From contig JAOUOQ010000001.1 in assembly GCA_029880275.1 (NCBI GenBank), positions 1 through 40,693 on the forward strand: a stretch of 40,693 bases of DNA. Direction: 5' to 3'. Positions 1-40,693 of this stretch are shown here, piece after piece (positions within the stretch are counted from its first letter, which is position 1; the number at the start of each line of letters is the position of its first letter). The DNA comes from Candidatus Aminicenantes bacterium (lineage in GTDB: Bacteria > Acidobacteriota > B3-B38 > Guanabaribacteriales > B3-B38). The notes beneath the pieces were generated by a model. The model saw only the letters and a list, made by a program, of their open reading frames with translations, was not told the DNA's origin and ran no database searches. A program made the position numbers and the translations under genes.

Positions 1-141
1 CTTCCTCAACTCCCTCCCCCCCTGCCACCTCATCAAAGGAACAAAGGAACAGGTAATCAAAGCCTTAACCAAATTTTTCAGATGAAAAACCTCCTGAAAA
101 TGAGCTATAATAATAAGTGATAACCGTTTTATGTTGAGGGA

Positions 142-636
142 ATGATAATGGTGATAGTCATTAAATTCAGAAAAAAATTCTGGCGGCGGATAACTTTCAC
201 TTTGCCGCTGCTGACCGTGGTGCTTCTCTGGGCGGTAATGTTTGCCGGGCAGACCGAGGTAGAGCGGTTCGCCAGCCCTTCGGCGGCGTTCGAGTGGTAT
301 AAGGACTGCGCCCGCCGGGGCGACACCAGGGGTTATGTGGAGTGCCTCACAGCGGAGTCTAAAGAACTCATAGGGAGCCCTCCACCGCCGGCGGATTTAC
401 TCAAGCAGGAATACCAGTTTCTGGCTGAAAAGAAATACAAGGTTGAGCTCAGCGAGGAGTGGGCGATAATCATCTTCCTGGACGATACTCAAAAAGAGCC
501 CCCTTACCTACTCAAGCAGGAAGATAACCGGTGGAAGATAGACCTTGTAGGGATGAGCGAAAGCATTTTATTTGATGAAAACCAGCACTGGTATATCAAG
601 GGGAAAAGCGAGGTTATCAACCCTCCCGCAGGTTAA
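142..636 (+). CDS. hypothetical membrane-anchored protein
   Basis: 164-aa ORF. Basic N-terminus (KFRKKFWRR), then one hydrophobic helix (ITFTLPLLTVVLLWAVMFAG) and a soluble domain. No family recognised. Start ATG 142 versus 148 cannot be resolved. Confidence 0.55.
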   Translation: MIMVIVIKFRKKFWRRITFTLPLLTVVLLWAVMFAGQTEVERFASPSAAFEWYKDCARRGDTRGYVECLTAESKELIGSPPPPADLLKQEYQFLAEKKYKVELSEEWAIIIFLDDTQKEPPYLLKQEDNRWKIDLVGMSESILFDENQHWYIKGKSEVINPPAG

Positions 637-1258
637 AGGGAATCAACAAAAAGGATACAGGTTCTTGTTTGAAGGAATAATCTTTGACCTGGACGGGACA
701 GTCACCAAGCCCTACATAGATTTTCCTGAGCTGAAGCGGAAGATCGGCATCCCTCCCGACCAGCTCATTCTGGAGCACATGGCGACCCTGGAAGGTGCCC
801 AACTGGAGCGCGCCGACCGCATACTGGAGGACTGCGAGCGAGAGGCGGCGGAGAACTCCGTGCTCAACGACCACTTCCGGGAGGTGTGGTCTTATCTGAA
901 AAAGCAGGGGATAAAAACCGCCATCCTCACCCGCAACTCCCGCACCTGCGTGGACATGGTGATGCGAAAGCACCGCCTTTCCTTTGACCTGGTGGTCACC
1001 CGAGAGGACGCCCCACCCAAACCCTCGGAGGCTCCGGTGCTGCTTATAAGCCAAAGGCTCAGCATACCCCCTGATAAGCTCCTCCTCATCGGGGATGTCA
1101 AATACGATATCTGGGCGGGCAAAGCCGCCGGAGTGAAGACCGTGCTCCTCACCAATGGCAAGGAGCCCGACCCCTCGGCAGGGGCTGACTGGACTATAAA
1201 CTCCTTCCATGAGCTTATTCCCATTCTGGAGAAAGAGAGGCAAAAACAGGAGGGCTAA
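572..1258 (+). CDS. HAD-superfamily hydrolase (phosphatase-like)
   Basis: HAD motif I IIFDLDGTVT, motif II AILTRNS, and motifs III/IV PPKPS...IGDVKYDIWAGKAAG. The ORF as drawn overlaps the upstream gene by 65 nt. The real start is probably the in-frame TTG at 665, which has AAAGGA about 9 nt upstream. Confidence 0.85.
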   Translation: MMKTSTGISRGKARLSTLPQVKGNQQKGYRFLFEGIIFDLDGTVTKPYIDFPELKRKIGIPPDQLILEHMATLEGAQLERADRILEDCEREAAENSVLNDHFREVWSYLKKQGIKTAILTRNSRTCVDMVMRKHRLSFDLVVTREDAPPKPSEAPVLLISQRLSIPPDKLLLIGDVKYDIWAGKAAGVKTVLLTNGKEPDPSAGADWTINSFHELIPILEKERQKQEG

Positions 1259-2001
1259 GGGCTCAACCTCTTTATCTCCTCCACTATGCGGTGGAGAATC
1301 TCACTCGCCTTTCCTTTGATAAAGATGTCGCTCACCTCATAGGTGAGGCGGCTTTCTTCGGGGTTTATCTCTATGATAATGGCGTTATGCTGTCTGGCAA
1401 GGACGGGCATCAGGGAAGCGGGAAAAATCTGGACGGAGGTGCCAATCACCAGCATGCAACCGCACTGCTGGCTCTTTTCCACCGCCTGCTGGTAGGCATC
1501 GTGGGGGAGGGATTCGTGAAAGAAGACCACATCCGGGCGGAGTATCCCCCCGCACCGGCAGCGAGGGGGAATCTCCTCGATAAGACTCTGGCTCACCCGG
1601 TGCCTCTTGCCGCACTTCAGGCAGATTAGCCAGCGGTTATTTCCGTGCAGCTCAATAACCTGTTGACTGCCCGCCCTCTGATGCAGGCTGTCTATATTCT
1701 GGGTAATGACTACGGACAGATGCCCCATAGCTTCCAGCTCCGCCAGAGCTATATGAGCGAGGTTAGGCTGAGCCTCCATAGTAATCTGGGCGAACTCCTT
1801 CAGCATCTTCCATACCCTGGCGGGGTTCTCCATAAAGGCATGGATGGTGGCATACTCCTCGGGGTTGTATCTGGACCAGATTCCATCCTTTCCTCTAAAG
1901 GTGGCGATGCCGCTCTCAGCCGATATGCCAGCCCCCGTGAGGGCAATTACCGGGGGGTAGCCTTTTATGATGGCAGCCGCCCGCCTTATTAAATCCTCCA
2001 T
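1255..2001 (-). CDS. cobB: NAD-dependent protein deacylase, Sir2/sirtuin family
   Basis: Canonical sirtuin motifs GAGISAESGIATFRG, TQNIDSLHQRAG, ELHGN and GTSVQIFPA, plus an intact zinc ribbon CLKCG...CRCGG. Confidence 0.92.
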   Translation of the reverse strand: MEDLIRRAAAIIKGYPPVIALTGAGISAESGIATFRGKDGIWSRYNPEEYATIHAFMENPARVWKMLKEFAQITMEAQPNLAHIALAELEAMGHLSVVITQNIDSLHQRAGSQQVIELHGNNRWLICLKCGKRHRVSQSLIEEIPPRCRCGGILRPDVVFFHESLPHDAYQQAVEKSQQCGCMLVIGTSVQIFPASLMPVLARQHNAIIIEINPEESRLTYEVSDIFIKGKASEILHRIVEEIKRLSP

Positions 2002-2003
2002 AA

Positions 2004-2567
2004 TTACACCGTTTTACCTGCTAAAAGCGATAGTATCCGCAGAACCTCCTTTTTGATAACCAGAGGGTCATTCACTTCGGGGCGGAGTTTCCATAGATGC
2101 TCCCTGCCAACTGGAGACTCTCCCGACTCATAAAGCTTCTGCCAGAGAAGGGCTGCCTCCCCACCGGTGCACGCTATGGGGATGAGGGGCTTTCCCTCCC
2201 CAACGGCGAAGCTTATCTCCTGACGGGTCCCCTCCCCACCCCCGATGACGATAAATATATCGGCTATTTTCACCAGCTCCCTGCGGCGTTCTTCCCAGTT
2301 TTTGCCCCGATGGAGGGTACGCCCGTAGGGATGGCTCGGCTGGAAACCGTGAGGCACCACAGAGGTTATGCGGTCAAGGGGGGGTTCACCCATGTTTTGT
2401 AGATGCCGATAAGCTCCCCGGGAAGCCTCCTCCCCTGCCCCGGAAACTCCTCCGGTGAATAGCTGGTATCCATGGGCTGCGATAGCATCGCCTAAAGCAT
2501 AGGCAATCAGAGATGCTTTTCGGGATGACAATTTCCTCCCACCGAGAACCGCTATTTTAGGGGTCAT
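2004..2567 (-). CDS. LOG/SLOG-superfamily Rossmann protein (TIGR00725-like)
   Basis: KIAVLGG..., FTGGVSGAGEEASRGA and VIGGGEGTRQEISFAV...KPLIPI resemble LOG/DprA-like nucleotide-binding proteins. Start set at ATG 2565-2567, which overlaps the upstream stop as ATGA. The longer ORF-track start (2678) lies inside the upstream gene. Confidence 0.7.
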   Translation of the reverse strand: MTPKIAVLGGRKLSSRKASLIAYALGDAIAAHGYQLFTGGVSGAGEEASRGAYRHLQNMGEPPLDRITSVVPHGFQPSHPYGRTLHRGKNWEERRRELVKIADIFIVIGGGEGTRQEISFAVGEGKPLIPIACTGGEAALLWQKLYESGESPVGREHLWKLRPEVNDPLVIKKEVLRILSLLAGKTV

Positions 2568-3187
2568 CTCCCTAAGGGATGCCAGAAAATAAATAATAGC
2601 AAAACAATAAAGAGAATAAGAAAGCCTCGGCGATATTTTCCCCGTCGCAGCAGAAAATTGATCGCCAGGTAAAAGCAAAAGAACTCCCCGGTAATAAGGT
2701 AAAGAGGGAAGCTTACTTTATAGTAAGCCGCCTTCTCCTCACCAGATAGAAGGAGGACAAAGGGAGAAAAGATAAAGATGAACAACAGGGCTCCCAGAAA
2801 TGACCAATCAACAAGAGAGTTGAAGAGAACAAAGGAGCTTCTGTTTAGCACAAGCCCAACAATGAGAAATAGCGCAGCCATTATGGTAAAGAGCAAAGGG
2901 GGTTTAAGAGAAAATCCCTGCAGGAGGTCAGTAATGAGGGAGAGGCGAAGCGAACGGGAGATGACGAAAATAAACCCCAGACTCATTGCTGCCGTGCCGT
3001 AATCCTTTGCCAGTAGCGCCCCTTTTTTTATTATGAACAAAACCAGAATCAAACATCCTGCCAGGGCTAATCCTATATAATCCTCCTTTAAAAGCTCCCC
3101 TCCCTGGAGACCAAAAGAGAGGAGAGCTGCCGAGAGAGAAGCAAAAAGGAGGAGGTCTATTGCCTTCTTCGCCTTTAAGCTTTCCAT
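2564..3187 (-). CDS. polytopic integral membrane protein, unknown family
   Basis: 207-aa ORF with about six hydrophobic segments. Its stop overlaps the start of the LOG-like gene (ATGA). No family recognised. Confidence 0.6.
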   Translation of the reverse strand: MESLKAKKAIDLLLFASLSAALLSFGLQGGELLKEDYIGLALAGCLILVLFIIKKGALLAKDYGTAAMSLGFIFVISRSLRLSLITDLLQGFSLKPPLLFTIMAALFLIVGLVLNRSSFVLFNSLVDWSFLGALLFIFIFSPFVLLLSGEEKAAYYKVSFPLYLITGEFFCFYLAINFLLRRGKYRRGFLILFIVLLLFIFWHPLGR

Positions 3188-3206
3188 TTCATTCCTTGTG
3201 GGAAAA

Positions 3207-3842
3207 TTATTTAGAGGTGTCAGCTAAACTGGTATACAGCCCTTGCACTGCGTCTATATCCGCTCCCGCTGACTCATAGCAGTAAATGTCGGGGACCTGG
3301 GTTCTCTGCTTATCCTTTACAAAGACATATCTTATCGCCTTATATCCAGACTCTTTTATATCAAACTCGCAGTATTGATCGAAGCCCCCTCCGGGCTTGC
3401 CGCAATTTTTACTGCCCAGAGATACAAATTCTTCGATCATCGATGGGCTAACCCACACCTCCAGAGCCTCGTAAGATACCGATTGATACACCCTGATGTC
3501 ATTTCCCGAACCATCAGCTACCGGCAGAGACATTCGGAGCATGATGCTCCCATCTATGCCCAGCGATACGAAGCCGTAGTAGTTGCGAGATCCGCGAACG
3601 AACTCCCCCGCATTGGGGGGGCCCAGAGCTTCAGAGGGGTCGGTATATCTATTTATCCCCTGGCAGGTTATATTCGCCCCCGCTACCTCTTGCCCATAAA
3701 GATTGTCGACTCTTATGGCTTCTTTGTTGGTAGAAAAGTTTGTGCACCCTGATAAAAAAATTATAAGGAGAATAGCTATTAAGAAGAAATGAAAAGAGGT
3801 CTTCTGAAATTTCTTTCTCCAGTAGTAAAGGTTTTTCTTCAT
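3207..3842 (-). CDS. secreted lipoprotein, unknown function
   Basis: Signal peptide followed by a lipobox (IFLSGC). The mature part is beta-rich with several Cys. No family named. Confidence 0.65.
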   Translation of the reverse strand: MKKNLYYWRKKFQKTSFHFFLIAILLIIFLSGCTNFSTNKEAIRVDNLYGQEVAGANITCQGINRYTDPSEALGPPNAGEFVRGSRNYYGFVSLGIDGSIMLRMSLPVADGSGNDIRVYQSVSYEALEVWVSPSMIEEFVSLGSKNCGKPGGGFDQYCEFDIKESGYKAIRYVFVKDKQRTQVPDIYCYESAGADIDAVQGLYTSLADTSK

Positions 3843-3883
3843 TTTTGTTCTCTCGTACTAATAAAAAGCTTATCATCCGCAGT

Positions 3884-6800
3884 CTACCGGGTTACCAGGG
3901 TAACCGCTCCCTTGCCGAACATCTCCTCCAGCCGGTCTATGAGCTGCTTTGTCGGATTGACCTTAATGTAAGCGTTCGGCTTGATAGATAGTTGGAACTT
4001 CTGAGGTTGCACCAGCTCAAACTTTACCGAACACTCCCCACGGTTCTCTTCCAATAGTCTATGAAGTTCCTGGACGGTCTCCTCTTCCAGCATGGCAAGG
4101 GGTATGGTTATTACCATTCTTTTTGCGCTTCGTTGTCTAATCTCTCTCAGAGGGATAATCTCCGAAGCGAGCAGCTTCGCCTTATCCTCGTCGGCCTCTA
4201 CTTTTCCTTTAACCAGCACCGCTTCGTCAGCCTTGAGAGAAGCCTGGAAGGCTTGAAATGTTTTCGGAAAGACGGTGATCTCTATAGAACCCACCAGATC
4301 CTCCAAGCGGACAATAGCCATCAGCTCACCCGACTTGGTCTTAAGGCGCCTGATGCGGCTGATGACCCCTCCGATGGAGGTGGTCTGGGAATCCATATTC
4401 TGATTGATATCGGCGGTGGTTGAGCTGGAGAACTCCTTCAGCTCGCTCTCAAAGCGAGTCAAGGGATGCCCGGTGATATAAAATCCCAGTGCATCCTTCT
4501 CATACGCCAGCAGCTTTCTTTCCGACCACTCTTCCATATCGGGAATGAGCTGGTTATCGAGCAAGGTTCCTTCCTGGGGCTGGAAGGTGGCAAACATGCT
4601 TATCTGTCCTTTCTCGCGCTCCTTATGGCGCCGCTGTGCGTGCTCTATAGCGCGGTCAACGATTGCGAAGAGCTGGGAGCGGCGGAGACCGAGGGAATCG
4701 AAGGCGCCGGATTTGACGAGGCTTTCTATCACCCTCTTGTTGACCAATCGGAGGTCTACCTCCTCGCAGAATCTGACAAATGAGGTGAACACCCCTAACT
4801 TCTGCCTCGCCTCTAAAATGGAATCAATAGCCGACAGCCCCACATTTTTGATAGCCGCCAGTCCAAACCTGATGCCCTCCTCCACCGCGGTGAAATCAGG
4901 CTGGCTCTCATTGATGTCCGGGGGGAACACCTTTATTCCCATCTCCCGGCACTCGGCAATATGACCGGCAAGCTTGTCTGTGTTTTCCATCTCGCTGGTG
5001 AGCAAAGCTGCCATAAACTGGAGAGGATAATGGGTTTTTAAATATGCCGTCTGATAGGCTAATAGAGCATAGGCGGTGCTGTGCGACTTGTTGAACCCAT
5101 AGCCGGCGAAGTGCTGCATCAAATCGTATATCTTCTGAGCAGTCTTGACCGGGATGTTCTTCTCTTTGGCTCCTTTTAGAAATTTTTCCTTCTGAGCCCT
5201 CATCTCCTCCCGTTTCTTCTTCCCCATAGCGCGACGCAAAATGTCAGCCTCCCCCATAGTGAACCCTGCCAGCTGGCTGGCAATCTGCATAACTTGCTCC
5301 TGATAGACTATCACCCCATGGGTCTCTCCCAGAATCTCCTCCAGTTCGGGGACCTCATAAGTAGTGGCTATCTTCCCATGCTTCCTCCTGATGAACTCAT
5401 CTATCATCCCGCTGCGAATAGGACCGGGGCGATAGAGAGCGTTAAGGGCAATCAGGTCGTCAAATTTTTGAGGATTGAACCTCCTGAGAATGTCCTTCAT
5501 ACCGGAGCTTTCAAACTGGAAGATGCCGGTTGTCCTCCCCTCAGAAAAGAGCCTATAGGTTTTGGAGTCGTCGAGGGGGAGGAGGTCAAGCTCAATTTCT
5601 TTGCCAGTGGTCTCTCTTATATTGTCAATGGTCTCCTTGATCACTGTGAGGGTGCGCAGCCCGAGGAAGTCCATCTTCAACAGGCCAATCTTCTCCAGCT
5701 CCCCCATAGCATACTGGGTAGTTATCTCATTCTTTCCCCCTTTATAAAGGGGAACATACTCGGTGAGAGGAGCGGAGGCGATGACCACCCCGGCAGCATG
5801 GGTGGAGGCGTGCCGGGTCAGCCCTTCCAGCCTGCGGGCGACTGAAAGGAGGGTCTTTACCTCTTCGTCCTTCTTCTCCATCTCTGCTAACTGGGGAACC
5901 TCTTTTACAGCTTTATCTATAGAGCTGTCGGGTTCGTAGGGAATCATCTTGGCAATGGAATCGACTTTGGAATAGGGGATATTCAATCCCCTTCCGGTAT
6001 CCCTTATCACCGCCCGGGCAGCCATGGTGCCGAAGGTTATGATCTGGGACACATTCTCCCGTCCGTAGCGGTTGGTGACATAATCTATCACTTTCCCCCT
6101 CTGCCTCATGCAGAAGTCTATGTCGAAGTCAGGCGAGGAGACCCGCTCGGGATTGAGAAAGCGCTCGAAGAGGAGACCATACTGAAGAGGGTCGATATCG
6201 GTGATGTTCATACAGTAAGCTACCAGGCTGCCAGCACCTGAGCCCCGCCCGGGTCCCACGGGAATACCCTCGCGACGGGCATAGTCAATAAAGTCCCAGA
6301 CAATAAGAAAATAGCTGGAAAAGCCAGTCTGCTTAACCATGAGGATTTCTTCGTCCAGCCTTTTTTTGTATTCGCTCAGGGGCACCTTCAGTCTTCCCTT
6401 GGCATCAAGCTCCTTTAATCTCTCCAGCCTTTTTTCAAATCCCTCACGAGCAATCTTCTCAAAATACTGGTCTGAAGTAGATTCCTCGGGAACATCGTAG
6501 CGAGGGAGATGATATGTAGAGGTATCCAGAAGGAGGTGGCAGCGTCGGGCAATCTCGACAGTATTACGCAGGGCTTCGGGTTGCTCGGCAAACAGCATCC
6601 CCATCTCTTCAGGGGATTTAAAATAGTACTGGTCGTTGGCAAATTTTAGCCTATCCTTATCCTGAACAGTCTTACCGGTCTGAATACAGATCAGGACATC
6701 ATGGGGAAAGGAATCCTCCTGGGTTATGTAGTGGCAATCGTTGGTGGCCACCAGAGGGATGTTCAGATGCTGAGACATGCGGACTAATTCAGAGTTTACC

Positions 6801-7369
6801 CTCTTTTCCTCTTTAAGACCGTGGTCCTGCAGCTCCAGAAAGAAGTTGTCCTGCCCCATTATTTCCCGATACTCACGGGCGCATTGTTCCGCCTTATCTA
6901 TCTCGTTACGCAGAATGTGGCTGGCTATTTCCCCCCTCAAACAGCCGCTCAGGGCTATCAGACCCTTTGAATGCTGGCTGAGGAACTCTTTGTCAATTCT
7001 GGGCTTGTAATAAAAGCCCTTCAAGTAGCCTTCAGTGGACAGCTTGATGAGATTCTTATAGCCCTCGGCGTTCTCCACCAGTAAGATCAGGTGGAAGAAG
7101 GGTTCCTCTCCAGCTTTTATTGGTCCGGTCTTCTCCAAACGGCTCTTGGGAGCCACATACATCTCGCTGCCGATTATGGGCTTTATCCCATTTTCTACAC
7201 ACTTCAAGTAGAAGGGCACTACTCCGAACATATTTCCATGGTCGGTAATAGCGGTGGCGCTCATCCCCTTATCAATGGTATGCTCAATGAGTTCGTTCAG
7301 GCGGATAGCCCCATCCAGGAGGCTGTATTCGGTATGGTTATGCAAATGGACAAAATCTATCTTCGGCAT
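3884..7369 (-). CDS. dnaE: DNA polymerase III alpha subunit
   Basis: PHP domain FVHLHNHTEYSLLDGA, GFNKSHSTAYALLAYQTAYLK, and an OB-fold tail. Start placed at ATG 7367-7369 (MPKIDFVHLH), 2 nt after the guaA stop with GGGAG upstream. The ORF track extends to 7381. Confidence 0.97.
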   Translation of the reverse strand: MPKIDFVHLHNHTEYSLLDGAIRLNELIEHTIDKGMSATAITDHGNMFGVVPFYLKCVENGIKPIIGSEMYVAPKSRLEKTGPIKAGEEPFFHLILLVENAEGYKNLIKLSTEGYLKGFYYKPRIDKEFLSQHSKGLIALSGCLRGEIASHILRNEIDKAEQCAREYREIMGQDNFFLELQDHGLKEEKRVNSELVRMSQHLNIPLVATNDCHYITQEDSFPHDVLICIQTGKTVQDKDRLKFANDQYYFKSPEEMGMLFAEQPEALRNTVEIARRCHLLLDTSTYHLPRYDVPEESTSDQYFEKIAREGFEKRLERLKELDAKGRLKVPLSEYKKRLDEEILMVKQTGFSSYFLIVWDFIDYARREGIPVGPGRGSGAGSLVAYCMNITDIDPLQYGLLFERFLNPERVSSPDFDIDFCMRQRGKVIDYVTNRYGRENVSQIITFGTMAARAVIRDTGRGLNIPYSKVDSIAKMIPYEPDSSIDKAVKEVPQLAEMEKKDEEVKTLLSVARRLEGLTRHASTHAAGVVIASAPLTEYVPLYKGGKNEITTQYAMGELEKIGLLKMDFLGLRTLTVIKETIDNIRETTGKEIELDLLPLDDSKTYRLFSEGRTTGIFQFESSGMKDILRRFNPQKFDDLIALNALYRPGPIRSGMIDEFIRRKHGKIATTYEVPELEEILGETHGVIVYQEQVMQIASQLAGFTMGEADILRRAMGKKKREEMRAQKEKFLKGAKEKNIPVKTAQKIYDLMQHFAGYGFNKSHSTAYALLAYQTAYLKTHYPLQFMAALLTSEMENTDKLAGHIAECREMGIKVFPPDINESQPDFTAVEEGIRFGLAAIKNVGLSAIDSILEARQKLGVFTSFVRFCEEVDLRLVNKRVIESLVKSGAFDSLGLRRSQLFAIVDRAIEHAQRRHKEREKGQISMFATFQPQEGTLLDNQLIPDMEEWSERKLLAYEKDALGFYITGHPLTRFESELKEFSSSTTADINQNMDSQTTSIGGVISRIRRLKTKSGELMAIVRLEDLVGSIEITVFPKTFQAFQASLKADEAVLVKGKVEADEDKAKLLASEIIPLREIRQRSAKRMVITIPLAMLEEETVQELHRLLEENRGECSVKFELVQPQKFQLSIKPNAYIKVNPTKQLIDRLEEMFGKGAVTLVTR

Positions 7370-7371
7370 AT

Positions 7372-8907
7372 TTACTCCCATTCTATTGTACTGGGAGGCT
7401 TAGAGCTTATGTCATAGACCACTCTATTGACCCCTTCAACTTCGTTTACCAGACGGCTGGAAATAGCCTCCAGCATTTGATGAGGCAGACGAGCCCAATC
7501 AGCCGTCATCCCATCCTGGCTGGTGACCGCCCGCAAAGCGACCACATTATGATAAGTGCGCTCATCCCCCATCACCCCTACCGTATGGAGGAGTAAAAGC
7601 ACAGGAAAAGCCTGCCATAGCCTATCCTGCCAGCCAAACTCCTCTACTATCTCCTCTATTATCCGGTCTGCCTGCTGGAGGGTCTTCACTCTAAAGGGAG
7701 TAATCTCTCCCACAATCCTCACTGCCAATCCGGGACCCGGGAAAGGCTGACGGCGAATAAAATAGGGGTCTAATCCCATCTCCCTGGCTAACTCTCTCAC
7801 CTCATCCTTGAACAGCTCCTTAAGGGGCTCAATGAGCTTTAGTTTCATTGTTGAGGGTAACCCCCCGACATTATGATGGGTCTTAATAATGGCTGAGGAG
7901 CCCCGGGAAGACCCGCTTTCTACTACATCGGGATAAAGGGTCCCCTGAGCTAAGAACTTAACTCCACCTATGCGGGCAGCTTCCTCCTCGAAAACCCTGA
8001 TAAACTCTTCTCCGATTATACGCCTTTTCTCCTCCGGGTCAACTACCCCTGCTAATCGGGTGTAAAACCGGCGGGAAGCATCAATATATCTGAGGTTCAT
8101 ATGAAGCTTTTTGCGGAAGTCTTCTATTACCCTATGCGGCTCGCGGTATCGTAATAGACCATTGTTGACAAAAACAGAAACCAATCGTTCCCCTATTGCT
8201 TTATGGACTAACAAAGCAGTTACTGAAGAATCAACCCCACCGCTCAGGGCACAGATGACCTTGGCTTTTTTCACCTGACGGCGGATATTTTCTACCTCTT
8301 CTGCTATGAAGGACTTAGCCGTCCAGCTCTCCCCGCAGTGGCAAATGTCATGCAGAAAGTTCCTGATTATCTCTCGCCCCAAATAGGTGTGCGCCACCTC
8401 TGGATGAAACTGTAATCCATAAAGCCCCTTTTCCCGATTTTCAAAGGCAGCGACAGGTGAAGAGTCGGTAACCGCGGTTATCAGAAATCCAGGGGGTGAA
8501 GTAGCTACCCTGTCGCCATGGCTCATCCACACGGTCAGGGGGGAGGCGAGCCCTTTAAACAGAGGGCTTTCGGTTACAATTCGGAGCTCAGCCCTTCCAT
8601 ACTCCCGGGCTCCTGCCCTCTCCACCAATCCTCCCATATGGTGGGCTATGAGCTGCATTCCATAACATATACCAAGCACCGGGATGCCCGAGGAGAGAAG
8701 CTCTGGTGCCATTTGGCGGGCTTCATGCTCAATGACACTGCTCGGACTCCCCGAAAGGATTATCCCCTTTGGCTGGTGTGTGTTAATGCTGGTAATGGGA
8801 GTGTCGCCGGGGAGGATTTCAGAGTACACATGGCACTCCCTCACCCGGCGGGCAATGAGCTGGGTATACTGAGAGCCAAAATCGAGGATTATAATTTTGT
8901 CCCTCAT
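7372..8907 (-). CDS. guaA: GMP synthase (glutamine-hydrolysing)
   Basis: ILDFGSQYTQLIARRVRE, GICYGMQL, PP-loop SGGVDSSV, and C-terminal PPSTIEWE. The ATG at 8907 has a GGAGAG RBS. The GTG at 8922 has none. Confidence 0.97.
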   Translation of the reverse strand: MRDKIIILDFGSQYTQLIARRVRECHVYSEILPGDTPITSINTHQPKGIILSGSPSSVIEHEARQMAPELLSSGIPVLGICYGMQLIAHHMGGLVERAGAREYGRAELRIVTESPLFKGLASPLTVWMSHGDRVATSPPGFLITAVTDSSPVAAFENREKGLYGLQFHPEVAHTYLGREIIRNFLHDICHCGESWTAKSFIAEEVENIRRQVKKAKVICALSGGVDSSVTALLVHKAIGERLVSVFVNNGLLRYREPHRVIEDFRKKLHMNLRYIDASRRFYTRLAGVVDPEEKRRIIGEEFIRVFEEEAARIGGVKFLAQGTLYPDVVESGSSRGSSAIIKTHHNVGGLPSTMKLKLIEPLKELFKDEVRELAREMGLDPYFIRRQPFPGPGLAVRIVGEITPFRVKTLQQADRIIEEIVEEFGWQDRLWQAFPVLLLLHTVGVMGDERTYHNVVALRAVTSQDGMTADWARLPHQMLEAISSRLVNEVEGVNRVVYDISSKPPSTIEWE

Positions 8908-8949
8908 CCTATTTCTCTCCACCCATTAGAATAATTCTAACAAAAAGAG

Positions 8950-11208
8950 CTACATCATACTCATAGGGTCCACATCTATCTGGAGGTTTTTCGTGCTAAT
9001 CCTTTTGCTGCTCAGTGCTTCCAGACTCTGTTGGAGGCATCTCTTCATTCTTGTCCTGACCCTTCCTTTGAGGATGAGCTGGTAGCGATACTCCCCCTTT
9101 ATCCTGGCTAAAGGTGCCGGGGCGGGACCCATAATAATAAGGGAGCTGTCCCGATGCTCTCTGAGCTGCTGGGCGAGTAGCTCTGCTTTTTTCTTAACCC
9201 TCTCTCTGTCTCTTCCTTTGACCACGAGATTTATTATAGAGGTAAACGGCGGGTATTTCATCCACTTTCTAAACTTCAACTCCTGCTTATAGAAGGAATC
9301 GTAGTCTTGCTGACAGGCGAAGCTGATGCTGTAGTGGTCGGGGTAGTATGTCTGTATGATGACCTTCCCGGGGATATCCCCTCTCCCCGCCCTCCCAGCT
9401 ACCTGGGTGAGGAGCTGGAAGTTCCTCTCACTGCTGCGGAAATCTGGCAGGCAGAGGGCGGTATCGGAAGCTACCACTCCCACCAGGGTCACCTTCGGAT
9501 AGTCGTGACCTTTGGCAATCATCTGGGTGCCCACAAGAATCCTTATACTCTCCTCAGCCAAGGCGGTGAGTATCTTCTCATAGGATCCTTTGCGTCGGGT
9601 GGTATCCCTATCCATCCGGCAGATGGCTTCTTCGGGGAGCATCACTTTTAGAACCTCTTCGAATTTTTCGCTCCCCTCCCCCACCATATGGAGATATTCC
9701 CCCTGACACTGGGGACATTGAACAGGTGAAAGACGGCTGTAGCCGCAGTAATGGCACATCAGGCGCTTGGGTCTCTGATGGAAGGTCAGAGCCAGGCTGC
9801 AGTGGGGGCAAAGCGGGGTGTAAGCACAGGAACGACAAAGCAGAAATGATGCATACCCCCGGCGGTTGATTAATAGCATAACCTGTTCCTTCCTGGCTAA
9901 CCTCTCTTTGATAGCGTTCAGCAACTTTTCAGAAAGCAAAAACGTCCCTCCCTCCCGCTTTAATTCCTCCTTCATATCAACGATTTCCGCTTCCGCCAAC
10001 TGGCGGTTGCTGACCCGTGTAGGGAGCGAAAGGTAGAGGTATTTACCCTGCTGTGCCTTGTAATAGCTTTCCAGAGAAGGAGTGGCAGAGCCCAGCAGCA
10101 CCACCACTTCTTGCATCTTAGCCCTCACTATGGCTACATCTCTGCCGTTATACCGGGGAGACTCTTCCTGCTTATAAGAGGCATCGTGCTCCTCATCAAC
10201 TATTATAATGCCTATATTCTGTAAAGGGGCGAAGACAGCAGAGCGGGTGCCCATCACCACCTTAGCTTCTCCCCTCTTCACCCGCCACCACTCATCCAGC
10301 CGCTCCCCTCTCCCCAGCCCGGAGTGGAGCACCGCTACTGTATTGCCCAAACAGGAGCCAAAGCGCCGACTAAGCTGAGGAGTAAGCCCAATCTCCGGCA
10401 CCAGTATTAGGGCGCTCTTCCCCTCTGCTAAGACTTTCTTTACCGCCATGATATATATCTCTGTCTTTCCGCTGCCGGTAACACCGTGAAGCAGGATAGT
10501 GGAAAAGCTCCCCTTATCCATCTCCTGCACTATGCGGCTGTAAACCTCCTGCTGCAAGGGAGTCAGCTCAATGGGCTTTTCGGAGCCTGGCAGAGCTTCC
10601 TCAAAAGGCTCTTTCTCCGCTCTTCGGCGTGCTGGGGAAGCTCTCCCTGACAGCTTCTCCCTCAGGGTGATGAACCCCTCCTTGTGCAGCCAACTGAGGG
10701 AGGAGTAAAAGCTGGAGGAGGGAAACAACCTCTTGAGCCGCTTGACCGGCAGGGCTGGCTCACTCTGCAGATGCTTCAATACACGGAATCGGTGGGGGAG
10801 TTTTTCTTCCGAAGAGGCTAATTTTTCCGCCCAGCGCAGCCCCGCATCGGATATGGAGACCACCGTATGGGATTCAATATTAATCCCCGCCGGGAGGCAG
10901 GCTTTGATAAACTCTCCCCAGGAAGTGAGGTAATAGTCTGCCGCCCATTTTGTAAGGCGAAGCATAAACTCGGCGATGAGAGGCTCCTCATCCAGCAGCT
11001 CGCTCACCTTCTTTATTTTCTCCAGGGGAAACTGAGGCTGAGAAGTGAAATCAACCACATAGCCGGTGGTCAGCTTTCGCCCAAAGGGAACCAAAACCCT
11101 GCTTCCGCAGGCGACCTCATCCCGAAACTTTTGAGGGAGTTCATAGGTATAGGTAGGGGAAAGAGGAAGAGAAAGAGCAACCTCCACAAATCTTCTCCCC
11201 CCTTTCAT
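8950..11208 (-). CDS. priA: primosomal protein N' (replication restart helicase)
   Basis: Walker A GVTGSGKTEIY, DEEH box VDEEHD, and a Cys-rich zinc region CRSC..CPHC..CHYCG..CPQC. Confidence 0.95.
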   Translation of the reverse strand: MKGGRRFVEVALSLPLSPTYTYELPQKFRDEVACGSRVLVPFGRKLTTGYVVDFTSQPQFPLEKIKKVSELLDEEPLIAEFMLRLTKWAADYYLTSWGEFIKACLPAGINIESHTVVSISDAGLRWAEKLASSEEKLPHRFRVLKHLQSEPALPVKRLKRLFPSSSFYSSLSWLHKEGFITLREKLSGRASPARRRAEKEPFEEALPGSEKPIELTPLQQEVYSRIVQEMDKGSFSTILLHGVTGSGKTEIYIMAVKKVLAEGKSALILVPEIGLTPQLSRRFGSCLGNTVAVLHSGLGRGERLDEWWRVKRGEAKVVMGTRSAVFAPLQNIGIIIVDEEHDASYKQEESPRYNGRDVAIVRAKMQEVVVLLGSATPSLESYYKAQQGKYLYLSLPTRVSNRQLAEAEIVDMKEELKREGGTFLLSEKLLNAIKERLARKEQVMLLINRRGYASFLLCRSCAYTPLCPHCSLALTFHQRPKRLMCHYCGYSRLSPVQCPQCQGEYLHMVGEGSEKFEEVLKVMLPEEAICRMDRDTTRRKGSYEKILTALAEESIRILVGTQMIAKGHDYPKVTLVGVVASDTALCLPDFRSSERNFQLLTQVAGRAGRGDIPGKVIIQTYYPDHYSISFACQQDYDSFYKQELKFRKWMKYPPFTSIINLVVKGRDRERVKKKAELLAQQLREHRDSSLIIMGPAPAPLARIKGEYRYQLILKGRVRTRMKRCLQQSLEALSSKRISTKNLQIDVDPMSMM

Positions 11209-11894
11209 AACTGGCTCCCCTCTTCAAGATAGGCTTTTATCTTTTTCATATCCTCCCAGACATCCCTCTTTTTATAAGGGCTCCTCAAGAGGAAGGCTGG
11301 ATGGAAGGTTGCCATGAGCTTAATCTCCTGATAATCCCAAAACTTCCCCCGCAACTTGGAGATGGGGAGTTTGGTCTTCAAAAGCCTCTGAGCGGAAAAG
11401 GTGCCCAGAGCGCAGATAATCTCGGGTCTTATTATGGCAATCTGCTGATGCAAATAATACTGGCAACTTTCCATCTCCTCCGGTTTGGGGTCCCGATTTT
11501 CTGGAGGACGACATTTCACGATGTTGCCTATATAGACCTCCTCCCGACTCAGGCCGATAGCTTTGATAATATCGGTCAGCAATTTACCTGCCTGACCCAC
11601 AAAGGGGCGTCCCTGCACATCTTCCCAATAGCCCGGGGCTTCGCCGATGAACATCAGCCGGGCGTTGACATCGCCTTCGCCGAAGACAGTGGTTTTCCTG
11701 GTAAGGTAGAGTGGGCACTTCTGGCATCGCGCCACCTCCTGCTGGAGCTTATGGAGAAGCTCTCCCTTATGGCTGACAGGGGCTGTCCGCTCTCTCTTTC
11801 GAGGGATATTCAAATCCTCCACACCGAGGCTCTGAAAATACTGGAGCTGGCGTGTGACTTTCTCTATGAGGTCGGATAAATTATCGACTGGCAT
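11205..11894 (-). CDS. uracil-DNA glycosylase, family 4
   Basis: GEAPGYWEDVQGRPFVGQAG and HPAFLLR motifs, plus a CQKCPL Fe-S type Cys motif. Its stop overlaps the priA start (ATGA). Confidence 0.9.
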   Translation of the reverse strand: MPVDNLSDLIEKVTRQLQYFQSLGVEDLNIPRKRERTAPVSHKGELLHKLQQEVARCQKCPLYLTRKTTVFGEGDVNARLMFIGEAPGYWEDVQGRPFVGQAGKLLTDIIKAIGLSREEVYIGNIVKCRPPENRDPKPEEMESCQYYLHQQIAIIRPEIICALGTFSAQRLLKTKLPISKLRGKFWDYQEIKLMATFHPAFLLRSPYKKRDVWEDMKKIKAYLEEGSQL

Positions 11895-13071
11895 CAGCTA
11901 ACATTTCTTCTATTTTATCCAGTATACGCTCCGCTACCTCCCTTTTGGGGAGCTGGGGCAGAGGGGTTTCTTTCCCATCGGCGGTGATAATGGTCACCGT
12001 ATTAGTGTCCGTACCAAAGCCGCTTCCTGGCAGGGATATATCGTTGGCAATGATGAGGTCAAGCTTCTTCTCCTTGAGCTTATTAAGGGCATAGGGGACT
12101 ACCCCTTCGCTCTCAGCGGCAAACCCCACCAACAACCTCTTCCCCTTCTGTTGACCTATCTCTGCCAGGATATCCGCGGTCAGCTCCAGCTCTAAAGCCT
12201 GCAAGGGGACATCCTTTTTAATCTTCTGCGGACTGGCAAAGCGGGGGCGAAAATCGCTTACCGCCGCCGCTTTGATGACCACCTTGCTTCCCTCTAACTG
12301 CTCGAGAACCTTCTCCCGCATCTGGCTGGCGCTCCTCACCCTGATCATCTTCACCCCGATGGGTGGCGGTAAGGCGGTGGGGCCACTGATGAGAGTCACC
12401 TCAGCGCCTCGGGCTGCCGCAGATTCCGCCAGGGCAAAACCCATCTTCCCGGTGGAGCGGTTGGTTATGAATCGCACAGGGTCGATATCCTCATAGGTGG
12501 GACCCGCTGTTATCAGAAAGCTGACCCCGCCCAGAGTCTTTTTCCTCAAAGCCTGAAGGGAGAGCTGAACGATCTTTTTGACCTCTGCCAATCTTCCCAC
12601 ACCTTCTTCTCCCCCGGCCAGATAGCCCACCTCCGGCTCGACCAACTTCACTCCCAACTGGCGCAGTCTCTCCAGATTCTCTTTGACCTGTGGATGAAGA
12701 AACATACGGTGGTGCATCGCCGGGGCGACCACCACTGGGCAAGAGACTGACAGAAAGAGGGTGGTAAGGATGTCATCGGCAATACCATTGGCAAACTTCC
12801 CTATGATATTGGCGGTAGCCGGGGCAACAAGGAGGAGGTCCATCTCTTTAGCCAGAGAGATATGACGGGCTTCCCACTCCTCTGCGGGTGTGAACATACG
12901 ATAATAGACTTCATTCTGGGAGATTGTCTGAAATGTCAGAGGGGTGACAAAGCGGCAGGCATTTCTGGTCATCACCACCACCACTTGCACGCCATGCCTC
13001 TGGAATTCCCGCACTATCTCCACCGCCTTGTATGCGGCGATGCCGCCGCTGACCCCTAACGCGATTTTCAT
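11881..13071 (-). CDS. coaBC: bifunctional phosphopantothenoylcysteine decarboxylase / phosphopantothenate-cysteine ligase
   Basis: N-terminal flavoprotein domain GVSGGIAAYK. CoaB domain ITAGPTYEDIDPVRFITNRSTGKMG...AAAVSDF. Confidence 0.95.
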   Translation of the reverse strand: MKIALGVSGGIAAYKAVEIVREFQRHGVQVVVVMTRNACRFVTPLTFQTISQNEVYYRMFTPAEEWEARHISLAKEMDLLLVAPATANIIGKFANGIADDILTTLFLSVSCPVVVAPAMHHRMFLHPQVKENLERLRQLGVKLVEPEVGYLAGGEEGVGRLAEVKKIVQLSLQALRKKTLGGVSFLITAGPTYEDIDPVRFITNRSTGKMGFALAESAAARGAEVTLISGPTALPPPIGVKMIRVRSASQMREKVLEQLEGSKVVIKAAAVSDFRPRFASPQKIKKDVPLQALELELTADILAEIGQQKGKRLLVGFAAESEGVVPYALNKLKEKKLDLIIANDISLPGSGFGTDTNTVTIITADGKETPLPQLPKREVAERILDKIEEMLADASR

Positions 13072-13123
13072 CCCTTTTCCCCTTACGAAAATGTATGAAC
13101 AAGGAGCTACCCTTAAAGGAGGC

Positions 13124-13330
13124 TTACTCAGGGGGTTGCTCTCCTTCTTTGTCGTTCAGCACTGCGAATTTTATCAGCCCCCTTCTGACTTCTTCTTTGG
13201 CAATGGTGGTCCATTTCCTGGCTGTAATGTCTGCTTTGGGCTTCGCCCCGTCGATTAGTTGCTTGCATCGTAGCGCTGAAACCATTATTAATTGGAATTT
13301 ATTTCCTGGCTTATTGGTAATTGCTGCCAT
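13124..13330 (-). CDS. rpoZ: DNA-directed RNA polymerase omega subunit
   Basis: NKFQLIMVSALRCKQLIDGAKP is a typical omega core. Start moved to ATG 13328-13330, which is directly preceded by AGGAGGAGAA. The ORF track starts at 13363. Confidence 0.8.
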   Translation of the reverse strand: MAAITNKPGNKFQLIMVSALRCKQLIDGAKPKADITARKWTTIAKEEVRRGLIKFAVLNDKEGEQPPE

Positions 13331-13423
13331 TTCTCCTCCTGAGCTAAACATTTGCATCCGCATTCTCCAATAGTGTTAAAAGATTAGCTCATCACATGCA
13401 AATATAAATGAACAATTACAAGC

Positions 13424-14065
13424 CTACCGCTGCCTCGGACGGAAATCGTCGATGAGCCGTTGCACCACATCTTTCATTACCTCCTGCCGGCTGTGCTCGG
13501 CAACAATGATGGATTTGAGCTTCTCCACAGCCTCGGTCAGGGTCTCATTTATTACAATATAATCGTAATGAGACCAGTAGTCAATCTCCCTCTCGGCCAC
13601 CTTTAATCTCCTCTGAATCTCCTCTGCTGTATCAGTGCCCCTCTCCTCAAGCCTTTGTTTAAGGGCATCCCGTGAGGGCGGCAGTACAAATATGGAGACC
13701 ACGCGAGGAAGCTTCTCCATTATCTGAATAGCGCCCTGAACATCTATCAGCAAAAGGACATCCTTCCCTTGCTGAAGATGCTGAGTTAGCCTTTTACGGG
13801 AGGTGCCATAGTAATGGCCGAAGACCTCGGCCCATTCTATAAGCTCCCCTTTCATCCTTTTTTTCTCAAACTCCTCTCTGGTCAAAAAGAAATAGTCCAC
13901 CCCTTCTTGCTCTCCCGGACGAGGCTTTCTGGTAGTGTAGGAGATTGAGAGCTGGAGGTCGGGGAGGGAATTAAGCAACTCCTTCCCCAGCGTAGTCTTG
14001 CCAGAACCTGAAGGAGCTGAGATTATAAAAACCTGACCCTTTTTTGCTCGATGGATGGGATACAT
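13424..14065 (-). CDS. gmk: guanylate kinase
   Basis: P-loop SAPSGSGKTTL, TTRKPRPGEQEGVDYFF, and WAEVFGHYYGT. Confidence 0.95.
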   Translation of the reverse strand: MYPIHRAKKGQVFIISAPSGSGKTTLGKELLNSLPDLQLSISYTTRKPRPGEQEGVDYFFLTREEFEKKRMKGELIEWAEVFGHYYGTSRKRLTQHLQQGKDVLLLIDVQGAIQIMEKLPRVVSIFVLPPSRDALKQRLEERGTDTAEEIQRRLKVAEREIDYWSHYDYIVINETLTEAVEKLKSIIVAEHSRQEVMKDVVQRLIDDFRPRQR

Positions 14066-14088
14066 TTGCTTAGCTGTTCATACTAGTG

Positions 14089-14325
14089 TTAATCCTTAAT
14101 CCGGGAAACTACGGTAGACGGCCGTATGGATGAAAGGACAATATGGTTACTATCGGTGACGATAACCGAGCGGGTCTGCCTGCCGGCGGTAGCATCTATC
14201 AGCTTGTTCAGCCTCTTCGCCTCTTCCCGCAGCCTCTTTATGGGAAGCGAGTGGGAGGCGATCACTGCTACCACCCGCTCAGAAACTATTGAGTTGCCAA
14301 AACCTATGTTGATAATTTTACTCAT
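14089..14325 (-). CDS. remA: DUF370 / RemA-family regulator
   Basis: 78 aa. INIGFGNSIVSERVVAVI...SLPIKRLREEAK is typical of the family. Sits in the conserved position between yicC and gmk. Confidence 0.85.
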   Translation of the reverse strand: MSKIINIGFGNSIVSERVVAVIASHSLPIKRLREEAKRLNKLIDATAGRQTRSVIVTDSNHIVLSSIRPSTVVSRIKD

Positions 14326-14375
14326 TTTATCGGTCCTCTAAATAAAACTCCATTATTAAAGAGAAAAAGTAATAT

Positions 14376-15257
14376 CTATTCGATATTTTGCACTTGCTCT
14401 CTAAGCTTCTCTATCTCTGATTTTATGGTCAGGACAGCGGGCATCAGCCCCGGAGCTCTCATTTTAGAAGCTATCGCATTAAGCTCACGAAAGAGCTCCT
14501 GACTGATAAAATCGAGCTTCTTCCCGCAGGGTTCGTCTCCTGACAATAGCCGTTCGCCCTGCTCCAGGTGGCTCTTAATCCTCACTATCTCTTCGGTTAT
14601 GTCTTCCTTCTCTGTATAATATACAACCTCTTGAAGCAATCTTTCTTCATTTAATTTTAGCTGGCTATTATATTCTTTTGCCCTTTCTTTCAGCCGATGA
14701 TAATAATACTTCTTGAGCCTTGGTATCTCTTTTTCTATTGGCTGAAGCAATCCTTTTATTAACTGCAGTCTGTTCTGCAGCTCCCTGGCCAGCGCCTCCC
14801 CCTCGTCCGCCCTGGCCTTTTCCAGCGAGCTTATCGCTTTTCCTAAGGCTTCCATAACAAGGCTCTCTACCTCGGACTCACTCTTCTGGGGAAGGGGCTT
14901 TAACCGAATCAAATGGGGGAGAGTCCAGATGGCATTAATATTTATTTCGCCCCCGAGGTTGAATTCCTCTTTGATCTTTCTAAGCTCTTGAAGATAGTCA
15001 GACATCAAGGGAAAGTTAGTCTGGAGTTCATACTCTAATTCACCCTTATGCTCCAGATGCACCAACACATCAAACTTTCCGCGATAGAATCTTTGCTTTA
15101 CCTCCTTGCGCAGTTTATTCTCCAGGGACATGAGCTCTTCGGGCATTCGCACAGTGACCTCACTGAAGCGGTGATTCAGAGAGCGAATCTCCACTTTTGC
15201 CCTGAGGCCTTCAGCTTCCGCCTCCCCATGCCCATAGCCTGTCATGCTCATTATCAT
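14376..15257 (-). CDS. yicC: YicC-family stress-induced protein
   Basis: N-terminal SMTGYGHGE and the C-terminal DUF1732-like motif ELFRELNAIASKM. Its ATG overlaps the upstream stop (ATGA). Confidence 0.9.
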   Translation of the reverse strand: MIMSMTGYGHGEAEAEGLRAKVEIRSLNHRFSEVTVRMPEELMSLENKLRKEVKQRFYRGKFDVLVHLEHKGELEYELQTNFPLMSDYLQELRKIKEEFNLGGEININAIWTLPHLIRLKPLPQKSESEVESLVMEALGKAISSLEKARADEGEALARELQNRLQLIKGLLQPIEKEIPRLKKYYYHRLKERAKEYNSQLKLNEERLLQEVVYYTEKEDITEEIVRIKSHLEQGERLLSGDEPCGKKLDFISQELFRELNAIASKMRAPGLMPAVLTIKSEIEKLREQVQNIE

Positions 15258-15910
15258 CGATACAATCCATCCACCCTGGCAGTAATCTCGTTCAAAGAAG
15301 CCTCAATCTCCTGGCGCTTCTGCTCCATCTGGAGGGGGGCAGCATCCTTAGAAACCCAGATGGCTTTGCCATAAATAAAGGTTCCTTGAGAGAAAGGGAA
15401 GGGGATCATCATTGTGTCCCAGCTGGACAGGAACTTCTTCCTGGAAGCACTGAAGGAGACCGGCACAACGGGGAGACTACTCAGCCTGGCGATTTGCACC
15501 ACCCCTGGTTTAACCCTTTGCCTGGGACCGCGGGGACCATCCGGGGTCATCGCTATATCAGACCCACGGCAGGTTTCTTCCAAAACCTGCTTCAGAGCGG
15601 ATACCCCCCCACGACTGCTGGAACCCCGAATTGAATGGAAACCAAACCTTCTCATCGCCCGGCTGATATATTCCCCATCTCTGTGGTGACTTATAAGAAT
15701 ATTAATTTGAGAGCCAAAATAACTATAAGGCATCATTAACAGCCTCCCGTGCCAGAAGGCTATGATGTAGTTTTTCCCTTCCCGGGTCAGTTTTTCCACC
15801 TCTGAGCGGTTGATATAATCTATGCTCATGGTAAGACGCAGAAATCTTATCAGAAGGCTCCCCAAAAAGGGTATCAGGATGAGCTTGAGCTTCTCCAGGA
15901 TGTTCTTCAC
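15254..15910 (-). CDS. DUF374 lysophospholipid acyltransferase-family protein
   Basis: AFWHGRLLMMPY, SHHRDGEYISR and MTPDGPRGPRQ motifs. The GTG start shares one base with the msbA stop. Confidence 0.78.
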   Translation of the reverse strand: MKNILEKLKLILIPFLGSLLIRFLRLTMSIDYINRSEVEKLTREGKNYIIAFWHGRLLMMPYSYFGSQINILISHHRDGEYISRAMRRFGFHSIRGSSSRGGVSALKQVLEETCRGSDIAMTPDGPRGPRQRVKPGVVQIARLSSLPVVPVSFSASRKKFLSSWDTMMIPFPFSQGTFIYGKAIWVSKDAAPLQMEQKRQEIEASLNEITARVDGLYR

Positions 15911-17757
15911 TATATATCCTCCACAATTTTCTGCTCCTCCTCTTTGAACTGCAGGTTATAGAGCCTGGTATATACCCCATTTAAGCGGTGGAGGCTATAA
16001 TGGTCCCCTTCTTCCACTATCCTCCCTTTGTCCAATACAATTATTCTTTCCGCATTTCGTACGGTTGATAAGCGATGGGCAATTATCATGGTGGTTCGGT
16101 CCTTCATGAGATTTGCCAGGGCTTTCTGGACCAGAATCTCCGATTCGGAATCCAGGGCAGAGGTAGCTTCGTCGAGTATTAAGATGGGGGAATCCTTGAG
16201 CAGAGCGCGGGCGATGGCGATTCGCTGCCTCTCGCCACCGGAAAGCTTAGCCCCCTTCTCCCCGATAACTGCATCATACCCCTGGGGGAGCTTCTCAATA
16301 AATTCGTGGGCAAAAGCCGCGCTGGCAACAGCCTCCACTTCCTTCGGGGTAGTTATGATGTTTCCATAAGCGATGTTGTTGCGAGCGGTGTCGTTAAAGA
16401 GGATGGTCTCCTGGGTGACAATTCCAATCTGTGCTCTGAGGGAGCGCAGGCTGTATCTCCGAATGTCGATGCCATTGATGAAAATAGCGCCCGAGGTCAC
16501 CTCATAAAAGCGAGGGATCAAATTTACCAGGGTCGACTTCCCCGCTCCGCTTGCTCCCACGATAGCTAACACTTCTCCCTGATTAACCCGAAAGCTTACT
16601 CTGTTCAGAACACGCTCATCTTTGTATTGGAAGGAGACATCCCTGAACTCTATCTCTTTTATAGGTGGGGTGAGCTCAAGAGGATGGGAATCCTCCTTGA
16701 TATCACTATCCCTATCAAGTACCTGGAAAGCCCTCTGAGAAGCGGCAATTGCCTGCTGGAAGGAGTTGCTCACCCGGCTCAGTTTCTTGATAGGATCATA
16801 CATTCCATAGATAGCCGCCAGAAAAGTGCAAAAGACACCCGTAGACATTAACCCCCGGGAGATCTGCCTCCCCCCGTACCATATCATCAAAGCGGCAGCT
16901 ACTGCCCCGATAATCTCCATCAGGGGTGGGGTGAGAGAGACAAATCTCACCGCTCTTAAATTGACTTTGAGCAGCCTCTTGGTGGCTTTGATGAACTTCT
17001 TGATCTCAAACTTTTCCATCCCAAAGGCTTTCACTATGCGGCTGCCAGTTATAGTTTCAAATAATAGCGTAGAAAGCTCCGCCATCCTTTCCTGACTGGA
17101 ATGGCTGATGGAGCGGAGCTTATATCCCAGCTTAATTATCGGATATATCACCAAGGGGGCTACAAAGATGGAGATAGTGGCCAACCTCCAGTCCAGATAA
17201 AATATATAAGCCATCAATCCCAGCAGGATGAAGGAGCCTCTCAATAAATCTCCCATCTTCTCGGATACCGCCTCTTGCATGCGCTCCATATCGCTGATTA
17301 CCCTCGACATCAGCAAGCCGGTGGGATACTCGGAAAAGAAATTCAACGACTGATACTGTATCTTCTGGTAGAGCTGATTCCGTAAGTCCATGACCACACT
17401 CTGCCCCACAAAGCTAATAAAATAGTTCGCACTGTAAGAAAAAACTCCTTTGATCAGGAAGAGGAGGATAACGATTATGGGCACCTGATAGAATATAGTC
17501 TGGTGGTTGATGTTGATTATCCGGTCAATATGAAGGTAGCGATTGAGTAAAGATAAGACATTCTGCTTCTGTGCATAGGCCTCTTCTCCTCTCATCTCAA
17601 CAGCCGAGGAAGGAGTTAAGATATCGTCGAAAATCGGAATGACCAAGGAGGTAAAGGCGACCACACACATGGAGACCACCATCATGCTTAACAGAGAGAA
17701 GAAGAACCTTCCTTTATAGGGAGTTACAAATCTTATTAGTCGTAAAAATTCCTTCAT
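15910..17757 (-). CDS. msbA: lipid A export ABC transporter, fused permease/ATPase (MsbA-like)
   Basis: Six-TM exporter domain plus NBD with GASGAGKST, LSGGERQRIAIARAL and ILILDEATSALD. Lies directly downstream of lpxB. Confidence 0.88.
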   Translation of the reverse strand: MKEFLRLIRFVTPYKGRFFFSLLSMMVVSMCVVAFTSLVIPIFDDILTPSSAVEMRGEEAYAQKQNVLSLLNRYLHIDRIININHQTIFYQVPIIVILLFLIKGVFSYSANYFISFVGQSVVMDLRNQLYQKIQYQSLNFFSEYPTGLLMSRVISDMERMQEAVSEKMGDLLRGSFILLGLMAYIFYLDWRLATISIFVAPLVIYPIIKLGYKLRSISHSSQERMAELSTLLFETITGSRIVKAFGMEKFEIKKFIKATKRLLKVNLRAVRFVSLTPPLMEIIGAVAAALMIWYGGRQISRGLMSTGVFCTFLAAIYGMYDPIKKLSRVSNSFQQAIAASQRAFQVLDRDSDIKEDSHPLELTPPIKEIEFRDVSFQYKDERVLNRVSFRVNQGEVLAIVGASGAGKSTLVNLIPRFYEVTSGAIFINGIDIRRYSLRSLRAQIGIVTQETILFNDTARNNIAYGNIITTPKEVEAVASAAFAHEFIEKLPQGYDAVIGEKGAKLSGGERQRIAIARALLKDSPILILDEATSALDSESEILVQKALANLMKDRTTMIIAHRLSTVRNAERIIVLDKGRIVEEGDHYSLHRLNGVYTRLYNLQFKEEEQKIVEDI

Positions 17758-17767
17758 AGCATATGTC

Positions 17768-18895
17768 TCATATGAACTGCAGCACCGCCCTGGCTGCCCG
17801 ATCAGAAGCTCCCTGGGTGCCGAGCTTTTCCTTTACCCTCAGAAGCTCTTTCTTTACCCCCTCTTTGACCGTCGGATTAAGGAGGAGCCGTAAAACTTCA
17901 TTGGCAATATTTTTGGCTGTTACCTTAAATTGCAAAAGCTCTGTCACTACTTCCCTCCCCGCCAGGATGTTCACCAGAGATATGTATCTGACCTTCACCA
18001 GAAGCTTTGCCAATAGATAACCCGGGAAAGTTAGTTTGTACACCACCACCATAGGAGTCCCCAGTATCGCTGCTTCCAGGGTAGCTGTTCCCGAGGTAAC
18101 TACCATGAGGTCGGAATTCTTAATCAAATTGTAAGTGTCCTTTTCCACCAGGGTAATCTGGGGTAGATAGGGCCTAGCAATCCTTTCCACCAGCCTGCGG
18201 TGCACCCGCTCAGCCAGCGAGATGACAAAATTAAGCTTACGAGCCCTCTGGAGAAGAGGGATGCTCTGCAGCATTGGGGGCAGCAGATACTTTATCTCGC
18301 GCTGACGACTCCCGGGGAGCAGACTCACGATCTCTGCCTCTTTGTCCAGATTGTATTTTTGGCAGAAGCTGCTCCGGTCGAGCTCTGCCTCCACCTCTTC
18401 CAGCAGGGGATGCCCCACAAACTCAGCCTTCAACCCTTGTTGGCGATAGAGAGCTTCTTCAAAGGGAAGTATAACCAACATCTTATCGACCAGCCGGGCT
18501 ATCTTCTTTATCCTGCTGGGATACCATGCCCATACCTGTGGACTTATGTAGTAGATGATCGGTATACGCAGATGCCTAACCTTTTTGGCAAAATGGAGGT
18601 TGAAGTAGGGATAATCTATGAGAACAATAGCCGAGAGGGAATGAGTTTCGACAAATGAGATGAGCCCTTTTAATAGCCTCCTATGATACCCCAGGCTATG
18701 GAGAGCCTCCCACACACCCACCACCTCCAGATGGTCCACATCATAAAGCAACTCCACCCCCGCCTGCCGCATCCGTTCACCACCCACCCCAAAGAAGCGG
18801 GTATTGGGGGACAACTTCCTGATGGCTTTAACCAGCTCTGCCCCGTGTAGCTCACCTGATGCCTCCCCGGAGATAATCAAGATGCTACCATTCAA
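17768..18895 (-). CDS. lpxB: lipid-A-disaccharide synthase
   Basis: ISGEASGELHGAELV at the N-terminus and SGTATLEAAILGTPMVVVYK near the C-terminus. Confidence 0.93.
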   Translation of the reverse strand: MNGSILIISGEASGELHGAELVKAIRKLSPNTRFFGVGGERMRQAGVELLYDVDHLEVVGVWEALHSLGYHRRLLKGLISFVETHSLSAIVLIDYPYFNLHFAKKVRHLRIPIIYYISPQVWAWYPSRIKKIARLVDKMLVILPFEEALYRQQGLKAEFVGHPLLEEVEAELDRSSFCQKYNLDKEAEIVSLLPGSRQREIKYLLPPMLQSIPLLQRARKLNFVISLAERVHRRLVERIARPYLPQITLVEKDTYNLIKNSDLMVVTSGTATLEAAILGTPMVVVYKLTFPGYLLAKLLVKVRYISLVNILAGREVVTELLQFKVTAKNIANEVLRLLLNPTVKEGVKKELLRVKEKLGTQGASDRAARAVLQFI

Positions 18896-19285
18896 AATGG
18901 TGCCCCCATTTCCTCAACTTAAACTAAAATTTTACCCTATAAATTAAGTAAAGTCAAGGGAATTAACTTAAGCTATCTGGAAAGATAATAACTCTAAATA
19001 AAAGAAAATCAAGGAGAAAACTCTCTTACCCTTCCTTCAGCATTTCCTTACCAGCTCCCTATCTAATGGGGAGCTTCTTCCCATTAATTCTTCCATCTTT
19101 ATATAAGGAAATATTTGCCTCATAAGCCCATACCTTTCATAATAATGTTAAAAACAAAGTCAAATTTAAAAAAATTGACTTAAAAACATTTTTATTATAG
19201 AGTGAAAGTTGTTTTTTGCAATGCTGTAAAGGGATTATTGATATTTTACCCCAAGGAAAACTTCCATCACCGAAGATAGGTTAAA

Positions 19286-20293
19286 TTGGTAAAAAGAAGC
19301 CTGAGGTTGTGGCTGGGCATATCTCTGGGGGGCTTCCTTCTATACCTCTTCTTGCGGGGAGCCAATCTCACCCTGGTAATTAATAAGATCAGGGGCGCTA
19401 ATTATCTCCTCATCGGCTTCAGTTTGGGATTAGCCTTGCTGGTGTATCTGGTGCGGGCTTTCCGGTGGAAATTCCTCCTGATGCCCCTCAAGGAGACCCG
19501 CCTCACCAACCTCTTCTCCACCACTATCATTGGGTACATGGTCAACTCTTTAATCCCGGGAAGATTGGGAGAAATTGCGCGACCATACCTCCTTGGCCAG
19601 AAAGAAGGGCTCTCCAAAACGGCAGCTTTCGCTACTATAATTGTGGAGAGGATCTTCGATCTCATAACCCTTCTGGCGCTCTTCTCTCTCTACCTTATGT
19701 TAGCCCCTTCTCTCCGTCACCTCTCTTCTGAAGAATCGGCTATCATGAGTCGGGTGGAGTGGAGTGGTGTGATATCGGCTATTGCTGGTGCCGCTCTCAT
19801 CGCCTTCCTGCTCCTGTGGCATCTTAAGACCCATCTTTTTCTTAAAGTAACGGAGAAGCTATCCTTCTTTCTGCCAGCCCGTCTTTCCCAGGGATTATCG
19901 AAGGGGATAAGCTCCTTTGCCCAAGGGTTAACTGTCCTTAGGGGAAAGAGGCTACTCCTCAGGATAGGACTTTACTCCTTTGTGCATTGGCTAATGGTAA
20001 GCTTCAGCCTGTGGCTGATTCTGTTAGCCTTCAAGATTAATATTCCCTTCTATTTCACCTTCTTGATTCTTCTCTTCGCTGCCACCGGAGCCGCCATACC
20101 CACTCCGGCAGGGGTAGGTGCTTACCACAAAGCGGTGCAGATTGTCCTGGTTAACTTCCTGGCGATTGAAAATAACCTCGCGGTGGGGGCCTCAATTGTC
20201 ATGCATGCGGTTTCCTTCGCACCAGCGACTCTTCTGGGGATTGTTTTGGTCTGGAAAGAGGGTCTCAATATAAGAAAAATAAGCCGTAGTTAA
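19286..20293 (+). CDS. flippase-like membrane protein (UPF0104 / lysyl-PG synthase TM-region family)
   Basis: About 8 TM helices. RAFRWKFLL and PGRLGEIARPYLL motifs. TTG start. Confidence 0.72.
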   Translation: MVKRSLRLWLGISLGGFLLYLFLRGANLTLVINKIRGANYLLIGFSLGLALLVYLVRAFRWKFLLMPLKETRLTNLFSTTIIGYMVNSLIPGRLGEIARPYLLGQKEGLSKTAAFATIIVERIFDLITLLALFSLYLMLAPSLRHLSSEESAIMSRVEWSGVISAIAGAALIAFLLLWHLKTHLFLKVTEKLSFFLPARLSQGLSKGISSFAQGLTVLRGKRLLLRIGLYSFVHWLMVSFSLWLILLAFKINIPFYFTFLILLFAATGAAIPTPAGVGAYHKAVQIVLVNFLAIENNLAVGASIVMHAVSFAPATLLGIVLVWKEGLNIRKISRS

Positions 20294-20494
20294 GGGCGAT
20301 AAGAGAATGAGATGCCCCCATTATGGTCATAACAAGGAGAAAGTTGCGGACTCCAGAGAGAGCAAGAGGGGTGAGATGATTCACCGGCGGAACAAGTAAT
20401 TTGCCTGCTCTAAGTGATTCTCCATCTACGAGAGAACTGAATTTTCTCACTTGACAGCATAAAAGCTAAGCAGCTCAAATTTTGCAATTTTAAC

Positions 20495-20523
20495 TTGACA
20501 ATTATTCAATGAATATATAGAAT
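20495..20523 (+). promoter_or_regulatory. sigma70-type promoter candidate (TTGACA-17 nt-TAGAAT)
   Basis: TTGACA at 20495-20500, a 17-nt spacer, and TAGAAT at 20518-20523. This would give a leader of about 215 nt before the radical SAM gene. Confidence 0.45.
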
Positions 20524-20745
20524 TTCACCATACGTGAGTTGAGATGATTGAGTTTTAGGCAATTTATTAAAAAATTTTCCTGCAGAAGCTATTAGTGACT
20601 CCTCCTGAGCCTATTTTTAGTTCCTTTACCTGGAGTTTTAAAGTTGATGCAAAAAGCTAACCGCAAAAGAATATTTAAGCTCCAAAGGATGCAAATTAAG
20701 AAGACCGAAATCCTCATTAATAGTGTATGAGGGAAAGGAGACGGA

Positions 20746-22353
20746 ATGGCTAAAGAAACTGATTACAACGAGATAATACGCCAGGAAGAGATGGAGAAGG
20801 GGGTAGAGTCCGTTACCCACACCTATCTGGGCTCCCCCATAAATCCGCTTTCCCGAGGCCTGCCCAAAACCATCTCTTCCCTGTGCCCGGAGTGTTGTAA
20901 GGTAATCGAAGGGCGTCTTTTTGAAGAAAATGGGAAAGTTATGCTGGAGAAGGAGTGCCCGGTTCACGGGAGGTTCCGGGATATTTACTGGTCTGATGTC
21001 AACTTATACCTTAAAGCCGAAAGGTGGACCTTCGGAGAGGGGCATGGGCTCACCAATCCCAAAGTGACCAAAGCCACCAAGTGCCCCCAGCAGTGTGGTA
21101 TGTGTAACCTCCACACCAGCCATACGGCTCTGGGGAATGTCGACCTCACCAACCGTTGCGACCTCACCTGCCCGGTCTGTTTCGCCAATTCCAACGTCGC
21201 CGGCTACCTCTACGAGCCCTCCTTCGAGCAGGTTCTGACGATGTTAAAAACCCTCCGCGATATGAAGCCGGTGAAGGCTCGGGCAGTGCAGTTCTCCGGC
21301 GGGGAGCCCACCCTCCATCCCAGGTTCCTGGATACCCTGCGGGCAGCCAGAGATATGGGGTTCTCTCACATTCAGGTCGCCTCCAATGGCCTGAATCTGA
21401 GCGACCCTGAGTTTGCCATGAAGTGCGCCGAGGCGGGGTTGCACAACGTCTACCTTCAGCTTGATGGAGTGAGCGACGATGTCTACCTCAAAACCAGGGG
21501 TCGACCCCTCCACGAGATTAAACTCAAAGCCATAGATAGCCTCCGAAAGGCACACATAAAGGTGGTATTCGTCCCCACCATCATCAAAGGGGTAAATAAC
21601 CATGAGGTGGGCGACATCCTGAGATTAGCTCTGGAAAACATAGACACGGTGTCAGGCATCAGCTACCAGCCGGTGGCGTTTACTGGAAGGATAAGCGAAA
21701 AGAAGAGGATGGAGCAGCGTTACACCCTTTCCGACCTGGCTAAAGACCTGAAAGAGCAAACCGGGCTGTTCACCGACGACGACTGGTATCCCCTGTGCTC
21801 CACTGTTCCCTTCACCCGATTCTTAATGGCGTTACGAGGATTCAACTCGGTAAACGTCACATGCCATCCTCACTGCTCCTTAGCCACCTACCTCTTCGTC
21901 AACCAGGACGACCCCCTCAACACTGCTAAGCCGATCACCCAGTTTGTCGATATCCCCAATATACTCAAAGACTTTAACAAGCTGGCTGGAAAGGCCGGAA
22001 ATTCCCGCATTAAAGCCTTCTCCAAAATCAGAGCCTTCCAGACATTCCGCAAGCACTTCAAGGAGGAAAAGGCTCCTAAGGGGCTCACTTTTCTCAAATT
22101 CCTCGACCAGCTGGCCGGGTTGATGGACAAGGATATAGGCAGAGAACCAGAAGGACATCAGAGAATGGCTCTAATGGTGGGCGGGATGCATTTTATGGAT
22201 ATTTACAACTACGATGTGGAGCGGGTGAAAAGATGCGTCATCCACTACACAAGCCCTGATGGGAGCCTTTACCCCTTCTGCACTTACAATTCCGGACCCT
22301 ATTTCAGGGAGAAGGTAGAAAAGAAGTTCTCCACCCCCTTGCCCGGCAAATAG
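20746..22353 (+). CDS. radical SAM enzyme with two CX3CX2C motifs (MJ0619 / Tes / GDGT-MAS-like)
   Basis: CPQQCGMC (C113/117/120) and CDLTCPVC (C138/142/145). N-terminal Cys/His knuckle CPECC...CPVHG, FSGGEPTLHP, and C-terminal Cys residues (CHPHC, FCTYN). AAGGAG RBS before ATG 20746. Confidence 0.88.
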   Translation: MAKETDYNEIIRQEEMEKGVESVTHTYLGSPINPLSRGLPKTISSLCPECCKVIEGRLFEENGKVMLEKECPVHGRFRDIYWSDVNLYLKAERWTFGEGHGLTNPKVTKATKCPQQCGMCNLHTSHTALGNVDLTNRCDLTCPVCFANSNVAGYLYEPSFEQVLTMLKTLRDMKPVKARAVQFSGGEPTLHPRFLDTLRAARDMGFSHIQVASNGLNLSDPEFAMKCAEAGLHNVYLQLDGVSDDVYLKTRGRPLHEIKLKAIDSLRKAHIKVVFVPTIIKGVNNHEVGDILRLALENIDTVSGISYQPVAFTGRISEKKRMEQRYTLSDLAKDLKEQTGLFTDDDWYPLCSTVPFTRFLMALRGFNSVNVTCHPHCSLATYLFVNQDDPLNTAKPITQFVDIPNILKDFNKLAGKAGNSRIKAFSKIRAFQTFRKHFKEEKAPKGLTFLKFLDQLAGLMDKDIGREPEGHQRMALMVGGMHFMDIYNYDVERVKRCVIHYTSPDGSLYPFCTYNSGPYFREKVEKKFSTPLPGK

Positions 22354-22664
22354 AAAAAAGGATTCCAATTCCCCAGAGTCGACTCGCCTGAGGAGAGAGA
22401 CTCCCCTATTCATAGAAATAAGGGTGGTTTGTCTAAGCCAATCAGGACCTTCCCTAAAAATTAGGATTAGGTGACGATAACCCTTTTATTATTTATACTT
22501 ATATGAAATTGCAGCTGGAAAACTGAAATAATACCTCCGAGTAAAGAAGAATCAATATCATGTGTGTCATCAATTAGATAGAGAATGGCTTTAGGAGAAA
22601 TTAACCCAATCGTTGATACAGATGGGTACTCAAATAATGAGTCCAAGTTCTGTTCCATATAATC

Positions 22665-22693
22665 TTGACATTTATAAAATAGCTTGCTATAAT
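22665..22693 (+). promoter_or_regulatory. consensus sigma70 promoter (TTGACA-17 nt-TATAAT)
   Basis: Perfect -35 at 22665-22670 and perfect -10 at 22688-22693, about 40 nt upstream of the first gene of the Lol-like cassette. Confidence 0.65.
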
Positions 22694-22730
22694 TTCACTC
22701 TAATTTGGGAAATAGATAGATTGTGCATGA

Positions 22731-23702
22731 GTGAAAAGAGAAAAGGGGAAGCTATTTTTTAATGGAGAGAAAGGGTTTTTGAGATCAAACTCTTCAACAA
22801 AGCTGGTTATTTTTTTTGCCTTGATAGGGATATTTCTGTATGGAGGGTGCAGTGTATTCCGCTACGAGATAAAGAAAAGGGAGGTAAAAGTCTCATACAA
22901 GGAAGCCTCGTTGGATCAGCTGTTAGAGCTTATCAACCGGAACCAGGAGCTGATCCATAGCCTGACTGCCTCCTTGCAAGTAGGACTGAACTTTGGGGTT
23001 CCCGGTAAATACGACAGCTGCAAGGGTCAGCTGCTGATAGAGCGACCCCATAAGATCCGCCTTACAGGCTATCGCTCGCTTATGCCAACTTTCTTCCTTA
23101 TGGTGGCCGATGCCGATAATTATTGGGTTTACATACCCTCAAAGAAGAAGGTCTATCAAGGGCTTACTGCTAAAAACAATATGCTCCCTTATAAGGACGA
23201 AGAGGTCTCCATCAAGGATATTAAGCCACATGAAATCCTGGCTGCTCTGATGCTGGATGATAAGATTACCCCCAGCCAGAGTGAAAGAAAAGCATATCTT
23301 GACATTTTGCCGAATATATATATTATTAATATTGTTGAGACGAAGGGAGATAGTCTGCTATATCCAGTAAGAAGGATATGGGTGGAAAGAGAAAAGCTAA
23401 CTGTTGTGAGGCACGAACTTTTCGACTCCCAGGGGCGTTTGCGCAGCGAGGTCTATTTCAGTAACCATCGCCCGGCAGGGGAGACTACTTTCCCCGGGCT
23501 GGTGCTTATAAAAAGACCGTGGGAGGGTATGAGCATCAGATTGGTGTTCAATAAGATTAAATTAAATCAACCTCTAAACCCCGAAGCTTTCAGCTTCCAA
23601 CCCTCTGAGGATGTTGAAGTCATCAATGTAGACACCCATAACCAGGAAATCCCTTTAAGAAACTCAATTAAAAACTATTGGAATGAACAATGGCAAACTT
23701 AG
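22731..23702 (+). CDS. LolA/LolB-fold lipoprotein (outer-membrane lipoprotein-sorting-like)
   Basis: Lipobox FLYGGC. GQLLIERPHKIRLTGY...MVADADNYWVYIPSKKKVYQG resembles LolA/LolB-type half-barrels. Start is GTG 22731 or, more plausibly, TTG 22779. Confidence 0.6.
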   Translation: MKREKGKLFFNGEKGFLRSNSSTKLVIFFALIGIFLYGGCSVFRYEIKKREVKVSYKEASLDQLLELINRNQELIHSLTASLQVGLNFGVPGKYDSCKGQLLIERPHKIRLTGYRSLMPTFFLMVADADNYWVYIPSKKKVYQGLTAKNNMLPYKDEEVSIKDIKPHEILAALMLDDKITPSQSERKAYLDILPNIYIINIVETKGDSLLYPVRRIWVEREKLTVVRHELFDSQGRLRSEVYFSNHRPAGETTFPGLVLIKRPWEGMSIRLVFNKIKLNQPLNPEAFSFQPSEDVEVINVDTHNQEIPLRNSIKNYWNEQWQT

Positions 23703-24793
23703 CCATAGCCAATCTTTCTAAGAGAAAAACAAGAACCTTAGTCAGCATCCTGGCGGTAGCTATTGAAATAACCCTTATCTTAGTTCTGGTCGGCTTGACC
23801 AAAGGAACCCTCAACGATGTTGCCTCCCGCATCCAGAATATAGGGGCGGACATCCTTTTCCTCCCACCGGGAGCTTCCAGTATCCTCAGCTTGAATAACT
23901 ACTTTATGCACATTAACCTTAAAGACTCTATTATAGCCACCGAAGGGGTCAAAGCGGTTTCCCCGGTAATGACCTGGATGACCAACAAACTTGGAGGCAT
24001 AGGGGGGAACATTATATTTGGAATAAACCCCAAAGAGTTCAATAATGTCGGAGGCAATCTGGAACTGCTGAGCGGAAAGCACTTACAAGGTGAATACGAT
24101 ATGTTGGTAGATAGAAGGCTGGCAGAGGCAAACGATCTGCGCCTGAACGACCAGGTGGAGGTCTTAAATCACCAGTTCACCGTTGTCGGCATTTTGAAGG
24201 CAGGAGTAGGAGCGAGAATTTACATCCCGCTGACCACCCTCCAGAACGCTCTCAACGAACCCAATCGGGTCTCCCTGTTCTTTGTCAAATGCCAATCACC
24301 AGAGCAGGTGGGCGAAGTCGCCAGCCGGCTGGAGAAGAGCTTCCCCGGTTATCAGACCCAGCTCAGCGAAACCTACGCGCAAGATTTAGCCGAAAGCGCC
24401 CGGGGAATCAACCAATTCATCAGCGCCATTACCGCTATAGCCATCCTGGTGAGCTTCCTGGTGATACTTTTAGCTATGTATACCACCATCATTGAGCGAA
24501 CTCGAGAGATCGGTATCCTCAAAGCCCTGGGAGCTACCAAAGCTTACATCGTAAAGACCATCGTGACCGAAGCCGTCGCCCTCAGCATTATAGGAATACT
24601 TTGCGGATATCTGTTATCTTTTGCTGCTCAAACCTGGATGAGTAACGCTTATCCCCTCATTACCATCATCATCACCCCCTCCTGGATAATCCTGGCGGGC
24701 ATTCTGGGACTGGTAAGTGGCTTCCTTGGTTCCCTTTACCCCTCATACCGGGCAGCTACATTGGATCCGGTGGAGGCTCTTAATTACGAGTAA
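23690..24793 (+). CDS. ABC transporter permease, FtsX/MacB/LolC-E family
   Basis: N-terminal IANLSKRKTRTLVSILAVAI helix, a periplasmic domain of about 200 aa, and three C-terminal TMs with RTREIGILKALGAT and SLYPSYRAATLDPVEAL. Confidence 0.88.
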   Translation: MANLAIANLSKRKTRTLVSILAVAIEITLILVLVGLTKGTLNDVASRIQNIGADILFLPPGASSILSLNNYFMHINLKDSIIATEGVKAVSPVMTWMTNKLGGIGGNIIFGINPKEFNNVGGNLELLSGKHLQGEYDMLVDRRLAEANDLRLNDQVEVLNHQFTVVGILKAGVGARIYIPLTTLQNALNEPNRVSLFFVKCQSPEQVGEVASRLEKSFPGYQTQLSETYAQDLAESARGINQFISAITAIAILVSFLVILLAMYTTIIERTREIGILKALGATKAYIVKTIVTEAVALSIIGILCGYLLSFAAQTWMSNAYPLITIIITPSWIILAGILGLVSGFLGSLYPSYRAATLDPVEALNYE

Positions 24794-24845
24794 GAGGAGA
24801 GCGGATTTTTAAAGCAAACATAAGCCTTTTATCAAGGAACTTTCA

Positions 24846-25523
24846 GTGAACAATATTCTTCGGGCTAAAAATTTGGGAAAGGTTTATCGGGTGGGTAAGA
24901 TAGATATCCACGCTGTTCGCGGTGTCAATCTCGACGTTGAAAAGGGGGAGTTTGTATCCATTGTGGGACCGTCTGGCTGCGGAAAGTCCACCCTTCTCCA
25001 CCTCATGGGGGGGATGGCAAAACCCACCACGGGAAAGGTGTTCATAGAGGGAACTGACCTCTCCATGATAAGCGATGGCGAGCGTGCTAAGATTCGTCGA
25101 GATAAGATAGGCTTCGTGTTCCAGCGATTTAATCTCTTCTCTGCCCTTAACTCTCAGCAGAACCTCGAGATTGCCATGCAGATATGCCACAATGGGAATA
25201 TCGACCATCAGCGTATAAAAGAAATTATGAAGTTAGTGGGATTAGAGAATAAGCTCCAGCATAAACCATTGGAGCTCTCCATGGGGGAACAGCAGAGGGT
25301 TGCCATTGCGCGCGCCTTGGTAAATAATCCCTTATTAATTCTGGCTGATGAACCTACCGGTAATCTCGACTCGGCAAACTCCTATAAGGTTCTCTATCTG
25401 CTGAAAGACCTGAACCGAAATCTGGGACAGACAATAGTCCTCATCACCCATAATCAGGAGGCTTCTAAGATAGCCGATAGAAAAATCGAAATGAAGGATG
25501 GAATGATAATATCCCTTTCCTGA
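24846..25523 (+). CDS. ABC transporter ATP-binding protein, LolD/MacB type
   Basis: [43 protein letters not shown] and ITHN. GTG start. Confidence 0.9.
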
Positions 25524-25585
25524 CAACCCTCTTTCCAGCTTAGTTATATTATACCTTCGGCGAGCACCTTAATGACCGGAGGCAA

Positions 25586-25978
25586 TTGACCTACGATATG
25601 AAGCCAATAATTCAGAAGATAGGCTCCACCTGCTGGAAGTGGATCTTCTGGGCTTATGAGAGGGGGAGCTGGCAACATACCTTATTATGCGCTATTATAA
25701 TCTTGATTCTCATCTTTGTCCCCTTCTGGCATGGGAAAGAAACACCGCAGGATAACAGCTCCCCCGTGGTTGTCGTGGAGGAAAAAGAGCTGGACCAGGA
25801 GCTTCTCTACATTAAAATTGAGTTAGCCCCCGACCAAAAACCGGGCACAGATGAAACCAAGCAGCTTATTTCCGCTTTGACCGAGCAGCTACAGAAACAC
25901 CATCAGGTGAAAAACATCCTCCCCCTTCTATCAGAAGATGGCAAGCTGAGGGGATTTTCTCTCTTTGTTCAGAAATAG
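25586..25978 (+). CDS. hypothetical single-pass membrane protein
   Basis: One TM (TLLCAIIILILIFVPFW) and an acidic soluble tail. The start may be ATG 25598 rather than TTG 25586. Confidence 0.5.
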   Translation: MTYDMKPIIQKIGSTCWKWIFWAYERGSWQHTLLCAIIILILIFVPFWHGKETPQDNSSPVVVVEEKELDQELLYIKIELAPDQKPGTDETKQLISALTEQLQKHHQVKNILPLLSEDGKLRGFSLFVQK

Positions 25979-25991
25979 AGGTTAATTCGTT

Positions 25992-26810
25992 ATGAACTGT
26001 AAGAATAAGACTTCAAAGCTTAAAACCATCCTAATTTTGCTTCTCCTCTGCTTATTTTGCAACATAAAAAGCTGGGCGTCTGAAACACCAGGAGGACCCT
26101 ATCCGGCAACTGAAGAGGATAAATTACAATTTATCCTGAGTCAGCTGAAGAAAGCCGATGCGCAGTTGACGAGCTTCGTCGCCGACTTCAAAGAAACCAG
26201 AATCTTCCTTTACAGCCCAGAGCCGGAGGTTGCCGAGGGGAAGATATACTTTAAAAAGCCCCAGCAAGTCCGCTGGGACTATTACCCACCGGGAGAGAAG
26301 CATATTGTTCTTACCCCTGCCAAGGCGTGGCTCTACCTTCCCGAAATAAAACAGGTGCAGCTGATAAATTTGAAGGGGGAAAAGAAACTCTCCTCTCTCC
26401 CTATCGGTCTCAGCGGACCATCACCCGACTTTGAAAAGAACTATCAGATTCGTTTGATAGAAGAGGAAGGAGAAACTATAGAAAATAAGAGATATATATT
26501 GGAACTCACCCCTGTTTCCGACAGCGAAGTAGCCGCCGTCTATACCCGCATCCTGCTCACCTTATCCGAAAAGAGGTGGCTCCCTGCTGACAAGATTGAA
26601 TTGCTGGAGTTAACCGGGGACAAGACGATTATAGAACTCAGCGAAATCTCCCTCAATACCAAAATCTCCTCCAAACTTTTCAAGTTTGACGTCCCCAGAG
26701 ATGTCGAGATTATTGACCACACCGAAAAGCAGCCCCCTTCCAGAAACCCAGCCGACTTAATCTGCCAGGGCGAGCTCCTTCAACGCCTTTACCAACTCTC
26801 TATCCTCTGA
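25992..26810 (+). CDS. LolA-like periplasmic lipoprotein carrier protein
   Basis: Signal peptide. FKETRIFLYSPEPEVAEGKIYFKKPQQVRWDYYPPGEKHIVLTPAKAWLYLPEIKQVQ matches the LolA core pattern. The C-terminal extension overlaps selA on the opposite strand. Confidence 0.75.
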   Translation: MNCKNKTSKLKTILILLLLCLFCNIKSWASETPGGPYPATEEDKLQFILSQLKKADAQLTSFVADFKETRIFLYSPEPEVAEGKIYFKKPQQVRWDYYPPGEKHIVLTPAKAWLYLPEIKQVQLINLKGEKKLSSLPIGLSGPSPDFEKNYQIRLIEEEGETIENKRYILELTPVSDSEVAAVYTRILLTLSEKRWLPADKIELLELTGDKTIIELSEISLNTKISSKLFKFDVPRDVEIIDHTEKQPPSRNPADLICQGELLQRLYQLSIL

Positions 26811-28181
26811 AGGGAGAACGGTTCGGAGGTCTATAATCACCCTCTCCTCCTGAATGCGAGCAATTACTGGAAGCGGCCTCATCCTTAGCTTTCGACTGAT
26901 AGTATCAGCAGTATGGCGGGTGGATGTCACCGCAATCAATCTGCTGGGAAGTTCCACCAGGGGGATCGTTCCACCACCTACCTTGGAAGCTCCTTCCATA
27001 ATCTCTACCTTTAAAGAAGAACCTTTAACCTTACCAAGCTCTTCAATAATCGCCTCCGCCCTTCTTTGAAGTTCCTCCAACGGTGTAGAGAGCATCTGCA
27101 ATACCGGGATGGAGACCTCGGGCCTCCCTTTCAGATACTCCATGAGGGTGGCTTCCAAAGCGAGATAGGTCAGCTTTCCCGCCCTTACTGCCCTCAACAG
27201 GGGATTCCCCTTGACTCTGGCGATTAGCTCCTTATCACCCACTATGATTCCTGATTGGGGTCCTCCCAGCAATTTATCCCCACTAAAGCTGATAATGTTG
27301 GCCCCTTTTGCCAATATTTCCTCCACCGAGGGCTCATCTGTTATGCCATAAGGGCTGAGGTCTATCATATTACCGCTGCCCATATCCTCCATCACCGGTA
27401 TCCCATGCCTCCGCCCCAGCGCCACCAGCTCCTCCATCCTCACCGATTCGGTGAAGCCGAGGATGCGGAAATTGCTCTGATGAACTGCCAGCAACAGGGC
27501 TGTATTAGGAGAGATTGCCCTCTCGTAGTCTTGCAGCCTGGTCTTATTGGTGGTGCCCACCTCCTTAAGTACGGCTCCGCTTTTCTCCATGACCTCGGGT
27601 ATCCTGAATGAGCCTCCTACCTCCACCAGCTCCCCTCGCGACACAATGACCTCTTTCCCCTCTGCCAGGGTGTTCAATACCAGCAATACGGCGGCGGCGT
27701 TGTTATTTACCACCACACAAGACTTTCCCGGAAACATCCTGGAGATAAGACGCTCCACTGGAAGGTCCCGCGCCCCTCTTCTTCCCTCCTCCAGGGAGAA
27801 CTCCAGATTCAGGTAGCGGCAGGAAAGCTCCTGCAAGCGCTCCACTGCCGAGGGGCATAGCGACGCCCTCCCCAGGTTGGTATGGATGATCACCCCGGTA
27901 GCGTTGATCACCCGATGAAGGAAGGGTGAGAGCTGCGCCTTAAGCCTCTGTCTCAGCTCATCAATGAGACCCTCAGCTCTCTTTTTAACCTCCTGCAGGT
28001 CAGCCTTCCCCTGGGAGATCTCATTCCTTATCGCTGCCAGCAGCTCCCTGATGTTATGGAGGATAAACTCCCGACTGTATCTGGATATGAGCTGCTTCAC
28101 CTCATTCTTTTCCATAAGCTGGTCTACGGAGGGAAGGAAGCGAAAGCCTTTGTCGTGGTTTTCAGAGCTTGTATTTTTCAT
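26757..28181 (-). CDS. selA: L-seryl-tRNA(Sec) selenium transferase
   Basis: N-terminal LPSVDQLM, INATGVIIHTNLGRA, and the PLP-lysine region SFSGDKLLGGPQSGII. Confidence 0.93.
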   Translation of the reverse strand: MKNTSSENHDKGFRFLPSVDQLMEKNEVKQLISRYSREFILHNIRELLAAIRNEISQGKADLQEVKKRAEGLIDELRQRLKAQLSPFLHRVINATGVIIHTNLGRASLCPSAVERLQELSCRYLNLEFSLEEGRRGARDLPVERLISRMFPGKSCVVVNNNAAAVLLVLNTLAEGKEVIVSRGELVEVGGSFRIPEVMEKSGAVLKEVGTTNKTRLQDYERAISPNTALLLAVHQSNFRILGFTESVRMEELVALGRRHGIPVMEDMGSGNMIDLSPYGITDEPSVEEILAKGANIISFSGDKLLGGPQSGIIVGDKELIARVKGNPLLRAVRAGKLTYLALEATLMEYLKGRPEVSIPVLQMLSTPLEELQRRAEAIIEELGKVKGSSLKVEIMEGASKVGGGTIPLVELPSRLIAVTSTRHTADTISRKLRMRPLPVIARIQEERVIIDLRTVLPSEDRELVKALKELALAD

Positions 28182-28230
28182 CGTTGACTATTGCAGTATC
28201 CTCTGGTAAGATTAAACATACCGGTAAGGT

Positions 28231-28647
28231 TTGATAATTATGCCCGGGAAAAAGCGACGAACCTCATTAAAATACATCGACCAGTTGAAACCTATCGTCC
28301 CCCCGGTAGAAAGAGTGATTTCTCATCTAAACCGACGGATGATAGAAATCCTCTATCCGGAAAAACTAAGAGAAAAATTCACCATCACTATTGTCTTTGG
28401 TCACTCGAGAAAGAAGCAATATCGTGAAGCAGTAGAACTGGCAAAACAAGCCCCTTCTTATTATACCAAAGGAGAAGGACGCTGGCTAAAGCATTATGCT
28501 AAATACGACTCCCTTTCTGCTACCAAACTCTTCGAGCTAACCTCCCTCCTCGACAAATTTATCAAGTTCGAGGTTCTGGTACAGGATAAACCGCTTCCCT
28601 ATGGGCAAAACTTATGGCTGCCTCTTATGTGGATTTTCCTCCCTTAG
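28231..28647 (+). CDS. hypothetical basic protein
   Basis: 138-aa ORF with a Lys/Arg-rich N-terminus. No family recognised. Diverges from selA across only 49 nt, and its 3' end overlaps the hydrolase gene. Confidence 0.4.
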   Translation: MIIMPGKKRRTSLKYIDQLKPIVPPVERVISHLNRRMIEILYPEKLREKFTITIVFGHSRKKQYREAVELAKQAPSYYTKGEGRWLKHYAKYDSLSATKLFELTSLLDKFIKFEVLVQDKPLPYGQNLWLPLMWIFLP

Positions 28648-29436
28648 CTCCTCTTTCTCAGCGTTCTTCCCCGGCAAATGAATCTTCAGCCACTCCATAA
28701 TCATGCCCCCTGCTCCCTCCTCTTTCCACAGCAGCCTGTTGCCGTGACCCGCATTCCTGTATGTTTTCAAATCCTTTATCCCCTGTGCCAAAGAGTAGAG
28801 CTCATTGGCAGAAAATGCAGAGTAGACATCCTCTTCGCTGGCAATTAGCAGTACAGGACGCATTCTATAGCTGGTGATAGCACCTACGCAGCTCACTCCC
28901 CTATAATTCAATCCCGGGGAAATCAAGACCACAGCCCCTATCTGCCGATTCTGAGAAGCGTAATTAAGCGCCAGATTAGCGCCCATCTCTGTCCCCACTA
29001 TCCCTATCATATACGGGTCAATCTCGGCTCTGCTCTTCAGGAATTGAATCCCACTGGCTATATCCATTAGCATCCGACGAAAATCCTCGTCAGAAAAGCT
29101 CACCCATCTTATCAGCCGGTCGCCCTGCTGCATGGAATCGCCGTGACCCCTTAAATCGATGGTTAAGACCCCGTAGCCGTTCGCTTGCAAGAGCCGAGCA
29201 AGTCCTACCCAATCCAGCCGGGTACGGTTCATCCCATGCACAAGCAGTAGGGCGGGCGAGTCTCCTTTGCGGGGTGCATAATAGGTCCCCACAAGGTTAA
29301 CATTATCTTCGGTAGTAAGGTTTATATCACGGCTGGAATCTTCCTGGAGTGCCGGGCTGAAGATTCCACCTGTGGAAAGAAGCAAGCAACTGGCAAATAA
29401 AACTATGCCAAACCAGCCCTTCACCTTGCACCTCAT
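28612..29436 (-). CDS. secreted alpha/beta-fold hydrolase-like protein with non-canonical nucleophile elbow
   Basis: Signal peptide. LLLVHGMNRTRLDW...DLRGHGDS, elbow GIVGTEMGANLAL (Glu where Ser is expected), and later ASEEDV and NAGHG. Confidence 0.8.
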   Translation of the reverse strand: MRCKVKGWFGIVLFASCLLLSTGGIFSPALQEDSSRDINLTTEDNVNLVGTYYAPRKGDSPALLLVHGMNRTRLDWVGLARLLQANGYGVLTIDLRGHGDSMQQGDRLIRWVSFSDEDFRRMLMDIASGIQFLKSRAEIDPYMIGIVGTEMGANLALNYASQNRQIGAVVLISPGLNYRGVSCVGAITSYRMRPVLLIASEEDVYSAFSANELYSLAQGIKDLKTYRNAGHGNRLLWKEEGAGGMIMEWLKIHLPGKNAEKEELREENPHKRQP

Positions 29437-29520
29437 AGGAAAATATAATATCTTATTTCTTCGCTCTTATCAAGGGGATAACCTTGAGTGAAAGAAAGGT
29501 GAGAAGAAATCTCTTTCACG

Positions 29521-29551
29521 AAGAAACAAAATGGAAAGGGAGTTCCTTTCC
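29521..29551 (-). terminator. intrinsic terminator candidate downstream of the ABC-2 operon
   Basis: On the minus strand, GGAAAGG-AACTC-CCTTTCC (29551-29533) is followed by ATTTTGTTTCTT. Lies 79 nt after the ATPase stop codon. Confidence 0.4.
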
Positions 29552-29629
29552 ACCATTAATAATAGCTCTGCTTTGCAAGAGGAGAACTGAAAGAATCTTA
29601 TTTATTGAGCAAGGAAGGATTTCCAGTTG

Positions 29630-30361
29630 TTAGCCAGAGGCTTCTTTTACTACTTCACCCCTCATGTAATCGAGGTAGAGCTTTTCGAGGTTCTCCTTCT
29701 CCAGCTCCTCTTTGGTCATGATGCCCACCAGGCGTCCGGTCTTCATAATGCCGACCCGGTCGGCAATATCTTTCGCCCGGAAAATGTCGTGGGTGGACAT
29801 GAAAATAGCTCGATCCTCATCCTTGAGCTGACGAAGAATATCCAGGAACTCCGCCCCTGCCTTGGGGTCCAGCCCCACAGTGGGCTCGTCCAGCAGAATT
29901 GCCGGGGCGTTCTTACTTATGGCTATGGCAATGCCCAGCTTCTGCCGCATCCCCTTGGAGAAATGCTTGAGCCTTTGCTCAAAAGCCTTTTCTTGCAGCC
30001 CCACCTGGCGCATTATCTGGTAGTAATCCTCCCTGGTCATCTCCTTTCGTCCGCCCAGCTTGGTGAAGAAGTCGAGGTTCTGCCGGGCGGTGAAATTGCC
30101 GTAGAGCATCACATTCTCCGACACATAGGAGACATACTTCTTCGCTTCCAGGGGGTCTTTGGTCACATCAATGTTGTTTATCTTGGCAGTGCCTGAGGTG
30201 GGCTCAATGAAGTTCAGAAAGAGATTGATGACGGTGGTCTTCCCTGCCCCGTTGGCCCCTAAAAGGCAGAATATCTCTCCGCATTCCACCTTGAGGTTGA
30301 GATTGTCCACCGCCAGGAGACCATCCTCATAGCGTTTGCTCAGATTCATGGCTTCTAACAT
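29630..30361 (-). CDS. ABC transporter ATP-binding protein (ABC-2 subfamily type)
   Basis: GANGAGKTT, signature variant FSKGMRQKLGIAIA, ILLDEPTVGLD and STHD. GAGAGGA RBS before the ATG. Confidence 0.92.
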   Translation of the reverse strand: MLEAMNLSKRYEDGLLAVDNLNLKVECGEIFCLLGANGAGKTTVINLFLNFIEPTSGTAKINNIDVTKDPLEAKKYVSYVSENVMLYGNFTARQNLDFFTKLGGRKEMTREDYYQIMRQVGLQEKAFEQRLKHFSKGMRQKLGIAIAISKNAPAILLDEPTVGLDPKAGAEFLDILRQLKDEDRAIFMSTHDIFRAKDIADRVGIMKTGRLVGIMTKEELEKENLEKLYLDYMRGEVVKEASG

Positions 30362-30470
30362 AACTCTTATCCTCTCTTTTCATTCCGTAGTTCGTCCCAT
30401 ATTAAAAGGGAGAACATCAAGGGTAGTTAAAAAACCTTTCTACAAAACAAACTATTTTGCGAAAAATAGC

Positions 30471-32018
30471 TCAACGGCGGCTGAGCCTGATGCCGAAGAC
30501 CACAATACCCACCACCAGACCGACCAAGAACAAGACCAGAAGCGTGCTGCCCAAGATGTTGGCTTTTGCCTTGACATGAATCCTGATGGTCTTATCCTCG
30601 GTCTCTACCGGGCGATTATCGGCAATGGCTTCGGTTTTGAGCTTGGACTCGTAGTCCCCCACCCCCACATCTTCTGGAGGATTGAAAGCTATATTGACCA
30701 CCCTCTCCTTCTCCGGCATCAGGGAGGAGATTACATCGGGCTCTATCCTTGATTTCCACCGATAAGGAAGGTCGGTCTTCATGGTGATGTTGTCCAGCCG
30801 TCGGGTGCCCGTGTTGCGCACGGTGACCTCCATACTCAGCTCCTGGCCGGGGTCAATCTCATGGTAAAGGCTCACCGCTTCCACCTCGATCTTGCCCACC
30901 CCCTTGGGAATCAGCTCCAGTCTTACCACTCCGCCCTTTATTTCCTCTACCTCCTCTTTGGTGAAGTTATGAGCTTCTTTAGCGCTTAAATCCTCTGCCT
31001 CCCGCGGGTCTAAGACCAGGGCGTAAAATTCCATTTTCTTGTCGATGACTATCTGCTCATCGGCTCGCTTGGGCAGGTGGAGGGTGAGCGAGAGCTTCTT
31101 GCTGGTCACCCCTTCGGTGAACTTCACCTGCGATAGACGGGCACTGGTCTCCGTGTCAACAAACTCGTAGGATACCTGCTTGGGAAGATTGATAACCTTG
31201 AGCTTGAAGATATTGCTCTCGCTGGTGAACCTCTCCAGCAGAAGGTCGTAGGTGGCATCACCTTCTAAATTCGCCTCCTGAGAGAATTGGGAGGAGTTCA
31301 TGGTTACTATGTTGGCACTGGCGTCCTTCTGCAGATAAATCTGCTTCTCATCTAACTTATCCGCATAGTTGATGGAGACCACTACATTATCCACATCCTT
31401 CAGCAGAAGGAAATCAACATCTGCCTTGCCGTCATTGGGTAAGACCGGTATCCTCGCCTCATACGGCTCGGATATGATTGAGCCCTCGCTCTTCAGGGAG
31501 ACATACACATTGGTTAGCTTGCTGAGGTCCAGCCCGGCTGTGAGCGAGGGGTCCTCCTTCTGAAGAAACTCCAGCTGCTCCAGTGTAAAGGAACCTCCCG
31601 AGGAGTTCTTCAGGGTTAGCTTTACCCTCTTTTGCCCTTCAGAGGTTTGGTATTTTATCGCCTTGAGGATGGTCACATGGGGTCGGTCAAACACCACATT
31701 GAGCATGGCCTCCTGATAGGCTACGCGGGCGGTATAGTAGTCGGCTTCCGCTTTCTCAAATTCCTCACGGGGGATTAACTGTTTGTCGAAAAGGTCCTTC
31801 GCCCGATTATATTTCTGGCGGCGGTCCTCAAGAATAATCTGCGCTCTTTTCAATGCCAGAATCTTGAACCGCTCATCCCAACGCTGGCCTGTCTGAGGTA
31901 TTTGAGGTGTCTGGGGTGTCTGAGGAGCGACGGATGCCGAAGCCGCATGGAGAAAGAGGAGTAATGTAAGGATAAGTGCTCCCATTAAAAAAGTGTGCTT
32001 GTTCCACGAACCTTTCAC
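30471..32018 (-). CDS. secreted, C-terminally anchored protein: (PQT)4 linker, membrane-fusion-like helical hairpin, beta-rich modules, NEW3/CARDB-like domain
   Basis: Signal peptide ending ASA. KDLFDKQLIPREEFEKAEADYYTARVAYQEA resembles HlyD/MFP hairpins. ELSMEVTVRNTGTRRLDNITMKTDLPYRW...NPPEDVGVGDYESKLKTEA resembles NEW3/CARDB. C-terminal TM plus RLSRR. GTG start with AGGAG 7 nt upstream. Confidence 0.75.
   Translation of the reverse strand: MKGSWNKHTFLMGALILTLLLFLHAASASVAPQTPQTPQIPQTGQRWDERFKILALKRAQIILEDRRQKYNRAKDLFDKQLIPREEFEKAEADYYTARVAYQEAMLNVVFDRPHVTILKAIKYQTSEGQKRVKLTLKNSSGGSFTLEQLEFLQKEDPSLTAGLDLSKLTNVYVSLKSEGSIISEPYEARIPVLPNDGKADVDFLLLKDVDNVVVSINYADKLDEKQIYLQKDASANIVTMNSSQFSQEANLEGDATYDLLLERFTSESNIFKLKVINLPKQVSYEFVDTETSARLSQVKFTEGVTSKKLSLTLHLPKRADEQIVIDKKMEFYALVLDPREAEDLSAKEAHNFTKEEVEEIKGGVVRLELIPKGVGKIEVEAVSLYHEIDPGQELSMEVTVRNTGTRRLDNITMKTDLPYRWKSRIEPDVISSLMPEKERVVNIAFNPPEDVGVGDYESKLKTEAIADNRPVETEDKTIRIHVKAKANILGSTLLVLFLVGLVVGIVVFGIRLSRR
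31891..31926 (-). repeat. 4 x 9-nt tandem repeat encoding PQTPQTPQIPQT
   Basis: Plus-strand units gtctgaggt / atttgaggt / gtctggggt / gtctgagga, in frame within the 515-aa gene just after the signal peptide. Confidence 0.85.
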
Positions 32019-32059
32019 TGCTGCTCTCCTAAAAAACAGGATTTGCTAACTTTAATCTA

Positions 32060-32068
32060 ATTATACCA
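32060..32068 (-). promoter_or_regulatory. extended -10 promoter candidate (TGGTATAAT) for the 515-aa gene and ATPase
   Basis: The reverse complement of 32060-32068 reads TGGTATAAT. It sits about 42 nt upstream of GTG 32018, inside the 201-nt gap after permease A. There is no good -35. Confidence 0.35.
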
Positions 32069-32219
32069 CATTCCAGGAAGAATCTATAATCCTCTCGGTC
32101 TCTTTTGCCATTGGCAAGTCCAAGCAATAACCTTTACTATATAAGACGCAAAAATAGAAGGAATAGTTCTCTCTTTATGCCGCCAGCTTATTTGTAGCGC
32201 TCATTATAGTAGATTAATC

Positions 32220-33668
32220 TTAAAATCTGGGGTCGTATCGGATGAACAGCACAAAGGAGATCAGAAAGAAAATGATATTTAGCATAATCATATAAAATAT
32301 TCCCCAGAGATAATCTCCAAAATTGACCGGCATTTTTGCCTCTGGCTCTTCGGGTATTTTAAATTGAGCCTCATCCAATTTGATGTCACTAAAAGCATCT
32401 GGTGATAATCCTTTTATAACAAAATTACCAGACGAAACCCAAAAGCTTCGCTTTTTATCAGCTACCTTAAAAAGATTCTGTTTCTTATAGTCAAAAGCTA
32501 TATGCTGAAATTTCTCTCTGATATTTTCTGCCAATCTTTGAAGCAAAGCCTGGTGTGCATACCCTGTGCCGCCGGTCATTTCGCACAGCTTCTGATAAAA
32601 GAAAAAGGGGGATATCTTCGCTAACAAGAATTTTAATCGTATCTGCTCCTTAATTTTGTTCTGGAAATCTCTTTTCACTTTCGCCTCGGCATTTAGCATT
32701 TTGTTTTGTATAGAGAAATGCTTCTCGTAGATTTCTTTTTGCAATTGCTCTATTAATTTCTGCTTTTCCTCATCAGAGATAGGCTTAGTTAATATCGGCT
32801 CTAATAGTAAAGATGAAACACTTAATTGCCGAGAAAATGGCATCCTTGCATCTTTAATATTTTCCTCAAGGACAATGGGAGATGGGGAAGGCTTTACATA
32901 CTCACCGGCTATAAAGCTTAAGTTAGGAATTATAAAAATAAAGGCAATCCATATTAAAAGAGCAAAAAGCAGAGAGATGGATGAGCTTTTAAAGAGAACC
33001 GAGCAGAATATCCCCATCAAGCTTATCAGGGAGATGAATAACACAGATAGTATGAAAATTATAAGTATCTTATAAAAATCTGAGATGCTCAGATACACAT
33101 TCCCCATCACCCTCAATATCAGAACATCAATCAGCAGCCCCATCACCATCAGCACCGAGAGAAACATCACCACACTGATATACTTGCCGAGAAGGAGGGT
33201 TGATTTTCTTACCGGGTTGGACAGGGTCAATGCCAGAATGCCACTCTCCCTTTCCCCGGAAATCTCAGAATAGGTCAGCAGCAGCGCCAGTAGACTGATA
33301 AATACCCCTACCATAAATGTCCAATCGGGCTGGACAATGTCCTTCAAATAGGAGAGGGCATCAATCTTCTTGTACTCCTCCTCCACCAGAAAGGGAGTAA
33401 TCCTGAACACATCCGGCAGCCCCTTCTCACCCCCCTCGGATAAAAAGATTAACCTGGACGGCTTCTTAACATATTCTATGCTTTCAATGGAATATCCATC
33501 TCTTGCCGAGGCATTGAGCCTATGATAAACCCTTTGCCTTTGATTGATTTCATTGGAGTAATAGAGCCCGCTTAAGGAAATCAAAATTATTATCACCAGC
33601 AGAGATATGACCAGCCGTAGGTCCAGGAGGTATTTCCGCAGGGTATTTAAAATAATCAGCCGTTTCAT
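32220..33668 (-). CDS. ABC-2 family permease with long charged C-terminal insert (paralogue A)
   Basis: 482 aa. N-terminal TM, a loop, about 5 clustered TMs, a charged helical segment and a final TM. The first 38 and last 36 residues are identical to paralogue B. Confidence 0.85.
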   Translation of the reverse strand: MKRLIILNTLRKYLLDLRLVISLLVIIILISLSGLYYSNEINQRQRVYHRLNASARDGYSIESIEYVKKPSRLIFLSEGGEKGLPDVFRITPFLVEEEYKKIDALSYLKDIVQPDWTFMVGVFISLLALLLTYSEISGERESGILALTLSNPVRKSTLLLGKYISVVMFLSVLMVMGLLIDVLILRVMGNVYLSISDFYKILIIFILSVLFISLISLMGIFCSVLFKSSSISLLFALLIWIAFIFIIPNLSFIAGEYVKPSPSPIVLEENIKDARMPFSRQLSVSSLLLEPILTKPISDEEKQKLIEQLQKEIYEKHFSIQNKMLNAEAKVKRDFQNKIKEQIRLKFLLAKISPFFFYQKLCEMTGGTGYAHQALLQRLAENIREKFQHIAFDYKKQNLFKVADKKRSFWVSSGNFVIKGLSPDAFSDIKLDEAQFKIPEEPEAKMPVNFGDYLWGIFYMIMLNIIFFLISFVLFIRYDPRF

Positions 33669-33750
33669 CTATCTTAAATCGTATCTATTAAAGTTGTACA
33701 AAGATAGAAGCATCAGTATCACATTCCAGGATATTAATATAACAAATCCT
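33669..33750 (-). pseudogene. 82-nt relic of the 3' end of the 419-aa permease gene (duplication scar)
   Basis: The minus strand reads GFVILISWNVILMLLSLYNFNRYDLR-stop. The live gene end is GLVILISWNVILLLLSLYNFNRYDLR-stop (35305-35386). The relic TAG abuts the ATG of paralogue A exactly as at the live junction. Confidence 0.85.
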
Positions 33751-35304
33751 TCAAAATCTTGGGTCGTATCTGATAAACAGCACAAAGGAGATGAGAAAGA
33801 AAATGATATTTAGCATAATCATATAAAATATTCCCCAAAGATAATCTCCAAAATTGACCGGTATCCCTGTTTCCGGCTCATCGGGTATTTTAAATTGACC
33901 CTCTTCCAATTTGATGTCACTTAAATCTGAGTAGGCGGATAATTTTTTTATTACAAAAGCTCCATCCTCAGCAAGTATATTGAGCATTGTTTTTATATCT
34001 AGAATCTCTCCCTGTGCGTATGCACCTGGCTCTTTGGGTAATAAGTCATTTAGCCTAGACTTGCCAAGCCAAGCGAACCCAGATGGTGATTCATCAGATT
34101 CTTTTATAAGATACTGTTTTTGCTGGGCAAGAGCTACAGGTTGAAATTGCTCTTTAATATTTTCTGCCAATCTTTGAAGCAAAGCCTGATGTGCATACCC
34201 GGTGCTGCCGGTCATTTCGCACAGATTTTGATAAAGGAAAAAGGGGGATATCTTCGCTAACAGAAATTTCAATCGTATCTGCTCCTTAATTTTGTTCTGG
34301 AAATCTCTTTTCACTTTCGCCTCTGCTTGTAGCCTTTCATTCCTTACAGAGAAATGCTTCTCATAGATTTCTTTTTGCAATTGCTCTACTAATATCCGCT
34401 TCTGCTCATCAGGGATAGGCTTATTCACTATCGGCTCTAATAATGAATCCGAAATAGATATACGACCACGAAATTGGTCATTTGCAATTCTAATGTTCTC
34501 CTCCAGAACAATTGGAGATGGGGCAGGCCTCACATACTCACCGGCGATAAAGCTTAAATTCGGTATTACAAAAATGAAAGCAATCCATATCAAAAGAGCA
34601 AAAAGTAGAGAAATGGATGAGCTTTTAAAGAGAACCGAACAGAATATCCCCATCAAGCTGATAAGGGAGATAAATAAAACAGATAATATGAAAATTATCA
34701 GGATTTTATAAAAATCTGAGATGCCTAGATACACATTCCCTATAATCCTCAATATCAGAACATCAATCATCAACCCCATCAGCAGCAGCACGGAGAGAAA
34801 CACCACCGCACTGATATACTTGCCGAGAAGGAGGTCGGATTTTCTCACCGGATTGGATATGGTTAATGCCAGAATGCCGCTCTCCCTTTCCCCGGAGATC
34901 TCAGAATAGGTCAGCAGCAGCGCCAGCAGGCTGATAAATACCCCCACTATAAAGGTCCAATCGGGCTGGATGATGTCCTTCAAATAGGAGAGGGCATCAA
35001 TCTTCTTATATTCTTCCTCTACCACAAAGGGGGTAATCCTGAACACATCCGGCAGTCCCTTCTCACCCCCCTCGGATAAAAAGATCAGTTTAGCCGGCTT
35101 TTTCACATACTCTATGCTCTCAATGGAAGATTCATCTCTTGCTAAAGTATTAAGTCTATTATAAACCCTTTGCCTTTGATTGATTTCATGCGAGTAATAA
35201 AGCCCGCTTAAGGATATGAGTATTATTATCACCAGCAGAGATATGACCAGCCGTAGGTCCAGGAGGTATTTCCGCAGGGTATTTAAAATAATCAGCCGTT
35301 TCAT
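33751..35304 (-). CDS. ABC-2 family permease with long charged C-terminal insert (paralogue B)
   Basis: 517 aa, collinear with paralogue A, with an extra segment of about 35 aa in the C-terminal soluble region. Its ATG immediately follows the TAG of the upstream permease gene. Confidence 0.85.
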   Translation of the reverse strand: MKRLIILNTLRKYLLDLRLVISLLVIIILISLSGLYYSHEINQRQRVYNRLNTLARDESSIESIEYVKKPAKLIFLSEGGEKGLPDVFRITPFVVEEEYKKIDALSYLKDIIQPDWTFIVGVFISLLALLLTYSEISGERESGILALTISNPVRKSDLLLGKYISAVVFLSVLLLMGLMIDVLILRIIGNVYLGISDFYKILIIFILSVLFISLISLMGIFCSVLFKSSSISLLFALLIWIAFIFVIPNLSFIAGEYVRPAPSPIVLEENIRIANDQFRGRISISDSLLEPIVNKPIPDEQKRILVEQLQKEIYEKHFSVRNERLQAEAKVKRDFQNKIKEQIRLKFLLAKISPFFLYQNLCEMTGSTGYAHQALLQRLAENIKEQFQPVALAQQKQYLIKESDESPSGFAWLGKSRLNDLLPKEPGAYAQGEILDIKTMLNILAEDGAFVIKKLSAYSDLSDIKLEEGQFKIPDEPETGIPVNFGDYLWGIFYMIMLNIIFFLISFVLFIRYDPRF

Positions 35305-36564
35305 CTATCTTAAATCGTATCTATTGAAGTTATACAAGGAGAGAAGAAGTAGTATTACATTCCAGGATATTAAGATAACAAGTCCCTTCAGGCTTTCTGA
35401 GAGACTTGCCAGGAGAGAGGATTTCTTATACTCCACTTGGGGAATTCCTGAGGTATCCAGGGGCTCGTCACCGGTGCTCCAAGTGGTTAGTCTGCGAGGG
35501 TCTTTTTTTAGTTTCTCCGCCTGCCACAAAGCGAAGGTCTCGTTCAAATTCTGCGCCTGTCTGATAAATTTCAGATAAGACGGCAGACTGGTATTGGAAA
35601 GAGATTCTAACCCGCTCTGGTAGGCCATAAAAGGAGACAGAAAAGAAAGAGAATCTCTTATATTATATTGCTGAACCTTCTCATTTATATACAGCATATC
35701 CCATAGGTTTGCAGAAGGTTTTTCGCCTGTTTCTCCCATAATTGGCTGCTCTATCTCGGGAATGGGATGGTATCTCTCAGCTATATAGGAAGAGAAATTT
35801 GGTATTATCAAAAGCAATACAATCCACAGTAGCAGCAACAGGGCAAGCGAATTAGCCGACGAGTGAAAAAGGGATGAAATAGATACCCCTAACAGGGCGA
35901 AAACCGAGATAAACACCACGCTCAACAGAAAAGAGAAATTGAGCCGTAGAAAATCTTCAACATTCAAATCAATCTTCCGGGAGCTCACTAATATCAACTC
36001 CAGAATTATAAATGACATCAGCAGGGGAATTATTAAGGTTAAAATGGAGCCAAAAAACTCTCCCAGAATAACCTTGTATCTGGCAAGGGAATGAGAAAAG
36101 CACAGGCTCAATGTCCTATCCTCTTTTTGCCCGGTTATGGAGTCGTAGGTTATGATAATGGCAATAAAGCTGATCAGCACGGCGATTATCTTCCCCAGGT
36201 CCAGATACCCAAACAGCGGGGACAGGCTGTAATGGCTGCTGTATTTGGAGATGCTCATCCTCCCGGCAAATTGCCCAGGGATTTTAATGCTCGAGCCAAA
36301 CTCGTCGGTATAGCCGGTGCTTATCAGGGACAGCTGCTCCACCGGACGATTTAAATGCAAATGAAGCTGCCCATACATTCTGGCGTAAAATCTGACAGTG
36401 GCAGCACGATCCTCAGCCGCCTCGTACAGCTCCTTTTCCATCTGATAGCGCCCCAGTAAAACCAGCGTCCCGATGCTTATACAGGCCACCAATAGAATGG
36501 TCAAGATGATAAACCTTAATGAGAAAATATTGAGTAGTATCCTTTTTTTAATAATTAACCACAT
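35305..36564 (-). CDS. ABC-2 family permease, third divergent paralogue
   Basis: 419 aa with the same layout (N-terminal TM, loop, TM cluster, soluble segment, last TM ending NRYDLR) but low identity to A and B. Confidence 0.8.
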   Translation of the reverse strand: MWLIIKKRILLNIFSLRFIILTILLVACISIGTLVLLGRYQMEKELYEAAEDRAATVRFYARMYGQLHLHLNRPVEQLSLISTGYTDEFGSSIKIPGQFAGRMSISKYSSHYSLSPLFGYLDLGKIIAVLISFIAIIITYDSITGQKEDRTLSLCFSHSLARYKVILGEFFGSILTLIIPLLMSFIILELILVSSRKIDLNVEDFLRLNFSFLLSVVFISVFALLGVSISSLFHSSANSLALLLLLWIVLLLIIPNFSSYIAERYHPIPEIEQPIMGETGEKPSANLWDMLYINEKVQQYNIRDSLSFLSPFMAYQSGLESLSNTSLPSYLKFIRQAQNLNETFALWQAEKLKKDPRRLTTWSTGDEPLDTSGIPQVEYKKSSLLASLSESLKGLVILISWNVILLLLSLYNFNRYDLR

Positions 36565-36778
36565 AATGGCTTATCTCCAAAATACTATATTGTTATAGTT
36601 AAATGCAATAAAGCATATTATTTGTCCTTTCGAAGAGTAAATATATTACATTTTTCTAAGTTTTATTAAATCTATACTTCTCCTTTAATATATATAAACG
36701 ACATTATTGAGCGAGTTATTACAACCTTTTTTATTCAAAAATCAATATAAAAAAGCAAGTGGAAAAGCCAATTTAAAC

Positions 36779-36807
36779 TTGACAAATAGAGACTAAGATT
36801 ATATATT
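36779..36807 (+). promoter_or_regulatory. sigma70 promoter (TTGACA-17 nt-TATATT) of hsp20
   Basis: -35 at 36779-36784 and -10 at 36802-36807. GAGGAGG RBS at 36827-36833, with the ATG at 36843. Confidence 0.6.
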
Positions 36808-36842
36808 ATATTATGACTAAAGATTAGAGGAGGTGATGTTCA

Positions 36843-37289
36843 ATGCAACTCATCAGATGGAAACCTTTCAGAGAGTTCTTCACTCTTCCCGAGCGGTTCG
36901 ACCGGCTATTTGAGGAGAGCCTGGCTCGCATGGAGGAAAATCTGCCCTCATGGTGGATGAGCAGGTGGCCCTCGACCGAAATCTACCAGACCGACCAAGA
37001 GATCGTCCTCAAGGCGGAGCTGCCGGGGATTGACCCAAAGAATATGAGCATCCATGTGGACCATGGCAGGCTGCGCATAGAGTGTGAGCGGAAGCATGAG
37101 AAGCAAGCCAATGAAGAGAACTATCATCGTCGGGAGCTCGCCTACGGCAAGTTCTCCCGAACCTTCACCCTCCCAACCTCAATCGACCAGGGGAAGATTA
37201 ATGCCCGTTATGAAAAGGGCATCCTCCACATAACCCTCCCCAAGAAGGAGGAACACAGAGAAAAGGAAATAAAGATAAAGGTCGAATAA
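36843..37289 (+). CDS. small heat-shock protein, Hsp20/alpha-crystallin family
   Basis: TEIYQTDQEIVLKAELPGIDPKNMSI...YGKFSRTFTLP...GILHITLPK. Confidence 0.93.
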   Translation: MQLIRWKPFREFFTLPERFDRLFEESLARMEENLPSWWMSRWPSTEIYQTDQEIVLKAELPGIDPKNMSIHVDHGRLRIECERKHEKQANEENYHRRELAYGKFSRTFTLPTSIDQGKINARYEKGILHITLPKKEEHREKEIKIKVE

Positions 37290-37303
37290 TCAGCGTAATC
37301 CCG

Positions 37304-37340
37304 GGGCAGTGGAGGATTATAGCGCCGCTGCCCTTTTTTT
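37304..37340 (+). terminator. intrinsic terminator of hsp20
   Basis: GGGCAGTGG (37304-37312) pairs with CCGCTGCCC (37325-37333) with one G-U pair, followed by TTTTTTT (37334-37340). Confidence 0.8.
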
Positions 37341-37594
37341 ATCCCCTCCCCCTGTGTGCTCATAATCTTTCGAGTAAGGACGAGAAAAGGGGTTATTTCT
37401 CCTTGACAAACGAAAGTGCTTATGATAGATATAATAGCTCTGAAATTTATTTTTTCCTACAAGGAAAGGGCAAGAAGAAGCGCAAAAGAGATTCTTGCGA
37501 GTTAAAATCTTCATCTTGAATAATCTTCTTCAAAGAGAGCCGGGAGGGATACTCTCTCCCAGACCGCTTGAGGTGAGTCACAAGGGTTTAAAAA

Positions 37595-38842
37595 GTGGAT
37601 AAAAGTGTCCTGGTTATCGGAGGTGGGGTAGCGGGTATTACGGCAGCCCTTAAGTTAGCCAACAGCGGAGTGCGGGTTGTGCTGGTGGAAAAGAGCCCGG
37701 AACTGGGTGGTGCGGTTGTTTCATATTGCTGTAAAGCCACCGAACAATGCAACAAGTGCTCGGTGTGCGTCGCCAATCAAAAGATGGAAGAGCTGTGGAG
37801 CGCGCCCAATCTCTCACTTTTCACCAGCTCCGCCATAGGTAAAGTTGCTCGCGGTGAGGGCGGGTTTCATATCACGGTAACGCGCAAGCCCACCTATGTT
37901 GATGATAATAAATGTGTTCGCTGTAAGCTGTGCACTGAGAAATGCCCCACCAAGCCAAGCTCCATTTTCCTCCCCCCTCCTCACTCACCTTTGCAGAGCT
38001 ATGTAATTGACACTGACAGGTGTCTATATTTTCAAAGCAAAAAGTGTAAGCTTTGCCAGGAGGTGTGCCCTGCGGAAGCGATTAACCTTTCCCAAAAGGC
38101 AGGGGAGGAAAACTTTCAGGTGGGAGCACTCGTTGTGGCAAGCGGCTTTTCTCCCTTTGACTCCTCCCGGAAGAAGAGATACGGCTATGGAGTTTATCCC
38201 GATGTAATCACAGCCCTTGAACTGGAGGAGCAGCTGCGAATAGAAGGGAAGCTCAGCCGACCCTCCGATGGCAGCCAACCCAAACAGGTAGCCTTTATCC
38301 AATGCTTCGGCAGCCGGGATGCTCATGTGGGGAACAACTACTGCTCCAGAGTCTGTTGCACCTACACCATGAGACTGGCCAACCTTCTCAAGTTCAAGCA
38401 CCCCGACTCAAGCATAACTATATTTTATATGGACATTCAGACTTTCGGAAAAGAGTTTGAGCAATTTTACCAGCAGTGCCGCCAGAAAATTCAATTTATC
38501 CGTGATATGCCCTCCCTCATCCAGCAGGATGGGGACAACCAGCTCTTAATCACCTATCAGGACAGAAAAGAGGGTAAAGTGGAGCAGAGCAATTTCGACC
38601 TGGCTGTCCTCTCTGTGGGTCTTTGTCCGGGAGAGGATACCGAGAAGCTGGTTGAATTGCTGGGGCTTCAGACCAATGAGCACGGCTTCTTCAAGTCGCT
38701 AAGCCCCCTGCAAACCAACGAAACAGAGGCAGAGGGAATATTCCTTGCCGGCACCTGTCAGGGACCCCGTGACATAAGCGAATCTGTCGCCCATTCTCTC
38801 GGTGCGGCGGAGAAAGCCCTCGCCTATCTGGGAGCTGAATAG
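37595..38842 (+). CDS. hdrA: HdrA-family FAD/Fe-S oxidoreductase (core plus inserted ferredoxin domain)
   Basis: VLVIGGGVAGITAA...EKSPELGG, KCSVCV, two CX2CX2CX3CP motifs, and the HdrA cluster motif CFGSRDAHVGNNYCSRVCC. GTG start. Confidence 0.85.
   Translation: MDKSVLVIGGGVAGITAALKLANSGVRVVLVEKSPELGGAVVSYCCKATEQCNKCSVCVANQKMEELWSAPNLSLFTSSAIGKVARGEGGFHITVTRKPTYVDDNKCVRCKLCTEKCPTKPSSIFLPPPHSPLQSYVIDTDRCLYFQSKKCKLCQEVCPAEAINLSQKAGEENFQVGALVVASGFSPFDSSRKKRYGYGVYPDVITALELEEQLRIEGKLSRPSDGSQPKQVAFIQCFGSRDAHVGNNYCSRVCCTYTMRLANLLKFKHPDSSITIFYMDIQTFGKEFEQFYQQCRQKIQFIRDMPSLIQQDGDNQLLITYQDRKEGKVEQSNFDLAVLSVGLCPGEDTEKLVELLGLQTNEHGFFKSLSPLQTNETEAEGIFLAGTCQGPRDISESVAHSLGAAEKALAYLGAE

Positions 38843-40693
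<1,851 letters not shown>

Follow-up and report, generated by a model that had tools for sequence, protein, structure and literature searches.

The window, by which we mean the whole stretch of 40,693 nt that was analysed, belongs to an Acidobacteriota MAG. The source assembly (G000) is 79% complete, and the related genomes G002 to G004 are 93-100% complete. DnaE encoded in the window shares 97% identity with a protein labelled 'Acidobacteriota bacterium' and lies nearest to Polarisedimenticolia. The window also contains genes for SelA and an HdrA-like protein and had no match in Rfam. The features at and around the gene of interest are as follows.

15254..18895, − strand: lipid A genes lpxB (PF02684, 1e-101) and msbA (ABC_membrane and ABC_tran), with a DUF374 gene (PF04028)
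19286..20293, + strand: flippase-like membrane protein, LPG_synthase_TM (PF03706, 1.8e-45; TIGR00374, 90 bits against a cut-off of 43)
20495..20523, + strand: sigma-70-like promoter match TTGACA-17-TAGAAT (11/12, consensus match only), in the gap upstream of the Tes gene
20746..22353, + strand: Tes/GDGT-MAS-family radical SAM gene (P0001), 535 aa, ATG start
20810..20891, no strand: 82 nt over which the two Tes paralogues of the genome agree at every position, their longest exact shared run
22665-22693: promoter match (12/12, consensus match) ahead of the Lol-like cassette
22731..26810, + strand: Lol-like cassette of a LolA-like protein, an FtsX/MacB-type permease, an ABC ATPase, a 130-aa ORF and LolA (by Pfam)

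The first-pass annotation had placed the Tes gene between a flippase-like gene and a Lol cassette, close to lpxB-msbA, and had argued from this context for a membrane-lipid substrate. The neighbours are present as described, and the lpxB-msbA-DUF374 group is divergent from the flippase-like gene. The MsbA model TIGR02203 gave 564.6 bits (cut-off 602), and the NCBIfam scores for LolCE, LolD and LolA in the cassette were likewise all under their cut-offs. In the congener G002, a flippase-like gene also precedes a Tes 5' fragment (L109), and a Lol-like cassette comes after a Tes gene in G002 (L097) and G001 (L107) too. The argument for the substrate is weak, however, because the upstream join is possibly chimeric and the Tes gene is separated from its neighbours by gaps of 452 nt upstream and 377 nt downstream, each with a promoter-like site, which leaves it no closely spaced operon partner. 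We compared 12 neighbour proteins with all loci by phmmer and annotated 102 adjacent ORFs at 20 loci with Pfam, and found no neighbour of Tes that is conserved across phyla beyond the order.

The doubt about the upstream join comes from a second Tes paralogue in the host genome (contig C115), which is 89% identical to the window copy. The shared 82-nt stretch is a possible mis-join or recombination point: unitigs of three of four public Logan runs end or begin at this repeat, and one low-depth Logan contig bridges it, passing from window-type letters to those of the other paralogue (19 of 22 diagnostic sites). G002 likewise joins the upstream flank to the other paralogue. Because of the 82-nt identity and the breaks in the public unitigs, the 5' end of the ORF (64 nt) and all sequence upstream of it may belong to the other paralogue. 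The two proteins differ at 23 of 80 residues in a helical region (residues 396-475). In the run of RNA origin, 0.05 of the sampled words were present.

Metal sites, fold and phylogeny of the window protein

Searched against the NCBIfam model NF045702 ('tetraether lipid synthase Tes'), a curated equivalog for which a cut-off of 450 applies to the whole-protein score, the window protein scored 565.4 bits (E 9e-170) over profile positions 3-485 of 486; a search of the genome gave the same score. The crystallised enzyme MJ0619 (GDGT-MAS/Tes) of Methanocaldococcus jannaschii matched over residues 25-532 (7tol_A, PDB 7TOL; E 7.4e-134). All the motifs listed by the first-pass annotation occur in the ORF (CPQQCGMC, CDLTCPVC, CPECC...CPVHG, CHPHC and FCTYN), with the reported spacing of 18 positions from C120 to C138, and based on the E values of these two matches they lie far beyond chance. 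Aligned with MJ0619, the metal sites are as follows.

20884..20967, + strand: rubredoxin-like mononuclear iron site, C47-X2-C50-X20-C71-X2-H74, aligning with C9/C12/C33/H36 of MJ0619
21082..21114, + strand: ligands of the N-terminal auxiliary [4Fe-4S] cluster, C113, C117, C120 and H123, matching C73/C77/C80 and a His of MJ0619
21157..21180, + strand: radical SAM [4Fe-4S] motif C138-X3-C142-X2-C145, aligning with C98/C102/C105 of MJ0619
21874..22281, + strand: region of the C-terminal auxiliary [4Fe-4S] cluster, with C377, M481, C497, C512 and Y501, mapped from the 7tol_A alignment

Alignment with MJ0619 and family members showed that all metal ligands are conserved. The rubredoxin-like ligands (in a region matching Pfam PF23545 at 3e-18), the radical SAM cysteines, and C377, C497 and C512 are invariant in all 43 aligned family members, while C113, C117, C120 and H123 do not vary in any of 14 sequences and are conserved to at least 90% among the 43. 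M481, also at least 90% conserved, maps to the labile Met439 and Y501 to Tyr459 of MJ0619; both residues are described together with the metal ligands in the available text of PMC9433317. That text names Met439 for the C-terminal cluster, and we infer from their invariance that C377, C497 and C512 are candidate ligands of it. C377 lies in CHPHC (C373/C377) and C512 in FCTYN. The radical SAM domain was found at residues 134-295 (PF04055, 7e-25), and the SAM-binding GGEP motif at residues 185-188. One claim needs correction: two radical SAM motifs had been proposed, but the first CX3CX2C (CPQQCGMC, C113/C117/C120) corresponds to the N-terminal auxiliary cluster, and only C138/C142/C145 (CDLTCPVC) to the SAM cluster. 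The proposed three [4Fe-4S] clusters and rubredoxin-like iron site agree with the alignment, which shows the predicted cofactor set of the archaeal enzyme in full, i.e., rubredoxin-like iron, N-terminal auxiliary, SAM-binding and C-terminal auxiliary clusters, and the labile Met.

An AF2 model of the window protein (pLDDT 88.9, pTM 0.91) superimposed on 7TOM with TM scores of 0.85 (query) and 0.91 (target), an rmsd of 2.6 A and 42% identity over 494 columns. The next-best fold match was SkfB (TMq 0.33), and every other chain reached at most 0.35. The model shows the same predicted four-domain, full-length fold as 7TOL/7TOM. The window protein agrees with MJ0619 in domain order, in its four metal sites and in having both the labile Met and the conserved Tyr, and differs from it by about 40 additional N-terminal residues, which are modelled with low confidence.

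In a quick IQ-TREE analysis of 86 rows, all 47 bacterial Tes rows, mostly from Acidobacteriota, formed one clade (SH-aLRT 100) whose sister comprises 23 rows from Thermoplasmatota and kin (support 99); a branch with SH-aLRT 100 split Tes from six TrsS rows. Hits to the family in genomes number at least 591. The window protein lies inside the bacterial Tes clade, apart from TrsS, as do the homologues of Ca. Solibacter usitatus and Ca. Koribacter versatilis. Its closest named relatives are from Acidobacteriota (Bryobacteraceae, Terriglobia and Solibacter-type proteins) at 54-61% identity. In contrast to other Acidobacteriota with Tes, the host belongs to a lineage with a small genome (2.2 Mb) that carries the HdrA-like and SelA genes, and it has two recombining paralogues. 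TrsS radical SAM (seleno)proteins have the N-terminal zinc ribbon, an auxiliary cluster and the radical SAM core in common with the window protein, but are about 440-470 aa long, diverge across the C-terminal domain and form their own clade.

The curated cut-off, the ligand map, the predicted fold and the tree all bear out the MJ0619/Tes/GDGT-MAS family assignment, and sequence and model together clearly argue for membership. The gene is in fact an ordinary further member of a known family, and its sequence had been read correctly; bacterial Tes copies are already known and routinely annotated, some of them named 'tetraether lipid synthase Tes' by NCBI.

Head-group and ether-lipid genes

The other Tes paralogue directly follows a gene for an inositol-phosphate-synthase-like CDP-alcohol phosphatidyltransferase. 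This arrangement is kept across the order (G000 on C115, G002, G003 and G004) and is specific to it, as none of the other 80 loci has it. The best model for the phosphatidyltransferase is archaetidylinositol phosphate synthase at 152 bits, which falls short of the cut-off of 180; the enzyme's named relatives all come from Acidobacteria.

HGD-D (PF06050) is a poor probe for Ger and was silent in the Thermotoga control; it was replaced by DUF2229 and BcrAD_BadFG. With these profiles, the search for ether-lipid genes succeeded in part: a PlsA/Ger-type protein (two BcrAD_BadFG domains and DUF2229, about 1022-1030 aa) is encoded by 4 of 4 nearest relatives, but none was found in the 79%-complete source assembly. 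Inositol-1-phosphate synthase, carried by the nearest relatives, was not found in that assembly either. Across 41 genomes searched, DUF2229 occurs in 8 of 10 Tes-positive genomes versus 7 of 31 others. NAD_binding_4 (PF07993), used as a probe for ElbD, matched only frames of short-chain-reductase size (280-382 aa) in G000 to G004 and is uninformative for ElbD. For the archaeal diether pathway, GGGPS (PF01884) had no match above the cut-off in any of the five genomes (G000 to G004), CarS (PF01864) turned up in none of the five, and the sole UbiA match has an internal stop.

Proposed function and its alternatives

We estimate at roughly 60% the probability that the product of the window gene is a functional bacterial enzyme of the Tes/GDGT-MAS family, one that would couple the tails of the host's fatty-acid-derived glycerophospholipids, giving membrane-spanning or macrocyclic lipids. 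By analogy with MJ0619, two glycerolipids would be bound with their head groups outward. Each bond would cost two SAM molecules, which serve to abstract hydrogen from the end carbon of each of two alkyl tails, with the C-terminal cluster holding the first radical in the meantime. The chains would then be joined tail to tail by a C(sp3)-C(sp3) bond, yielding a membrane-spanning lipid, or a macrocyclic product if both tails belong to one lipid. The substrates are predicted to be the host's own fatty-acid-derived glycerophospholipids because the lineage shows no archaeal diether pathway; for the same reason, they must differ from those of MJ0619. Their tails may be joined by ester bonds or by ether bonds made by PlsA/Ger, the head groups are probably glycerol or inositol phosphate, and the genome suggests diabolic-acid or brGDGT-type lipids as products. 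In crystals of GDGT-MAS, bacterial phosphatidic acid occupied the pockets, so the enzyme is able to hold ester lipids (PMC9433317).

Among the alternatives, the best-surviving one, which we nevertheless consider unlikely, is that the enzyme couples only two tails within one lipid and makes macrocyclic diacyl or dialkyl glycerolipids but no membrane-spanning lipids. MJ0619 produces macrocyclic archaeol as well as GDGT with a single active site (PMC9433317), and M. acetivorans MA_1114 yielded just traces of macrocyclic archaeol when expressed (PMC8941075). The sequence gives no means of telling these outcomes apart, and the fold match, which spans the full length, suggests that neither lipid pocket has been lost.

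A considerably less probable idea is that Tes chemistry acts on another hydrophobic substrate of the envelope, e.g., lipid A acyl chains or a lipid handled by the LPS or Lol machinery. Its appeal lies in lpxB-msbA and the Lol genes adjoining the window paralogue, in kdsB-pyrG-kdsA adjoining the other paralogue in relatives, and in the Acidobacteriaceae loci L071 and L087, where msbA-lpxB lies about 5 kb upstream of Tes. These genes are not closely coupled to Tes, however: large gaps lie between them, the promoter-like sites are separate, most of the 80 named loci lack the arrangement, and the sole tightly linked partner is the phospholipid head-group enzyme.

Slightly less plausible still is that the enzyme is a GDGT synthase proper and that the bacterium itself makes archaeal-type isoprenoid diethers as its substrates. 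The 42% identity to MJ0619, the position of the bacterial clade beside Thermoplasmatota Tes and the archaetidylinositol phosphate synthase match of the paralogue's neighbour would agree with it; the GGGPS, CarS and UbiA results and the sub-threshold score and acidobacterial kinship of the phosphatidyltransferase speak against it, and Zeng et al. 2022 (PMC8941075) remark that GDGT production is not known from any bacterium.

That the protein belongs to the sister family TrsS or is an old-style 'class D methylase' without a lipid role is refuted by cut-offs and tree: SelA is encoded nearby and 7,8-dihydro-6-hydroxymethylpterin dimethyltransferase persists as a name in some database records, but the score with the TrsS model (NF045646; 334.3 bits) is under its cut-off of 490 while the Tes score is over its own, the six true TrsS sequences stand apart, and Lloyd et al. 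were unable to corroborate the pterin methylase activity (PMC9433317).

Somewhat speculatively, and with the odds against it, Tes, the CDP-alcohol phosphatidyltransferase, inositol-1-phosphate synthase and the PlsA-type enzyme would in this order of bacteria form a small dedicated module making membrane-spanning ether lipids with inositol-phosphate head groups. Under such a module, gene conversion could exchange sequence between the paralogues while residues 396-475 stay different, and the two enzymes could serve two substrates or head groups.

Bacterial Tes and membrane-spanning lipids

brGDGTs are in wide use as temperature and pH proxies. We know of no demonstrated coupling enzyme for brGDGTs in Acidobacteria; bacterial Tes homologues are the published candidates. 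Mss of Thermotoga and Thermoanaerobacter, reportedly the membrane-spanning lipid synthase of Sahonero-Canavesi et al. 2022, also belongs to the radical SAM enzymes; it links fatty acids tail to tail, the same reaction as we propose for the window protein. The activity of Mss is demonstrated, whereas the function of bacterial Tes is putative. Models of Mss share the catalytic architecture of Tes (2026 paper, PMC13274423). BLAST with Tes gave no match in Mss hosts, and Mss, the confirmed bacterial coupling enzyme, is a separate family unrelated to Tes (PMC13159169). The same paper reports Tes homologues as absent from screened producers of diabolic and iso-diabolic acid and present in only 3 of 14 iso-diabolic-acid-producing acidobacteria (PMC13159169).

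The brGDGT idea is not new, since Zeng et al. 2022 (PMC8941075) already proposed this role for bacterial Tes homologues. A 2025 paper states outright that no activity has been reported for them (PMC11868695), and we found no experimental test of any bacterial Tes homologue in print. Testing the window gene would be no easier than testing homologues of cultured strains such as Solibacter usitatus. The window gene is one more brGDGT candidate, from an uncultured, anaerobe-like acidobacterial lineage, and the hypothesis is sharpened by the pairing with a head-group enzyme, the co-occurrence with PlsA/Ger and the single bacterial Tes clade beside Thermoplasmatota. If the four-enzyme module were real, its lipids would be a bacterial counterpart of archaeal inositol-phospho-GDGTs, and Tes in these bacteria would be no stray archaeal gene.

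Family, metal ligands and predicted fold

The window contains a Tes-family ORF.

20746..22353, + strand: Tes-family ORF with an ATG start, 535 aa

Reading this ORF, we found all the motifs listed in the first-pass annotation, i.e., CPECC...CPVHG (C47/C50/C71/H74), CPQQCGMC (C113/C117/C120), CDLTCPVC (C138/C142/C145, with C138 18 positions past C120), CHPHC (C373/C377) and FCTYN, which includes C512. Pfam placed an HMPTM-type zinc ribbon over residues 40-83 (3e-18) and Radical_SAM over residues 134-295 (7e-25). The NCBIfam equivalog model NF045702, "tetraether lipid synthase Tes", matched with 565.4 bits (cut-off, 450) over profile positions 3-485 of 486, and the NCBIfam model for the sister family TrsS scored 334 bits, below its cut-off of 490. 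The sole strong solved relative was GDGT-MAS of Methanocaldococcus jannaschii, MJ0619 (7tol_A; E 7.4e-134, residues 25-532), while the second-best was SkfB (3.6e-10).

We used the 7tol_A alignment to transfer the ligands named in the accessible text of Lloyd et al. 2022 (PMC9433317); the 7tol chain has a 20-residue tag, so that the native number is the chain number minus 20. In the window protein, C47/C50/C71/H74 match the rubredoxin site (C9/C12/C33/H36 of MJ0619), C113/C117/C120/H123 match the N-terminal auxiliary cluster (C73/C77/C80 and a His), and C138/C142/C145 match the SAM cluster (C98/C102/C105). M481 is the counterpart of the labile Met439, and Y501 that of Tyr459. The C-terminal domain has the invariant cysteines C377, C497 and C512. 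Mapped ligand positions were invariant across 14 diverse family members and invariant or at least 90% conserved in a 43-sequence alignment. Because C113/C117/C120 align with C73/C77/C80 of MJ0619, CPQQCGMC, initially taken as a second radical-SAM-type motif, is instead the auxiliary-cluster motif.

An AlphaFold2 model built from the 43-sequence alignment had a mean pLDDT of 88.9 and a pTM of 0.91. In a Foldseek search of the PDB with this model, 7tom and 7tol ranked top (TM 0.85/0.91; rmsd 2.6 A over 494 columns; 42% identity), and all remaining matches covered the radical SAM core only (TMq ≤0.35). The predicted model and the ligand map show the cofactor set and fold of archaeal Tes in the window protein.

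Two paralogues and the upstream join

A genome profile search identified a second Tes above the cut-off in the source genome (573.9 bits), on the 3.3-kb contig C115. The two paralogues are identical at 476 of 535 residues and have the same ligands throughout; 23 of the 59 differences lie within residues 396-475, which make up the helical portion of the C-terminal half. A comparison with other genomes of the order revealed that the flanks of Tes are reciprocally swapped between the source genome and its congener G002.

Gene order at Tes loci
Source genome, window contig: [msbA-lpxB / flippase-like]-Tes-[Lol cassette-SelA]
Source genome, C115: [kdsB / transferase]-Tes-[340 nt homologous to the RelA-PilMN side]
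G002, 81-kb contig: [kdsB / transferase]-Tes-[Lol cassette-SelA]
G002, fragments: flippase-like flank terminating in a Tes 5' fragment; Tes 3' fragment running into RelA-PilMN
G004 (same order; resembles C115): transferase-Tes-FtsX(-)-RelA

The 5' parts of Tes are closer between paralogues within a genome (92.4% in the source genome; 97.5% in G002) than between orthologues of the two species (87-89%), and this pattern in the sequences points to gene conversion between the paralogues. The final 350 nt of Tes track the downstream flank.

Sequence comparison gave the longest exact run common to the two source-genome paralogues.

20810-20891: 82-nt exact repeat

We examined Logan contigs from four public runs, each with 70-78% of the sampled words; in three of them, the contigs break at or near this stretch. 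The remaining run gave a 1003-nt contig that is of the window type from 20231 through the repeat, and past it bears the letter of the C115 paralogue at 19 of 22 diagnostic sites. This single public contig backs the G002-type join. The broken contigs and the letter switch indicate that either the copies have recombined, giving an inversion, or the source assembly swapped partners at the repeat, giving a chimera. The link between the gene body and the Lol cassette is secure. Thus, the placement proposed in the first-pass annotation holds on the Lol cassette side; towards the flippase-like gene and lpxB-msbA it is insecure, because the join on that side crosses the 82-nt repeat.

The gaps flanking the gene are 452 nt and 377 nt, and consensus matching located two promoter-like sites.

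20495-20523: near-consensus promoter-like site before the window Tes gene
22665-22693: perfect promoter-like site before the Lol cassette

Based on these gaps and sites, co-transcription with either neighbour is unlikely.

Separately, we noted the following features elsewhere in the window.

1255-2678, - strand: SIR2-family gene adjoining a SLOG (LDcluster4/STALD) gene
25992-28181: convergent LolA gene (+) and selA (-), 54-nt overlap
32220-36564, - strand: three tandem ABC-2 membrane protein genes, low GC (0.39-0.42)
37595-40531: HdrA-like flavoprotein genes

The SIR2/SLOG pair could be an ordinary sirtuin with a LOG-like protein or of the defence type. Two of the three ABC-2 proteins have identical first 30 residues, suggesting a recent tandem duplication; genes for an ABC ATPase and for a protein with a NEW3 domain adjoin the ABC-2 genes.

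Head-group and ether-lipid genes

On C115, Tes lies 41 nt after a gene for a CDP-alcohol phosphatidyltransferase, from which kdsB is divergent. This transferase gene directly precedes Tes in four genomes of the order.

L001:1993-2658, - strand (C115); L097:9159-9824; L098:8272-8850; L100:8134-8712: CDP-alcohol phosphatidyltransferase directly upstream of Tes

G002 has the block kdsC-like, kdsA, pyrG, kdsB / CDP-alcohol phosphatidyltransferase, Tes, as do G003 and G004, which belong to the same order. Among the other 80 named loci (the best 80 of 591), none had such a transferase within 8 kb of Tes. The Tes-linked transferase scored best on the archaetidylinositol phosphate synthase model (152 bits; cut-off, 180) and reached 112-135 bits, below cut-offs, on phosphatidylinositol phosphate synthase models; every relative with a name comes from Acidobacteria (50-59% identity). 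By homology, it is a native acidobacterial head-group enzyme and probably acts for an inositol phosphate head group.

The first-pass annotation had proposed looking for ether-lipid genes elsewhere in the genome. Profile searches of the 79% complete source genome detected no HGD-D, DUF2229 or BcrAD_BadFG domain and no GGGPS, CarS or inositol-1-phosphate synthase; the sole UbiA-family prenyltransferase match (C235:577-1338, L016) has an internal TAG. Because this genome is incomplete, we checked its nearest relatives G001-G004 (80-100% complete). In each of the four, an ORF of 425-434 aa comes after a gene whose ~1022-aa product combines DUF2229 with two BcrAD_BadFG domains; as judged from domain content, this is a PlsA/Ger-type ether-lipid system.

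L116:4565-8901; L117:4440-8788: PlsA/Ger-type pair (BcrAD_BadFG x2 and DUF2229, then an ORF of ~430 aa)

At these two loci, a gene for a sigma-54 activator with GAF domains precedes the pair. Inositol-1-phosphate synthase was also found in 4/4 relatives, GGGPS above cut-off in 0/4 and CarS in 0/4.

Among 41 genomes searched, including the source genome and the unpublished G027, Tes was above cut-off in 10 and DUF2229 present in 15; G027 has neither and contributed no sequence to the analysis. DUF2229 occurred in 8 of the 10 Tes-positive genomes (exceptions, the source genome and G022) vs 7 of the 31 others. A frame of ~1023-1062 aa was found in G001-G004, G014, G016, G020, G032, G033 and G037; frames of 1170-1360 aa occurred only in genomes without Tes above cut-off, and G014 has both forms. 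Because the relatives are not independent, this co-occurrence is a pattern and not a test.

Phylogeny, proposed chemistry and earlier work

The Tes family is large, with 5160 matches among 8000 scored candidates (90% clusters), and 557 of the 50% representatives reach E ≤1e-30. The best non-self matches in the 90% clusters are 60-63% identical; those with names are from Acidobacteriota, Latescibacteria and Eiseniibacteriota, and some near matches already carry the NCBI name "tetraether lipid synthase Tes". A pattern search of one-genome-per-species contigs gave 601 matches, of which 591 proved genuine; we retained the top 80.

We built an 86-row tree (IQ-TREE, quick search, LG+C20, SH-aLRT only) from the window protein, its paralogue, 7 sequences from relatives, 71 named loci and 6 verified TrsS as outgroup, omitting partial or broken frames (L045, L069, L071, L074, L084, L085 and L087), the intein-containing L077 (1121 aa) and L040, a duplicate of L013. 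All 47 bacterial Tes rows, including the window protein, formed a single clade (support 100), sister to 23 rows from Thermoplasmatota and Methanomassiliicoccales (joint support 99); Tes of Methanosarcina, Methanoperedens, Methanobacterium, Bathyarchaeota and Hadarchaeota fell outside this pair. Thus, NF045702, 7tol_A, the ligand map, the fold and the tree bear out the initial assignment to Tes/GDGT-MAS. The topology is consistent with a single transfer from archaea to bacteria and later spread among the latter, which is a lead because the sample consists of the 80 query-nearest loci and the root lies on a long outgroup branch.

The source genome, a MAG, totals 2.23 Mb across 386 contigs. The window DnaE shares 97% identity with a protein labelled "Acidobacteriota bacterium", with further named matches (57-60%) from Candidatus Polarisedimenticolia and other Acidobacteriota; the window also encodes lpxB, an msbA-like gene, SelA and HdrA-like genes.

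Several observations were made at other Tes loci. In L024, L033 and L037 (Acidobacteriaceae/Terriglobales), a longer Tes-like radical SAM gene (~700 aa, zinc ribbon and Radical_SAM, E 1e-65 to 1e-85 vs the query) lies 2-4 kb upstream of Tes, and many genomes of the phylum have solely this class (310-346 bits). Directly 3' of Tes, loci of Bryobacterales have a further radical SAM gene and those of Planctomycetota a radical SAM-SPASM gene; these may be lipid-modifying partners.

L017:9642-10841; L054:9727-11265; also in L067, L070 and L072: radical SAM genes 3' of Tes

In L071 and L087 (Acidobacteriaceae), msbA and lpxB lie ~5 kb upstream of Tes, as near the window gene. L073 (titled Dialister hominis) and L075 (Bacteroides salyersiae) have Tes nested among Methanomethylophilaceae/Methanomassiliicoccaceae sequences and probably represent archaeal contigs that were wrongly binned with gut bacteria.

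By analogy with the archaeal enzyme, the window enzyme would cleave SAM twice in sequence, abstract hydrogen from the terminal carbon of each of two lipid tails, pass through a carbon-sulfur intermediate at the C-terminal cluster and join the tails by a C-C bond, giving membrane-spanning or macrocyclic lipids. Such tail-to-tail coupling is very likely at the family level. As suggested by the genome, the substrates would be glycerophospholipids that the bacterium itself makes, with ester bonds or with ether bonds formed by PlsA/Ger, rather than archaeol; we give the full statement, chemistry and substrate together, a probability of about 0.6.

In the excerpts consulted, Zeng et al. 2022 (PMC8941075) describe 456 bacterial Tes homologues, Acidobacteria included, and propose that these take part in brGDGT synthesis; Lloyd et al. 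mention bacterial homologues with a role unknown. The excerpted text of Sahonero-Canavesi et al. 2022 (PMC13159169) reports no Tes among diabolic/iso-diabolic acid producers, Tes in just 3 of 14 iso-diabolic-acid-producing acidobacteria, and Mss for coupling and Ger for ether formation in Thermotoga and Firmicutes. Activity of bacterial Tes is described as not confirmed in the portion cited of a 2025 Black Sea study (PMC11868695), and the sections seen of a 2026 review (PMC13459092) and a 2026 Bacillota study (PMC13274423) report no activity test. The window Tes is real, its family is known and already annotated, and the brGDGT reading is an already published hypothesis. Added here are a warning on the upstream join, the paralogue pair with putative gene conversion, the co-occurrence of Tes with a single PlsA type and, at the level of the order, its pairing with a head-group enzyme.

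Follow-up and report, generated by a model that had tools for sequence, protein, structure and literature searches.

A conserved, probable ABC-2 exporter module from Candidatus Aminicenantes with two types of NosY-like permease and a candidate non-canonical periplasmic adaptor

Organization of the locus

The window analysed here, a 40,693-nt stretch of a Candidatus Aminicenantes contig, carries five minus-strand ORFs that run from 36564 down to 29630 (Table 1), all at the places and of the sizes given in a first-pass annotation of this DNA. The 419-aa permease gene ends in a TAG stop that is followed without a gap by the ATG of the 517-aa permease gene (a TAGATG junction read in the sequence), and the charged peptide and RYD(P/L)R termini quoted for the permeases are both present in the translations. 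Between the other genes of the module lie 82, 201 and 109 nt, and GC3 is 0.45-0.53 in the permease genes as against 0.66-0.70 in the genes for the 515-aa protein and the ATPase. Because the window also encodes LpxB and an MsbA-like protein, the organism is likely to be diderm.

Table 1. Coordinates of the genes and sequence features of the module
Feature	Position	Strand	Basis
Permease alpha, 419 aa	35305-36564	-	PF12679 + DUF3526
Permease beta-1, 517 aa, extra tandem copy	33751-35304	-	PF12679
Duplication scar (spacer upstream of the 482-aa gene)	33669-33750	-	Alignment to 35296-35406
Permease beta-2, 482 aa	32220-33668	-	PF12679
201-nt gap, likely internal promoter/operator	32019-32219	-	Sequence; comparison with L004
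Accessory/adaptor-like protein, 515 aa, GTG start	30471-32018	-	PF10633 (NEW3), AF2 model
Terminator-like hairpin overlapping the 515-aa stop	30468-30487	-	Consensus scan only
ABC ATPase, 243 aa	29630-30361	-	PF00005
Intrinsic terminator hairpin + T-run, module end	29530-29554	-	Sequence scan
AT-rich divergent intergenic region, putative sigma70-type permease promoter	36565-36842	-	Hexamers

Between the genes for the 419-aa permease and an Hsp20, the DNA is AT-rich, as had been described, and contains sigma70-like sequences, with promoter-like minus-strand hexamers at 36771-36744 and 36669-36640. Unlike the related loci considered below, this region has no sigma54 -24/-12 element. The 201-nt gap contains a 13-nt sequence that is perfectly palindromic (TTGCCAATGGCAA, 32117-32105) as well as an extended -10 (TGgTATAAT, 32068-32060). 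The gap is 92% identical in the closest relative, the collinear locus L004 (approximately 89% DNA identity), where both elements are intact. Judged by its sequence, the gap is likely to act as an internal promoter/operator that serves the ATPase gene and the gene for the 515-aa protein and, because the conserved extended -10 and palindrome precede the 515-aa gene, the module is probably not a single transcription unit. The hairpin at the end of the 515-aa gene is a possible attenuator between that gene and the ATPase gene. Downstream of the module, the terminator that had been placed at 29521-29551 was recovered as a hairpin and T-run at 29554-29530.

Permeases and ATPase

All three permeases exceed the Pfam gathering cut-off for ABC2_membrane_2 (PF12679, 27.2 bits), scoring 117.4 (419 aa), 73.7 (517 aa) and 70.8 bits (482 aa), and the 419-aa protein also matches DUF3526 above cut-off (27.8 bits). 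Hydropathy places the TMs of the 419-aa protein at about 19-37, 121-139, 174-192, 211-229, 239-257 and 392-410. Together with an AF2 model (pLDDT 78, pTM 0.79), this gives the canonical six-TM layout of TM1, a four-TM cluster and TM6, rather than the N-terminal TM, cluster of about five and last TM (about seven in all) described previously. The best fold match of the model in the PDB is NosY (7o0y_D, TM-score 0.77 on target). The top 11 Foldseek matches are all NosY, followed by PmtD (the second-best solved relative), ABCG and ABCA, and the permease profile finds NosY at E=1.8e-12. The permeases are NosY-like ABC-2 (type V) membrane subunits; a MacB or type VII identity was rejected, as there was no Pfam match to FtsX, and the proteins have six TMs and the NosY fold. 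By analogy with the topology of NosY, the charged 'soluble segment' of the first-pass annotation would be the periplasmic TM5-TM6 loop that contains DUF3526, an insert of 134-244 aa. A PADLOC scan of the 419- and 517-aa permeases and the 515-aa protein gave no match to a defence family.

Where three different permease genes had been counted, there are two types and a lineage-specific duplicate. The 517- and 482-aa permeases are paralogues with 77% identity, and the 419- and 517-aa permeases are 28% identical over the TM core. L004 encodes permeases of 419 and 482 aa only, its 482-aa ORF matching the 482-aa permease of the window with 955 bits; the 517-aa gene is absent from it. The spacer upstream of the 482-aa gene copies the 3′ end of the 419-aa gene, TAGATG included, at approximately 90% identity over the 3′ ~85 nt in a direct alignment, and blastn against L004 also supports the duplication. 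From this comparison of sequences, the 517-aa gene is an extra, lineage-specific tandem copy, and the 482-aa gene matches the relative's single second permease. Between the two paralogues, dN/dS stays at 0.09-0.13 in the TMs and loop 1 but reaches 0.42-0.53 in DUF3526; as the copies differ mainly in this domain, they probably define two pump variants.

The 243-aa ATPase (PF00005, ABC_tran) is a DrrA/ABCA-like NBD with intact Walker A (GANGAGKT), Walker B (LLDEP), signature (FSKGMRQK) and H-loop (H191) motifs, all invariant across 67 ATPases from related clusters, as is Glu82, which replaces the Gln of the Q-loop. Its best PDB matches are the NBDs of ABCA3 and ABCA1, with NosF at 9e-31, and PADLOC returned generic ABC-ATPase similarity only. 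The best NCBIfam matches of the ATPase include the drrA (TIGR01188, 188 bits), lantibiotic-protection and PmtA families, and GldF is the only NCBIfam match of the permeases. No protein of the module reached an NCBIfam equivalog cut-off.

The 515-aa protein

The 515-aa protein has the appearance of a periplasmic adaptor of a new kind. A Sec signal peptide and a disordered PQ-rich linker are followed by an alpha-hairpin, three Ig-like beta-sandwich domains, the last of which is NEW3 (PF10633, residues 389-461), and a C-terminal TM anchor that ends in an RR tail. In the AF2 model (pLDDT 87), residues 28-46 are disordered, no strands precede the hairpin, and the hairpin itself (49-110) is formed by helices 49-78 and 84-110 at pLDDT above 90. 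A fold search with the model returned tandem Ig arrays only, and some family members have extra copies of Ig domain 1, as a spacer would. The family comprises 268 clusters at 50% identity (E<=1e-30), with relatives 47-58% identical across phyla.

Residues 56-104 match the MFP models TIGR00999 (E=5.5e-6) and RND_mfp (TIGR01730, E=0.003). The hairpin weakly resembles those of MexJ and YbhG, and MFP similarity overall lies between E 5.5e-6 and 0.03. Profile searches of the module found ABC2_membrane_2, DUF3526, NEW3 and ABC_tran, as the first-pass annotation had in part anticipated, and for the adaptor only a weak MFP-type hairpin match. An RLS motif at the hairpin tip of MacA, AcrA and MexA binds the tip of TolC (PMC3391258). 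The equivalent RxxxLxxxxxxS of the 515-aa family, a short motif that carries little information, is conserved at R72 (68/88), L76 (86/88) and S83 (86/88); the protein of the window has R72 and L76, but Pro83 where 86 of the 88 relatives have Ser.

In canonical adaptors, the hairpin is spliced into a lipoyl domain, which is followed by a six-stranded beta-barrel, plus an MP domain (PMC4446572). The 515-aa protein is without lipoyl, beta-barrel and MP domains, for which reason a canonical HlyD/MFP identity was rejected, and it has, in contrast to YbhG, no Pfam match to HlyD, Biotin_lipoyl or HlyD_D23. The same Pfam scan gave no match to NosD or Beta_helix, and no GldG/ABC_transp_aux domain. The family has no invariant Cys, and its only near-invariant His or Met residues (H386, H481 and M396) are not an obvious metal site.

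Related loci and linkage to outer-membrane factors

We surveyed 80 related loci, all from MAGs or single-cell assemblies, in which a gene of the 515-aa family occurs with one ATPase and one to eight permeases in ordered pairs. This gene adjoins one ATPase and/or permeases of the family in about 70 of the loci, from at least six phyla, and the co-occurrence spans Aminicenantes, Latescibacterota, Gemmatimonadota, KSB1, Glassbacteria and Bacteroidota. The failure to find homologues together in other genomes had been named as grounds for refutation; the survey found them together across phyla. The same result contradicts the reading of the five genes as mere neighbours that form no functional unit, which we regard as very improbable. 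The gaps within the module, the probable internal promoter and the difference in GC3 speak for that reading, but against it stand both the neighbourhoods and a database protein in which a permease and a full-length adaptor are joined, with topologies that agree.

Among 195 permeases, the ordered subfamily pairs were CE (20), DG (14), DF (8) and IH (6), with reversed orders seen 0-1 times, and each of the main pairs, D-G and C-E, joins one 419-like to one 517/482-like member. The permease genes are variable, multi-copy and fast-evolving beside a conserved adaptor and ATPase, and many of the loci have a sigma54 two-component system. These features would suit an exporter for self-protection or immunity, directed at membrane-active peptides or antibiotics, of the LanFEG, PmtCD or DrrAB kind, with multiple permease pairs providing a range of specificities and the sigma54 promoters and dedicated two-component system suggesting inducibility. 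The drrA, lantibiotic-protection and PmtA matches of the ATPase, and the rank of PmtD among solved permease relatives, point the same way. However, all of these scores are far under equivalog cut-offs, and the clusters have no recurrent biosynthetic or bacteriocin neighbours. We consider this role improbable; it concerns the substrate and would fit either of the architectures discussed here.

A TolC-like (PF02321) gene is present within the cluster at 33 of the 80 loci, leaving 47 with no linked OMF. It lies directly upstream of the adaptor gene in 26 of the 68 loci with enough upstream sequence, and 12 of these 26 OMF genes overlap the adaptor gene by 4 nt. Neither the 40.7-kb window nor the 21.5-kb collinear relative contains an OMF gene, which makes it doubtful that the module is 'self-contained', as had been claimed, since homologous clusters also include this gene. 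No canonical HlyD-type adaptor recurs in the related clusters. Genes of the nos type were found neither among the 10 larger window ORFs scanned nor among recurrent neighbours, and the window has no nos or gld genes near the module. At one Latescibacterota locus, a NosD-like beta-helix gene directly follows the adaptor and ATPase genes.

An alternative to a trans-envelope pump is a machine of the inner membrane only, in the style of NosDFY or GldAFG, with no outer-membrane duct at least in this organism. The ABC-2 dimer would then pass ATP-driven movements or cargo to the anchored Ig protein, in the service of envelope assembly or remodelling. Among solved structures, NosY is nearest to the permeases, NosF is a good match to the ATPase, and NosFY is not a trans-envelope pump; GldF is the only NCBIfam family that the permeases match; and in both the Nos and the Gld system a PF12679 permease is accompanied by a large accessory protein of the periplasm. 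The OMF-free loci (the window included), the proline at the RLS serine position and the NosD-like gene of the Latescibacterota locus also agree with this view. Set against it are the conserved tip motif and, in many relatives, the translational coupling of an OMF gene to the adaptor gene at loci that offer no second adaptor candidate. The 515-aa protein, moreover, has no NosD or GldG homology, no invariant Cys and no obvious metal site, and lacks nos or gld neighbours. On balance, we judge the inner-membrane machine unlikely.

Proposed mechanism and significance

The module is a real, conserved, ATP-driven ABC-2 system, probably an exporter, on whose family we found no literature; a full-text search for DUF3526 found none. 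Our preferred reading, to which we assign a probability of about 0.5, is that it encodes a heterodimeric ABC-2 exporter whose adaptor is non-canonical, and that this exporter is probably linked to an OMF whose gene lies elsewhere. Two copies of the 243-aa ATPase would drive a NosY-like permease heterodimer, composed of the 419-aa alpha subunit and either the 517- or the 482-aa beta subunit, as a type V (ABC-2) exporter. A heterodimer is suggested by the low identity (28%) of the 419- and 517-aa proteins, by the junction of their genes and by the ordered permease pairs of the related loci. The C-terminal helix of the adaptor would anchor it in the inner membrane, with the three Ig-like domains as a stalk and the MFP-like hairpin at the membrane-distal end. 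In related bacteria, the hairpin most likely docks the TolC-like OMF encoded immediately upstream, and the organism studied here would have the gene for its outer-membrane partner at another site in the genome. By analogy with the type V transporters ABCA, ABCG and PmtCD, we propose that hydrophobic or amphipathic molecules from the inner membrane or periplasm are expelled through the outer membrane. Of this picture, the gene content, the folds, the pairing of permeases, the linkage to OMF genes and the conservation of motifs were observed here, while the way in which the parts assemble, the direction in which they transport and the substrate are inferred.

The earlier suggestion of a periplasm-spanning exporter is strengthened by the linkage to TolC-like genes and the RLS-type hairpin tip in relatives. 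The combination of exporter and adaptor is weakened by the missing OMF gene in the window, Pro83, the 47 OMF-free loci and the weak hairpin similarity, and we hold it at even odds. All characterised adaptors have lipoyl, beta-barrel and MP domains where this protein has an Ig-like scaffold, which counts against an adaptor role.

More tentatively, with the odds somewhat against it, the related loci could represent an unrecognised class of envelope-spanning ABC pump, in which a shared chassis of ATPase, Ig-stalk adaptor and TolC-like channel accepts interchangeable permease heterodimers. Up to four NosY-like heterodimers would use one chassis, and the variable DUF3526 domains would set the choice of substrate. 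Such a class, ranging over Aminicenantes, Latescibacterota, Gemmatimonadota, KSB1, Bacteroidota and relatives, and often under a dedicated sigma54 two-component switch, would be the exporter counterpart of the shared-module ECF importers.

If our preferred reading is true, TolC-type channels could be engaged by an adaptor built on another scaffold, of Ig-like domains and a C-terminal anchor, that has only the hairpin tip in common with MFPs. A type V, NosY-like transporter would join the inner-membrane engines of tripartite pumps, in a modular design with many permease pairs on one ATPase, adaptor and channel. The 515-aa family is found widely among the uncultured diderm phyla that are common in sediments, and our work suggests, in concrete terms, what DUF3526 and this NEW3-domain family may do.

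Comparison with known systems

The module had been described as matching no characterised family. There is indeed no characterised orthologue, but NosY of the Pseudomonas stutzeri NosDFY(L) system (PDB 7o0y, 7znq) is a clear relative in sequence and fold, with a permease TM core that gives Foldseek TM-scores of 0.77-0.79 on NosY. NosY is the product of one gene (a homodimer) of about 270 aa without DUF3526, whereas the module has two permease types of 419-517 aa, and NosD is a beta-helix where the 515-aa protein has a hairpin and three Ig-like domains. NosDFY sits with nosZ and nosL; the module is without that context and its relatives are linked to OMF genes. Identity with the NosDFY copper/sulfur machine was rejected for want of a NosD-type beta-helix and of nos genes among the window ORFs scanned and the recurrent neighbours, and because there are two permease types. 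GldAFG, of Bacteroidota gliding, likewise combines an ATPase and a PF12679-type permease with an auxiliary protein that is large, periplasmic and anchored in the membrane, and both it and the module's family occur in FCB-group bacteria. This identity was also rejected, as scores were far under the equivalog cut-offs (GldF 21-28 bits against 288.5; GldA 141 against 402.6), with no GldG/ABC_transp_aux domain and no gld genes nearby.

The arrangement of the genes had also been described as unlike that of NosDFY, GldAFG, LptBFG, LolCDE, MlaFEDB or CcmAB; its overall logic matches that of the PAP-dependent ABC pumps YbhGFSR and MacAB-TolC. Escherichia coli YbhGFSR, treated as a PAP-dependent tripartite ABC pump (PMC8277102), has tandem ABC-2 permease genes (YbhS/YbhR), an ATPase and a periplasmic adaptor in one operon. 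The YbhG hairpin aligns weakly with that of the 515-aa family, R...L...S included (E=5.6e-4, probability 30%), but YbhG is a canonical lipoyl/beta-barrel adaptor. YbhS and YbhR belong to PF12698 and lack DUF3526, and their hhalign match to the module's permease profile is marginal. YbhF is a fused tandem NBD, its 1737-bp gene far longer than a single NBD requires and unlike that of the 243-aa ATPase, and YbhGFSR has no permease arrays of the kind seen at the related loci. With MacAB-TolC and DevBCA-TolC, the module would share the combination of an ABC transporter, a TolC-like OMF and a membrane-anchored adaptor whose hairpin bears an RLS tip. MacB and DevC belong to type VII (FtsX-like, four TMs) and have their NBD fused, in contrast to the type V NosY-like fold and separate NBD found here, and whereas adaptors of the MacA/DevB type have lipoyl, beta-barrel and MP domains and an N-terminal anchor, the 515-aa protein has Ig-like domains and a C-terminal anchor.

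Gene layout and flanking signals

All five minus-strand ORFs of the module are present exactly as the first-pass annotation had described them (see table), and the TAG stop of the 419-aa gene can be seen to abut the ATG of the 517-aa gene. Its flanking signals were also recovered, namely a 278 nt AT-rich divergent region containing sigma70-like hexamers, and a terminator hairpin with a T-run at the module end. A TGGC...TTGC sequence at approximately 36770-36755 was not counted as a sigma54 promoter, as its GG-GC spacing is 11 nt instead of 10 nt.

The description of the module as self-contained needs correction. The 201 nt gap ahead of the 515-aa gene carries a perfect 13 nt palindrome (TTGCCAATGGCAA) and an extended -10 element (TGgTATAAT), both of which are kept in L004, the nearest related locus, so that the adaptor and ATPase genes may have their own promoter; many relatives also add an outer-membrane factor (OMF) gene. 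The gap shares 92% identity with its L004 counterpart, more than the flanking coding DNA does, and may represent an operator plus internal promoter. Overlapping with the 515-aa stop codon, 107 nt ahead of the ATPase start, is a terminator-like hairpin with a T-run, which could act as an attenuator controlling how much adaptor is made relative to ATPase. GC3 is 0.45-0.53 in the permease genes versus 0.66 in the adaptor gene, 0.70 in the ATPase gene and 0.58-0.69 in other window genes, for which codon usage, expression level or a separate origin of the permease cassette are possible explanations.

Features of the module, its surroundings and the 515-aa protein
Feature	Position	Strand	Basis or detail
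419-aa permease gene	35305-36564	-	ORF reading
517-aa permease gene	33751-35304	-	ORF reading
482-aa permease gene	32220-33668	-	ORF reading
515-aa gene	30471-32018	-	ORF reading; start GTG, AGGAG upstream
243-aa ATPase gene	29630-30361	-	ORF reading
Divergent region	36565-36842		AT-rich
Gap between 482-aa and 515-aa genes	32019-32219		
Palindrome in gap	32117-32105		
Extended -10 in gap	32068-32060		
Hairpin at 515-aa stop codon	30468-30487		
Module-end terminator	29554-29530		
Neighbouring genes	26757-28181, 28612-29436, 36843-37289, 37595-40531, 15910-18895		
Sec-type signal peptide	515-aa N-terminus		..HAASA/S, without Cys
Disordered PQ-rich linker	between signal peptide and hairpin		AF2 model
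Alpha-hairpin	residues 49-78 / 84-110		AF2 model
Three Ig-like beta-sandwich domains	after hairpin		AF2 model
NEW3/NPCBM_assoc	residues 389-461		Pfam
C-terminal TM helix and RR tail	515-aa C-terminus		AF2 model

A NosY-like engine with two permease types

The Pfam families that had been guessed for the module proteins were matched, with PF12679 (ABC2_membrane_2) in all three permeases and DUF3526 above the cut-off in the 419-aa protein. The three permeases, previously taken as distinct, are two types and a tandem duplicate. The 517-aa and 482-aa proteins are paralogues (77% identity), to which the 419-aa protein is only 28% identical, a value for the TM core. L004 (NJBL01000001.1, a candidate division B38 MAG) is collinear with the window at approximately 89% DNA identity and has only the 419 and 482 genes, and the 82 nt spacer 5′ of the 482-aa gene copies the 3′ end of the 419-aa gene, TAGATG included; the third permease is thus a duplicate. 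Both paralogues are under purifying selection (overall dN/dS 0.26, dS approximately 0.4) and diverge mainly in DUF3526 (dN/dS 0.42-0.53; TMs and loop 1, 0.09-0.13).

Hydropathy and AF2 models give six TMs, in the order TM1, an 80-aa loop, TM2-5, DUF3526 and TM6; the cluster first described as about five TMs holds four. If the topology is NosY-like, with the N-terminus inside and the TM2-TM3 loop carrying an ExxGT-type motif, the two large loops would be periplasmic. The 11 top PDB fold matches to the permease model (pLDDT 78, pTM 0.79) were all NosY of NosDFY (TM-score 0.61-0.79 on NosY), followed by PmtD, ABCG and ABCA, and a 29-permease profile matched NosY with E=1.8e-12 and PmtD with E=6e-3. 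The supposed remoteness from NosDFY must accordingly be revised, as NosY is the best match to the permeases by both fold and profile. Because the permeases diverge fast, dropping to 18-29% identity across relatives, a word-indexed search with the 419-aa protein returned only 9 matches, a total that an alignment query raised to 29.

The 243-aa ATPase matched ABC_tran, and its closest solved relatives are the ABCA3/ABCA1 NBDs, with NosF at 9e-31. Walker A, Walker B, signature and H-loop are invariant among the 67 cluster ATPases, the signature reading FSKGMRQK instead of LSGGQ. Where ABCA3 has the Q-loop Gln, the window ATPase has Glu (E82), as do 67/67 cluster ATPases. By analogy, a hydrophobic or amphipathic cargo is suggested by the type V fold and by the resemblance of the NBD to ABCA and of the permeases to PmtD.

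An Ig-based candidate adaptor

The hairpin of the 515-aa protein (AF2 model, pLDDT 87) alone weakly matches periplasmic adaptor (MFP) models (TIGR00999, E=5.5e-6; RND_mfp, 0.003; EmrA, 0.015), as well as MexJ (E=0.029) and YbhG (hhalign E=5.6e-4). In canonical adaptors the hairpin is spliced into a lipoyl domain, followed by beta-barrel and MP domains (PMC4446572), none of which is present in the 515-aa protein. In a fold search, the whole model matched nothing other than generic tandem Ig arrays (HYDIN/ASH, integrin calf, alpha-2-macroglobulin; TM-scores 0.2-0.3), which give no functional lead. A metal-chaperone role was considered and rejected: the family has no invariant Cys, and its near-invariant His and Met residues are only H386, H481 and M396, with no obvious metal site.

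At the hairpin turn, an 88-sequence alignment shows R72 in 68/88, L76 in 86/88 and S83 in 86/88 sequences, a pattern (RxxxLxxxxxxS) that corresponds to the RLS motif, the TolC-binding interface of MacA, AcrA and MexA, of which HlyD has an RLT variant; Ser is the most permissive position (PMC3391258). In the window protein these residues are R72, L76 and Pro83. Variants within the family fit a stalk role: P0160 has three extra copies of Ig domain 1, P0167 is similar as judged from its domain pattern, P0192 is without the hairpin, and in P0239 a permease is fused, with consistent topology, ahead of a full-length adaptor, which could be a gene-calling artefact.

Distribution and locus organization

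The 515-aa protein is remarkably well conserved, with full-length relatives at 47-58% identity in B38, KSB1, Glassbacteria, Latescibacterota, Gemmatimonadota, Aminicenantes and Bacteroidota, and the family comprises 268 clusters at 50% identity (E≤1e-30). The best 80 related loci, all from MAGs or single-cell assemblies, were translated in six frames, and the ORFs were annotated with profiles built from the window proteins. Adaptor, ATPase and DUF3526 permeases were found together across phyla in these loci, with one adaptor gene per cluster, nearly always adjoining one ATPase of the module's type, and from one (the Aminicenantes 'permease-ATPase-adaptor' arrangement) to eight permease genes.

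When 195 permeases were clustered, the resulting subfamilies recurred in ordered pairs (CE 20, DG 14, DF 8, IH 6, KF 3, LF 3; reversed orders 0-1), the main pairs, D-G and C-E, each having one 419-like and one 517/482-like member. Such recurrence is the signature of putative heterodimeric TMDs. The window 419 and 517/482 permeases make up a pair of this type whose second member has been duplicated. As DUF3526 varies between paralogues, and as several pairs can accompany one ATPase, one adaptor and one OMF, we infer that the pairs are interchangeable specificity modules.

Several Aminicenantes clusters (L051, L052, L058, L061, L062, L072) carry at the 3′ end a convergent mini-system made up of one A-type DUF3526 permease and another ATPase, without an adaptor of its own; it resembles the three-gene loci of other Aminicenantes. 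A Latescibacterota chromosome (OZ252228.1; L001 = L007) encodes a 423-aa NosD-like right-handed beta-helix protein (11979-13250 of L001) after the adaptor and ATPase genes, with no DUF3526 permease within 8-10 kb of them, a curious return to NosDFY.

Among the window neighbours, Pfam identified a divergent Hsp20 and, immediately after the module, a secreted alpha/beta hydrolase. SelA (selenocysteine synthase) and two HdrA-like flavoprotein/ferredoxin-type ORFs, assigned by translation reading only, suggest a possible anaerobe using selenocysteine. LpxB and an MsbA-like ABC exporter are also encoded (Pfam), and an outer membrane is therefore expected. None of these genes recurs with the module in other phyla.

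Linkage to TolC-like channels

A TolC-family OMF gene (PF02321, two repeats) lies in the cluster in 33/80 loci. Of the 68 loci with at least 1.5 kb of upstream sequence, 26 have it immediately 5′ of the adaptor gene, with a 4 nt OMF/adaptor overlap in 12 of these 26. The OMF gene of L061 spans 8355-9935. No canonical HlyD-type adaptor recurs among the neighbours in the 80 loci. A GAF histidine kinase and a sigma54-dependent (NtrC-type) response regulator flank approximately 25 loci. At least 15 loci have TGGCAC-N5-TTGC elements at a distance of 30-100 nt ahead of the OMF/adaptor operon and of a divergent permease pair. In L061, sigma54-type -24/-12 elements such as CTGGCACGAATATTGCT (8076-8301) lie beside the kinase and regulator genes, with equivalents in L035, L040, L043, L044, L052, L053, L058, L062, L064, L067, L070, L074 and L076. 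This control layer is absent from the window lineage: no histidine kinase or sigma54 regulator was found among the 10 larger window ORFs scanned, and no TGGCAC-N5-TTGC-type element in the window upstream region. These 10 ORFs included no OMF either.

The most likely model, with a probability of roughly one half, is one where two different NosY-like permeases would form an exporter heterodimer, and the 515-aa protein would act as a non-canonical periplasmic adaptor linking this ABC-2 pump to a TolC-like channel. Many relatives encode the channel in cis, and the window organism presumably does so in trans. The working hypothesis first proposed is partly supported: its periplasm-spanning exporter gains from the OMF linkage and the RLS-type tip of the relatives, but the window itself has no OMF and carries Pro83. 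Both of the latter would fit an inner-membrane-only machine of the NosDFY/GldAFG style in the window lineage, which is the main rival and the less likely of the two. Beyond its three distinct permeases, self-containment and distance from NosDFY, the first-pass annotation was largely right.

Comparison with known systems

Full-text literature searches found no paper for DUF3526, only irrelevant mentions for the NEW3 domain with ABC transporters or COG1470, and nothing on the present system for tripartite ABC-2 pumps or Ig-like adaptors. No module protein reached an NCBIfam equivalog cut-off or had a curated family name beyond 'DUF3526/NEW3 domain-containing', and PADLOC, run on the 419-aa, 517-aa, 515-aa and ATPase proteins, indicated no defence-system membership. 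Export pumps in which an ABC transporter depends on a periplasmic adaptor (PAP) are of an already known kind, represented by MacAB-TolC and YbhGFSR; three features appear to be new here, namely the scaffold of the adaptor, the DUF3526-bearing NosY-like engine and the arrays of permeases.
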